The notes under the pieces are model-generated. The model worked only from the letters and a program-made list of their open reading frames with translations, was not told the origin of the DNA and searched no databases. A stretch of DNA of 64,000 nucleotides from Bispira polyomma (taxonomy: Eukaryota). A program made the translations under genes and the position numbers. This document shows, piece after piece, positions 1-64,000 of this stretch. The stretch lies in contig OZ287754.1 of the NCBI GenBank assembly GCA_965649765.1, forward strand, positions 33,108,001 to 33,172,000, written 5' to 3'. Within the stretch, counting starts at the first letter, position 1. Every line of letters starts with the position of its first letter.

Positions 1-469
1 GCTTTTTCCACAGAACCATCACTTTTTACATTGAAGTCAAATAGGCAACAATGCCATCTTTAAAATTTTACTTTTACTTCCCACCCACTCCCCTACTACT
101 GCCTCTGCAGTTTTCAGCTATTCGCACGTCCGTTGGAGCGCTGTTGCTGTCCCTGGGCTTCCTTAAGTCCCCCTTTACATCTTGGCGCAGGGGGGTGGGG
201 GACCGGGGCTGTGGGCCCTAAGTTATGCATTACTGCTGGCCTTCACAGTCTCGGACCCTTGGGTGCCTTCAGGGACTCCAGGTGACATGTCTCCCATCTT
301 TACTGGGTAACTCCAGGGCCCCTATGGGGCCACGCTTTCTTTTAGGTAGCTGCTTGCTGTTGAGATGGATCCCCTTTTGTTGTCATCAACTGTGTTTTAC
401 ATTTTTGTTTTCAGGGCACTGCCCTTCACGCATATTTTTCAGTGTTTTCTTATAATGTTGTTTTCCCTC

Positions 470-1310
470 ATGCAGGGCATGAGGTTATTTAACCAGGGCT
501 ACAATTGTGCGTGCACTCATCAGTATAATGTTGTAGTAATTATGGTTAAGCTAATGTTAATGATTGTAGTGTAAATGCACAACTTTTAAGTTGTTGCTAG
601 TGTGGGGTATTGAGTATATAGTGTCTGGTCATGTAGGTTCTCGTGATGTTACTATGTAGACACATATTAAACACTAAGTATGTAGTTTCAGGGGTATGGC
701 ATGCATGGCTAAGCTATGGTGTCCAGGAAGAGACCTCTGGCACAGCATGGACTCTCGCCTGAAAAGAAAAGATCAACTCGATTTCTTACTAATTGTCTGC
801 ATGCATGTTTTTCCATGGCTATGGTTATTGTATGTGCTAAGGGTGTAAGGTTTTAATTTCGCTACTCATGGACTCTATTCGAGCAGCTTTTTTAGTGTTT
901 TAGCTAGTCACCATAGTCTTTAAAAACTCATTTTACCCTTTTTGGGGCTCTATTTTCTATTTACATACCTTTTACAATATTAATATATACTTAAATGTTA
1001 AACATAAATCTTTTGGGCCACCTTACCACCTTATTTCATCTTAAATCAATTCATTACATGTAATAAATATACTTTGGCAACCTTAACTGAAACTAAGGTT
1101 ACCTCCTAATTCAAATTTTCAATCTACCTTACCTAACCATAAGTTTTAGGCTAAGGTAACCTTAAACTCACTTTGAGGTAACCCTAACTTCAAGCTAGGG
1201 CTACCTTAAACTAAAAATTTTCCCAACCTTAATCTGAAAATCCTCAGGCTAAGGTCACCCTAAACTTTTTTCTCAGGTTAATCTCTTGGTGGTAGGGTGG
1301 CCCTCTTAAC
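470..1310 (+). mobile_element. Probable 3' non-coding end of a DIRS/Ngaro-like element (palindrome array; ORFs outside the window or decayed)
   Basis: GGGCATGAGGTTATTTAA at 475 resembles the GGGCATAAGGTnnnCTTA motif at the 3' end of the other YR elements. Array of TAAGGTNACCTTA-like palindromes at 1076-1305 (perfect copy 1152-1164). No ORF evidence. Confidence 0.4.
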
Positions 1311-1868
1311 ATAGTATGTAAATAAATGTTAGATATAACATAGATGCATTAAACTAATATCCCCAACTCTGCCTTTTTACTTACCCGTGTCACATACCAT
1401 ATTAGCTTCTAGGGTAGGGCACTGATGGGCCTTTCACCTTATCAACACAGCTATGTCAGCAGTTAGGAGGACTTCGAAAAGGTAGATTAAAATTCCATAC
1501 AACATCTTATGGGTAAGCTACAGTTTAGATATATGACAACATATTCAGGGTTATATATACTTGGTAATGTAGCCAATGTCAACAGTTTGATTTTGTTTTC
1601 TTGTTGTATATATTATTTTTGCAAGTCATGATATCAGGCATCAAGATCAAAACTAGGGCCTGTATTACTCAGAACTGCAGCATAAAAACTAAAAAGGTCG
1701 TTATAAACAGGTGGTCTTAATATAATGACAATAACTAAACTGTCAATAATGAGAATTCAAGCAAGAGGTCTTCATATGAAGGTGATCTCTTTATAAAATT
1801 TGGTCTCACAAATAGGTTTCATTCATCTGACTACAGTTTTATGCATGTTTGATTCCATCTTCCTGTAG

Positions 1869-2009
1869 GCTTGTTCAAGATGGATCACATGAGGTATGAG
1901 CTAGACAGAGAAGACGATGTGTTTAAGGAGCCCAGTCTAACACAAATAGTAGAAAAGAGTTTAAAAATACTACAAAGGTCATCTGATGGATATTTCCTCT
2001 TTATGGAGA
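1869..2009 (+). CDS. Alkaline phosphatase, internal exon (GLFKMDHMRYELDR...EPSLTQIVEKSLKILQRSSDGYFLFME)
   Basis: Matches the AP segment GLF...EPSL.EM...AI.IL...GFFL.VE. Acceptor ctgtag at 1868, donor gtatgt at 2010, phase 1. Confidence 0.9.
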
Positions 2010-2652
2010 GTATGTTAAACTTACAAAGATACAGTAGAATCTTTTTAGCCGAAGACCTCAGAAGAAAGACGATTATGTGTTGATGGCAGGTGGTTAGAGG
2101 AGGGAGTTGGGTATAAAACAAAACATTGGGGAGAGTAAGAATGAGAAAAAAAAACAATAAAAACAAAATAAACAATTTAAAAAATATAGGTCATTAGAAT
2201 TTCTTCTTTCTATAATTGTATGGACAAGTCTAAATAATGTTATATCATTATGATCGGCTGTGAGCCAGTAGAACAATATCATTCAAGTATGTCTGTTTCC
2301 AATGTTGTTCTGGTTATTATAAAATATGTACAAAAACATCAGATTCATTTAAAATTCCAAGCAAAGTGCCATAACATTGCACAATATTCTGAAGATTCAA
2401 ATATAAATAGTTTGAATTGATTATATTTCATATGTTTTTAACAAGAATGGGCCACTGTAAACTTTTTTTGTCTTTTGTTTATGATTCACTACAGCAACGC
2501 ATAAAACACTCACTATGATGTGTTTTAGAGAAACTCTAGTTTCACACACGTGTTCCAGTTGATGCAAGTTAGAAACAAAAACTTTGCAACTACTTTTTTT
2601 ACTTTAATATATATTTACTAAAAATGGAGGTGTATATTTGCTGTTCATACAG

Positions 2653-2841
2653 GTGGTCGTATTGATCATGCTCGCCATGGAAACCTGACCAGAAAAGCTT
2701 TGCACGATACCATGGCTATGTCTTATGCATTGCAGAGAATGCTGGAACTGACCAGTGAGGATACTCTAGTAGTGGTCACAGCTGACCACTCTCACGCTTT
2801 TAGACTGCAAGGATATTCAGAGAGTCACACCAATATATTGA
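2653..2841 (+). CDS. Alkaline phosphatase exon with metal ligands (SGRIDHARH...DTLVVVTADHSH)
   Basis: GRIDH and TADHSH AP signatures. Acceptor atacag at 2652, donor gtaagt at 2842, in frame with the previous exon. Confidence 0.93.
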
Positions 2842-2849
2842 GTAAGTGT

Positions 2850-3905
2850 GGGGTTGCTTGCCATGTGGTTAGACATTGGTCTGCTAATTAGAAGGTTCAC
2901 TTTCTAGTCCTGTTTAGGGAGCTGGTTTTGTGATCAGAAGGTTGTCAGTTCCACTCCGGTTTAGAGAACTGTTCTGGTGATCAGAAGGTCGCTGGTTCCA
3001 CTCCAGTTTAGAGAGCTGTTCTGGTGATCAGGAGGGCCACGGTTCCACTCCAGTTTAGCGAGCTGTTCTGGTGATCAGAAGGTCCATGGTTCCACTCTGG
3101 TTTAGAGAGCTGTTCTGGTGATCAGAAGGTCCACAGTTCCACTCCGGTTTAGAGAGCTGTTCTAGTGATCAGAAGGTCCACGGTTCCACTCCAGTTTAGA
3201 GAGCTGTTCTGGTGATCAGAAGGTCCATGGTTCCACTCTGGTTTAGAGAGTTGTTCTGGTGATCAGAAGGTCCACGGTTCCACTCTGGTTTAGAGAGCTG
3301 TTCTGGTGGTCAGAAGGTTCACCGTTCCACTCCAGTTTAGAGAGCTGTTCTGGTGATCAGAAGGTCCACCGTTCCACTCCAGTTTAGAGAGCTGTTCTGG
3401 TGATCAGAAGGTCCACGGTTTCACTCTGGTTTAGAGAGCTGTTCTAGTGGTCAGAAGGTTCATGGTTCCACTCCAGTTTAGAGAGCCGTTCTGGTGATCA
3501 GAAGGTCCACCGTTTCACTCCAGTTTAGAGAGCTGTTCTGGTGATCAGAAGGTCCACGGTTTCACTCTGGTTTAGAGAGCTGTTCTAGTGGTCAGAAGGT
3601 TCATGGTTCCACTCCGGTTTAGAGAGCTGTTCTGGTGATCAGAAGGTCGCAGGTTTCTGTTCGGTTTAGAGAGCTGTTCTGGTGATCAGAGGGTACCCGG
3701 TACCACTCTGGTTTAGACAGATGGTCTTGTGATCTAAAGGTTCTCTACTCTCAGTGGTGCCATAATGATTGATAGGGGATGACACCATTGGGCCATGCCT
3801 ACTAATGAGAACCAATCCTCTGTTGTAGGACTATTCCCTTCTTGAAGAGGATGGTCTAAGAGGATTGAATCATCAATTTGACGCTCTATAAGGGCTTTAA
3901 AATAA
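2850..3905 (+). mobile_element. Probable tRNA-derived SINE with a tandemly amplified head
   Basis: tRNA-like 5' part GGGGTTGC-TTGCCATGTGGTTAGAC, then the 47-bp array, then about 150 bp of unique body/tail. Confidence 0.45.
2911..3755 (+). repeat. 47-bp minisatellite, about 18 copies (AGTTTAGAGAGCTGTTCTGGTGATCAGAAGGTCCACGGTTCCACTCC)
   Basis: gtttag recurs every 47 bp from 2912 to 3711. Confidence 0.97.
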
Positions 3906-3992
3906 TCATTATGCAGCTAGCAAAAATGTAAATATGCTTAGGTTTTACTTATTTCATACTTAGTAAAAAGTTTTGTGGCAACTCCAAGCTAC

Positions 3993-4133
3993 ATGTACAT
4001 TTTATAAAACAGGTTTAAACTATCAATGAGTTTGAGAAACGTGTACATCTTATAAAACAGGTTTAAACTATCAGTGAGTTTGAGAAATGTGTACATTTAT
4101 ATAAATCAGGTTTAAACTATCAGTGAGTTTGAG
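3993..4133. repeat. About 48-bp tandem repeat, 3 copies
   Basis: tgtacat..tataaaacaggtttaaactatcagtgagtttgag occurs three times. Confidence 0.9.
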
Positions 4134-4264
4134 GAATTTGTAAATGGTATAAGGATAAACAATCCTGCAATTCTTTAGACAATTAATACACTTTTGGTAG
4201 CACACAATAACACTTCTATTGTGTAAATACCAAATATCTTCATATTCTACACTGATTATTACAG

Positions 4265-4372
4265 CTGACAAGGATTTTGTGACTGATGCTGGAATTCCCT
4301 TGTCCTCGGCATCCCATGCTGGAGAAGATGTGGCTATATTTGCTAGTGGTCCAATGGCTCATCTGTTTCAGG
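4265..4372 (+). CDS. Alkaline phosphatase exon (DKDFVTDAGIPLSSASHAGEDVAIFASGPMAHLFQG)
   Basis: Matches the AP motif P....H.GEDVA.FA.GP.AHL..G including the Zn-ligand His. Acceptor ttacag at 4264, donor gtaagt at 4373. Not in the ORF track; translated by hand. Confidence 0.92.
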
Positions 4373-5102
4373 GTAAGTAAATTTTAGAGCATCTGAGGGG
4401 TTAAACTGCTTCTGATTTTCTTGCTTTGGCTGATTTCACATATTTTGTGGCATATTTCAAAGTTTATTACTTGACATACCAGTATTTTGGAATGTGTGGC
4501 ATATAAAAAATCAGGGCTAGGAAGTTTAATGTACTGGTCAGATTTGATATGTGACCTTCACCTCAAGGTCAAACTGTCACGGAAATATTTTATTAGTGAC
4601 TAGCATTGTTAAATCTACAGATTCACTATATACAGTTTTAACTTTTCAGCTTATAGCAGAAGGTCAACTTAAGTTCAGTAAATTGTAGTTTTAAGGTTGA
4701 CTTAAGGTCCCCTTAATAATTGAACTGAAAATAAGGTTGACTTAAGGTCACCTTAAATTAAATTTTAAAAATGAGAGGTCGTTTTAAGGTGGCCCTAACT
4801 TGAGTTTAAGAGTACGAACTTCTAAGTTTTGAATTCGGTATGCATGTGATGGCACCATGTGGTGACCCTAAATTGAGTTTAAGGTTATTTAGATTTAAAG
4901 CTTTGAAGATAAGATTTGAAGATAAGATTTGAAGATAAGATGTGAAAGAGTACATTATGTACTGATGTGTAAGTTGACCTTATGCCCAAGGACAGTCAGT
5001 ATTCTGTACTGCCCAGTTTTTATTTTCTTGTAACATTAACGTTTGTATATTTTCTTTTAACAGGTGACCTAAAGATGCCAGACCACCAAACACCAGAATT
5101 TC

Positions 5103-6078
5103 CTAGGAGTTGGACTGTTGGGCTTTTCTGGAAGAATCAGCGACCTGGATACCAGTCGGAGCAGAATCTGTTATATATCTCCACACGCAATCAGACGTCC
5201 AGATGCCATAACGTTGAATGTCCTGCACCTTCACGTTATTATTAAACACAAAGGTGGCACCTGAACGCCTGAAAGCATGGAAAGTGAGATTTGCCAGGTG
5301 GGGGTCCAGGAGTAGTAGAACATTTTTCAGGTGTCTTTTCACACGAGTGTCAGTCAAGGCCACCCAGGAACTACCTAGTTTAAACTGAAACAGAGAAACA
5401 TTGGAACCAGAGGGGGTTAATGCTAACACATTTTTAATGCAGTCACAGGACACAGCGTGGAATTAGCTACCACTGGGATAGTTATCAATCTAATGGTGTC
5501 ATTAGATCGCATAGTTTTGGACCATTTAATTAGCAAAGTAAAATAGCCAGGTTTGAAAAGCACATCCCCTCTGGCCAAATGTTTTAAAGGAGCAAAAGCT
5601 GCCAGAGTGTGGGCACAAGTTAGATAGTCTCAGAAAGCTGAAAAAGCTTGTTAAATATACTGCTTTAAAAATTTGCTCCATGTAAGTGCTGTTACACTTG
5701 GCTACTAACGAAGTTAACAGGGGCATGTCAAAAAAACTCTTTAGTTTTGCTGGTATAGGTTTGTTGATAAGCTTGACTATAGTACGAGTTGCGCGGATCT
5801 GTGAAGCAGTCCACATTTATATGAAATAGAATACACTTGGCCTTCACAGCAGACAAGTGGTTTGCAATTTGGGAGGCTGACATGGAGTTATAGTACAGGA
5901 ACTCTAAAAATGATAAAATTCTAAATACATTTACCTGGAACAGAGGCCACTGCATAAAGGCCCAATAGGCCAGAAAGAGCCTGAACATATAGTCATAAGC
6001 CCTAGCTGTCGACACAGCAAAGGCAAAGTGTAACCTCTTGCAAGCTCCACTTGTAAGCAGTGAGTCCATAGGATGCAT
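5103..6078 (-). pseudogene. Tyrosine recombinase ORF of E1, frameshifted
   Basis: ORFs 5728-6078, 5526-5816 and 5103-5453 together give the R...HxxR...W...Y catalytic residues. Confidence 0.88.
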
Positions 6079-6128
6079 ATCTGAAGTACAAACAATTATA
6101 CAAACATGTGTAGCTAATTTATATTGTA

Positions 6129-7425
6129 TTATCTATCCCCAACAGGGAGCCATTTTACTGGTTCAGCCCACTCAGCAAGCCAATACTCATTATTAGTAGT
6201 CTTATCCCAACGCAAGAGCAGATCAGCAATTTTATTTTTTACCACTAATATGTATAATACCCTTATGTCGATATCAAATCTGCTAGCCCACATGTGAATA
6301 TTCTGGGTATAAGCAGCCAGTATTGGATCCTGGGTACGCCCAGTTTCCAATATGCTCACAACTGCTTGATTATCGCACTTAAATAAGACTTTTTTACCCT
6401 GACACACATGGGACCAGAGTTTGAGGGCCACAAGTATGTTTATCATCTCTAAGGATGCTATGTTGTCATGTGACATATGCTCAGGTATGGTGAGTTTGTA
6501 TACTTCATTACCACAGATACCCCCCATCTCAGTGAGGCAAGAGTCCAGCTCCACCTGATTTGTGCGAGAAGAAGCAAACCCCATTTAACTGACTCATAAA
6601 TGTCCTGAACCATTTAAGATCATGGTTGAAATCTTCAGTTATCCGAAACCGATTTTTACCATAATTGTCCCTAAGCAATTGCTGCATGCGATTAAGGAAC
6701 ACACAAGTATATTTTATGCATTTTGCCACATACAGTAAGGAACCTAATAGAGATTGCAGCTCTTTCTTTGTGCAAAACGTTTTGCCTTGCCAAGTAGCAC
6801 AATTTTCTTTAATCTCAGTTGATTTTTCACTGGGAATGGAATTTGTAAAATTTTCTGTGTCTATAAGTATGCCCAGACACACGACCTGTGTACTGGGTGC
6901 CACCAACTTCTTTTTACTGAGAGTTAGGCCAAGTTCGCTTTAAAGGGCTTGCAAACGCTCATAAATAGGTGTAATTTTACTGGGCAGTGATACTGCCAAA
7001 AAAATCGTTGATGTAGTTATGAATACCAAATTCTTTTTTCATTATGTATCTCACTGCATCGGATAAACATTGAAAGATTGTTGAGCCATTCTGATAACCG
7101 AACGGCAAGCTTTTATCTATATAGCACTGGTTTCATTTTAAACCTAGTAAGTCTATGTCTCCTGGGTCAATCGGAACATGACGGAACGTGACGGAGCGCC
7201 CGACTGATGTCAACTTTTAAAATGTGAGACCCTCTACCCAGTTTTGTGACTTCATTGGTAATATTATCAATGGAGAGACAAGATAACAGAAATTCAGTTT
7301 CCAGATAAGAACTCACTGAAGCATCTGCATTTACCGACTGCCCGAGTGGCCAACTCAAGCTATTATTACTCTCCTATTGGTAGAACTCGATTATCCCGGG
7401 TCATCATGGGGGAGAAATAAAGGTT
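6129..7425 (-). pseudogene. RT/RNase H ORF of E1, disrupted
   Basis: ORF fragments 7167-7358, 6529-6906 and 6129-6584; YxDD is changed to YIND. Confidence 0.88.
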
Positions 7426-7844
7426 TGAATTGGGGGGCTCTCAAAAGGGCCTAGAATAGCACCAAAATTGACACTCCTCTTTGAGGTATGTATGTAGGCT
7501 CATGGACTGGAGCTGAAGCAGTATCTGGTTGGAACCAATATTCAAACCTCCATCCAGAGCCGGAGCAGTGACCTCCTCACTTTGGTCGGCACTGCCAGTA
7601 GATCCAGAAGTACTAGCTTCAAGTACACACACCGCCCTCACAGGCCGTTCGTGTTTACCCAGACATTTCGAACACTTGAAAACTGGAGGCATTATAACAT
7701 TTAAAAATTGTTAAACAAGTTAAAAACCCTAAAACCAGTAAAATTTTAAACTCAAAAGTTAAAATTTCCAAGATGTCCGTTTAAAAGTTGTTATTCTGAG
7801 AACATTACTGTGTAAAAGGCTGGAGAATTTAATTTGGGGCCGCC

Positions 7845-7853
7845 TTTTATATA
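7845..7853 (-). promoter_or_regulatory. TATA box upstream of E1 gag
   Basis: TATATAAAA on the minus strand about 150 nt before the ATG at 7692. An equivalent TATATAA occurs in E3 at 14411-14417. Confidence 0.5.
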
Positions 7854-8499
7854 GCCACAATCACTAGAGAGGAAGACTGGTACCCCAGAACTGAAAGCGT
7901 TATCACTGGGGCGCTGCCTTATACTGTGTGTGTGATGCTAGTTGAAGGCGCCTCACCATTAACACCGCACCCGGGACACCAGCTCCTACTGATGTCATAC
8001 TTCTACTGGTGGCAAAACTGGTTGGAAATATGTAAACAGATATTGTACAAACACTGACAAATAGACTTCATTTACAGGTGTTTAACACTGGCAACATAAG
8101 TGAATCGTGCAATAACAAAACAAATAATAAAATAAGCAAACAAAGTTGTACATTTTTTGTAAATCAACTACGTGTATTTTTAAACAAAATAGTTTATTTT
8201 ATTTTTAATTTTGTATTAAAGGTTTGCTTTTTGTATCACAATGGCTTTTTATCAAATTAAATAAAGTTTTAAAAAATACAGTTGCATTCATGTTTGTTAC
8301 ATATATGTTTTATAAATTTAGATAAAGTTTAAAACTATTAATTTGTTATTCATATTTGTCACATACACATATTAAGGTGTTCTTGCGATGGTGCAGTAAC
8401 TTATGGAAATTTTAAAAAATTTTAAAATAATTTAGATTTGGGTCAAGATATTTAATGTTTTAAAAATTGACTATTTTTTATGCTTGGAAAAATTTAATG

Positions 8500-9825
8500 C
8501 ATATATTAATCATTCTGCTATCCAATACCCAGAAAGTGTGGATGAATACTTTTTAACAGAGTGTCTAGTGTCAGAGTGTTGGTCCATTTAATACACCAAT
8601 TTATTCACCTCCAGTTTTCTCCTGTAATGACACACCCTAAAAGTGACAACACAAGTAGGATTTGTCATGACCATTCCTCTGTAGACAGTGCAGTATTGGA
8701 CGGGGTATACGATTTATCCCAGGTTTTTAGGAACCTAAGGATTGATCCTGCTAACTACAATTATGCAGCCTTAAATTGGAGAATTAAAACTTACATTGAT
8801 TTGTTGGTAACGATGGGCTACAAACATGGAACAGCTCTGTGTGAAAAGCCCACTGATTCTATACATAGACTTATGACAACTAAATACTATCTGACATAGA
8901 ATTACATCAATGATCACAGACACACCTAAAATATCAAAACAGTCCTTTGATACTTTATACTCGCTCATCGAACATCTGGGACTTCTTAAAAATTCTAACA
9001 AAGTAGAAAAACCCTCAGAATCCATCATGTGTATGGGCATAATTTTAAACGCATGTACAGGAGTATTAAAAATACTTCAAAAATTTGTAATTACTGGCAT
9101 GGCCTCTCAAAATGTACCAGAAACAGCTTCATTCTCTATTAGGAAAACTCCTTTCCATTCATAGATGTGTGAAACCTTTCTAAGATTTTTCCTACTAGAA
9201 TCCTTGCACTTCTGTGTCAACCATACACCATTCCCACTATTGAACTAATCACTGATTTCAAACATGACCTTAATTGGTTTTTGCGTGTTCCTACAATAAT
9301 TTAACGCTGTAATCAAAATGCAAACAAAAGAAACTGCCAACCATCAAATGTTTATTGATGCGTTCCCCACTGGAGTGAGGGAAATGTACAAAAACAATTT
9401 CTATGCTGCCACCCTCCCTTACAATAAACAAATAAACTTCTGCATTTTCAACTATCAAATTTAGAATATATACTAGTGGCACTTAGAAAATAGGCTATCT
9501 TCTGAATGTATACTTTTTACAAAAACCTTAAATGTTACACATGGCATCAAAAATAATCTGATACAACAGGCACGTTTAGACTATTTTATTTTACGTGACA
9601 CCTTTATTTGCAATATTTGGCCTGGAGACAGGAATTTATTCTCAGTGCTCCGGAAAGGACGGCCAAATTCTTTAAACTCAAGCGGACAATAATTTGGTGC
9701 AAGTTTGATAGAAAATAACAGATTGCGGTTAATACATTTATTAAAATATGGCAGCTACTATTGTTATATACAGTTGTTGGCGCGGGCATAAGGTTATCTT
9801 AAAGTCAAGTGAACTCATATTCAGT
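8500..9825 (+). mobile_element. Highly degenerate DIRS-type RT/RNase H fragment E2
   Basis: PK....R..D.S, FRNLRIDP, MGYKHGTALCE, NYIND, LGLLKNSNKVEKPS...CMGI, QLHSLLGKLL, DLNWF motifs; ends with GGGCATAAGGTTATCTTA. Confidence 0.75.
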
Positions 9826-9839
9826 GAGATTTAAGTGGA

Positions 9840-10096
9840 TTTGAATTTGAATTTGGATATTTAACGTCCACTTTAGTACCTTTTAGTAGGTTATATTGGG
9901 ATGGGTAGTTGGAAACGCTGGAGGAAACACTGCATATAGTCGGTCAAGGATCTGCAGAGAAATCAGCGGCCCACAGTAAGGAACTACCACCTTTCCCACA
10001 TAGGCATTGACGAGATTCGAACTCACGCCGCCCAGAGGTGAGAGACCAGTGATTGTGAAGCGCAATGCTTGCTAACCACTAGGCCACCGTGGCCCC
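9840..10096 (-). mobile_element. tRNA-derived SINE, full length, with 14-bp TSD
   Basis: Minus strand GGGGCCACGG-TGGCCTAGTGG (A box) ... GAGTTCGAATCTC (B box), (CAAATT)n tail. TSD gagatttaagtgga at 9826-9839 and 10097-10110. Confidence 0.92.
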
Positions 10097-10110
10097 GAGA
10101 TTTAAGTGGA

Positions 10111-13100
10111 CCATAAATTATTAGTTAAGGTGACCATAGAAGTATCAAATCAGTTTAAGTTGTTTAGTTAATTTGACCCTACAGTTAAGTTTGAGGTCAC
10201 CCTAGATTAAAAAATGAGGTCATCTTAGCATGAGTTCATTGGTAAAACCCATTGTTTGGGTTGAGGTAAATTTAGATATCTAAATGAGTACAATATGTAC
10301 TAGAAGACAATAAGAGTACCTTATGCCCAGAGACAGTACCAGTTTCTTTACTGTCAGTCAATTAGCTAGTTGCTTAAGTGGAGAAAACGAATTGCTGCAA
10401 TGTGGACATAAGTTAGACAACCTGAGGAAGCTGAAGAAACTGACCAAGTATACAACCTTGAATACCTGATCCATGTACATAGAGTCACACTTTTTGGCAA
10501 ACACCAGCATTAGTGGTAAGTCAAATATACTTTTAAACTTGGCCTGTAAAGGTCCGTGGAGCTTAAGAGCTCGATGGTAGTATCCAATTTTTGGGTCAGC
10601 GAAGGCATCCAAATTGACATTTACTAGGATAAATTGAGCCTTAATGGCTGAAAGATAATTCAGAAAATGTGAAGGGGAAACCCTATTACAGGTCCGGAAT
10701 TCAAAAAAATATAAAAATGTATTCACCTGTGCTGGGGGGCACCTCATGAAGGCCCCAAATGCCAGAAAAAGCCTAAACAATCTATCATAAGCTTTACAGG
10801 TAGAACTAGCAACACCAGGATTCAGTCTCTGAACAGCTCTTGCTGTGAGTATTTTGAATTTGAATTGGGATATTTAGCGTCCACTCTAGTACCTGTTTAT
10901 GTTATTTTTGGACGGGTAGGTGAAGGAAACACTGGATACAGTTGATCAAGGTTTCGCACTGAAACCAGCTGCCCACAGTAAGGAACTACCACCTTTCCCA
11001 CATAGGCATTGACGGAAGTCGAACTCACGCCACCCAGAGGTGAGAGACCAGTGATTGTGAAGCACAATGCTTGCTAACCACTAGGCCATCGCACCCCCCC
11101 CCTAGCTGTGAGTAAAGCCACCCCTGGATGCTAAACTATGTAAAAGTAATATAAATAAACATACATTTAATGTCAGGGTTGACATACAATAAAGACTGTT
11201 AAGTGTGTAGCCACTCTACTTGCCCAACCAACTCACACAACAGCTTGTGGTTGGTCGTTGTTTCCTGCCACCTAGAAAGCAAGTCTGCAACCTTGTTCTT
11301 AGCCCCCATGATGTGTACCACATTGAGTTCTATGTCAAATTGACTGATTAACATGTAAATGTTTCTTGAATACGTGGCCAAAATCGGATCTCTGGTTTTG
11401 CCACTCTGTAGAATACTGACTAACAGCTTATGGCCCTGCCACACCTGAGCCCAAATTTTCAATGCTACCAAGATATTAGGCATTTATAAAGTTGCAATAT
11501 TATCTTGATTCATGTGCTGTGGTATTTTTTAATTGATAAACTTGGTTACCATGGATACCCTGATACCTGTTAAACAGGCATCAAGTTCAATTTGTGCTGT
11601 GCCTTTTCGGTGGGAGAAAAAGGACACCCCATTAAACTGCTCCATGAATGTAGTAAACCAATTTAGGTCTCTCTTGAATTCAGTGTTTATTTTTATTCTG
11701 CTTTTGCTATGATTTGCCCTCAGGATTTCCAACATGTAATTTAAGAATACTCGAGCATACATAATGCATTTAGCTACATAAAGTAGAAGACCCAATAAAG
11801 AGTGTAGTTCCTGTTTAGTACAGTGGCTTTTGCCCTGCCACTTAACACAAGCTGCTTTAATTTCCATTAGCTTTTCATTTGGTATGGAACAAGTGAAATT
11901 TTCGGTGTTTATTACTATTCCTAAACATACTACCTCTGTAGCAGGTGGAACCAGTTTCTTCTGACTAACTGTTAAGCCTAGTTCCGCCAAAAGTGCCTGC
12001 AATTGGACATAATTCTTGTCAATCATGCTGGGAAGCAAAATCGTTAAAAAATCGTCTATGTAGTTGTGGACAACAAAGTCCTCTGATCTCAACCTGACAC
12101 TGTCCGATGCAAATTTTAGATGAGACTCAAACTATCAAAATCCAGGGGAAATCCGTATTTTATCAGCAAAGGCAACTGCCAATCCCAATAATTAACAAAA
12201 TATTTAGCCCAGACCTGTGCATTAAGTTGGGAGGGGACAGGTATTTACGAACCACAATAATTGCCGGCTCTGATAATTTCATGCATTTCTAAAATACTTT
12301 TCTGTTCATGTTGTTTACTGACATCAAATATTTTATCACACAGAGCACTAACAGGTGTAAACCCATAGGGGAAGTTGTTCTGTTTTTGCCATTCTATGAA
12401 AGTATCAACATTCTGTGCTTTTTCTAACAGAAGCTTTTAATTTTGCTTTTGTCGCAACTCCAATAAATACTTATCCGACCCCCCATTGTCTTCATCTGTG
12501 TTGCTAGTGGTTTTTCCACGCTCTTTTGTCACTATATGAGAACAAGGTGTGACTACTGGGCCTCCACCCTTATTGACACATCGTCTGTCCCTGATTGTTC
12601 TAGTCATGTTGACATTTTTGACAACTTTGGCCACTCTGCCATTGTGTACATTATGTGTGCTTATTTGTGTTACCACACCATTATTAAGATAGCCGCTGGG
12701 GCCTCCACCCCAGTCAAGCTCCCACTTTTGTGTGTCAATTACATTGGCACCTTTTGTTCTGGAGATGTTACTAACACCTCTATCACCTTTATGTTTACTG
12801 TGAGTGGTGTCACATTCAACACCAGCCAACACCCTATCCCCATTGTTCCCTTCACACCTTTCCCCCAAGACTTTCTATCTGTTGTTAAGGCTCATGTTTT
12901 GGGCACTGGGGTATTTGGGCCATTGTTTAACTTTTCCTGGTATACCACATTTTCGCACCTGGCTTTTGCTTTGGTCAATATGACCCCCACGCGGGATTCG
13001 TTTCGATCACCACATTTACATTCGTGAGAGGCTTTTCTCCCTTTAAATTTGTACATACACTTTTGCTTGAGTTTATGTCACTTTTTTGACCCGCACCCGC

Positions 13101-14510
13101 AACATAATTCCTTACTGCATCACTATAACTAGTACTTTTTCCCCTTGTAATATTGACACATTTTATGTACAATTCCGATACAAAGTAGATTAAACTAGGT
13201 AAAACCTGACTTGTACACCATTCTAGTTAATACCGGATCATTTACTAAATCTTTAACCACTGCACTGCTGCAGTGGCCCCTTAGTTTTTTGTCACCTTTT
13301 TTGTGCATGTGTTTGTTTTATGACTGCCGTCGTACGTTTCACAGGTGTGCTTATAAAATTGAGTGTCCGTTATGTGGTTGGCTCGGTACTTGCAGATTCC
13401 TTCTTGAAAAACCTGCATGTAACAGAGCCTTGTTTGGCCCCTGTCTTTTTGACGCCATTTTGCAAATTGCAACCCAAATTTCCTGGCGTAGTGGTTGGAA
13501 TTATGTGCCTTTGCGCGTGGGCTCTGCATTTTATCAGCGTCAGTCCAGTTAAGCCTGTCCATCTCCATATTGGTTAATATTACTGCATGGCAAGCTTTGG
13601 CGGCCTCCCAGGAAAAATCCTGAGTGTCCTCCATTAACCTCCCCATGTAGTCCAACATGGCCACCCTGACCTCAGAACACTTTTCGTCTTGTATGATTCG
13701 GGTGAACCCTCATACCCATTGAACTAGGGATAAATCATGATATGTGCGCCTGGCTTTTGAACAACTGTATAATACATAGTTTTGAGGCCAATCTACAACA
13801 CACTTTACAATCACATCTACCCCACCTGCCCCTTGAGATTTAACCTTACCTTGGGGGTTTTTATTTCGGGTTTTTAACTCAGTGAGCCGCTGCTCTACCT
13901 GTGTTTGAATTTAAACGTATTACTTTAGAAATTCAACGCTAGGTACTATGTTGTCGTTACCATCGCTCACTGGGCCACAAAGCTGGCAGAACTATTTTCA
14001 GACACAGAAACAGGGTTTCTAGCCTTTGTTCCGTTGCTCTCAGACAGCGCCGCCTCAGTCAGCTGCACCTGTTTGTCCATTTGTTCTATAACTTGATTCA
14101 TAGTTTTTAACTGATTTAAAATGGCCATCAAAACAGAATCGTTCAGCTCACCATTTACTGTAGACTCCTGGGTGCTGCTGCCTTGGCTAGCTTGATTCAC
14201 AACAGAACAGTACTTCCCCGTAGGTCTCTCATGCTTTTCTAAACATTTGGAACACGAATATACTTTTACAGGAGGCATGACTAGGTACAAGTTTGACAAA
14301 TAAAACACTAAAATATAAAATAATTATTTAAATTCCAGTATTTCTTTTGTTTTATTTACTTGGTGTTCTGCAAACTTGGAAAGAGCGGCAAAAATTAAAA
14401 GGGTGTGGGCTTATATAGTCACTGGCAGCCCTCCCCCCTCACGATTAGCCTGGTATCCCAGAACTGAATTACATATCGCCAAGGCGTTACACCATACAGT
14501 ATGTTTATAA
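10111..14510 (-). mobile_element. Degenerate tyrosine-recombinase retrotransposon E3 (same group as E1)
   Basis: gag from 14278 (CSKCLEKHERPTGKYC; C-terminal Cys/His cluster at 13281-13420); RT with NYIDD; RNase H (ELDACLTG, NKVADLLSRW); YR N-terminal half (FFSFLRLSNLCPH) truncated at 10358. Confidence 0.9.
10852..11104 (-). mobile_element. Second copy of the same tRNA SINE, inserted in the E3 YR ORF
   Basis: Highly similar to 9840-10096. TSD gctgtgagta at 10842-10851 and 11105-11114. Removing it restores HPGVALLTARAVQRLNPGVASSTCKAYDRLFRLF, homologous to the E1 YR N-terminus. Confidence 0.92.
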
Positions 14511-16004
14511 ATTAAATTTACTGTTATGCAATTTTAAAAGAGGCAAAACAACAACACTCGTTTAGTGTAAACTATTGCAGTATAGAGAACAATATAATAT
14601 CCCTGGCATCCTAATGTGGCTTTTGAGAGGCCTTTTGATGGACATAGTTGAGTGGAAGGATCTGACCCATTTAAGTGAATATCCATGATAGCTATCTTAG
14701 TCTAAAAGCCCCTCCAATGTCATGACCGGTGCTATCAAAAGCAGCTGAAAGATAAAAAATATAAATTAAGGGACAGTTGTTTTAATACAACTGATTAATT
14801 CCAGTTTGCAGTAAAAATTTATGCAAACTTGTTTCACCTGCTTCACTTGATGAATTTTCTGTTTTAAAAAATGAGAAATATTGCTATTGTTCTTAGATGT
14901 TCATTTATGATGTTCATTTAAGATGTTTTACTAAGGAGGTTGTATAGGAAAAAACTGTCTTCTGGATCTGTCCTTTCATAACAATATATTATTATCATAC
15001 AACAATGAAGTATTGATATACATGATTATTTACTGGTACTTGAATTCTGTCCAAGTAGTTTTAGACAAAGATAATAATTACTTCAATCACACTTTGTATA
15101 ATGGTCTCAAATGCTTGGAAACATTTTGCCTATCACATTGTGTATTTAAGATTTGAAACATTTTTACCACAAACAAATTCTATTAAATGGATAAAATTCT
15201 AGCTGCTTTGCAATTCAGGCATAACATTAAACCATCATGGAGAGTCTAATGAAAAGATCGCATTTTTCTATTTTGCTAGGAATATTATTAAACATGGCCT
15301 GTTTTACAGCTGTGTCTGGTATGTCAAATGATTTTGTTTGTTATTTTTAATGCAACTTGCAACATGTCCATGAAGTATTTGTATATGTTTGTATAGTTTT
15401 GTATGGACAATATATCTTTTTGCAGTTGTAATTAATTTTATTTATTAGGTTACAATAGACACTTAATTAGTCAAACACCAATGAGATTGAAAATTATTGT
15501 TCAAATAAGAAAACTTTTATAAACTAAAAGAGGTATTATAGTGTACACAATTATAAATCATAATTTTTTGGAAATCAACATTGAGCTAATGTCATTAAAT
15601 ATTACGGTAACTTGCTGTATATTTGTATGAATCTCCAATTTATGTATCTTTTGACCAGAAATTTGATTTCTCTGTCAAGATCAAATGTACCTGATCATTC
15701 TGATCATTGTGTACAGATACTAAGCATTGACCAATGGTCACCTGACGTTTATTGGTACTTAGAAACCGTGTGGTAGTGCTGACATTTTATTATAGGGAAG
15801 AAAAGGTGTTTTGTTCTAGATGCAACACAGATCGGTAGGGACTTAATTTCAAAGAAATCTCCAGCCAGATGCACAGAGAGTACATGGTGGTATTCATGAA
15901 GTGGCAGTAGGCAGTTGTACTAGTAATGATTAGGTAAAGCACCTCTGGGTCTGTCTGTCTTCGTCTTGGTGACCTCTTTCAAAGCCCGGTGATGCTGTCC
16001 TCCA

Positions 16005-16386
16005 ACTGATTTATCGCTGTCATCCTAAGTTATCTTTTTCCTGAGTTATGTTTCACTCGGGCCTTTGTAACGACCTATCTTTTGGAAAGTCTGAGTTATC
16101 CTTTCACTCAGACCATTTCTAACTACCTATAATTACAGATGGAAAGATAAGCCATGATGTGGATAGGTGAATTTTTCAGCGATTTTGGTCCTTGGAAGAG
16201 CTAATTAAAAAGGATGGAAAAATAACTCGTTGAAAGTTTTAAAAACCTTGCCGAAGGACCCTGAGTGGTCCGAATGTCAAAGAAAAGTCTTGTTACCTCA
16301 ACAACCTCCCCGATTATGTCAACAGGTATGCCCGATCGGATAATTGTAATGGTCGGGGGCTATGTTTGGTATAGTAGAACAGGGGT
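16005..16386. mobile_element. Terminal fragment of the PIF/Harbinger family (H3)
   Basis: Inverted copy of the H1 subterminal region 20770-21200. Ends GGGGGCTATGTTTGGTATAGTAGAACAGGGGT, like the H2 end at about 32640-32672. Confidence 0.8.
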
Positions 16387-17127
16387 AGCTGTAAGATTAT
16401 GGGGTCCTGTGTGTGCCAAGAGTAAAAAAAATCACAAATGTGATAATTTTGTGATTTCATGGATGTAAACATACAACAATGTTCTGTTGATTATATTCTA
16501 ACATATCTAGAATCTTGAGATCTGACGTCTGTTACACCATCAGAATTTATCCGTCAGGGAGGGAAAATTGGGAGGTCTGTCCGATTTTTAAACAAAAATT
16601 AAGACAAAAAATTAAAATATTTAGTACAAATCGGATGAAAGTAAGCGCTACATCAGCTGATGACGGATCAGCTCAGATTTTAATAAATGGACCAATGTCG
16701 ATCTGGGAAATATGTTGAAAGGAACCACTTCCTAATATTGATTAATGACTGATTAAATTGGCCGACATGGGCTGAGAAAAACATGCTGAAAGGAAGCCTA
16801 GGCTTAGGTAGGCCTTCATATTGTTTTTGAGAAGAAACTGTGCTTTGTTAGCCAAACTAAATTTTTGTACAATTCTAGTATTATTAGTTGGTATATGATA
16901 TTACAGTGTGTGACAACAATGTATATAAATAGATGTTCTCAAAGTAAAGAGTTAAATAGAGTCACCCTTGCCTCACCTTACTGAAAGCTTATTTTCTATG
17001 ATTTGATAATATGTCAGACTTTTTGGCGCTTTTGACTGGAAAAGGAAAAATCACTATCAAACACAACTCCCGGGTTCCTCACTTTATCAGTTGGGGATAA
17101 CAGTGTTCCAAGAATGTTTACTGGAAA

Positions 17128-17397
17128 CTAATTTAACAGTTCAGCACGTTGAGTGCCCGAGCCAAACAATATGAATTTGGTTTTATCAGGATTCAGCTTG
17201 AGCTTATTTAGCGTCATCCAATTTTGAACATCTACTAAGCATTTCTGAAGGACTTCCAGGGCACCAATTAATGTGTTTGGAGTAAGGGGCACGTAGATCT
17301 GTGCATTATCTGCATAGAAGTGATATTTCAGAGAAGAATAAGAGGAAATAATTTTGCTGAGGGGTGTAGTATATAATGAAAATAGGAGTGGTCCAGG
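17128..17397 (-). mobile_element. L2/CR1-like LINE RT fragment
   Basis: GPLLFSLYTTPL...HFYADNAQIY...WMTLNKLKLNPDKT. Confidence 0.88.
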
Positions 17398-17464
17398 AGT
17401 TGATACAGTAGACACAAGGACCAATATATTTATAGAGGTCTGTTTTAATTTTATGTTGTCACAG

Positions 17465-17558
17465 GATCCTGTATGGTACCATTTATTGAAAGAAATGGAC
17501 ATTGTTATCTGTTTAAGTTATCTGCCGCTGATGATGTTACATGGGACACTGCATCTGG
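17465..17558 (+). CDS. C-type lectin membrane protein, first visible exon (SCMVPFIERNGHCYLFKLSAADDVTWDTAS)
   Basis: CTLD N-terminal pattern C...F....GHCY.F.....TW..A. Acceptor cacag at 17464, donor gtaaga at 17559. Upstream signal-peptide exon not identified. Confidence 0.85.
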
Positions 17559-17897
17559 GTAAGACATTCTGTTTGAAACCTTCTTTTTGATAAATTTCTG
17601 TAAAATCATCTTTACAAATGTGGATATTAAAATGACCATATATTACAGTTCTCACTTCCAAAAGATCTTGAACTCAGATAACACTCACATATCAGACACA
17701 TAGATTGCTTTATTGAGGGGTATCAAAGATATGTCACTTTTTATTTTAGAAGCACTTCCAGAGATAAACTATTATTAAACTAGTTACTTGTAAAAACCTA
17801 TGATCTATTCTGAGATGAATTTCAATGTTTTTATCTTCCATAAATACCTCTCTTTACTATGGTGATCATGATGTGCCAGCAACAATGTATTTTTCAG

Positions 17898-18040
17898 CCT
17901 TTGTTTTTCTTACACTTCCAACAAAGGATCCTTGGTCACTATACTCACTTTAGAAGAACAAAACTTTATACACACTTATGTCAATGTCAACCATCATCCA
18001 CCAATGTATGTTTGGATAGGAATGTACAAAGTGCATATGG
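17898..18040 (+). CDS. C-type lectin exon (LCFSYTSNKGSLVTILTLEEQNFI...VWIGM)
   Basis: C...GxLV.I...EEQ.FI and WIGL-like motifs. Acceptor tttcag, donor gtaagg; phases fit. Confidence 0.9.
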
Positions 18041-18223
18041 GTAAGGCAAAGTCTACATTAATAGTAAAGTTATTCCAAACCCTCTACTTATACAGATTGA
18101 CTCTAATAACATGTGCCTGAGGATCGTCCATAACATGTTATAGTCCTCCTGTTGGTGGGGCTGGTGCTTCCTCTAGCATATAGCAAAATCTACCTTTTGC
18201 GGACTGACTTACTTTTGTCTGTT

Positions 18224-18339
18224 CCAGGGCCTGTATTTACGAAGGGACTTGGCCAAGTCTTTGGCCGTAATCAGTACACTTGTGTGCTATACTTAAGCCT
18301 AAGACTTGGCTTAAGTAATTTCGTGAATACAGGCCCTGG
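18224..18339. mobile_element. Palindromic MITE, 116 bp
   Basis: TIRs CCAGGGCCTGTATTTACGAA / TTCGTGAATACAGGCCCTGG. Confidence 0.8.
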
Positions 18340-18639
18340 TTATTATTATTAATACTGATCTGAGGCATCTTCTAAAGCAGAACAACAGAATCAGTTTAGT
18401 CCAATCATGTAGTACATAAATGTAGCCAGGTCATAAGGAAGGTTGTGGTGGTGCACAGGAGGGAATCAAGGTGGATAAGCGAGCTTCAAAATATAGGTTT
18501 TAAGTGTTTCTGGTGATCTGAGCTTAACTGGGAGACTGTTCCTTAACATCGGGGCTGCTGTTGAGAAAGCTCTGGATCCTTCTTGGTGGGGTTAACAGAG
18601 GAAACAAAAAGTATATTACTGTGTTCTAAGAATGAGTCA

Positions 18640-18760
18640 GGATTTGATCCGATCAAGGACAGTGCCATGCAGTCTAAACCATTGTTTGAGGGTGTCGAAA
18701 AGTAAGCCATGGTCAATGGTATCAATGGTATCATTGCCAGGTATTTCGTTGTGATCCAAG
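18640..18760 (-). mobile_element. L2/CR1-like LINE RT fragment
   Basis: DTIDHGLLFDTLKQWFRLHGTVLD. Confidence 0.7.
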
Positions 18761-19053
18761 GCAATGATTCTATTTTTTATGTATACATACCATAATACCA
18801 GCTGTGTTGTACAAATCTTAAAATTTGGAAAAATGCTCATATTTCTAATGTATTTTGGTTCAATCCTGTTGTTTCATGTACTATTTATTTTATTTACAAT
18901 TGTTTCTAACGTTATGTTAACATTTCCATGTGTGTATTAACTTCCATATATTTTTGGCATGTTGAATGTAATTTTGAATGTTTCAATCCCAATGTAGACA
19001 TATCTATAGTTTTTTGTTAATCCCACAAAACCAAGCTAATAGAAACATTACAG

Positions 19054-19236
19054 GATTACCATATATCTGGATTGATGGCAGTCCTACAGAATATACACAC
19101 TGGGCACCAGGAGAACCGGATGAAATGGATGGCACACAGAACTGTGTCCGTATGAACAGCTACACTGGCATGTGGGAAGACTATTTGTGTGATTCATGCA
19201 ACCAGTGGCAAGGTTATATCTGTAAATACAAACTGG
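19054..19236 (+). CDS. C-type lectin exon with sugar-binding motifs (WIDGS...YTHWAPGEPD...NCV...WEDYLC...YICK)
   Basis: Canonical CTLD C-terminal half. Acceptor ttacag at 19053, donor gtaggt at 19237 (phase 1). Confidence 0.92.
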
Positions 19237-19896
19237 GTAGGTATGTGGGGAGACTACCTCTGTGATTCATACAACCAGTGGCAAGGTTATATCTGTAAAT
19301 ACAAACTGGGTAGGTATGTGGGGATACTACCTCTTGATTCTATAGACCAGTGGAATGGTTATATCTGTAAATACAAACTGGGTAGGTATGTAGGGAGACT
19401 ACCTCTTGATCCTATACACCAGTGGAATGGTTATATCTGTAAATACAAACTGGGTAGGTATGTGGGGAGACTACCTCTGTGATTCATACAACCAGTGGCA
19501 TGGCTACATCTGTAAACACAAACTGGGTAGGTATGTTGGGAGACTACCTCTTGATCCTATAGACCAGTGGAATGGTTATATCTGTAAATACAAACTGGGT
19601 AGGTATGTAGGGAGACTACCTCTTGATCCTATACACCAGTGGAATGGTTATATCTGTAAATACAAACTGGGTAGGTATGTGGGAAGACTACCTCTGTGAT
19701 TCATACAACCAGTGGCATGGCTACATCTGTAAACACAAACTGGGTAGGTATGTTGGGAGACTACCTCTGTGATTTTATAGACCAGTGGCAAGGCTACATC
19801 TGTAAATACAAACAGGGTTGGTGTATGGGAAGACTACCTTTGTGATCCATACAACCAGTGGCATATTTATATCTGTAAATACAAATGCAGATAGGC
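19169..19896 (+). repeat. 72/73-bp tandem repeat, 10 copies, spanning the lectin exon 3' end and splice donor
   Basis: acaaac anchor at 19228, 19301, 19373, 19445, 19518, 19590, 19662, 19735, 19808 and 19881. Confidence 0.95.
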
Positions 19897-20313
19897 TAAT
19901 TTATATGAATATTGTTTTGACCAGTCAATGTCCATAGAGAAAGCGAAATCTAGCAGTTGCCCAGTTAACAGAATCAGATATTTTCTAGTGTTATAGATTT
20001 TTATAGCCGAACAATGTTTTCTAGTTAAACTATACTTGTTATTATGGAAATAGGTGTAGGTCTTAATCTACTTAGAGGCACTATCTTGTAACATCAGAAG
20101 AGATAAACAAAACATAGATTCTGGACTGGTTGGGTTGGTATCATTGATGTAATCAGTCTATGTTTGTTGAAGCTTTACAGTGAAATATTCAAATGTTTTA
20201 ATATTGTTTATATGTGCAATCAGTTTATTTCAAAGTAGCCAATTTTATAATTTTTGGTATATGTACCTATTTTGGGTTAAGATTTTTGTTATATGTACCT
20301 ATTTTTGGTGAAG

Positions 20314-20418
20314 ATAAATTCCCAAGTACAACAGTCTCCACCACATCACCATCCACTACAGTTGTACAGGCTTCACCCACAACTTCAGACTTGGGAAACT
20401 CACCCCCACACCAACCAG
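20314..20418 (+). CDS. C-type lectin Ser/Thr/Pro-rich stalk exon (DKFPSTTVSTTSPSTTVVQASPTTSDLGNSPPHQP)
   Basis: Mucin-like composition. Acceptor aag at 20313, donor gtatgt at 20419, phase 1-1. Confidence 0.8.
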
Positions 20419-21393
20419 GTATGTATCAAAACTTTATGTACAACTAGTTTTACCGAATAAAACATACAACCGGTTCCCGGTATATCCTCCATACACAATG
20501 TTCTCAATGTCATATTTCAAATGTAATGCCTCCAAAGCCGGTTCTGGTAATCGCTCTTTGATTCTAAAAATAAAAGTATATTTACTCATTGAGTTCAGAA
20601 AACAATGCCAAGCCTCTTGTAAGATAACGATTCCCTTCTAACAGTAGATCTCCTAAATAATAACATAAATGTGTCATATATTAGGGCATTATAACACTAA
20701 ACCTAAATATTTTGATACTTCAAGCTGTAAGAAAACCATGACAGGGTAATTCTTAAATTGAGGATGACATCCATTCGGTCCTTTGCGAGGTTTCCAACAT
20801 GTTTGAAAACATCCGTGAGTGAGTAATCATCAGCCGATAAGTCATTGTCACTCGAGGTCACTCGTAACCTTTCAACGAGTTATTTTTCCATCCAACAACT
20901 TATTTTTTCAATCGATCCCTCCCAGGACCCAAATCGCTAGAAAATTCATTTATCCACATCCCGGCTTATCTTCCCATCTGTAATAGGTCGGATGATGCCG
21001 TCATATCATCACTTTCCCGCGTTATTGAATCTTGTGCCAACGGTAGGTTGTTAGAAATGGCCCGAGTGAAAGAATAACTCTGGCTTTCCAAAAGATAGGT
21101 CGAAAAGATAACACAGGAAGACAAAAGATAGGTTATTAAAAAGCCCAAGTAAAAAGACAACTCGAGGAAGACAAAAGATAACTCGAGGGTGACAGCGATA
21201 ACTCTGGCAAAAAATCTTTTTGGCCAACGAGTGTTTGGGGGGGAGGTGGGGTTGCAGAAGATATAAAAGGGGGCCGTTATAGTCGTCTTCATCACATTTT
21301 GTTCAAGCTTCCAGAGAGTACACATCTATTGGGCCCCCAAATTTTATTTTACTGAGAAAGTGTGTTTATTTTTTATTAATATACAATATTATA

Positions 21394-22166
21394 ATGCCAC
21401 CAAAAAGGAAATCAAACAAAAGGAGGATAGAGACAGTGTAGGAGGAGGAATACAGAGAGTTCTATATGGGGAGACACTTCGGGAAGAAAGCTGAGACCGC
21501 TGGGGAAAGTTAAGTGGCTGGTTTCATCAGGAGGCAGAATAATATAATCAGCATACAGGTGATGTTAAGCTGAGAGATCATTTTACTGAGGGGAGTGGCA
21601 TACTCTTGAAGCGGAGAAACTTCCCGACCAGTACATCAAGTAACTCAGGAAAGAAGCATTCTACCAGGTCTGCAATATCCAAGAGAGGGCTTCTATTTGT
21701 CAGCAAGTCTTTCCAACTGCAACAATGTCAACAACCTATTATCCCGTATCAGATGGCAGCCCTTCCTTCATCCTACAGCAACAAGGACACTTTGTCTACC
21801 ACTAGGCACCAAGTAGACAACAGCCACCACGGCCTCCACAGCACTCACTGGGCAAGCCACCACACCAGTCCATTCCGGTTGTCACAAACATATCCTAGCT
21901 GGAAGTTTGATGGCCAGCACAAATGGTGTTTAGTACTACCAGGCTCCCACACCTAAATCAGACATCCTCAACACAGCCTCAGTCTCAACACTGGTAAGAT
22001 ATTTGTAAATGGCCACGGGGACATTCGGTACCAGAACATTGACACTCCTAAAACTTTCACGCCTCTAGGACCAGACACTCAGCAGACAGACACAGACACA
22101 ACCACTTGCACCGCAACCTTCACAACCACTTTGTCATCAGCCAGCACCACCTCCACAGACCATTAG
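21394..22166 (+). pseudogene. Harbinger accessory ORF2 of H1, disrupted
   Basis: Starts MPPKRKSNKRRIE. KLPDQYIK.LRKEAFYQVCNIQ and SDILNTASVSTLVR align to H2 ORF2 (KLADEHFNHFRREAFNLVNVIQ, SDLLNASTASTLLR). TATAAAA at 21262. Last frame ends TAG 22164-22166. Confidence 0.65.
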
Positions 22167-22199
22167 ACAGCCTCCACTCCACTCATCAGCAACCAAAAA

Positions 22200-22220
22200 G
22201 GCTCTTTTCAGGGCCACCCA
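22200..22220 (+). terminator. Histone-type 3' stem-loop after H1 ORF2
   Basis: CCAAAAA-GGCTCT-TTTC-AGGGCC-ACCCA (one U.G pair), 33 nt after the stop codon. Confidence 0.8.
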
Positions 22221-22470
22221 AAACTTCCAAAAACAATGTCTAAGCTTTGTTGTTCATCAAAAAATTTAAAAAAAAACCCGATGACAAGAACCAAACTGAC
22301 TCACACATAGTTTAACTCACGTATATTTTTTTCCATTTATTTTTGTAGGGGGCAAGTCGTTTTTGTTTCTGTGTGTATGTGAGTTAAGTCATTTGTGTGG
22401 GCAGTTTGCTTCTTGTCAAGGGAGCTTTTAAAAAAATCATAACCAATAACAAAACCTCAGATATTGTTTT

Positions 22471-22490
22471 TGGTGGCCCTGAAAAGGGCC
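22471..22490 (-). terminator. Histone-type 3' stem-loop after H1 transposase
   Basis: Minus strand AAAA-GGCCCT-TTTC-AGGGCC-ACCA, 28 nt after TAA (22519-22521). Confidence 0.85.
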
Positions 22491-22518
22491 TTTTTTTGTT
22501 GGTCTTCACAGGGACCTA

Positions 22519-23632
22519 TTAGCTCATACTCTGCCAAGTCACTGCCCCCTCATTCTGGAAGTAGCCCATGTATATATCTCTTTGTTCATTGGCTGCCCCG
22601 CTAGTATTCCTTCTTCTGGGATGGGTGGGTCGTCTTCTAGATTTTGGTGCAGTATTTCCTGGTTTATACTAGTGGTTCTCATCATATTGTGTAGGACGAC
22701 ACAGGCTATGGTTACGGTGGCTACCACTGATGGTTCTTGCTGCTTGGTAGAGAGTAGAGAATTTCTCTACCACCATTCTCTTCCGGGAAATCTTGTAGTT
22801 GTAACAGCCAGGGTTTCAGTGCAAAGGCATCATCTCCCAGAATTAAGTAGGGGATGGGATTCCTAAAAGAGGTTATGGCTTCAGGAGGGATGGACAGATT
22901 TTCTATATTCTCCTTTAGTTCTGACCTATTGCATATCTTGGAACCGGAGCTGGACTCACTAGATCCCAGGTTAACCCACAGGAACATGTACTCTGTGTCC
23001 ACCAAGGCTAGCATCACTATGGAGTGGAAGCCCTTGTAATTGAAATATTTACTGCCCCCTTTTATTGGACATCGAATAGCACGCTTTCCATCTATGGCGC
23101 CCAGGGCATTTGGTACATGTGTTCTTGAAGACAGACTCAACCTTCTTCCAGAGCTCTGAGGTGGTGGGGGAGGCCAGAAATTCTTCCTGGCACTCATCTA
23201 TGATGGCCTGGCAAACCGGTGGCACAAACTTTGTGTATCCCAGTTGCCAAATGTCTTAAAGTGAAAGCTATCTTGAGTCTAAGGGACAGTGGTTTCATGA
23301 ATCAGGTGGTCTGTTTCTGTAACCTGTGCCCCACTTCCTCTCCATTTCCTGGAATAATTCCGGGGACATCCTTAGAAAATTCCTGTAAGACCCAAGAACT
23401 TGCCCCTCCATGCGTGGCAGAAGTTGTGTCTAGTGACCATGTTCTTCCTTTCGCTTTAGCCATGGTTTGACCTAGAATCTACATTTTGCTCTTCTTGTTA
23501 TGCCCACCCTTCCTTAAACATCTGGGTTCTCTGCCTCTCGGAGACTTCTTCTTCTTCTTCCTTCAATGTCTATAATAGCCATTAATTGTATTTGCATGCT
23601 CTTGCAATTTCTATTAATGTCTGTTGAACCAT
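22519..23632 (-). pseudogene. Harbinger (HARBI1-like DDE) transposase of H1, frameshifted
   Basis: PNALGAIDGK, YFNYKGFHSIVMLALVD, YLILGDDAFALKPWL, IACVVLHNM; C-terminus RDIYMGYFQNEGAVTWQSMS*. Confidence 0.92.
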
Positions 23633-24271
23633 CTCTTTCACTTGACTGAACAATTAAAACTGACTGGATACATGGTTCCAGCCCTTTAATATAGTTTCTT
23701 CGGGACAATCTGGAGGTTCCCCCGAGTGTGAATGACCAGGATTGGGTCAGTCGGGGAGGTCGGGTCATAGATCATTGGTTCTTACAAACAATCCGGCAAT
23801 CAATCGCAATGCAAAAAATCAATCAGTCCTTGTGTATGACTTATCTTTTCAATTGTTAACCAATATGAAAATATAATCAGGTGACTCTCGGTTTTTTAAC
23901 ACAGATAGGGCCACAATGGGGTAAAATGCCCACAAATGACTATTATCAAATTATCAAGGCTTGGCTCCAATTGCTTGGCTAACTGAAACAGTACCGTAAA
24001 GAAAATATAATCACAATTTAGGCAAAATATATAAACAATTTACCCTATTTTTACTAAAAAATCCAGCATAAAGGTGATCTCATTACTGAAAAACATACAC
24101 AATCTTCTGTTATTACAATCAAGCCTTGAAAATTAGAGGCATTTAGTATATCAGTATGTTAGGTGAACATTTATTATTAAACCCCTTTTTTATTTTTGTC
24201 AAAGTGATATTTTTATCTGATTACAAATACACCTCTATTTTAAATTCTACTATCCGAACCTGCTGTGAAGT

Positions 24272-24642
24272 AATATAATATGCATTATTACAGGTATACT
24301 ATTTGTGTGTCTTACTGACAGGGTGTGTTCATATAATAAGCATTATTACAGGTGTACTATATGTATGTTTTCCTAACAGGGTGTGTTCATATAATAAGCA
24401 TTATTACAGGTGTACTATATGTGTGTCTTCCTGACAGGGTGTGTTCATATAATAAGCATTATTACAGGTGTATTATATGTGTGTCTTCCTGACAGGGTGT
24501 GTTCATATAATAAGCATTATTACAGGTGTACTATATGTATGTCTTACTGACAGGGTGCTGTAATACAGGTGGTTGGCCTTGTGTTCATATAACAAGCAGT
24601 ATTATTACAGGTATACTATATGTGTGTCTTACTGACAGGGTG
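24272..24642 (+). repeat. 58-bp tandem repeat (6 acceptor copies) spanning the 3' splice site of the last lectin exon
   Basis: acag|ggtg at 24321, 24379, 24437, 24495, 24553 and 24638. Confidence 0.95.
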
Positions 24643-24874
24643 CTGTAATGCTGGTCAGGTGGTTGGCCTTACCTTCCTGTTCCTGGCTCTAACTGGTCTG
24701 ACAGTGGCTACAGTCTACATCATACACAGACTACGGACTGGCCAGGGTTTGCCCTTTATTAGTCAACCTGACGGAGCACTGCCTAGTCAACCTGTTACTG
24801 GTCTGGATAAAACAGCTACACCGGCAACCAACTTCCTCAGTAACCCCAACTATGAGAACATTTCTAATGCTTAG
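24639..24874 (+). CDS. C-type lectin terminal exon: transmembrane helix plus cytoplasmic tail
   Basis: VVGLTFLFLALTGLTVATVYII hydrophobic helix, HRLR stop-transfer, tail ending NPNYENISNA*. In phase with the stalk exon; AATAAA near 24925 and 25153. Confidence 0.82.
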
Positions 24875-25246
24875 TACTCAATAGTACATACTCGAAAGTT
24901 CAACATTTATATGTTAGATAAACTAATAAAATTACACCAGAAGAATTTCGAGTGAAGAGGGGAAAGTTTAACCAGAAACAAAACAAGTGCTCTTCTACAT
25001 AAATGAACAGGATACATCAGAGCTCTATTTAATTAGATTAGCCTCTATGTACACAGTAGTGACCTTGATAATAGTAAATATTTTACAATACCATAATCTA
25101 CTTTTATGTTCTAGCCGTTAAACAGTGTCAATTCCCACTTAAATCATTCTCAAATAAAATCTATATACTTGTATTTTTTATGATGAGTATCATTATTATA
25201 TAAAATTGTCAGCCTTTTTATTTAGTGATCATTTATGTGTGCTTTC

Positions 25247-25560
25247 TGTGGGATAGTGGCTAGAGTATCTTACGTAAGATCTAAGTGTCTAGGTTCTATT
25301 CTCGTGTCTGGCTTGGACAAGGTATTTTACACAAAGTTGTCCCTCTCCACCCAGGTGTATAAATGGGTACCTGGCCTCTAATGGATGTTACTCTTTGCGC
25401 CGTATGTTGCAGCATGGCTAGTATTCTTCCTGAGGGAGCTGACACTGAACAATTGGTTGACAAGAGAAAGAACCCAGGCTGGGGATGTAAATTATTAAGT
25501 TGGATGATACCCCAATTGAGGTGATATCAGACTATAAAGCTACACACATTTACATTAATA
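25247..25560 (+). mobile_element. Degenerate tRNA-headed CORE-type SINE
   Basis: Degenerate A/B boxes, then CTTGGACAAGG...CTCTCCACCCAGGTGTATAAATGGGTACC. Confidence 0.65.
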
Positions 25561-25734
25561 GTTGTGGAAAACTACACTTATGGTCACATATCTATCAACA
25601 AAATCTCCCCTATTTAATTATGTTTATTTACTCTCTACCAGGCTTCATTTTCTGATTCTGCTGTTTCTGATAATAGAACCTTTTGTATATACATACTGGC
25701 TATATGATTTGAGAAAGCTGAGATTTACAAAGAA

Positions 25735-26435
25735 ACAATCAACTTTTGCTAGTGTCACAGACGAGGAGGTTTTGAAATTTGTCAATGGATCTTCAACAAA
25801 ATCTTGTGTGCTGGATCCATGACATACATCATTGACGAAATGCATGGACATTTAACTTCCATCCTTTACAAAACACATCAACATGCCACTAGAAAAAGGT
25901 GATATACTTGATCCCTTTAAAAAGGCTGTTACTCCTCTGATCAAGAAACCGAATCTGATGAAAGATGATTTTAAAAATTATAGACCTGTCTCTGGACTAA
26001 GTTTCATCTCTAAATTACTTAAAAACGTTGTTGCCGCACAAACTAAGTCACATCTGGACACAAATGTTTTGCAATTTACTACCAGTTAGTCGATTGAAGT
26101 GGACACTCTACAAAAACTGCTCTATTATCAGTGAAGAATGAGTTTAATATGTCACTCTCTAAGGGCCTGCCCACTGCATTGGATTGCTTGATCTTTCGGC
26201 ACTTTTTGATACCATTGATCATAGTACTCTTCTGGATTGTGTGTCCTCATGGTCTGGTTTTAGGGTTGTTCTCCTTGATTGGTTTCAGTAATATTTTACA
26301 AATAGGTACCAGTCTGTATAGATTGCAGCTCTATATCTAATCTGTGTGTTAGGTGCAGTCATGTTCTCTCTGTACTCCACCCCATTGAATCGTATTGATA
26401 AATATAAATCAATGAAATATCATTTATGACCAGTT
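25735..26435 (+). mobile_element. L2/CR1-like LINE RT fragment
   Basis: KSCVLDP, FKKA.VTPLIKKPNL...NYRPVSGLSFISKLL, FDTIDH. Confidence 0.88.
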
Positions 26436-26814
26436 ATTTTGGTATTTCATTGTAATTGTATAGTCAGTTAATAGTAAGTTAGTATAATAATCAGCATAAT
26501 GTTGATGTATGTGATATTGTAATATTAAATGTATGACTACTTGTTATTGTAATGACATAGATCATGAAGCTATTGTATAAGTTGTTGCTATTATAATCAC
26601 AAAGATGTATAAGTAGTTGCTAGTGTAATATGAAAACTATTGTATCAATGCCTACAATTGTAAGGGTAATGCTAATACTTCACTTTATATTGTACTTACA
26701 AATACTATTGTTAATCAATTTGCTATTGTACCAATGTCATTAAAAGATGTTTAATAAAGATCCCCATCCAATAATGCATCAAAGCCTTTATCATAGAATT
26801 GCAACTGCCAACTT

Positions 26815-27242
26815 TCTCACTTGTTTCACTCATTTCACTGACCGGTGTATGTATAGGCAATTGTTCTTGTTGTTCTTCACGCACTGGCAGTAGTTTCCTT
26901 GTTAAAAATGTAACTGTCAATTTTCTAAATTGACATTTTTTATGTCGAGATTGTCGAATCTTCTCTTCAAGGAATTCCACCAGACCTTGAGTACTTCTAC
27001 ATAGACACCCAAACTATCAGCTTTCTTCTGCTGCCACAGGCGATTTTCAGACACTCTATTAGTTCTTCCTGATCCTCTTAAGATTACATCAACGGTTTGC
27101 CCTCTTCTTAGAATCTGCTGACTGACTATCCTCATCATTTGTTTGCGTGTTACTTGTTTCACTCATTTCACTGACTGGTCTATGTATAGGCAAATGTTGT
27201 TACTGTTCTGTTCTTCCTTTCACTGGCAGTAGTTTTTCCTTA
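26815..27242 (-). mobile_element. Possible MADF/Myb-SANT-like transposon fragment bounded by about 85-bp direct repeats
   Basis: RLWQQKKADSLGVYVEVLKVWWNSLKRRFDNL; repeat at 26819-26900 and 27152-27240. Confidence 0.4.
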
Positions 27243-29769
27243 TTAATTGCATCCATGAGAGGTAATTTAAGAAAAACAGACTTTCAACCTCTTTTTGGCA
27301 TTGTATACAATTAAAAGTGATAGTTCATAACATATCCCAGTAAATCATGGTCAAATATACAAACTTGAAAGGACACTATGTTAATAAGGTTACTATATTA
27401 GGAAAATGAAAACAAAAGAGATAAAATGGCTTGCAAACTGCTACGAACTGGTGACAACAGATCATCATTGGGAGCAATCAGTTTTTACTCAGGCAAGATC
27501 GGGTGAGATAAGGAGACATCTGGGTATAAACAGCTGATAAACTATCGAAAACATGGACAAATTAGTATGGACGTTTTAAATCAGGGGAAAACATTACATC
27601 ATCTGGAGCAAACGTAAAATAATCTGGAGAAAATGTAACATGATATGGAATAATATGGTGAGATCGCATGTTAAATTGGGGGGAAAAAATACCCGATTTT
27701 AGCGCTTCATAACACGACCTCATAAGTTCTGCCTATTTTTTGCCCCGGATGTAACCCATTTATGCTCCGACCAATCCCGTTCTTTCAAGATGTGGTTTCC
27801 AGAGCAGACTGTCCACAAAAGTTTTGAACAAAATTACCGGCTCTGACACCAGGTCATGCATATCTCTCCAGTTTGTAGCCAAATGCTAGAAGTTTTCTCC
27901 GGATCACACAAGATCTTGAAATTGGCAGTAAACGGCTATATAGATTATGGAAGTTTTAATGCTACATTACCCATACCAATAGAAATATTGTTTAATATTA
28001 GGAGTGTAAAGGTAATTTAGAATGACTTAAAAGATAAAAATGACACATGAAAAAAGACGCAATGAATGACAAAAGTTCATAACAAAAGTCATAAACAAAA
28101 AAACAAAAAGATCTATACAATATACTATAAATAGTTTTTATACAAGCAATCAATCTTAAATTTGGCACTTATCTAAAATTCGCCACATTTTCATGTATTA
28201 TGCGTAACAAAGTAAAAAGGAAAAAACTCGTTTCTCATTACATGCCAAACTAGGTTATTTGAATAGCTAATGTACAGATAAGGGGAAGTTATTATTAGTA
28301 CAGATATTTAAGGTGGCATATTTCAGATTTATTTTATTATATACAAACATATACACATGTCAGTCTCGACATGTCGAGTTGATTACAACATATCAATAGA
28401 CAGTTTATTACAAGAACAGACAGTTCAGAACATGCAACAATCACCGAGACTCCCATAAATCTGAGCAAGTCTATTTAAATATAGCCAGTAAACAATCCCT
28501 ATCATTCCAGCCCTGTAATTGGCCTCAAGCTGTTTTTGTAGCCGATATGTACATAAATTCCCTCCAGTTTTTGTTTCTTTAGAAGAAATTGTCATTTTGT
28601 AATTAGAAGATTATTATAACTCTGAATAGAGTGTTTGTGTGACGTTTCTTTCAGAAGGTGTGAAATATTAAGACTTTTTTAAAAAAAAAGCTTTGAGGCT
28701 GTTTCTTTCCAAACTCAGTGAAAATAATTGGCTCTCTATATCTTCAAAGAACTAAATCCTATTTACCCAGTATTTTGTGTTAATTTATGGGGAAGTATGC
28801 AATTAAGAGGAGAATATGACAGTGTGAATGGCAGGAATGTGGAGACATTGTGAGGACTTCAATCCGGGAGTAATCCCTCGAGCTAATCTTTAACGTTGTC
28901 ACAAAACAAACACAGTCCAAGTTTTAGGTTTGAGTTAATGGTTCCCAAAAAAAAAACTACATTCAGAAAAGTTAACATTATAATATACATTTAAACACAA
29001 AATAAAAGAACTATGTTTAAAACCCATAATTAAAATAATGAACTAAATAATATGTTTTTGCCGATCATACAACACAACAAATTAAAGTGTTAATCTCTCA
29101 CGTTAAACTAGTCAAATATTATCAGAAAAGGTAAAATTCTGACTTTTATTGTTAATACAAATCCAGCTTAAACTGAAAATCATACAGTGAACTAGATTTC
29201 AGTATTATTATTTAACTTATTTTACATTATCCTAATTATTAAGCTCCATCAACAGTTTTCTGCTCTAAGTGAAAAGCACTTTTAATTATTGTCTTGTAAG
29301 TTAAATGTTATCAAGTGGAACCCCTTTAAAAGGGTATGACTTCTCACAGATCACTTTAATTTTCTTAAAGACTGTATTTTCTAAAAGAAAAATTTTAAAA
29401 CTGAAATAGATTGTACTTCACAGACAAATGTCCTATGGCAAATTTCTTTGGGTAAACAAACTTAATGAAACTATATTTATTATTACAAATTATTTATTAA
29501 ATATGCTTTATTATTAATGCACATTATGAATAAATTGTAAAGAGATAACGTTGACATAACACCACAACACATAGAAGTTCAATTAGAGTTGGCACACATC
29601 TCAGGATGTTGTTAACTGATACCATAGAAGTAGAAGTTTGACCAGGAATAAACTTTTTTCAACTAGTTTATAATTTACAAGGAATTTACTGGAATTTATG
29701 TTCAATGTTGGCCATTTTCTAAACACGAAATCATTATAAATGTTAACTTTCACTGAAATTTAATATTAC

Positions 29770-30591
29770 CAGCCACGCCCGGAGCTGCCAGATCTCCAGT
29801 CATACCACAACTTCCTCAGGATGCCCCTGACGTATTCCAGGAGATGGAGAGGAGGGTGGGGCACAGGATACAGACACAGACCACCTGGTACAGGAAGGCA
29901 CTGCTCCCTGGACTTAAGATAGCTATCACTTTGAAGCATTTGGCTACTGGGGTGTCCTACACATTGCCGCAGTTCGTAGTGGGCAGGTCAACCATAACCA
30001 AGTTTTGCCACAAGTTTGCCATGCCATCATCAACAAGTATCAGGAAGAATTCCTTACATACCCCACCAGCCCTGATGACTGGAAGAAGGTCGAGTCTCTG
30101 TTCCGAAACACATGGAACATTCCTAATGCCCAGGGGCAATAGACAGCAAATACATCTCTATGAGATGCCCGAGGAAAGGAGAGAGTACTTCAACTACAAG
30201 GGGTACCACTCAATCATCATGCTTGTCCTGGTAAATGCAAATTACCATTTTCTGTGGGTCGACATAGGTTTAAGCAACTCATGCTTTGATGCCCAGATTT
30301 TTAACAGATCCGAACTAAAGGAGGAAAATAAAGGATCACTCAATCAACTTCCCCCCCTGAAACCATTAGCCCCATGGTCCTGCAGAATGTGATGAGGACC
30401 GCAGCTATTAACATGGCTAATCCAGCTAGTTCAGAAGATGACCCACCTGTCCACAGATAGCATCACTTGTTGGAGAAAACAACCCACCCAACTGTAGAGA
30501 TACCAGCAGTGTGCCCAAAGAACAGAGGGAGCTACTCATGGAATATTTCACCAATAAGGCGGCAGTGCCATTACAAAACGACCAAGTTTGA
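29770..30591 (+). pseudogene. Harbinger transposase of H2, truncated and frameshifted
   Basis: YHNFLRM, PGLKIAITLKHLATG, YFNYKGYHSIIMLVLVNANYHFLWVDIG; C-terminus RELLMEYFTNKAAVPLQNDQV* (TGA 30589-30591). Confidence 0.9.
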
Positions 30592-30636
30592 GTCTACACC
30601 TCTACACCTGAGCCTGAGTCAAGAATAAACCTAAAA

Positions 30637-30657
30637 GGCCCTTTTCAGGGCCACCTA
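30637..30657 (+). terminator. Histone-type 3' stem-loop after H2 transposase
   Basis: AAAA-GGCCCT-TTTC-AGGGCC-ACCTA, 45 nt after the stop codon. Confidence 0.85.
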
Positions 30658-30729
30658 AAACATCCAAAAAACATTGTCTAAGCTGTTCTTGATTTTTTTT
30701 TTATAAAACTCCTCATGACAAGAAGCATA

Positions 30730-32036
30730 CTCTGAGGAGAGTTGAAGCTGTAGAGGCATTCAGTAGGTCTGATACTCCTTCCACTGACAATGGGTTTGTG
30801 TACTGGTGGCTAGTGTTGACTGCGGCCTGACAGGTGAGCGCTAAATACGTTGTAGCAGTCTTTGTTACAACAGACGTTGTTACTGTTGAGATACAAATGC
30901 GGATGGAGCCATCTGGTATTTGTACCTGGTACTGCTGATGCTGTGGGAACTGTGGCACTGCTTGTGGTGTGACCACCTGGACCTGGATAACGTTCACAAG
31001 GTTGAATGCCTCCCTTCTGAAGTGATTGAAATGTTCATCTGCCAATTTCATCTGCCCTCAGCCTTGGGCTTGCTGGCCTCGTGGAGGAAACCTGGGATGG
31101 TGTCCTGTATCGTGACCAGCCTATCTCTCAGCTCAGTAAACAGTTCCGCCCTGGGGTTCAGGGTTGATCTGGCACAGATTGAAGATTATTTTGAGGTTCT
31201 CCCAGTAGATGCTACCAGCAAGAAAGACTCCATCTTTGTTTCAGTTCCCTGGTCTGTGTCTGACTGGGATATTGAATGCACCTCCCTATCCCCAGCTGTG
31301 TCAGTCTGATACTTCACATTATGTGGTGGTTCAACATTTAAGAATGATCAACAAAATGAGCCCGACTTTGAAATTGGAGCATTCGGGGCAAAAAACTCAA
31401 TTACTTAAATATTTTGGGCAGAAAAATATAAGTGTGGGGCGACCTTCCCGATCGAACTGATTGTGTCCCATTTTGACACCAACCAAGATCAACCTTAAAG
31501 TCCGTAATAAAACTGACCTGACCTCCCCGATCCCGATGTTTGATTAGGATCAAACTTATTGACAATACGATCTGACGTATTGCCCTAGGTCGACCGTGTC
31601 GGCAATAGGATCTGACAGATCTGTACCCCCTTCTCACACAATCGTACTTCTAATAATCAAGGTCAGGACTGCTACGGCAAAATACCAGCAAAATGGTTTT
31701 ATATTCTTCCACACCAGTGTTAGGACAGGCTTGGAGTGTGATAAGACCTAACAGACAGAACGTAATGGCAATCTGATTGAACTTATTTGGCGATAACAAC
31801 CTTCCCGTTCTTAGAGTCAGAAGAGACCACCACATTCGCCCCGTTTTTGTCCCCGACCTATATGGACACACCCCGGACCTCAAAAATCGGGAAGGTTGGG
31901 GAGCAAATCGGCATAGTGGAACCAGCGTTCCCTCCTTCACCATCACCAGGGTCTGGGAAGGCTGTGTTTCTGGGATGAAATCCTGCACGTCTACATGCTC
32001 AATCCTCCCCTTCTTACTCTTTCTTTTTGGTGCCAT
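30730..32036 (-). pseudogene. Harbinger accessory ORF2 of H2, split by a nested insertion, 3' end deleted
   Basis: Homologous to H1 ORF2 at the N-terminus and in two C-terminal blocks. Confidence 0.65.
31320..31930. mobile_element. Nested non-autonomous Harbinger-like element inside H2 ORF2
   Basis: Right end AATCGGCATAGTGGAACCAGCGTT resembles the H2 TIR. Subterminal inverted similarity (cccga.ttt.ga...tcgggg.caaaaac). Left end poorly defined. Confidence 0.55.
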
Positions 32037-35000
32037 AATTATTCACAATTGTATCTTAAACATTTTTATTTTAATATTTTACGCTCAAAAAACAACGAAG
32101 TAATATTCCCAATAATAATCTCTATCTGTAGAACTGTTGATAGTTGTGAACTCTCCAAGATACTGTACCTGGATGAATAAAGATCTCTGTCAAGGCCCAC
32201 ATATATATTATCAGGACCCCTCCCAAAATGCGTGCTGACCAATAAGATTTCGCGCCCAAGTCTTCTTTTGACACCCGAGCTATCCTTTCACTCCCCCGAC
32301 TTATCTTTTGTTTCCCCCAGAGTCATCTTTTCAACTGGGGGAATACAAAGGATCTATTGATCTTTGACAAATGACACGATAAGTCGGGGGGAATAAGTCG
32401 GATGATTTGCCCAACAAATTACGGGAAGATTGGAAAGAGAGGTCTTGAGATGGTAACAAAAAGTTATTAGTGGGTTATTACTGGCCACAATTGGCCCTGA
32501 GTTATCGGCCTTGCCATCCATATTCGCACTCGCGCGCAGCGGCTTTAAACATGTTTGAAAACCTCTGATTCAAAAAGATAAATTGTTGGATGCCTCCGAC
32601 CTCCCCGATAATTGCACAGATCTTATAATCAGGACAGTTGGGGGCTATGATTGGCATAGTGGAACAGGGGTTTTATATGTAATAATATACGACTGTAGAA
32701 TATCATTGATGGTGAGACATTCTACATGACACTGTCAGAGGTAGTGGGGTCTTAAAGACACTGAACAAACCACTGTAAAAGTGTGAAATAAACCTGCAAA
32801 AACATTTCACATTCTTCACAACTTCTCACTTGAAATCCTGCAATTATTACAAGAAGGGGATTAAAACTTGTGAAGTAAGAGATTTGAGGAGACTTGTGTC
32901 AATAGAAAGGTGTTGTGATTCTGTGGTTTGCGTTAAGATACCCTTTACATTGTATATGTATGCTCCCACATTATTGCAGCTTATAGTATACCTATGTCAA
33001 ATCTTATTTTAGCTTTGACTTTACCATTGATTTAGCTCTTTTAAATTTATGGGATAGATTTTCCGAAATACAAGTACACAATGACTTACATATTTCCCTT
33101 GACTTTGAGCCTGCGTTTACTTTGACCCTGGAATTCTCAATTGAAGTAAAAAATAAGATAAAACATGTATGATCAAATATACAGTGCTAGGGCAATTCTA
33201 CAATTTAACAAGCAAATTATGTACGTATTTATGCACAAGATCTCCCATACATGTGGACCCTGGATCATTCTTTTGTGGGCAATGTTTCAATGTGAGTGGT
33301 TCTTCATAAACACCACAATGCACAGTGAAATCTAACAGGTGTTTCAGGTACAAACTAATCACCCCTTTGTTACATACACAGAGAAGTGGCCGACTTAAAT
33401 AGGAAACTTTAAAAAACAATCTAGAGTTGATTTTTTATTTTGCACTCAAGAAGCTTGGCCGATAATTCTTTAAACTATCCTTCGGGGTTTAAACCTAAAT
33501 TGCTGTAATACAATATAATGTAAAAACTAATAACATCAGAGTTATCTGCTGGGTTTCTCTTCAAATAATACTAGTGGACTATAGCTCTATGATTTCTATA
33601 TCCCATATTTTTTGTCCACTTCACGTTAAGAAAAAACTTCTAAAACTGTTGTTGAACACTGTTATGCGTGTGAAGAGACTTAAACCTATAGGGAGGACTT
33701 ATATTATTGAGAGATTTAATGCCCATATAGAGGTTTAAAGCTGACTGGCACCATGAAGGAGGGGCTTCAGTCTGCTGTTGACACATACTACACTTTAAAT
33801 AGCATTGGCATCCACTACCACCAGCCCCCAGGCGAAAGTGTGTGCATGTTTTAGCCTGGGTTAGACCATTAACTGTGATATTTGCACATTTGCCATCTAA
33901 AACATCGCCACCTACAATTTACCAAGCCATTACAAACCTTAACAACATGCTTCGTCTTGATCTTTAAATTTTGAAAATGTACTAATTTTAAATAGCAAGT
34001 CAATTACTTAGAGTTGTATTATAGAGAGACTCAGACTCTATGGATACTTTATACTTGATGTCGTTGTATATGTGGGGAGTATCAGATGAGTGGTAGATGC
34101 TCACTTGCTTACTGTAATACTGCTCCTTACATAATGCACTCTATATATGGTAACATATATATGGTAATATTTTAAATTCGAGCTACTCAATACGCTGCCT
34201 TTATTGTGGCAACTGGTGCTCATCTCTATTTTTCATGTTGCTAAAGATCAATGACCTAGCTAGAAGATATTAAGATTTGACTGAAAACTAATATTATAAT
34301 GGTAATGTACCACTGGTGATAGATGATCAAATATGGATTAGACTTTATTGTTAAATCGGCCAGAAAATAGTGAACCCTGTCAGGTAAGTAGGACGGTCGT
34401 GGTCAAAATATATTGAATTCTTGGTAAACCTGTCCTATTTGTCGGAAGTAACAAGATAGATTTTGATATACTGGTCATACGAATGATGTATTTTAGAATT
34501 AATGTATTTTTGTCAAACCTTAGAAGCAGTGTTAAATTGTCAAGAAAAACAAAAATATTGCTGACATAAAAATGTTTTAAATGGGTTTATGTGTGTATAA
34601 ATTGTTTAAATATGCAAATATGCAAAGCCAAATTGCTTTAATGAAGAATATTTGACTGTGTTAGTTTTAAGTATGCAATTAATTCAATTGTGCCCTGTGC
34701 ATGACAATGTACAGGTGAATTCCTTTCAAAGTGAGACACTCGGTGTATTAACAAAGGTCACATACTACATTTAGACTATGTTTAGTAGATTTCACCTGGT
34801 CTTTAGACTTACCACTTTACCATATTCAGCTACATCAGGGCCTTGTGTCACATACAGACTGAAAGGTCTACGAGTCATTCCTATACCTAAACCTAAGTAC
34901 CACATTCATAGATTCCATTGTTACTGGACATTACCTAGGCGATCACCATTTTGTGTAATAGAAATTTTAGCAAACTATTACAATCTGAAGTATAAGTTCA

Positions 35001-37665
35001 CAAAGGTACATTAACTCAAGCTTGATAAGTTGAAGTACACATGTTTGGTAAACATATTTATAAGTCTTTAATTTAACAGTTTTCACAATAATTTAAAGCT
35101 GATCCTAAATGACATGATCCATTCAAGCCGTACCTTTAAAAACAATCAGTAATGCTTAACTTTGCAATAAGAAATGTAAGACTTTGTTCACCTGCTTTTA
35201 TTGTGTGTTAGCAAGTTTTAACATTTTTACTGATAACTCTTAAAAGTTAAAATATTCAATGCTCAGTGTTTTCATAATTTACTTTTGATTTGTATATGTC
35301 CACATATATGATGATCGTAGGGGTTTTTAGAGTACTTGATCAAAATATGTTTATTGTATTCAGAGCACTAATTAACTCTGTCCTGACTGTAACAGTCAAC
35401 TTCCGGAGTTACTGCCATTCCCCTAACTGAAGAGAGAGGCTTGAGGATGACTGTTTATCAACGTCCTGAAGGATTTTTAGCCTGCCACTGGGAATAGGAC
35501 CCAGTGACAGTGGACCGACATTTTAAGTGGTCATCTGTGCTACTAGGTAAATGCGGTAAGCCGAAAACCTCCTTGCACCTAAAACATGACCACCACAATA
35601 ACAAAACATCAAATTTATACTTTGGCCTTTGACCTGGCTTTTGAACCTACCTTTATTTTTAAGGTAAACTTAGCCAAGAAGAAGTATTAGATTTTAGACT
35701 GAGAACAGGCCTTACATGAAACCGCCTCTTGACGTTTCTTAGGACTTACAATATATAACAATTATATCTTTGAGTACAAAGAAATCATTCAAAACTAAAG
35801 TCATTCTAAAAACTGCATTAATTTAGTAGGTCTCATGTACAAGAACCCGTGCTCAATTTAACAAAGAAGATTGAAAGCTACATTTAGTTACTTTAGTACT
35901 ATGAGGAAGTTCTTTAAGAAAAGTGTGAGCATGCCCAGACAAGAGGTTGTGCTGATCTTAGTAAACTGATTTATAAACTAGAGTAAAAGAGGTAAATATA
36001 GCTGGAATAATGGTTTACCTGTTTCCACGACTTTATTCCATTTCTTTTTACTGTTCACAATTTTCTCTTAAAATAAAATAATAACCTTTATATTTGTGAT
36101 ATATGTTATCACTAGGTTTAGTTTTTTTCCTGTACAAGACTAATAAATTAATTTGTTGTTCTAATTCAGTGTAAGTTTCAAACTGTACTGTAACATATAG
36201 CCTAATGTGTGATGACCCTTTGTGTCAAGTTGACGCAATAAACCCCTGGTAATCAAATAGTGGCAGAGTATTCAGCACATATCTATGCTGTCCAAGTCTG
36301 TGTTAATGGGTTATGTTAGAACATGCACAGAGGATTCTTAAAGACATTTAAGAACAGAGACAACCAAATATATGTCATACATCACATTCTCATGTTGGTC
36401 ATGCAGGAAAAATGAACCCTGACAGATACCACTTTGATTTCTAGGAATAAACAATGAAGTTAAATATATAATATTAAAAAAGAGTCTGTCATCTGTTATA
36501 TCTTAGAAAATAACAGTTAAAAGTAAGCACTATATTTAAACGCCGTTATTAAAAAGGAATCCTTTTAATAACACGAGCCCTCTCTTGTTTTGTGTGGAGG
36601 TGTACAATAAGACGTAGACACTGGATTCGAGAAATGGTTGACTCACTACTAATGTATCCCCCCGCCATTATATCGCCAATGTCCCAGCTCAGGAATACAA
36701 CATTGTCTTTACATCTTTAATTGTATTGCGACATTTTACCACACAAATGAAGTGTCAATCAAATTTGGTGAGTGACTGAATCTTGTAATTTTGTAATTAT
36801 TTGTGTTATTTATATTTATTCAGACTGTTTTACCTTATATATGATAACCCTGGAGGATTTTGATTCAAAATATTATTTTAGATGAAATTGACAAGCCTTA
36901 ACAAAAAGGATGAGCCTAACTGCCTCCATTGTGACTACAAGCACCCTTCCCCTTTGACCCTGTATTATATACCCTGGCTATATTCACACAACCTCCAGTC
37001 TTCTATACAACTCCACACATTGAAATGTCACCGTGTTCATCATGTATAATCATCTGTCTGATTCCACACAGTACTCCATGCTGAGTTCTCACTTGACATT
37101 AACCATACTTTGATATCATCTATACATTGTTCTTCTCCTAAAGTATAAGAGTTCACATCCATGGAATAAGTTTGCATTAAGCTAAATATTGTACAGTTTA
37201 TACATTACACATTCTTTATATCATGTATGTTAAAACATTAATTTAAAATAGTACGCATATTAAGGGTTATCATAACTCGTATATCTTTAATAATCATTGA
37301 AGGCATGCACTGTTGTCAAGTACAAGCTGTGGTTCATACAAGTAAGAACTTTATTGCTTTATTAACTTTAGGGCTTGTAAAAGCATTGCACATGTCAATG
37401 TTTCCACGTCACTAGTATTTTATTTATTCATTTTGTCAAGTATTAATGTTATGACATAAACTCATTAAACCATGTAACATACACAGAGTAAAACTAGAAT
37501 CACAGATCCCTCAAGGTAGGAAATTAAAGAGTTGAATCCTCTAAGTGAAAGCTGAAGAAATACCTCTAATCAAGCAGGATTTCCACTGAACAGGATATCA
37601 AATAAAATGTTTTTTTGTGTGACTAGAGGGCTTATCAAGCAACTTCTACTTATAAGAACCCTCCC

Positions 37666-38370
37666 ACCAAGTAGTGACCTATAACTAATTGGTGTACAAT
37701 TGTGTACCAAGTAGTGATCTATAAGCATTTGTCTACAATTGTGTACCAAGTAGTGATATATAACTAATTGGTGTACAATTGTGTACCAAGTAGTGATCTA
37801 TAACCAATTTGTGTACAATTGTGTACCAAGTAGTGATCTATAACCAATTTGTGTACAATTGTGTACCAAGTAGTGATCTATACCCAATTGGTGTACAATT
37901 GTGTACCAAGTAGTGATCTATAACCAATTTGTGTACAATTGTGTACCAAGTAGTGATGTATAACCAATTTGTGTACAATTGTGTACCAAGTGGTGATCTA
38001 TAACCAATTTGTGTACAATTGTGTACCAGGTAGTGATCTATAACCAATTGGTGTACAATTGTGTACCAAGTAGTGACCAATAACCAATTTGTGTACGATT
38101 GTGTAACAGGTAGTGATCTATAACCAATTTGTGTACAGTTGTGTACCAAGTAGTGACCAATAACCAATATGTGTACAATTGTGTACCAGGTAGTGATCTA
38201 TAACCAATTTGTGTACAATTGTGTACTAAGTCGTGATCTATAACCAATTTGTGTACGGTTGTGTACCAAGTAGTGACCACTAACCAATTTGTGTACAATT
38301 GTGTACCAGGAAGTGACCTATAACCAATTGGTGTACAGTTGTGTACCAAGTAGTGATCTATAACCAATTT
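37666..38370. repeat. 40-bp minisatellite, about 17.5 copies (CCAAGTAGTGATCTATAACCAATTTGTGTACAATTGTGTA)
   Basis: Direct periodicity of 40. Confidence 0.97.
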
Positions 38371-41300
38371 ATTCTCCCTTGATAAAAGTTAACAATATTC
38401 TTATCAACTGTATTCTGCACAGCTTTCGTAATTACTGCAAAACTCCACAGCTCATAATTAAAAAGCGAATGAACATATCTTGTAGTTCAAACAACTTTAT
38501 TTATCAGGTAAATATGTTTTGCCCCATGCTTGTTAAAATGTTAACGATTTAGTGGGATATTTGGGCCATATCTGGACACAGTTTACTATGTTTTGGTTTC
38601 CTAAATAACAAATGTCTGAAGAACAAAGTCCTATTGTATGTTCATGATATCATAGGTTGAGAATTCCTCCTTGAATTCAAGGTGGTTGTGACCACATACT
38701 TGTGAAAAAATTTTGACTAAGAGTGGTGTATCTTTTACCTCAGCATTCTGTTCACAGAGATAATTGTGTGCACATCACAACTGATTAACACAAATACTAG
38801 TAAAAAGACTTTGATTTGTCAAAAACTGTCATGAGATTTTAAGGATACAAAAAGTGCAATTACTTCCATGGACAAATTTAAGTAGGTAATCATTTTACGA
38901 AGCCTTAACTATGTGTCAGTAGAGGACGTTTTTCTTTGAAGTCACATTCTTGAAATATAGATTCAAAATTAGTACTACTTTGTTTTAATAACCATTAATA
39001 ACAAGAATATTCTAAATAATTGTCTGAGGTCATGACATCCCAGCGTTTCCATCATATTTTGTCATTAGGTGGCCAATTATATTATATCTTCAATATATGC
39101 ATCATATCAAACTTCATTTGTGTTAGTGAAATGTTATGGGTAGTGTTTGAGACAGGCCAATACTGACACGTGTGGACATAACTGTTCACTTGTTTGTACA
39201 TAAAGGCACATTTACATGTTAATACACATCTCTGTCTCATCAGTAGATAGGTATTAGTCGACCCGCTTACTGGCAATGAAACCGAAACCTTGTATTTGAA
39301 TTTGATTAGCAAACATAATTTCCTCCAAATTTTTTTAAATTTTATTTATCTTTAAAAGGAAAATGCCAATAATGCTCATAAATACTAGTAATAATCTTTA
39401 GTAATAATGCATTTTTTAAGATGTCACTTTTAAAGTAGTTCTAAGACATAGCAGTCAACTATTGCAATAGATAGAATGGCATGCAGTGACTTCTGATACA
39501 CATGTCACCAGACTTTCACTCACCCCTCTTAAATGGATATCTATTCTACAGAAGTCTATGTCATCTCCATATAGTACACATTTCGGTATTGTGTAAATAG
39601 GTATGACATTTATCCACTACATTGTAAGATTGTAAAGTATGGAGAAAAAATATTTGATTTTAAAAGACACCCTAGATATACACTATTGATGGAAAATTAT
39701 GTATAATTGGCCCACATTTTAACTGTTAATCTAATCTAATCAATTCCGTAATGGTGCTTAATTTCCGTATTAGCAGAATCTAAGGCACAAAAAAGAGATC
39801 TCTTACAGATGTTGCAAATGCATTTCCTTCAAACTTTTTATACTGTTGGCCCATTTGTTAGGATTTGAAGGTAAAGCAGACCAGGTTCAGTGGGTTATTC
39901 TATGTTTTGTCAGAATAATTATTACAGTATTAAGCATTACACACTATTTCCACACTAGGGTTGTTTCCAAGTGGCACCCTATTCAGGGGGTGTTGTTTTG
40001 ATATCTAAATAATAATTGAACCATAAAATACTTAATTATATTGAAAATGTGTGCGGGAATATTATTTATAGTCTTATATAATTGTCCTAATAACCAATTT
40101 AAACAGAAATAGATCAAAGTCACGTCAATAAAAAAAAAATAGTTTTTATAATTCTCTGACTTTGCAATAGCATTGTCAATGTGTTTTTTTATCTACTTTT
40201 TAAGTTGAATAAAAAGTAACAAATCAGCATAACATTGAATACTCTGTCTCACATTTTAAGATCAAAATCATTGGTGTTGAAAGGTCCCGAGTGTTCTTTT
40301 TAAATGGTCCCAGTTTTGAGATGGCCTTTTACTGTTTAAACCATGCCCCATTGTATGTCTCACATTATTAAATGCAGAACATTTGATTTGTTATTACCTA
40401 CAATACATATTCATACATATTGTTATTTACAAGAATATTAAATGATATTTCCCAATGGAGAGTTTATCTCAAGTGTATCTAGCTTTTGTTCACTATATGG
40501 TAACAAAGAATGCTCTGTGTGATCAACTGATACAAAATGTGAATTCCTTAAAAGCCACTCTCACCGCATGGAACTCTTTTATTAAGTGAGTAAACAGTAC
40601 TTTCGACCTAATAGATCTCCTCAGTAACTACAAAGAAATCAGGCCTTAGCAGACGTCAAGAAACTGTGTAAAACACCACACTTCTGTCAGATAAATTTAC
40701 TTTACCGTAGATTTTAGTCTTCAATACAATAATGAAGTCTTGAGAATTGTACTTCTTTGAATGCACATCTGAATCATGTAATGTCCCCTTACTGTTCTTG
40801 GTTTGCACATACAAAATCTGGTTTATTTAGCTTAGTAGTTCCTATTCTATCAACGAAAGGTCCCGTTCCTTGTAAGATTACTTTAACCTCAATTAAACAA
40901 AGTTAAACCCCTTTAAGTCAAACCTCAAGGACTAACCTAAATACCTCTACTTAACCAGTTGCCAGGCTAGATTATATAATGAAAGGCCTTCGTATGACTA
41001 ACATTTTCTTTACATAATTATTTTTTCAAATCAAATGAGATTATATGCCCAAATTGAGCCTCAATGCAGGCTATAATGGATTGCTTGCGTCTGAGTACAT
41101 CTGCACACTTGGTTTAACCTGTTTAACTTATTGACATCTTCATTGTAAGTCTTTTAAGACCTTGTAAAAAGCTGATGGTATTCATATAAAACAAAGATAA
41201 CATTGTTAGCCAAGTATTTAGTTGGTCTCAAAAGAAATTTCCAAAAAGTAGTTTTTTCCATTGCACTTATTCATGTATTACAGTGTTTTATCGACACTTT

Positions 41301-41818
41301 GTTACTGACTCCATTGACAAACATCTGAGTGGAAGCAAGTGTTGTATTTCCAAGGGAAGTTACTCATACCTTGTAAGGATTTAAAAAAAAATCTGTCCTT
41401 TTAAGCTGATACAAAGTCCTTAATCACATTTGATAGCAATATGTTCTGATATAATATTTGCAAAATGTCAAAAGACATTTGCATTAAAATGAAAGTTTAC
41501 CCTTGTAAAATATACAGATACAAAATAGCAGTATATTACATAATGACTTGTAGAAGAAGGATGGTTGGGGTTATTAGGTGCTATGTTTACACTCTTTTAT
41601 GACAAGTCAATTTAGCACTTATTGAATGTGTGTACTGTTTAGCACATGTAACTTCACCGTTTGGAAGATATAGATTATTTCTTTAATGAGACCAGGGTAC
41701 ATTAAAACTAGGAGGTGTTGTGGGTTTACTTCTGGTGGGACATATGAATCTGTATATTAGAGGTGGGTGACTATAACAGCTGACATTAGACCCCTCAGAC
41801 ACAGGGTCCCGTTACTTA

Positions 41819-42461
41819 TGGCCTGGTCACACCTACACGTGTTAACGTCCCTCAACGTACCCAATCAATATACACTCAACATGTGGTAGTTCCGTGTCAA
41901 AGTGACGTCATTTACAAAAAGGGGTAGTCGATTGTGACGTTTTGTGAGGTTTTTGTGACGTTTCATGACGTTTCATGATGATGTTGGTACTTATACACAT
42001 AGAGCAGGGGCAAAAAACGGGCCCTTTACTGGTAGGATATCACTACTTACTACTAGGTGTAGCTACTGTACTGCTACTTACTGGTGCGTTCTGCTTCGTT
42101 CTGCTGCTTAGTAAAACAAATACAATGAGTGGAGACGATCTCACTACTTACTGGGACTTTCTCACTACCTACTACTACATATAGCTACTTACTGATACGT
42201 CTATGCTACTTTCAGAAACGTTCGGGGACAAACAGAGAAACGGGGAGAAACGGGAGCTGTGGCTGTAGCGTTTCAAACAGTTTAAAACACTACACGAAAA
42301 AGACAAAACGGAGACGTTTTGGCAACGATTTTATTCGTTGCAAAACGTAAAGAAATGATCACAGAAGGGATCATCACTTCCTACTACATTTCAAACCGTT
42401 TCCTAAATTCACACAACGTGACACAAACGTACCTCTAGAACGTGTAGGTGTGACCAGGACA
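41819..42461. mobile_element. Complete PIF/Harbinger-type MITE, 643 bp
   Basis: TIRs TGGCCTGGTCACACCTACACGT / ACGTGTAGGTGTGACCAGGACA; TTA TSD at 41816-41818 and 42462-42464. Confidence 0.9.
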
Positions 42462-44881
42462 TTAGCAGGCATTAAGGGGTGCTTCGTTCTAGTCAAATCC
42501 TCCCACTGACAGTGACCACAGAGACACACGTAGATGTGTGTCATGTATTCAGTACTCTGACTGTGGAAGAACAAACAGAGCATATGGAATTCTGATTAAA
42601 CACTTCTTAATGTTCAATGACTTATGAGGGGTGTTACATCAGACAATACAAAAAGAGGGCACTATTAAAGCCCTAGGTGCACTTAACTGTGAATCATGTC
42701 ATCTTTCCATTAAGTAGAGAGGGCAGAAGCTGGAATGTCGTCATTTCCTGAATTGTTACTGTTTTATCCAAAGGGTGCTTTTAGCATGGACTGCTCTCTG
42801 ACTTGTGTGATGTTTGCTCAGAACACATCTCCACTCAAAACTCAACATAGCAAGCAAAACATCGGAATTTATACTCTCAAGATCTCTTCTCAAGATCAAT
42901 TCCGCTGGTAGAGATTTGGTTGGTTTTGTAAGTTTTTTTATCAAATGGACTCTCTAAATAAAGTGGATAATTGCTTTTTGTATTTTGTTGAAGTGTTACA
43001 GGGGTAAACATTGGTGGATTTTTGTTACATACATACTTAACGTTACATGCGTGTATGTAAGTGTGGGCTGACTGATCTGATATAAACTTCTATATAAAAG
43101 ATAAAAACCACAAGTTAAGGATTGGCTTGGAAGAAAACTACACGGCCAGGTATTTGCTTGGAGTGTTGTGTGTGCTATTTTAATGGACTAAGATCTTAGA
43201 AATTTTTTATATACAGAAACAATCAAAAAGCCTATGATAAAGATCGTCTGTCACAGAAAGTGTGCTTCACTGAACTGAATAAATATATAATTGAGTGTCA
43301 CCAACAGGATTTACAGCCATATATTGTAAAAAGGAAGGTTAAATGTTCAAACATTACATGACAAATATCTGGATTATACAGTGAAGTTTTAAAGAGAATG
43401 AAACTTTTAGTAACTCGATAGCATGTGAAACTTAAATATTGAAAGAACTTGGTGAACTATTTTTGAAATCAAAGTGTAAAGTGTCTGTACTTTATGACTG
43501 TGGTAACCAAGATTAGGGGAACTTCTAGTCCTGGAATTTTTTTCTCAAACTAGTAAGTATTTTAACAAGTTAGCAAGGTATAACATGTATTTTAAACATT
43601 CAAAATTAATTATGGTAATTGTGGTGTCGTAAGACAGATTTTATATGCTTAGCCCCTGGGTAATTGAATCAAAACACCAAAGTCATACTTCTTCTTTGGC
43701 ATGTAAACTTGCATTCAGCTCCTACATGACACATATCTGTTTACATATACATAAAACATCTGGTAGGTTTCAATTGCTCTTTTAAATCTGTTATTGCTGT
43801 TGTATGCAGGCTGGTGTGTGAGGTTAATGGTTGATACATCACTGAGTTCTGAATAAGTAGGACTTGTATATGGGGTTACACCCTCTCAGTGTATTATATT
43901 AATGCACGTTATATAAAAGCCGTACCCTGTTCATTAAACTAGTGGTTATGGAGGAGTATCAGGGGAAAACAAAGTCAACTCATTGAAGCCCTTTAAATCG
44001 AGTATCAAGGAACTCAGAAAATACCTCTACTAAAGTCCTGGTCCCACCGGTCGTCACGTTAGAAGTCGTTTGAAAAAAATTAATTTGCGTAGGTTTTGCA
44101 AGAACTGACAAACAATACATAAGCATGCATAACCTGGCGTGAGAGATGACATGCAAGAAATTAATAATTTCAAACCGTTTGAAATTTGGACACGCAAACC
44201 ACTTAAGATTGATACATGGTTTAACCTAATATTTGCGAGAGCTTTGAGAGAGGTGGTGTAGTATAACGGCTAGAGGCATCACAATGTGTGAATGACGTGG
44301 TTTAACGTAATTAAACATACTTAAATGTAAATAATGTCCTTCAATGTGTATTGGCGTACTCGTACATGTCATACTTACTTTGACGTTAACTTATGCATCC
44401 CCTGCGAGACTTTACAACTTTTGACGTACCAATACATGAATTTTAACGTCTGTTGACGCCTTTAACATGGAGAAAATGTCCCTAATTAGAGCTTTACATG
44501 ACGGGTCTCATCAACTATTTACACGGCCCTTGCGTGACTAACCTAACCTAACATACATTCGGTGGGACAAGGGCATAAGCAGCATTTCTATGTAACAGGG
44601 GCTATTAAAAAAATACTATATGCACATGAATGAAATGGACTAAACATAATTCTACTTCAAGGGGTTTGACTTTATATCTTAATACGGTTACACTCTGGTA
44701 TGTCTAAATTTAAAAGACTACTAATAAAACCTGGTTTGGTTAAGTGTAAAATTAGCAACATGCTTGTCATACACAGAAGGTAGACATTTGATTGAAGTAA
44801 AGTTTGCTGTACCCAGTAAAGTAGACTTGACTCTCCAGGTTTAAAGTGACACAAATGTGCTCTGTATTTTTACAATAACCC

Positions 44882-45726
44882 GTAAGTGCCTGACAGAGCC
44901 ATTTTAAGGGTAGTAACAGTCTGGGTGTCTGTTCAGTATATCATTAGCAAATGCCTGACAGAGCTTTTTTAAGGGTAGTAGTAGTCTGGGTGTCTGTTAA
45001 GTATGTCACCAGTAAGTGCCTGACATAGCCTTTTTAATGGTAGTAAAAGTCTGGGGAATCTGTTAAGTATATCACTAGTAAGTGCCTGATAGAACCTTTT
45101 TAAGGGTAGTAACAGTCTGGGAGTCTGTTAAGTATATCACCAGTAAGTGCCTGACAGAACCTTTTTAAGGGTAGTAACAGTGTAGGGTGTCTGTTAAGTA
45201 TATCATCAGCAAGTGCCTGACAGAGCCTTTTTAAGGGTAGTAATAGTCTGAGTGTCTGTTAAGTATATTATCAGTAAGTGCCTGACAGAACCTTTTTAAG
45301 GGTAGTGACAGTCAGGGAAATCTGTTAAGTATATCACCAGTAAGTGCCTGACATAGCCTTTTTAATGGTAGTAAAAGTCTGGGGAATCTGTTAAGTATAT
45401 CACTAGTAAGTGCCTGATAGAACCTTTTTAAGGGTAGTAACAGTCTGAGTGTCTGTTAAGTATATTATCAGTAAGTGCCTGACAGAACCTTTTTAAGGGT
45501 AGTGACAGTCAGGGAAATATGTTAAGTATATCACCAGTAAGTGCCTGACATAGCCTTTTTAATGGTAGTAACAGTCTGGGGAATCTGTTAAGTATATCAC
45601 CAGTAAGTGCCTGACAGAGCCTTTTTAAGGGTAGTAACAGTCTGGGGTGTCTGTTAAGTGCATAACCAATAAGAGCCTGACAGAGCCTTTATAAGGGTAG
45701 TAACAGTCTGGGGAATCTGTTAAGTA
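44882..45726. repeat. 65/66-bp minisatellite, about 13 copies
   Basis: GTAAGTGCCTGACAGAGCCTTTTTAAGGGTAGTAACAGTCTGGGGAATCTGTTAAGTATATCACCA repeated. Confidence 0.97.
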
Positions 45727-46912
45727 CAGTCTTTGATACACACAGGTTGGGTTACACAAATATAGAGGGAGTGAGGCATTCTGTGTTTGAATTATTTAGT
45801 TATGCGTAAGTCAAGGGAATTAAGAGAAGCATAACTCTGCCCTGTATATATAGAATTATAAGCTCTTCGTGAGCCACTGGAGCAGTGAGCAGTTCTTTTA
45901 CTGTACAGACTTCTCTCACATACACCTAGTGTTATTGTAGGACAGCCAGCAGTCATTATTAATGTATACAGTCAAAAGAGGGCTTCAGTAAATGCATGAA
46001 TTAGATAGTATAATTACTTTATTCTGTGTGTTATGTTTTTATATCTATATTGTGAACTCATGTCACGAGGACGCTAGAATAGAGTGGGGTAAGGCATTCA
46101 AAATAAACATCTGTAATATCCCACTCGATACTTAGTCGTTACAATAAATAGATACAATTAATGCAGCAAATTAAGTTAAACACTGCTACAAACAGGATTG
46201 GGGTATGACATTTTAAATTAACGGCTAATGTTACTTATAATTACTATGGTACATTTTTGAAAAGTGGCAAATGTTCAACTCTTTACTGTACATGTATTTG
46301 TGTATGTTGTAATTGTGTGTCAGATTAATCAGTTTTGTCATTTTAACATGATTTATGCACTGATTGTCTCTCCACACAGACATATGGCCTCTTGATCTAA
46401 TCTATAAACAACAATGGACTTGATTCAAATCATTGTACACATGTTAAACTGTGCTGTTATAGCAGTAAAACACCAAACATCAGTGAAGACGTTTGCTTCT
46501 GATGTAAAGTTTAGTGGACTCATGTAGGAGTTGTCTCTTTACAAAGGAATACAACCATGGAGCTGAAATCTCAGGTTATCCTGTAAACCAGGAATACAAA
46601 ATAGGTCAGATGATCAATTAGTGGGTTTGTAATAGAAAACCTTGATACTGTGCATTGTCTCTAAAACATCATCTAGCTTCAGGAGGACATCAGCTAGCTG
46701 TGATGGTATAGTTAGATATGTGAGGATTTACTTAGTGTTTGTGAGTCTACAGTGAATAAGATTTACTAATTACTAGTCTATGTAAGATATACAGTTATAA
46801 AGATTTCCCCACATAGGAAAATTAGAGTTATAAATGTTTTCTAATCATGCAGTACCTATGTTTGTAGGTTTATTGAAGTGACCAGTACACTATACTACAA
46901 ACACTAGTCACC

Positions 46913-47108
46913 ATGGGTAACCGATCAAGTCGGATTAAGGAGACAAGACGGCGTCTGCGGAGCATGTTACAGGAGCAGAACATGATGGTGTCCAACTGTG
47001 AGCTCCAGAAGCTTGGTCTGGGTACCAGTCGGGGCAGTAGTGTGAACGCATCCACCAGACAGTCCATGTTAGATGTAAGCATGAGGTCCACAGAGGATGA
47101 ACACTCAG
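46913..47108 (+). CDS. Ankyrin-repeat protein, first coding exon (MGNRSSRIKETRRRLRS...)
   Basis: Kozak gtcaccATGG, in-frame upstream TGA, acceptor ttgtag at 46867, donor gtaggt at 47109; phase 1 fits the next exon. Confidence 0.75.
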
Positions 47109-50100
47109 GTAGGTGAATGCACAATACTTATTTACTGACATTATACAAGTATACAGTCTTCTAGTTACAATGTGAACACATCCACTACACAGTCTATGTA
47201 CATGGTCTTCTGGAAACACCACCCACATCTTCTAGATGTAAGAAGTTTTAGGGAAACAAGAAAATACAGTAAACCTTGCACAGCAAACAGATAGTATGCT
47301 AAAATCACTTTGATGATGTATTCACAAGAACACACCAGGTGTATGGTACACCTGGTATGACAGTAATTTGTTACTTCACACAGGTGAACCCCTAAAGGAG
47401 AAACTGAGGTGATATGAAGGTCTCACAAATACTCAATGAGATCTAGGTTTGACACAAAAGTATTTTGACTGTAAAAGCTGCGTGAAATTTGTTGGTTAGT
47501 TATATGTTGAATGGGAAAAGCCACTAAGTAAACTGCATAATATTGACAGATGCTACCGCATACAAGCAATTTCAGATTATTGACTTGACATTTAAATATG
47601 CTGGAGCAACTGTGTGGCATTTAAGGGGAACAAATAAGCCAGCTATAATTAATGGGAAATTTTGTTCCACTGTGTTTAATAAGGCGAAAAAGGGTAGAAT
47701 CTATTCTAACATAAAAGCCTAAGATATATGTAGTTTTGAAACAGTATCAACTAACTTTCCCAAAAATTTTGACATACTGGACCGTACTGATCATACTAAT
47801 GTAATTGTATCAATATCATGACATACAAATTTAGAAATCTTACTTATGAAATAACCAAAAGTATTACTGCTCGAGTGAAAAAATGTATCATATAAATAAA
47901 GTGCAAGTTCTGTACATCTTCTAAATTATATAACTGACAATTTTATCACTTTAGGACAAAATTCAAAATGTGTAAAATAATGAAGCATTTCCATTGATAC
48001 TTTACATACATTCATTAGCTGCTAATGGTGAGTAAAGATTACAATGATTCATTGCAGTGATGTTAAAAAACAAATAACATGCAAGATCAAAACAAATTTG
48101 TCATACTATCCATATTCAGAAGCAGGTGCATTTGATAATAAACACCAGTTCAGTAAATCCCAAGATTAAAGGAGTTGAAGACAATGTCACTTATGACGCA
48201 CAATAAACACATATGTAATTGTAATGCGAGTCATTAAGGGTATTTAGGTTGAGAACTTCGTCATCAGTGGAACATCACATGTCACTGAAACTACTTTAAA
48301 GCATGGATAACAACATATCACACGTGGTCACAGGTGCAGCATCCACTAATTAACTCCTCTGTACAACCTTTGATTTTAATCCGAAAACTTAACAACATGG
48401 AGGTATCTTTATGGGAGTAAAAGATCATAAATTGACGATATTTCAAAACTCATTAACTATTAATATATTTAGCAAATGTTAAGAACACAGTGGGCCTGTT
48501 TTCGTATATTTCACCAGAAAATCTCTATCTTAGCTTGACGTAACCTAATTTTGACCTATGTGTTTCAACTTTGTTTTTTCATTTATGTGGAAATGTTTAG
48601 CATCCTTACTGTACCTATAGGAAGTGATCAGAGTTTTTGTGCTAATTGCAGTTGATTGCTTTTTTACGTCATACGAGGTAACACGTGACTAATGCCAAAT
48701 GAGAATTTGTGCCTTTTATTTAGTAAATTGCTAGTTGGCATGCAGCTCTGTACTGCAAACAATATCCTGTGGCTGATATGGCTGATATGTGCTGCATATC
48801 TGTTGATTTTTTTACCAAATGTTGACGTTGTTATAGTGTGTGCTTGTTTTCTAATGTTTAGTCAGTATATGGTAGTTTGACTGACTAATTATATCAATCA
48901 AATTTAAAATTGCACAAAAATAAAAAATCACACACTCAGCATCAGTACCCATTGTAACATCATAGTATTGTATAATAATATGCGGGATAATATTATTATT
49001 ATTATATATAACTATTTTCTTAACTATTTTGTTGGGTCTTCTCTCCTTAACTGTGACACAATACTCACTGGACAAGCAGCTTGGGGGAAGCCCTTTTCTA
49101 GTGCAGTACATTTTTAAATAATGCCTCAGTGTTCGGTTAAGCCAAAATGACCCAATAAAGAAAAAATCATGTTTCTTGTCTTTAGCATTGACTAGATGGA
49201 ATGCTTCCATAATGTTTAGCTACAAGACTTAGTTTTTTTTAATCCAATAGGCAAGTCTACCTCTACATATAGTGATATAGGTTTGGGTGCAGAGTACAAA
49301 GTGAAGGTTTCATATTTTAACCTACAGTGTTAGACTACGCTTCCTTTCAGATCCAAACGTTGATCAACATTCAAGCTGTTCGGATGTCGATCGATGTAGT
49401 GCTTTCTTTCATCCGATATGTTATAAATATTGGTCGCATGTTGATGGTCAAATAGTGTAAAAAAGCTTGTTTTATTACACTTACTATGCTTTTTGCATCA
49501 AAATCCGTTGAGAAACGGCTTAGATATTTAAGGTTATAGACAGGTACCCTCTTTACTTTCTGGAAATCATAACATAAGGTATAATAATATGAAGACTGAA
49601 TTTCTCCATTTTTGTTAAACAGTCCGACCTCCCGATTTTTTAGCTCCCAGACCGATAACATCTGAAGGTACAACAGATGTCTGACGACTTGTCGGACCTG
49701 ACGAAAATCTAATAAAAGGAAGTACTTTATAACATCAAATAGTAATCCATAAATTCGGCCAACATCGGCAGACATTGGCTGGCAAAATAAGCTGAAAGGA
49801 CGTGTAGGCTTACTTTACAACATAGCCTGTGCATTCATTACAAATACTATGGGATAATTTGATTAATAGGCCACTTTTCAGACTTCTGTTAATCTACCTG
49901 CATATCTGGCTAGCAGGGTATACTGGTATCTCTATAATAAATTGCAAATCTGCTTTAAAACTCCTCGTTATATAAATCCTTGTTATTAGCCAGTGGTGTC
50001 GATAATCATGAGCAATATCCTAATTATATCAATTAAAAATTTACTATTAACAAACATGTTATATACATTTACATGGGTGCAGTAATGTATTTTTAAGTTT

Positions 50101-50841
50101 ACAGTACATGTTTAGGATGTAATTTATTTAGTCAAACATACAGCCTATAAAAAGACCTCTACTATCTCAAATGAAGACTACAAACTTTTTTCCTCTCACT
50201 TCATAAACAAATATGTCTATTTAAACTTTGTTATTCTAAGATATAACAATTTTGTCATAAGAAGCATGTGTACTTTCTGATACAATAATGTGGTTTAGTG
50301 CCATTTCATAATTAATTAAACTTCTGTGGAGTTGAATTAAATATGATATTCAAGATTTTTGTACTGTTCAAACTTTTACACCTGTCTCAGCCAGTTTCAT
50401 TGTATATTAAAATACAAAAGGTCGGAGTCATTCCGGTACAACAGCATTTACTTTGGGTTACTAAACCTTTGTCAATTATAGCCAAATGTTACAACAGTTT
50501 TACATACACACAAACTCAGGATCAAAGTATGTATGTCAATCTAGTGATATTCTGCCATATCTTGGATGTGTTGGAACCTTGAATATGCAGTCACACTTGT
50601 ATATAAAGACCTCTTCTCTAAATACCGCTTGTTGATGCTTACTTTACTTTCACCTCTAGGCAAATATAGACATCGAATTCACACAAATGCTAATACGATT
50701 ATTTGATTTATTCCTATGTAATGTAAGTGTAATAGTTCAGCTGCATTTCTGGGGTTTATCATACAAACATCATGGTTAATCATGCTGTAATCCGGACTGT
50801 AATCCAGACTTTTTTAATGACCAGATTACTGTATTTTGTAG

Positions 50842-51002
50842 CCTTTGTGACGGCGGCCCAGTTAGGCTGTGTAGATATGGTACGGATGTTACTAGAGCTT
50901 GGGGTACCGGTCAATGTACCAGATGTGAGCGGGTGGACAGCACTACATGCTGCCAGTGAGGCGGGACATACAGAAGTGGTAGAGCTCCTACTGAGTCACG
51001 GG
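50842..51002 (+). CDS. Ankyrin-repeat protein exon 2
   Basis: GWTALHAASEAGHTEVVELLLSHG; ttgtag / gtaagt. Confidence 0.92.
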
Positions 51003-51536
51003 GTAAGTAAAAGCCTGCTAAACCTGATCATTGTGAAATTCACTACCTCACTACACTGATTATCATGTACCTGTATATTATCTGAGACCGTTTATCAAGT
51101 AAATTCTTATTTTTAGTAAATAACAAACCAACATTTTCCTCTATTTTCTTTATAAAAAAACAGTTAGCTTCCTTACTGTAATACCAGCACAGTCCTGGTT
51201 TTCACAAATTGATTAGGTTGCCATAAAGTGTGACTGACATATCACAAAAATTTTTGTTATTAATTAGAAGTCATATATAATCACAAGACTTTTTATCTAT
51301 TTTAATAGAGTTTAACTTTATTTTGCCCGTCAGGTTTTATTATCAGTCACAAAGAACCAGGTTGTCATAAATTTGTAAATGGTAAAATGTCAATTTTCCT
51401 AGTCACAGTGATCAAGGCTTCTACCATAAACATTTTATTTATACAATCAGCAATACAAGTAACTTTTGCCTTATGTGTAACAAGCTTAAACAATTCACGA
51501 CTGAAGAGTCAATCAATGAAGTGTCTGGTTTTACAG

Positions 51537-51707
51537 GCAGATCCTAATGTTCGGACTGAGATTGGGGTGACCCCACTTCACACAGCAGTACAACATCGCC
51601 ACGCATGTGTAGTACAGTCTCTACTCAAGTATGGAGCAATGGTGAATGCCAAAAATAGAAACGGGGCAACACCTCTCTTTCATGCAGTGGAAGGTGGAAT
51701 GAATGAG
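51537..51707 (+). CDS. Ankyrin-repeat protein exon 3
   Basis: ADPN...GVTPLHTA...GATPLFHA; ttacag / gtgagt. Confidence 0.92.
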
Positions 51708-53995
51708 GTGAGTAGCAATAACTCTAACAGCTTTGACCTTGTGTAGCCTACTGAGGAAATGGTATAGTTGGAATACAATGGTATTGTGTATAGACAGTAG
51801 AACCTCTATCATTTCAATGCCTTGGGAAGCAAGGCTTGTTCAGCTGATAAAAGGTTCATAAAATAGTGGAGGTGTCTTCAAAAATTAAAAAGTGAGTTCA
51901 AAAATTCACTATTCATTCAACAAAACTGTAGATAATCAGTATTATATTAATGTATATTTATTCATACGCCTTCTCAGGACAAACTCAGGCTTGCTGTTCT
52001 AAGAAATTTTTACTTGTCAATTTTAGTTAAATTCTTTTTTAGACACGTATCTTTATTCTTTTAGCTTGTCAAATTTAAATTTTGAGAACCAAAGTTATCT
52101 TTTAAAAAAGTATAATGTAAAACAGGAAATGTTAAAGAAACATTTCAGTGCTACTGATAATGACTAACAATTGCCATATGTTTTAAAGTATACAAAACAT
52201 TGGTTAATAGTGAACGTTGTTTTAATCCAGCTAAAACAGCCACCTGTACAGACTACTTTAGATTTGGTTAACTTGCTAACGAGAGACACCATTGATTAAT
52301 ATGAAGCGGTGAAGTTGTTTATCATTTTAAGACACGTTCTATATGTATATCATTACATGGTAATGTGGGTTGTATTCGGGTATCAAAATACTAGATAGTT
52401 CAATTTGTCATATAATAGAAGCAAAAACATTGACCAGATAAAAACGACAAAACAATAGCTCACAAGACATGTGTCATTTTTATTCTAAACATTTAGTATA
52501 TTGATGGGATAAAGGTTTTAACAGATCAGATTGAATGGTAATGTAATGTCAAACCAAAAACAAAGACATCTCTTTTTTTAGCTATGAATAATAAATGTAG
52601 TGTACACAAATTGTTTCAGGTAAAAAGCAGGTTATCAAGTTTACACCCTAAATGTAATTCTAACAAGCCCTATTTGTTTACAGGTAGATTGTATCGGGAA
52701 GTTAAAATAATATGATTCATTTCTTATATGTTTCACTAAGAAAAAAAAAAACACCTAAAAATTTACTAGTGTGCAAATGTAAAGCCTATTTTTAGGGTTT
52801 AAATTTGTCCATCCATTACCATTAAAAGTTGACGATTTTAGGTTGCTTTTACAGGAACTTGTATATACGTCTAACATTAGTAAAATGTAAGCTAGTATAG
52901 TCACATAGTATTAGTATGTGTGTTAAACAAGATTAGGGATACCCTTATAGATATGTACATGGCCTTAACTTAGTCCACAAAATACACTGGCATGTCGCAT
53001 GTTTAATGAACGGAACAATATTCATGTATATGGTTTACACATGTTTAAAGTCTAAAGTTTTCTAGGCACACAGCAGAGCTGTAAACACATTTGGTCACAC
53101 TGGGCTTACGTTTTGATTACGCACAAAAAAATGGCAAAAAAATAGCACATGTAAAGTGAAACATAAGCAATTGCATAGTCGACATAGTGTGCTTAAGTAA
53201 ATGTAAGCATGTGTGAGTAAGATGTAAATGAAGCTAATGTAATTTATTTAAAACAAGGAGAAAGAGATCGAAATGTTTTTAGAAATATGGCTAACATATT
53301 TTAAAACGTGGCTAACGGTACAAACATAATTGAACAGCTATTAAAACGTGTTGAATGTGTGTACAAACGTTTACAGAACGTGTACAAAATGGCCCATACA
53401 TTTCCCAAATTTCACTTCGTTTATTTCCATTTGCTTACTTTTAAACGAAGCTAACGTGCAACCACATAAAACTGAACTGTAACTTAAAACACTTGTGCGA
53501 CATTATATTGGGTTAATTCCCTTGGACATAACAGATTGAGATATGTGATCCAGTTATATAACCTGTGCCACTGACTGTCCATGTGATAACCCTAATCTTA
53601 ACACCAAGCTCTATGTGCTTAGTTTACACTTTCTTGTGAGATTTTCAAAATTACCAAGTAGTGAAGCCATATCAACAGGGAATTGTTTTACAAAAGGCTT
53701 AAGTTCTAACAAGAGATTGCGTGTGTAATAAAGTGACCATATTTAGCCTTGATTAAAGCAGGTATCATAAAGTTCACTGTGTGATATATATACTCGATAC
53801 TGATACTAATTTAGATGACAGTTACGAGTATATTGTCACAACATTTGACACCTTATTTTCGCAACTTTTGACAATAAAAGGATAACATCTTATTATGGGC
53901 ATTGCAATTTACTAGTTTAATTTTGAAGCAATTCCAGTCATTTATGTGAGATACTCTATAATATTGATTTAATGGTTTATATTTTAAATGTACAG

Positions 53996-54119
53996 ATGAC
54001 ATCTTTCCTATTGCGTAATGGTGCCAGTGTGATCGAGAAGAAGTCAGGAGGCTGGAGTGTGTTACACAAAGCATGTGAGACAGGCCGAGTGGATGTAGTG
54101 AAGACACTGCTGGCTTTTG
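53996..54119 (+). CDS. Ankyrin-repeat protein exon 4 (MTSFLLRNGASVIEKKSGGWSVLHKACETGRVDVVKTLLAF)
   Basis: ANK consensus; gtacag / gtaggt; phases 0 and 1 fit the neighbours. Not in the ORF track. Confidence 0.9.
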
Positions 54120-54605
54120 GTAGGTAGTTAGTGGCTTACACTATAAAGCTCTCATGTACTAATACCTTACACATTGTAAATGTAGTGAAGACACTGCTGG
54201 CTTTTGGTAGGTAGTTAGTGGCTTACACTATAAAAGTCTCATGTACTAATACCTTACACATTGTAGATGTAGTGAAGACACTGCTGGCTTTTGGTAGGTA
54301 GTTAGTGGCTTACACTATAAAAGTCTCATGTACTAATACCTTACACATTGTAGATGTAGTGAAGACACTGCTGGCTTTTGGTAGGTAGTTAGTGGCTTAC
54401 ACTATAAAAGTCTCATGTACTAATACCTTACACATTGTAGATGTAGTGAAGACACTGCTGGCTTTTGGTAGGTAGTTAGTGGCTTACACTATAAAACTCT
54501 CATGTACTAATACCTTACATATTGTAGATGTAGTCAAGACACTGCTGGCTTTTGGTAGGTAGTTAGTGGCTTTCACTTTAAAACTCTCATATACTAATAC
54601 CTCAA
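54092..54605 (+). repeat. 87-bp tandem repeat, 6 copies, spanning the exon 4 donor
   Basis: gtagtgaag anchor at 54095, 54182, 54269, 54356, 54443 and 54530 (last copy gtagtcaag). Confidence 0.97.
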
Positions 54606-54958
54606 ATACACGTTTAGAAAGAACATAACACATGTACAATGCAATTATTCATTTAAGTCAACAGTAAATACATCATTGCACACTCAGTGATAACAACATA
54701 AATTATATCACCACTGTATTTTAAAAGAGTAGATTTAATCGTTGAGCTATGGTGTACGTAATATCCTCATGTATAATGAGGACTATCTGTGGTTTTTTTT
54801 ATATGTTTTTGACTTTTGGGAAAATAAATGCTGATTTTGGTATAATTCGTTTTTTAACTTTATGGCTTCAATGGTAGTTCAATTCTACATACTGGTATGT
54901 TCTATACGTACGGTGTGTTCTATACAGACATCATTAAACATGTGTGATTATGTTGTAG

Positions 54959-55773
54959 GAGCCAATGTTCATGACCTCCAGGATGAGGGAGTCTCCAGCC
55001 TATACTCGGCCTGTCACTTTGGTCATGCAGATGTCGCTCATGTCTTACTATCCCGTGGGGCGGAAATCAATACTGGAAACAAAGATGGCTTGACGCCACT
55101 GCACTTAGCCAGCGCTGACAGCAATATCAAATTGATGAAAGTCTTGATTGATAACAGAGCAGATGTAAATAGAAGAACCAAGAATGGTGAGACAGCCTTA
55201 ATGTCTGCTATCAACACCAACCAGGTGGATGCCATTAAATATCTTCTTAGATCTGGAGCTTACAAACATTCTACCAAAGAGGACTACGGATGGGGTCCAC
55301 TAAATCTCGCTTGTAGCTATGGCAATGTAGCCACAGTGAAGGCACTCCTTGATGAAGGGTGTGATATCAATGAACTACTCAGCAGTGGCTCACCTCTACA
55401 CGTGGCTGCAGGTTCAGGTCATGTAGAGGTAGTCAAGTTCTTACTGCAGTGTGGTGCAGGACTTGACACCCAAGATGAATATGGATGTTCACCACTACAT
55501 TACGCCTCTCAGCATGGTCATTCGTACGTTGTGGAGGCTTTAGTGCATGTGGGGGCAAACATCAATCTACAGCAAAATGAGGGGGCCACTAGCCTCTATC
55601 TGGCAGTGTACTTTGAGAAATGTGAGGTGGTATCGATGTTATTAACATTTGGGGCAGATATAAGGCTTTCCGACAAATCAGGGTGTTCACCTATTCAAAT
55701 TGCTCATCAAAAACAGAACTGGTATATTCTGCAGTTGTTGCAGAATGCCAAGAATATGTTCACTGTGGTATAG
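54959..55773 (+). CDS. Ankyrin-repeat protein terminal exon (8 repeats); joined CDS 1467 nt = 488 aa, about 13 ANK repeats
   Basis: Repeated G.TPLH.A...G...VV..LL..GA motifs; acceptor ttgtag at 54958; stop TAG. Confidence 0.93.
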
Positions 55774-55800
55774 TGGTAATTCTAGATACATTTGTAATAA

Positions 55801-55990
55801 ATCGTACAACCTCTATTATCCAAACACAGTGGTACTGTGATGACTTATTACGGTAAAAAAATAACTTTGTTGATGACATAGAATAGCTATTTTTGTATAA
55901 AACAATAACGTGTTATAAAATTATGAGAGTAAAATCCAATTCATCAAATATTTGAATAATAGCAGTTTAGATAATAGAGTTTCTACTGTA
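55801..55990. mobile_element. Tc1/mariner-type MITE remnant just after the ankyrin stop codon
   Basis: aacctctattatccaaac / gtttagataatagagtttctactgta inverted ends. Confidence 0.6.
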
Positions 55991-58324
55991 AAAGATTCAT
56001 TTCACTAGGATTAGATAGTTTTTGTTACAATAATACTATAAAAGTGCTTATATAAATTGTGTTTTAAGTAAAACAATTGTAAAATGATGGATTTTTTTAT
56101 TACTATTAAAAGCAGAATATTAAGGTGCTGCTTTATTTTTCTCACTGAAAGTCGTTTGAGTCTACTTTCCTTGTTCCACCATCTTGGTATCCTTTATTCC
56201 TCAAGATAATATACAGGTACAACTTGTGCAAGGCCAGACTTTTTGTTCACAGGTGACATTCGCTCATTATAATAAAATAAAAAAATTAAATTTAAATAAC
56301 AATATTCTTGCAATGTCAGTTGTTAGTTGTTTCAGTGTGATATCAGTGCTTTGTTAAATTGTATTTAATACAATAGTATTTAACACAATTCAGAGATAAT
56401 CTTTGTTAAAAGATAAGCTAAATATATATTCTTGTAAGAAAACTCCTATATTCTAAACATTTACAAACCCAATCATTCAAAGTATTTGGAGTGATTTTAC
56501 TATTTCCAGCTTTCTGGTTACAGAGTATTTAAGGTGAAAACGAAAATAATGGATGGGGTTGCAACTAAAATTCATAAAAGTAGTAAACAATTATAACTTT
56601 GGTGAATATTCACAGATATTAAAGGGGAATGGCTACTGAATAATTTCAAATGCATTCCGAAAGCTAATTTACCAAGATAAATCGCCAGTAGCTATTTGTT
56701 TGAGGGCCTCTCTGTAATGTTCGGCCATCTTGGATTTAACAGGAAATAACACGAATAGTGGTCTGACTCCAAGTAGCTGATTTTCCAAAGGAATTCTAAG
56801 CTTGTTTGTCCCCACTCATAAATTTATGTCAACTCCGGCAATACATTGAGTCAAAGGTTCAGCTGAGTTACGAACATCCATGGAAACATTTTTGAACTAG
56901 TCTTAGCTCCAAATGACTCAAAAAGGTGCCATCTTTGTCTAAATCATACCATCGAAAATCACTCTAGTAATTGTATAGGGGATATAATATCATCTACCAT
57001 CTAAAATCACTCTAGTAATTGTATAAGGGATATAATATCATCTAAAACGATAATAACATAATATTCACATAATTAGGCCCACAAAAGAGCATGTAATTAA
57101 ATGCCAAGGTACATAAAAAGATACATTATTGCACTTTACAGCACGTTAAGAGCAGGTTAAAGCATGTTCTGCTTTATGTAGCTTCTTCAACGGCTTTAAC
57201 ATTAGCTTGGGTCAATTTGCATCTTATAAGTGGCTTGACAGCATTACTACATAAACTATTGCACAGTCACGCACAGTTACATATCATTATGTGAGAATTA
57301 GTCAACTCTCACAAAAGTGACGCAAATATTGATGCTAAACCAGGCTACATTCTGGCATCATTTGCGTGTCTAAACAGTTTTAAATTTGCATAACATCTCC
57401 CGCATCAAGTTATGTACTTTTACATCTAATATGTTAACCCTGCAAGCTCCATGCAAAACGTACGTAATTTTTTTAAACAGCATCCAGCATGATGGCCGGT
57501 GAGACCAGGGCTCAACTCAATGATTGAATACTTACTATGATAATGTGAGGATTCCCCTGCAAGGTTGTGAAGATTTGTATGAAAAATATATTATTAATCT
57601 GAATCGGTTTTTTAAATAGAAGAAATATGACCAGTCATTAATAGGAGCATCTATTTTCTCAGTATACAGAGAATCTGTTCCATCGTGCAGAGCCGTTAGG
57701 TTTTTTTGCAAAATATCCTTATTTAGCGTACAAACTACAGAACAAGATGGGTGTGCAACACTGGCCGCATACATTGTTTGCTTTTGAGCAGTATCTCACT
57801 CACATGTATTGTCAACCTTCCTATTAACGATCACCGGAAATGAAAATATAAGAAGGCAAAGCTTACGTGATCGATAATTAGAAGTATGAGGATACTAGTT
57901 ATTTTCGTCAATTGTATTTACTAGTTACAGTCAACGTAAATCATATCCGTGGGCGATAAACAAAAAACCTACCGAAATATTCTGTCCCTGGGTTAAAATT
58001 CACAATCCGAACACAAATATGCTTTTCTATTATTATGTGTACACTTTACTTCATTTAAGCCATTGTTTGTGTTATATTTCTTACTTTATAGATATACCAC
58101 CATTTTGTGAAAACGGAAATAATGCTATGTCATAAAATTCAGAGCAATCTTCCTGCCCTCAGGAATAGACATATATTTACAGCGAGTTAGCCTTTTTTTG
58201 GAAAAGCTTAAGAATTGATCACTTTACGTTGTTATTCACAAACATTTGAAATTTTTTTTTCCAAATAATGGATTAACTTTAAACAGTCAACTTATTGGGT
58301 TAAATCTGGATAAGCATGGATCAA

Positions 58325-59480
58325 ATATGGCTGACAGGATATGTTAAAAAGAAGAAGAATACAAAAAAAAACAGATCAAATATTTATATTTTCAGATCAA
58401 GTGATTCCTTGCTTTGTTAATACCAATTACTTGTTTCTCAACTTTGATCTGATCTTAATCTTGGTTTTTGAATACAGCACTTAGAAGGGAGTTAGCCACA
58501 GTAATGGCGGTACCCACCACCAGATCCCTTGGCAATTGTACAGTCACCGACCCATGGCTGAGAGGAGATGTTTGAGCGAAGAAGTAGAAAACAAAAACAT
58601 ATCAAATATTTATTATTTTCATATCAATTAATTCCTTGCTTTGTGAATAATAATTTATTTGAAGGATAACTTGATCTGATCTTGATCCTTCTTTGTGAAT
58701 ACTGCCCTAAGGTTCTTGACGTTATCAGAGGGCTGTATATCATTATGGAATAATAATCTGAAGTATTAACCGAAGTTCTCTGTATCAACATTATATACTT
58801 TTTGATAAAGAAACAATTAAATTTTAGGTTCTGAAGTTCTGTATGACCATAAATTTGTTTTTGAATCTAGAATGCAGCTTTATTGGAGGAAGTTGGTGTT
58901 TATGTGCTAGATATTCAGGCCTCAGGGCAAGACAGTCTCAAAATTACGTGCGTGTGAGCAATTTGTCCATACAAATTATTTCAGACCTCGGTGAGAGCCT
59001 TATATTAAGGATTGCAGAGTAAAACTTTCATCTTGGCTGACAGGAAATGTTTGACGGAAGAAGAATACGAAAAAAAAAAAAAAAAAAAGAATAACTATTT
59101 CATATTTTTAGATCAAGTGATTCCTTGCTTTGTCAATACTGATTACTTATAACTTTTTTCTCAACTTTGATCTGATCTCGATCCTTATTTTTGAATACTG
59201 CTCTTTGAGGGGAGTTAGCCACAGTGATGGCAGTATCCACCACCAGATCCCTTGGCGATTTTACAATCACCTCCCAGTCGCCTCCCCATGTCTGAGAGGA
59301 GATGTTTGAGGAAAGAAGTACATTACAAAAAGAGATCAAATATTTAAGTGATACCTTGCTTTGTGAATACAGATTTGATCCATGGATCACTTAAAAAAAT
59401 CCTCAACTTCAATTTGATCTTGATCCTTGTTTGTGAATACCGTCCCAAGGTTCTGACAATATCAGAGAGCTGTATATCAT
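58325..59480. repeat. Diverged about 420-bp duplication with an internal sub-repeat (about 58325-58745 and 59030-59480)
   Basis: Shared gatcaagtgattccttgctttg...gggagttagccacagt...ccaccaccagatcccttggc...gagaggagatgtttgag blocks. Confidence 0.8.
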
Positions 59481-60789
59481 TGCCCAGTACACCCTTCATG
59501 GATGAGTTAGACGATAAATGAGTTAGACGATAATACCGCCGACATCACAAGTGGGGCAAAATAAAGTAAAATAACATACCTTATGTTTGTATAAACATTA
59601 GAAACTGTAAAACATAGTGGATTTTATATCCTGACATGTATATTTTCTCAAATTAAGCATTAATTCTATAATAGAATAGAATAATAAAAATAAAAGATTT
59701 CCTGGACGTACATATACATCTTGTTGAATGTGACGTCATATTCATCATTAAGTTTTGTATCAAAAAATATTAAACATAAATCCCAAAAATCATCTTCTGT
59801 CCAAATAAAAGTTATTTTTTATTACTTATATTTATTTAAAGTATGAATTACTTAATATATCAATAAAAAATAAACAAAACGATTTCATGTCTTTGTTTAC
59901 ATTTAAAAGGAAATGGCCGTATCTTGGTTGTCAATGGCAACCATCGAGAACAGGGTACATACTATACCTCGGAAAATCACTCGGAATCGGAACGGACTTG
60001 AAAAAACGCTCTGTGGGAAAAAGCGCCCTAGAGAGGGGCTATTATGGTGTATGTGGCTAGAAATCACAATTTTTTTTTGCATGAATAGACAGCTAATGTT
60101 TGTAATCTATCCCTAAAAATCAAAACTCCCCAGCATTAGCTAGATTTGTGTTAAAAATTATGAAGCATATAAGTAGTGATTTTAACATATTAATTTTATT
60201 TTAGAGATATTTTTAATAATGTTGGTATAATATATCTTAGGAAGGCAAATTACATCAATACCTATTTATCCTGGTTCGGAATGGACCTGGAAAAAACGCC
60301 TTGGGGAAAAACTCCCTAAAAATTTTAATTGTTTATAGAGCTGTATCTACATGAATATTCCACCTAAAATTTTTGTTTCAGTATCACCAGAAACCTCTTA
60401 TTATGCACCTCTTATTATACCATTGGAAATGATCAAATGATTAAATAGGTATTATTAATTAAATTTGGACTTTCTTAAATGCACTTATGATGAAACTGTT
60501 TGCTTTGCAAGTTGTATCCATCATATTAAATAGATTTTAGATATTTGTTCACAGTTATAATATGAAAGTATATATTGTATTTTATGTTCTGGTCATCAGT
60601 TTTCTTTCTGTCCTTCTGTAAAAAATATCAATATATAGAATTATCTAACTCTTAGGAGATGGAATCAGAACTTTTATACCACTTGAAAATATTAAAATAA
60701 TCTAACTTTTATAGCGATTAATCTCTTCTACTTGATTCAAATAGTATAATCAGTCTTGTCTGGGTTTAAATTAAAGCTTGTTAGCAAAC

Positions 60790-61190
60790 ATCCATTTTCA
60801 AACATCACTGAGACAACTTTTCAGATTGTCGAGAACAGTTGTAGCATTTTAATATGAAAGATGAGCATACAGCTGTGTGTCATCAACATAAAAGTGGTCC
60901 CTGATATAGCTATGTTTGCTGGTGATATGGCTGAGCGGAGTAGTGTGGACAGAATGGGTCAAGAACTGACCCTTGTGGAACACCAAACTGAAGCTTTAAC
61001 AAATCTGACAGAGTGGAGCCTATTTTGACTGACTGAAATCAATCTGAGAGATATGAAGTGAACTATTCTAGAACTGTACCATGAAAGTTGAACCAGGACG
61101 ACAAGTATTCAAGCAATATAGCATGATCAATAGTGTCAAAAGCTGCCGATAGGTCATGGAGGACGAGTGCTGTTATTTCACCTCTTTAAA
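60790..61190 (-). mobile_element. L2/CR1-like LINE RT fragment
   Basis: Minus strand DLSAAFDTIDH, FGVPQGSV, HFYVDDTQL. Confidence 0.88.
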
Positions 61191-61839
61191 GAGAGATATG
61201 TTCTTTATTGATGGCTAGAACAGAATATAAAATACTTTATCAGTGTCGCATTGTTACAAATTGTTGCAGAGGTTGTCCAGCCACAATGGACCCTCCAGAA
61301 AAATACCCCTCTTGTTGTAGATGGTGTCCAGCCACAGGAGACCCTCCCAGAAAATACGTACCCCTTTGTTTTCAGATATGTTGCCAGATGTCTCATTTAG
61401 TTTTCCTTAAAATGTAGGAAGAGAGGCAGGCCAAAAGGATCCTGCACTACAGCAATCGGACTACCATTTATTGTTTGAAGTATAATTTTTTAGGCCATGC
61501 TTTAGTTAGCTTGTAGTTTTAATTCCACGCGAAGCATTGAACTAGCTCTGGCGATTGTTATAATACATTGAATATTTAAGTTCTGGAGGTTATGGTGTCA
61601 AATGTAGCAGATACATCAGGTACATTTAAAAACCTTATCAATAAGCTTGTATGAAGAATCTTTCAATTCAGAAAGAGAGGAATTTATAATGGCTATGGTA
61701 GAAACTATTCAAGCAAACTCTTTTCAGCTGCGTTTACTGTTACTTTTTTAGGCATCCTATGGTTTCTGTGTTTAACTACATTGATGATGTAAGTTTTATA
61801 TATAATTCCAACACTGACACTGTAGTTATTAAAAACCCA

Positions 61840-62000
61840 TTCGCCTCCAACCTCTGAATTCATAGGTTGGAATCTTGGCTGTGGCTTTATGTCGGTAAGT
61901 TGTCAGTTGCCAATGCCTGGTGATTTTTAGTATTGAATCTTGACCAACTAGTATGCATTGCTTTCCCCACCCCAAATGGTAGATTATATCACAGTGTGCT
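61840..62000 (+). mobile_element. Old, degenerate relative of the SINE at 9840
   Basis: ACCTCTG...GGTTGGAATC...CTTGACCAACTAGTATGCA.TG.TTTCC resembles the body of the intact copies. Confidence 0.45.
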
Positions 62001-64000
62001 GATGATTGTTACTTATTCAAGGTGGACTGGAAAGCTAGAGCATTTAGAAACCTAAGAGTTGACCAACATTGCTTTAATTAATTATGGTACAAGTTACCCT
62101 CATTCTAATATAATATCACAACTACGAAAAGTCAAAGGTCCAGTCCAAGCTTTATTATGGACAATTGAAAACAAATAAATGGTTATATGAGTAATTCCAG
62201 CTAATTAGTAACTCCTTTCAACTTAAACTTTCTGAGCTGTTATATGATAAATTATTATTCTGTAAAAAATACCAGACAGCATACAAATACATCTATACAA
62301 ACGTATGAAGGACTACAGATTTACAGGTTTTGTCTGAAGGACTATAAAACACCACCAAAACACATGAGCAGGGCGATTTTGTTTAAGGTTTAGATTGGGG
62401 AGAAAAAAAATGTATTTTTATTTGCCTGAAGAACCACAAAACACCACCAAAACATATGAGCAGGGCGATTTTGTCAGAGTTATAGGTTGGACACTAAAAA
62501 AATTAATTCTGATTTGTATGAAGAACTACAAGTCACAAGGAAGGATGTTTTATTTTAAACAATTTTGGATATACAGTGCAATTTTACAGAAGAATATCTA
62601 CAGAACCTTTTATTTGAATTTTAAATTAACAAGCTACATAATAAGAGCTTCCTATTGATACCAAACCAATTAATTTAGGTGAAGTATTCATATAGATTCT
62701 TCTGTTTAATCCATTGGCCCAGTAAACTGTGTATTTAACAAATATCAAATTACCGCCCTACCACCCTATAGTTAAATTGGGATTGTTTATTTAAAATTGC
62801 TCCCATTCTAACGTCCAGTCCAACCTCCCACCCTCTAAAGAGGCATAGCTCCATTACAACTCCCATTCCAACCTTCAGTCTAGTCTATCTACCTGTAGAG
62901 AAGTATATCTTCATTACAACTCCCAATTTGCACTGAAAAAGGTGATTATTCATTTAAAACTCAGAAATTACTAAAGATAAAATTTGCATGAAAATAAGAT
63001 AAGAAAGCTAATTTTATTGTGATTCCTGGGCATTTTGTTGCATCAAAATCCGTTTAGAAACGGCTGAGATATTTAAACTGAAATACAAGTACCCAGCTTA
63101 TATGACCAGGGCTGCAGTACAAGGCGGCAGTACAGGGCGGTATTCTGATTCCATTCCGATTCCAGTCCTATTCCGAGGTATAGTATATACCGGGTAATTG
63201 TCCGAGGTTTAGTACGAACCCTATTTCGTTCGAGTTTTAGTATGAACCTATTGTTTTAAGGTCAAGGTCTTCTCGTATGTGCTGCCGTTTGGCTGTCATC
63301 TAACTCATAAATTTGTGTTATGTTTGGACAGTTCATTCATTTGTCACCATAGTTTACTACAGTTTGTAAATATATTTTAAAAAGGTGTGTATTTTATGGA
63401 TAAGATTCTCCTCTTTAGAACGATACCAAAAAGTATAGTATTACGCAAATTAATAGTGAGATTTTGCGGTAATTTCGTCATTTACCGTCTAACTCATCCA
63501 TGACGGGTGTAGTGTAATGTAGAAAAAATGATCTGATGTATTCACTATGTTTCTTATCACCAATGAGAATAAATTCAGTTTGTCAGGATTTAATTACAAT
63601 ATGGAGCCTGTACTGTGAAAAGACAATCAGCCAGATTTTTGTGGTTGTTTTGGGCGTGAGAGAGAGATTTGAGTGTCGCCAGCGTACCAGTTCCGAAAGG
63701 AAGTTGTTACTTTCCATACATCTCTGGTTCCACTGGAATAACATTCTAAACGCATGCGCAAACAATGGTAAAAACAGAACAACATCGATATAACATTTAA
63801 GGTAGGAGGGGAAATTTGTAAACTCCTCAATATCGTGCAGTGGTTGTATCCTTGGGATATGCTTGTATACTGATATCAAGGATATATATGGCCGAATATA
63901 TGAAACTAATGATATTTTAAATAACACCCCAATGTTCTAAACAGGTGTCCACTTATATCTGTTAGTGAATACAACCACGAATGACATGGTTAAGTAAACA

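What the first reader, a model, noticed from the sequence alone, without database searches (positions are those of the whole stretch)
22164..22521. Both genes of a PIF/Harbinger DNA transposon end in histone-mRNA 3' stem-loops: possible use of the SLBP/U7 S-phase pathway
Seen: the minus-strand transposase stop (TAA 22519-22521) is followed 28 nt later by AAAA-GGCCCT-TTTC-AGGGCC-ACCA (22490-22471). The plus-strand ORF2 stop (TAG 22164-22166) is followed 33 nt later by CCAAAAA-GGCTCT-TTTC-AGGGCC-ACCCA (22200-22220). Each is in the sense orientation of its own gene. Both genes look intronless and have TATA-like boxes upstream. No histone ORF is visible in the window. Established: a 6-bp stem with a UUUC loop, A/C-rich 5' flank and ACC(C)A 3' flank, a few tens of nt after the stop codon, is the SLBP-binding element of replication-dependent histone mRNAs. 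It directs U7-dependent cleavage, poly(A)-independent translation, S-phase-restricted accumulation and oocyte storage. Inference: this Harbinger family makes non-polyadenylated, histone-like mRNAs, tying transposase and accessory protein to S phase or to oogenesis/cleavage. A cut-and-paste element gains copy number precisely when it moves during replication. Such mRNAs would also be missed by poly(A) RNA-seq. I do not know of a description of this in Harbinger elements, but I cannot search the literature.
Basis: partly seen in the sequence, partly recalled or inferred. Interest (0 to 1): 0.93.

Follow-up and report, generated by a model that had tools for sequence, protein, structure and literature searches.

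The report
Transposon genes with histone-type mRNA ends
A group of cut-and-paste transposons ends both of its genes with the complete two-part RNA signal that animals are thought to use only for histone messages, and keeps it in active relatives from other samples, so these elements probably borrow the histone RNA-finishing machinery, although no RNA data could test this.

Summary
Observation confirmed. Both hairpins pass the Rfam Histone3 cut-off, and a third follows the transposase of a second Harbinger at 30637. The window copies are dead (frameshifts, stops, deletions), but the signal belongs to the family: 1,241 exact transposon-type stem-loops occur genome-wide (control 0), and 9 of 11 top transposase copies on the part of contig C1 checked have one 78-110 nt behind them. 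Relatives in four other samples, including a family with 99-100% identical copies, carry it after every gene end that could be read; five other Harbingers lack it. Three stem pairs change compensatorily. Best reading: SLBP/U7 3' processing captured from a histone gene (0.75); S-phase timing as the benefit is inference (about 0.5). No description was found in the searchable literature. The scan has noted the same thing before on other copies in this genome.

The parts
21262..21268 (+). TATA box upstream of ORF2
   Evidence: sequence
21394..22166 (+). Broken Harbinger ORF2 (MADF/Myb-SANT partner gene), internally deleted, with frameshifts and stops
   Evidence: MADF domain in relatives
22200..22215 (+). 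Histone-type stem-loop of ORF2, 33 nt after the stop
   Evidence: (36.8 bits)
22226..22246 (+). Histone-downstream-element-like sequence at +11..+31 after the stem, the same register as in the host histone genes
22456..22473 (-). Downstream element of the transposase gene, pulled to +2..+19 by an 11-nt deletion specific to this copy (probably no longer processable)
22475..22490 (-). Histone-type stem-loop of the transposase gene, 28 nt after the stop
   Evidence: (39.1 bits)
22501..22516 (-). Decayed second hairpin 26 nt upstream of the main stem-loop; looks like an old tandem duplicate and is better paired in other copies
22519..23620 (-). Broken PIF/Harbinger transposase (DDE_Tnp_4) with several frameshifts and stops; 5' end approximate
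23983..23999 (-). Tentative degenerate terminal inverted repeat (8 of 14 matches) plus TAA, at the position where relatives have their TIR; no left TIR found (homology to other copies starts near 20778)
29770..30591 (+). Broken, 5'-truncated transposase of a second, related Harbinger (67% DNA identity to the first over 559 nt)
30637..30684 (+). Stem-loop (30637-30652) and downstream element of the second element's transposase
   Evidence: (39.6 bits)
30713..32036 (-). Broken ORF2 of the second element; no stem-loop behind it in this copy, present in relatives L042-L044
32659..32672 (-). Terminal inverted repeat of the second element

Best explanation
The locus is a dead copy of a two-gene PIF/Harbinger DNA transposon from a lineage whose convergent transposase and MADF genes each end in a full replication-dependent-histone 3' cassette: a 16-nt stem-loop, an ACC-type tail and a downstream element at histone spacing (shown). 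The cassette most likely came from a histone gene and has been kept by selection as RNA (inferred from compensatory changes, retention at both genes, and loop/stem constraints). In intact copies SLBP would bind the hairpin, U7 snRNA would pair at +11..+31, and the pre-mRNA would be cut 4-5 nt after the stem, giving poly(A)-less mRNAs handled like histone mRNAs (inferred from the known pathway). The likely benefit is that both proteins peak when DNA is replicating, when cut-and-paste moves raise copy number, or are stored in oocytes (least certain step, about 0.5).
For: Rfam hits. 1,241 exact transposon-type hairpins against 0 for the reversed control. On C1 up to 65.09 Mb, 9 of the 11 transposase matches have an exact sense hairpin 78-110 nt after the match end, and the 100 listed hairpins form 17 facing pairs and no back-to-back pair within 1.5 kb (read off). 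Both genes carry it in L045, L046, L053-L060 and L061, and L062 after its transposase; L053-L060 are 99.1-100% identical copies with intact ORFs. It is absent from Mercenaria, Pinctada, S. purpuratus and Littorina Harbingers and from P0064. In 24 diverse ends 98.6% of stem cells pair, three pairs change on both sides, and the second G-C pair and loop U1 and U3 never vary. The host's H1, H2A, H2B, H3 and H4 genes share the downstream element and its spacing. A U7-like locus antisense to it, with the Drosophila Sm-site sequence, and a second similar locus 133 kb away; an SLBP gene is present. In one active family the two genes have different stems, so they are not merely homogenised copies.
Against: The window copies are broken and one has wrong spacing. 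The U7 candidate was found with a pattern built from the downstream element, so the duplex energies are partly circular; its 3' hairpin and promoter were not read, and RF00066 did not report it (only 65 of about 298,000 candidates were scored). AATAAA/ATTAAA occurs further downstream in intact relatives. Efficient processing is reported to depend on the histone locus body (PMC4896052, abstract seen), which dispersed copies may not reach. The first stem pair is A-U in one family and mispaired in L052 ORF2. Compensatory changes are few events inherited by subfamilies.
Confidence: 0.75

Rival explanations
1. U7/SLBP processing is used, but the selected benefit is not S-phase timing: it is a compact terminator that stops two convergent genes from overlapping (avoiding double-stranded RNA and small-RNA silencing), or a route around poly(A)-linked surveillance.
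For: Both convergent genes carry the signal, 260 nt apart in the window and about 0.4-1.3 kb apart in other copies. Tandem duplicates of the hairpin recur.
Against: Other Harbingers with the same convergent layout manage with AATAAA. A histone-H2A-like promoter in one basal element hints at wider histone-type control.
Confidence: 0.3
2. SLBP-binding only or dual ends: the hairpin is bound by SLBP for translation or maternal storage, while most transcripts read through and are polyadenylated downstream.
For: Poly(A) signals 176-486 nt after the transposase stop in intact relatives, and one on the minus strand of the window's intergenic stretch. Copies are dispersed, away from histone clusters.
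Against: The downstream element and its spacing, which matter only for U7 cleavage (PMC7491329), are kept as well as in the host histone genes.
Confidence: 0.12
3. Non-functional relic of a captured histone 3' end, copied to both genes by inversion or gene conversion and carried along passively.
For: In this family the two 3' ends form an inverted repeat of about 130 nt at 70% identity. All host copies that were read in full are decayed.
Against: The motif is conserved between families whose transposases are only about 50-60% identical and whose flanks do not align, with compensatory changes. It is present in an active family, with different stems at the two genes.
Confidence: 0.07
4. The motif acts as DNA (binding site for ORF2 protein or transposase, or a cruciform), or as a site through which host U7 represses the element, as for human LTR12.
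For: U7 represses LTR12 elements through HDE-like motifs (PMC11417402). The stem is a DNA palindrome.
Against: The motif is always in sense orientation just after a stop codon; G-U wobble variants are tolerated; loop U1 and U3 are fixed. The LTR12 motifs lie near transcript starts and act on transcription. An element would lose a purely repressive site.
Confidence: 0.06

Closest known systems
PIF/Harbinger DNA transposons (animal two-gene type)
   Same: DDE_Tnp_4 transposase plus convergent MADF gene, short TIRs and TWA flanks.
   Different: Both genes end in a histone stem-loop and downstream element. Five other Harbingers examined have none; four of them show AATAAA within about 150 nt of the transposase stop or further down.
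Replication-dependent histone mRNA 3' end (RF00032, SLBP, U7 snRNP)
   Same: 6-bp stem, 4-nt loop, ACC tail, downstream element at the same spacing and of the same sequence type as the host's own five histone genes.
   Different: It sits on non-histone genes dispersed in more than a thousand copies. The stem usually has C-G where the host histones have U-A at pair 4. Histone mRNAs are described as the only non-polyadenylated mRNAs (bioRxiv 10.1101/2025.02.15.638447, abstract).
Human HERV1/LTR12 HDE-like motifs bound by U7 (PMC11417402)
   Same: A mobile element carrying a sequence complementary to U7.
   Different: The LTR12 motifs lie mainly near transcript starts and mediate transcriptional repression; here the match follows a stem-loop at the 3' end of coding genes at cleavage spacing.
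Replication-coupled transposition of maize Ac/Ds and IS10 (PMC5371812)
   Same: Cut-and-paste elements gain copies by moving during replication.
   Different: Those sense hemimethylated DNA; here the proposed coupling is through mRNA 3' processing and turnover.

Membership tests
PIF/Harbinger superfamily | DDE_Tnp_4 (HARBI1-like) transposase | tested here: met
   PF13359 above cut-off in both window remnants; 50-60% identity to full-length relatives
PIF/Harbinger superfamily | Second ORF with Myb/SANT (MADF) domain | tested here: met
   PF10545 in L038, L045, L046, L053-L060; in the window copy most of the domain is deleted
PIF/Harbinger superfamily | Short TIRs and 3-bp TWA target duplication | tested here: met
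   The same 12-14-nt TIR, flanked by TAA or TTA, at both ends of L045 and L007 and at single ends of many copies, including window 32670; degenerate or missing in the first window copy; matched pairs of target duplications were not checked copy by copy
Replication-dependent histone mRNA 3' end | 16-nt stem-loop meeting the RF00032 model | tested here: met
   36.8, 39.1 and 39.6 bits against cut-off 34; several relatives score 22.6-35.2, some below cut-off
Replication-dependent histone mRNA 3' end | Hairpin conserved as structure (covariation) | tested here: met
   3 of 6 pairs change on both sides, 98.6% of cells paired, 0 of 500 shuffles as high; few independent events
Replication-dependent histone mRNA 3' end | Downstream element at fixed spacing, like that of host histone genes | tested here: met
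   Same motif and register (+11..+31) in host H1, H2A, H2B, H3, H4 and transposon ends; spacing broken in the window's transposase copy
Replication-dependent histone mRNA 3' end | Complementarity to the host's U7 snRNA | tested here: inconclusive
   Candidate at G000 C5:22553898 with Sm site identical to Drosophila U7; found with an HDE-derived pattern, 3' hairpin unread, not reported by RF00066
Replication-dependent histone mRNA 3' end | Host encodes SLBP | tested here: met
   PF15247 in two exons on C5, both above cut-off
Replication-dependent histone mRNA 3' end | Gene lacks introns | tested here: inconclusive
   Coding regions are single ORFs in intact relatives; 5' UTR introns cannot be excluded
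Replication-dependent histone mRNA 3' end | mRNA ends 4-5 nt after the stem, without poly(A) | not testable with these tools
Replication-dependent histone mRNA 3' end | SLBP binding, U7-dependent cleavage, S-phase-restricted accumulation | not testable with these tools
   needs experiments

The most novel reading that the evidence does not exclude
A Harbinger lineage took over a histone gene's expression cassette (3' end and, in at least one branch, an H2A-like promoter), makes the first known non-histone animal mRNAs finished by SLBP and U7, adjusts its downstream element to each host's U7, and thereby times transposition to S phase or early cleavage.
Probability: 0.45. Interest if true: 0.93.

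Novelty: new variant of a known kind. Interest (0 to 1): 0.8.

Why it matters
The stem-loop/U7 end is regarded as exclusive to replication-dependent histone mRNAs. A natural non-histone user would break that rule and give a test of whether this end works away from histone gene clusters and the histone locus body. It would also be a new way for a cut-and-paste element to couple to replication, show that some transposon mRNAs are invisible to poly(A) RNA-seq, and warn that most dispersed Histone3 hits in such genomes are transposons. An active family with near-identical copies (ERZ22147071) makes the question directly testable.

Tried and rejected
RF00066 gave three sub-threshold hits that could not be examined. 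Ten literature searches found no description of histone stem-loops in Harbingers or other transposase genes; a 2008 survey of histone 3' ends recalled from memory could not be opened, and Repbase and Dfam were not searchable. The hairpin at 7436 was rejected as chance. A third gene in the element was considered and dropped: the region upstream of ORF2 is subterminal sequence shared with other copies, and extra hairpins in loci belong to nested Harbingers of other subfamilies. A single origin of the stem-loop lineage is neither shown nor rejected (p-AU 0.073). A general histone-promoter likeness was not found: only 1 of 11 stem-loop-lineage promoters matched strongly. P0043 gave no DNA. Folding z-scores of the whole 3' regions were uninformative.

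Full report
Observation. Both pass the Rfam Histone3 gathering score, and so does a third at 30632-30677. The consensus pattern matches four times in the window against 0.20 expected; the fourth match (7436) mispairs, does not fold and is dismissed. No histone ORF is among the window's ORFs.

The element. The flanking genes are remnants of a PIF/Harbinger transposon: a DDE_Tnp_4 transposase and a convergent ORF2 whose relatives carry a MADF domain. Both are broken here by frameshifts and stops, and ORF2 lacks most of its MADF part. The third hairpin follows the transposase of a second, related Harbinger at about 29770-32672. The family TIR, flanked by TAA or TTA, is found at both ends of L045 and L007, at single ends of many copies and at window 32670. 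In the first window copy it is degenerate on the right and missing on the left. The host is an animal with a 1.035-Gb genome; I did not identify it.

Family-wide in this genome. A DNA search returned many dispersed copies, most of them 65-80% identical to the window copy. Anchoring on the transposase C-terminus rather than on the hairpin, most copies whose 3' end survives show the hairpin or a decayed form of it about 30-100 nt later. An exact pattern for the transposon-type hairpin, which excludes the host histone version, has 1,241 matches and the reversed control none. On contig C1 up to 65.09 Mb, where that list is complete, 9 of the 11 transposase matches have an exact sense hairpin 78-110 nt behind the match. 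The 100 listed hairpins include 17 facing pairs and no back-to-back pair within 1.5 kb (read off). Of 14 loci fetched around Rfam hits, four are histone genes and ten are Harbingers.

The host's H1, H2A, H2B, H3 and H4 genes (L037, L039-L041) have the canonical hairpin followed by about 35 nt of conserved sequence. The transposon ends share this sequence at the same distance from the stem. This is the position of the histone downstream element, which pairs with U7 and sets the cleavage site at a fixed distance (PMC7491329). A pattern made of its reverse complement plus a U7-type Sm site gave five matches (control 2), of which one is a clean candidate at C5:22553898. Its Sm site, read, is identical to that of Drosophila U7 (PMC12360213), and a similar locus lies 133 kb away. 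The candidate pairs with host and transposon ends in the same register, +11 to +31, at -14 to -27 kcal/mol. Because the pattern was built from the element, the pairing is partly circular; the adjoining Sm site is not. Its 3' hairpin could not be read, and RF00066 did not report it. The genome encodes SLBP. In the window's transposase copy an 11-nt deletion has collapsed the spacing, which fits a dead copy.

Other samples. The nearest transposases in the protein collection (50-60% identity) come from unnamed ENA assemblies. In ERZ25073805 (L045), ERZ22147071 (L046, L052-L060), ERZ27316600 (L061) and ERZ27317245 (L062, transposase end only) the hairpin and a downstream element follow each gene end that could be read; a few are imperfect or below the Rfam cut-off. 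L053-L060 are 99.1-100% identical copies with intact 438-aa and 392-aa ORFs, so the signal is present in a recently active family. In that family the two genes have different stems, which argues against simple homogenisation. Harbingers from Mercenaria, Pinctada, Strongylocentrotus and Littorina, and P0064, have no hairpin. The tree has two well-supported groups with hairpins, one of which includes the hairpin-less P0064 at its base; their union is weakly supported, and holding them together without P0064 is not rejected (p-AU 0.073). One origin with a loss, or two origins, are both possible. I could not establish which species these samples represent.

Selection on structure. Across 24 ends, 98.6% of stem cells pair, pairs 1, 3 and 4 change on both sides with G-U intermediates at 3 and 4, and the second G-C pair and loop U1 and U3 never vary. 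From my own knowledge these invariant positions are the ones SLBP reads. The changes are few events inherited by subfamilies, so the shuffle values are not probabilities. Sequence upstream of the stem does not align between families.

Origin. The transposase promoter of L061 matches the host H2A promoter at 27 of 31 columns around a GGATCC motif and TATA box (score 43 against 22.8 +/- 2.9, 0 of 200 shuffles). A looser GGATCC-TATA arrangement precedes the transposases of L052 and P0064 and was not seen in the four named outgroups. Most promoters of the lineage show no such match, so this is a lead that promoter and 3' end were both taken from a histone gene, not a result.

Mechanism. Shown: the complete cis-signal after both genes, its conservation, and the presence of SLBP and a U7-like locus in the host. 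Inferred from the known pathway: SLBP binding, U7 pairing, cleavage 4-5 nt after the stem and poly(A)-less mRNA (0.75). Inferred further: S-phase or oocyte and cleavage-stage expression, useful because cut-and-paste elements gain copies when they move during replication (PMC5371812); about 0.5. Rivals are a terminator role that prevents overlap of convergent transcripts, dual ends using downstream poly(A) signals, a passive relic, and a DNA-level or repressive role as for LTR12 (PMC11417402).

Limits. 

Novelty. Ten searches of the paper library found no report of histone-type ends on transposase genes; subscription journals, Repbase and Dfam were not covered. The element is a member of the PIF/Harbinger superfamily and the 3' end meets every histone-end feature testable in DNA; the combination appears undescribed. 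The scan has noted the same feature on other copies in this genome. I read those notes after forming my reading, they agree with it, and they are not counted as evidence. Verdict: real, a new variant of a known kind, interest 0.8.

Noticed in passing
G000 C5:22553898-22553929 and C5:22420644-22420675 (not fetched): Two U7 snRNA-like loci, antisense to the histone downstream element and followed by a Drosophila-type Sm site; not reported by RF00066.
   Followed up: partly
L061, about 30 nt around the TATA box upstream of position 689; L037:3504-3535: The transposase promoter of a basal stem-loop Harbinger matches the host H2A promoter at 27 of 31 columns (GGATCC plus TATA box); looser versions in L052 and L051.
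   Followed up: partly
L061:2054 and 2826; L062 about 1357: The downstream element in these two samples differs from that of this genome in its distal half, possibly tracking another host's U7; L045 and L062 have a UAUC loop.
   Followed up: no
window 22501-22516; L046:6329 and 6354; G000 C1:44729720 and 44729751: Tandem duplication of the stem-loop, 25-31 nt apart, recurs behind the transposase in several subfamilies.
   Followed up: partly
window 22195-22323 and 22376-22495: The two 3' ends of this family form an inverted repeat of about 130 nt at 70% identity, suggesting that one was copied from the other.
   Followed up: partly
window 16008-16385 (-): A third fragment of the same Harbinger group: ORF2-side subterminal region with TIR.
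   Followed up: partly
window about 5100-7700 and 10350-14310 (-): Two broken retroelements that look, from their translations, like tyrosine-recombinase (DIRS/Ngaro-type) elements with gag-like, RT, RNase H and recombinase pieces; only the RNase H piece gave Pfam hits.
   Followed up: partly
window 54862-55773 (+) and 51387-51746 (+): Ankyrin-repeat coding sequence (303-aa ORF and an upstream piece), probably a host gene.
   Followed up: partly
window 19500-19900, 24273-24650 and about 37800-38400: Minisatellite arrays with units of about 58-60 nt, two of them flanking the first element.
   Followed up: no
L039-L040 (G000 C4:54.707-54.812 Mb): A tandem array of about 60 histone H1 genes with a 1,727-bp unit, separate from the core histone clusters (units of about 4.5-4.8 kb).
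   Followed up: partly
L053-L060, about 7410-7730: A 43-nt tandem repeat of variable copy number between the two genes of the active family in ERZ22147071.
   Followed up: no

Follow-up and report, generated by a model that had tools for sequence, protein, structure and literature searches.

A histone-type 3′-end signal behind the transposase gene of a fossil Harbinger copy in Bispira polyomma, and its recurrence among related Harbingers

Behind the transposase gene of a dead Harbinger element in Bispira polyomma stands a perfect histone stem-loop, identical in all 16 nucleotides to one in a second, diverged copy nearby. Replication-dependent histone mRNAs have been described as the only cellular mRNAs known to lack poly(A) (PMC4604434), and the locus raises the question of whether the hairpin is a chance insertion or a trait with which a transposon once finished its mRNAs. 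We refer to the two copies as H1 and H2 (the histone of that name is written out as linker histone H1) and to the whole stretch of DNA analysed, 64,000 nt, as the window. The first-pass annotation had read the stem-loop as a selected family trait, not a chance insertion. That conclusion is supported, mostly by relatives of the element elsewhere, whereas the comparison of H1 with H2 is a weak argument when taken alone.

The H2 copy spans about 29,772–32,670 (Table 1). Its transposase groups among Harbinger transposases in the tree, and a Pfam search gives a DDE_Tnp_4 match at 30,186–30,368 (E 5.7e-07). The broken partner gene, ORF2, is homologous to that of the genomic copy L009, where the MADF match is weak (E 0.006); a domain search of H2’s own ORF2 piece gave no MADF match. 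The internal deletion of about 235 bp in the transposase recurs in L009 and in a copy on C13, and is thus older than the H2 insertion, so that H2 was mobilised as a non-autonomous derivative. It is a dead member of this internally deleted sublineage, with no selection acting on it today. Its family is old, since the nearest genomic copies found are only 77–86% identical. PIF/Harbinger elements have terminal inverted repeats of 25–50 bp and duplicate a 3-bp target site; no repeat pair was found for H2, which has one probable end and lacks the other, its transposase side being truncated. Its ORF2-side hairpin, reported lost in a deletion at about 30,730, is indeed missing from that junction onward in alignments with L009 and L003, and L003 has the missing H2-type module together with the reciprocal deletion. 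The reciprocal deletions of H2 and L003 both have their breakpoint directly behind one and the same AAGCATAC motif, where the shared module ends; facing each other, the two modules make up a long inverted repeat, which may be deletion-prone. The repeat inserted in the H2 ORF2 has about 5000 candidates in the genome, and its end carries a 13-mer also found in the probable H2 terminus (32,653–32,665), so the repeat may itself be a non-autonomous Harbinger.

Table 1. Coordinates in the window of the H2 element, its 3′-end signal and the H1 hairpins.
Feature	Position	Strand	Remarks
H2 Harbinger transposase remnant	29,772–30,591	+	5′-truncated; 7 frameshifts; ~235-bp internal deletion near 30,374; frameshift-aware alignment
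H2 transposase stop codon (TGA)	30,589–30,591	+	
Stop-to-hairpin spacer	30,592–30,631	+	8-nt tandem duplication at 30,593–30,608; AATAAA at 30,624–30,629
26-nt histone-type element	30,632–30,657	+	A-rich 5′ flank; 6-bp stem with UUUC loop at 30,637–30,652, then ACCUA; Rfam RF00032
Block like the histone downstream element	30,665–30,684	+	purine core from +14 after the stem
Further conserved block	30,685–30,729	+	common to both arms and both subfamilies
Deletion junction	30,729/30,730	.	inter-gene spacer, ORF2-side hairpin module and ORF2 3′ end gone; alignments with L009 and L003
Broken ORF2 (MADF/Myb-like partner gene)	30,730–32,036	−	homologous to ORF2 of L009 and L003
Abundant repeat interrupting H2 ORF2	~31,303–31,924		
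Probable ORF2-side element end	32,561–32,670	.	common to L003, 79% over 112 nt
H1 transposase-side hairpin	22,475–22,490	−	16-mer identical to H2; 11-nt deletion before the downstream element
H1 ORF2-side hairpin	22,200–22,215	+	downstream element intact

The signal behind the H2 transposase closely resembles the 3′ end of metazoan replication-dependent histone mRNAs (RF00032; SLBP, U7 snRNP, CPSF73). As the first-pass annotation had described, the perfect 16-mer begins 45 nt after the TGA and is followed by ACCTA; the Rfam Histone3 model (RF00032) matches 30,632–30,677 with 39.6 bits (cut-off 34, E 4e-08). The 6-bp stem, 4-nt loop, G2–C pair, top U6–A pair, loop U1 and U3 and ACC tail are all present, the A-rich flank and the purine-rich downstream element at host spacing are likewise shared, and the H2 29-mer folds as the predicted histone hairpin in 81% of the ensemble. 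The 26-nt element lies 40 nt after the stop, and 23–32 nt after it in five relatives; in histone genes this distance is 25–60 nt (bioRxiv 10.64898/2026.10.14.759114). The difference lies in what precedes the signal, which there follows histone genes and here follows transposase and MADF genes, with processing predicted from DNA; by the known histone pathway, cleavage would fall after position 30,657. Allowing three mismatches, four hairpin-like matches occur in the window against 0.10 expected by chance. A near-match at 7,436–7,451 was set aside as chance, having a broken stem, no tail and no Rfam match.

Just upstream of the stem stands an AATAAA, at the position given in the first-pass annotation, which had offered two readings of it. 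The genomic copies decide between them: 35 of 38 read AACAAA at this flank, which rules out an alternative poly(A) signal. The AATAAA of H2 is a sporadic C>T change and incidental.

The transposase-side 16-mers of H1 and H2 are identical, as claimed, and the two H1 hairpins score 39.1 and 36.8 bits with Rfam Histone3. The two copies are not near-identical either, sharing 72% of their DNA against 80–89% inside the subfamilies. They are diverged, but less so than had been implied, the C-terminal difference being partly frameshift decay (5 and 7 frameshifts in the H1 and H2 transposases). The spacers between stop and stem do differ in sequence and length (47% identity), although 8 nt of the extra length of H2 are a private duplication. 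What fails is the view of H2 as a copy independent of H1. The two belong to one clade (support 100/99) as sister subfamilies, which rules out independent acquisitions; as dead copies of one clade they represent one inheritance, and the pair alone is weak evidence. A perfect 16-mer would survive decay of about 9% with a chance of about 22%, so the perfection of H2’s own hairpin is unremarkable, and, H2 being a dead copy of a deleted sublineage, this perfection is inheritance.

Comparing H1-type with H2-type sequences, three copies each, gives 88% identity in the 26-nt element, 67% in the last 60 coding nucleotides, 47% in the spacer, 68% in the downstream element and 60% in the next 58 nt. This profile suggests that the hairpin was constrained in the master lineages, in a small sample where sequence beyond the signal is also common to both types: some 60 nt past the histone signal are shared by both subfamilies and both arms. 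A Harbinger on a contig from another animal sample, L069b, is sister to the H1/H2 clade (100/96) and has the module on ORF2 only, with a downstream element of the host-genome type. The module therefore predates the H1/H2 split, and from L069b it may have started on ORF2; beyond this greater age of the trait, the H2 copy adds little. The L069 contig holds two hairpin-bearing Harbingers (1,641–1,686 and near 10,441), whose downstream elements are like those of the B. polyomma genome, and one Harbinger without a hairpin.

We compared the module with the histone genes of the host itself, in an assembly of 1.035 Gb on 14 large contigs. True histone genes for H2A, H2B and H4 (L008, L057) and a linker histone H1 array (from L010 onwards) were recovered. 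A purine core stands at +14 after the stem in the linker histone H1, H2A, H2B and H4 genes and at the Harbinger ends alike, with a similar tail behind it; 26–31 of 37 nt are identical between Harbinger and host histone ends, with linker histone H1 mostly the best match. Beyond the downstream element, the Harbinger module shows weak similarity to the host H2A flank. Genome-wide, exact 22-mers number 80 against 0 in the control, and exact matches to the hairpin followed by AAAAACA number 136 against 0. The linker measures exactly 13 nt in 96 of the 100 matches listed, with 8–16 nt allowed, and varies in sequence. The host encodes SLBP (PF15247 over the cut-off, two exons on C5). An Rfam search for the host U7 gene gave eight matches, all below the cut-off, and identified no such gene; pattern searches of the genome returned 29 matches against 17 in the control, and then none. 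Among the U7 candidates, L061–L064 proved to be a dispersed repeat, and L067–L068 look like splice acceptors. The linker histone H1 genes, about 60 of them, form a tandem array with a 1727-bp period (G000:C4:54707086-54812449, L010–L030), separate from the core histone genes and with a stem-loop at each gene.

On the sequence comparisons, those with the relatives below included, we think it probable that active ancestors of the element made histone-type, SLBP/U7-processed mRNAs, and that H2 is a fossil of such a Harbinger lineage. Following the known pathway, SLBP would have bound the hairpin (bioRxiv 10.64898/2026.10.14.759114), U7 snRNP would have paired with the downstream element, and CPSF73 would have cut about 5 nt past the stem, leaving an mRNA without poly(A). 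Active ancestors would have ended both mRNAs, those of the transposase and of its MADF partner, in this fashion. More speculatively, transposase supply might have been linked to S phase or to maternally stored mRNA, times when elements of the cut-and-paste type increase in number; in S phase, a copy is added when an element leaves replicated DNA and inserts where replication is still to come (PMC4270019). The two convergent transcripts might also have ended before overlapping into dsRNA, a similarly weak suggestion.

To place the trait among relatives, we used 78 related transposase loci from other samples whose flanks were long enough, among them metagenome contigs, in which assembly errors are possible in single cases. 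Named relatives are HARBI1-like proteins of molluscs, echinoderms, brachiopods, crustaceans and fish. Within 150 nt downstream of the stop, 14 of the 78 loci have the hairpin, the expectation being about 0.001 for each 150 nt. A looser scan adds L115, as well as L092, whose flank is too short for the 78-locus count; about 15 of the 78 carry the hairpin, 18–110 nt after the stop, and seven of the hairpin-bearing relatives reach the Rfam cut-off. A sequence scan blind to pairing is bimodal, with 13 loci at 0–3 mismatches and none at 4–5, and all six pairs are kept in 13 of 13. Four of the six stem pairs show two-sided changes, while G2–C and the top U6–A are invariant; the sequences were partly picked for pairing, which inflates the percentage paired. 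The L098 element combines an uninterrupted transposase with a 533-aa MADF ORF (MADF over the cut-off), and each of the two ORFs ends in the signal. Its relative L161, from the sea urchin Diadema setosum, bears the module solely on the side of ORF2; between the two elements the module is 85–92% alike, against 62–65% for the coding DNA.

The named relatives examined in Strongylocentrotus, Lingula, Pecten, Holothuria and Thalassophryne have no hairpin, and no relatives of the element were found on viral contigs. Neither the absence of intron-like inserts (0/15 hairpin-positive against 9/62 hairpin-negative loci, p 0.19) nor a depletion of poly(A) signals in hairpin-positive loci (p 0.24) reached significance. 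Animal-type Harbinger transposases also appear in bacterial MAG records (L154–L156; Sedimenticola, Kluyvera), probably through host contamination.

These relatives also bear on what the hairpin did. It could have been an SLBP-binding site only, serving translation, oocyte storage or decay within a longer, polyadenylated mRNA, with U7 cleavage minor or absent. SLBP does bind the long poly(A) isoform of H2AFX (PMC4604434), several hairpins lie 67–110 nt from the stop, and hairpins stand in tandem, four in L084 (L084:1530-1630) and four after the L098 ORF2 (L098:2550-2660), with a downstream element at the last only. We nevertheless regard this account as unlikely: a purine-rich element follows most hairpins at +12 to +16, its sequence differing by lineage, and would be superfluous for SLBP binding alone; in the present genome it matches the element of the host histone genes; and the upstream AATAAA is not conserved.

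The distribution of the hairpin over the Harbinger tree is patchy. On a 96-row tree, which left out rows L001g and L005g and those under 190 aa, the trait needs 13–15 changes, at least 10 of them forced by well-supported branches, in counts that mix gain and loss. A single origin of all hairpin-bearing Harbingers is rejected (p-AU 1e-66, with negatives chosen as sisters of positives). The first-pass annotation had proposed dating the acquisition on a transposase tree; on the Harbinger tree the trait is no single acquisition, the hairpin having been gained or lost repeatedly. About 80% of the related Harbingers are without it, including L076 and L150, 90–92% identical sisters of the four-hairpin L084; the hairpin is therefore dispensable. 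The 3′ region of these two sisters is AU-rich and unrelated to that of L084 from about 15 nt after the stop.

Such a pattern might suggest neutral capture, in which recombination brought in a piece of histone 3′ flank that was then duplicated onto the other arm and passed on unused. The patchiness and the abrupt replacement of the 3′ UTR between L084 and its sisters fit this account, as do the weak H2A-flank similarity and the shared sequence past the signal. It is nonetheless quite unlikely in our judgement, as it would take at least 8–10 separate changes, each leaving a sense-oriented hairpin 18–110 nt after a stop, against a background of two matches in 275 kb, each located next to another Harbinger gene of L069; moreover, the module is conserved better than the coding DNA.

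As to the reading that histone-type processing was used by active elements, the chances seem evenly balanced, on the sequences at hand, for its wider form, in which animal Harbingers would have repeatedly captured the host histone 3′-end signal and tuned it to each host’s U7, making them a source of replication-coupled, non-histone mRNAs finished by SLBP and U7.

We think it very improbable that the module is a small repeat in its own right, or a marker of insertions beside histone genes, unrelated to Harbinger genes: about half of the genome matches listed do form one linker class (ACCCAAATGTTTC) with no parent ORF tied to it, but eight of the nine best dispersed Rfam matches lie at the ends of Harbinger genes (the remaining one at the histone gene H2A), in 38 of the 39 top H2-like copies, in a ranking that favours longer matches, the alignment runs through the hairpin from the transposase end, and the hairpins of H1 and L098 are internal and face each other. 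Elsewhere in the genome, the 30 best DDE_Tnp_4 loci, mostly of other clades, lack a hairpin behind the stop, and, counting against histone-type processing, none of the roughly 100 most intact Harbinger ORFs adjoins an exact hairpin among the matches listed, as compared by eye in partial lists.

Both parts of the arrangement are known, and the combination appears undescribed. PIF/Harbinger elements of the Harbinger clade with a Myb/MADF partner gene have the same DDE_Tnp_4 transposase and convergent MADF-type ORF2; they differ in that the literature searched reports none with a histone-type 3′ end, and about 80% of the sampled relatives have ordinary, hairpin-less 3′ regions. ENE triple-helix elements in transposon RNAs are another 3′ motif of mobile elements for stability or processing; they protect a poly(A) tail and work without a host snRNP. 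The likeness is that of a mobile element with an RNA 3′ motif, which here would replace poly(A) by way of a host pathway thought to be histone-only. A full-text search found no report of histone-type 3′ ends on transposons, within a scope that most subscription papers and the Repbase notes lie outside. Transposons are absent from a 2026 survey of histone 3′ processing (bioRxiv 10.64898/2026.10.14.759114), and the stem-loop is absent from a Harbinger survey.

If the proposed reading is true, a transposon would be a natural exception to the histone-only SLBP/U7 route without poly(A), and a cut-and-paste element would have a direct way to time its enzyme to S phase (PMC4270019). Its transcripts would furthermore escape RNA-seq based on poly(A). 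The question can be put to a direct test in near-identical sister elements, some bearing the signal and some lacking it (L084 against L076/L150; L098 against L161).

The rest of the window contains a retroelement remnant with an RNase H-like domain on the minus strand (5,100–6,900) and a 303-aa ankyrin-repeat ORF on the plus strand (54,862–55,773), adjoining an 87-bp tandem repeat. Further tandem repeats lie at 2,808–3,859 (47-bp period), 19,166–19,924 (~72 bp), 24,266–24,655 (58 bp), 37,607–38,466 (40 bp) and 44,862–45,775 (~66 bp).
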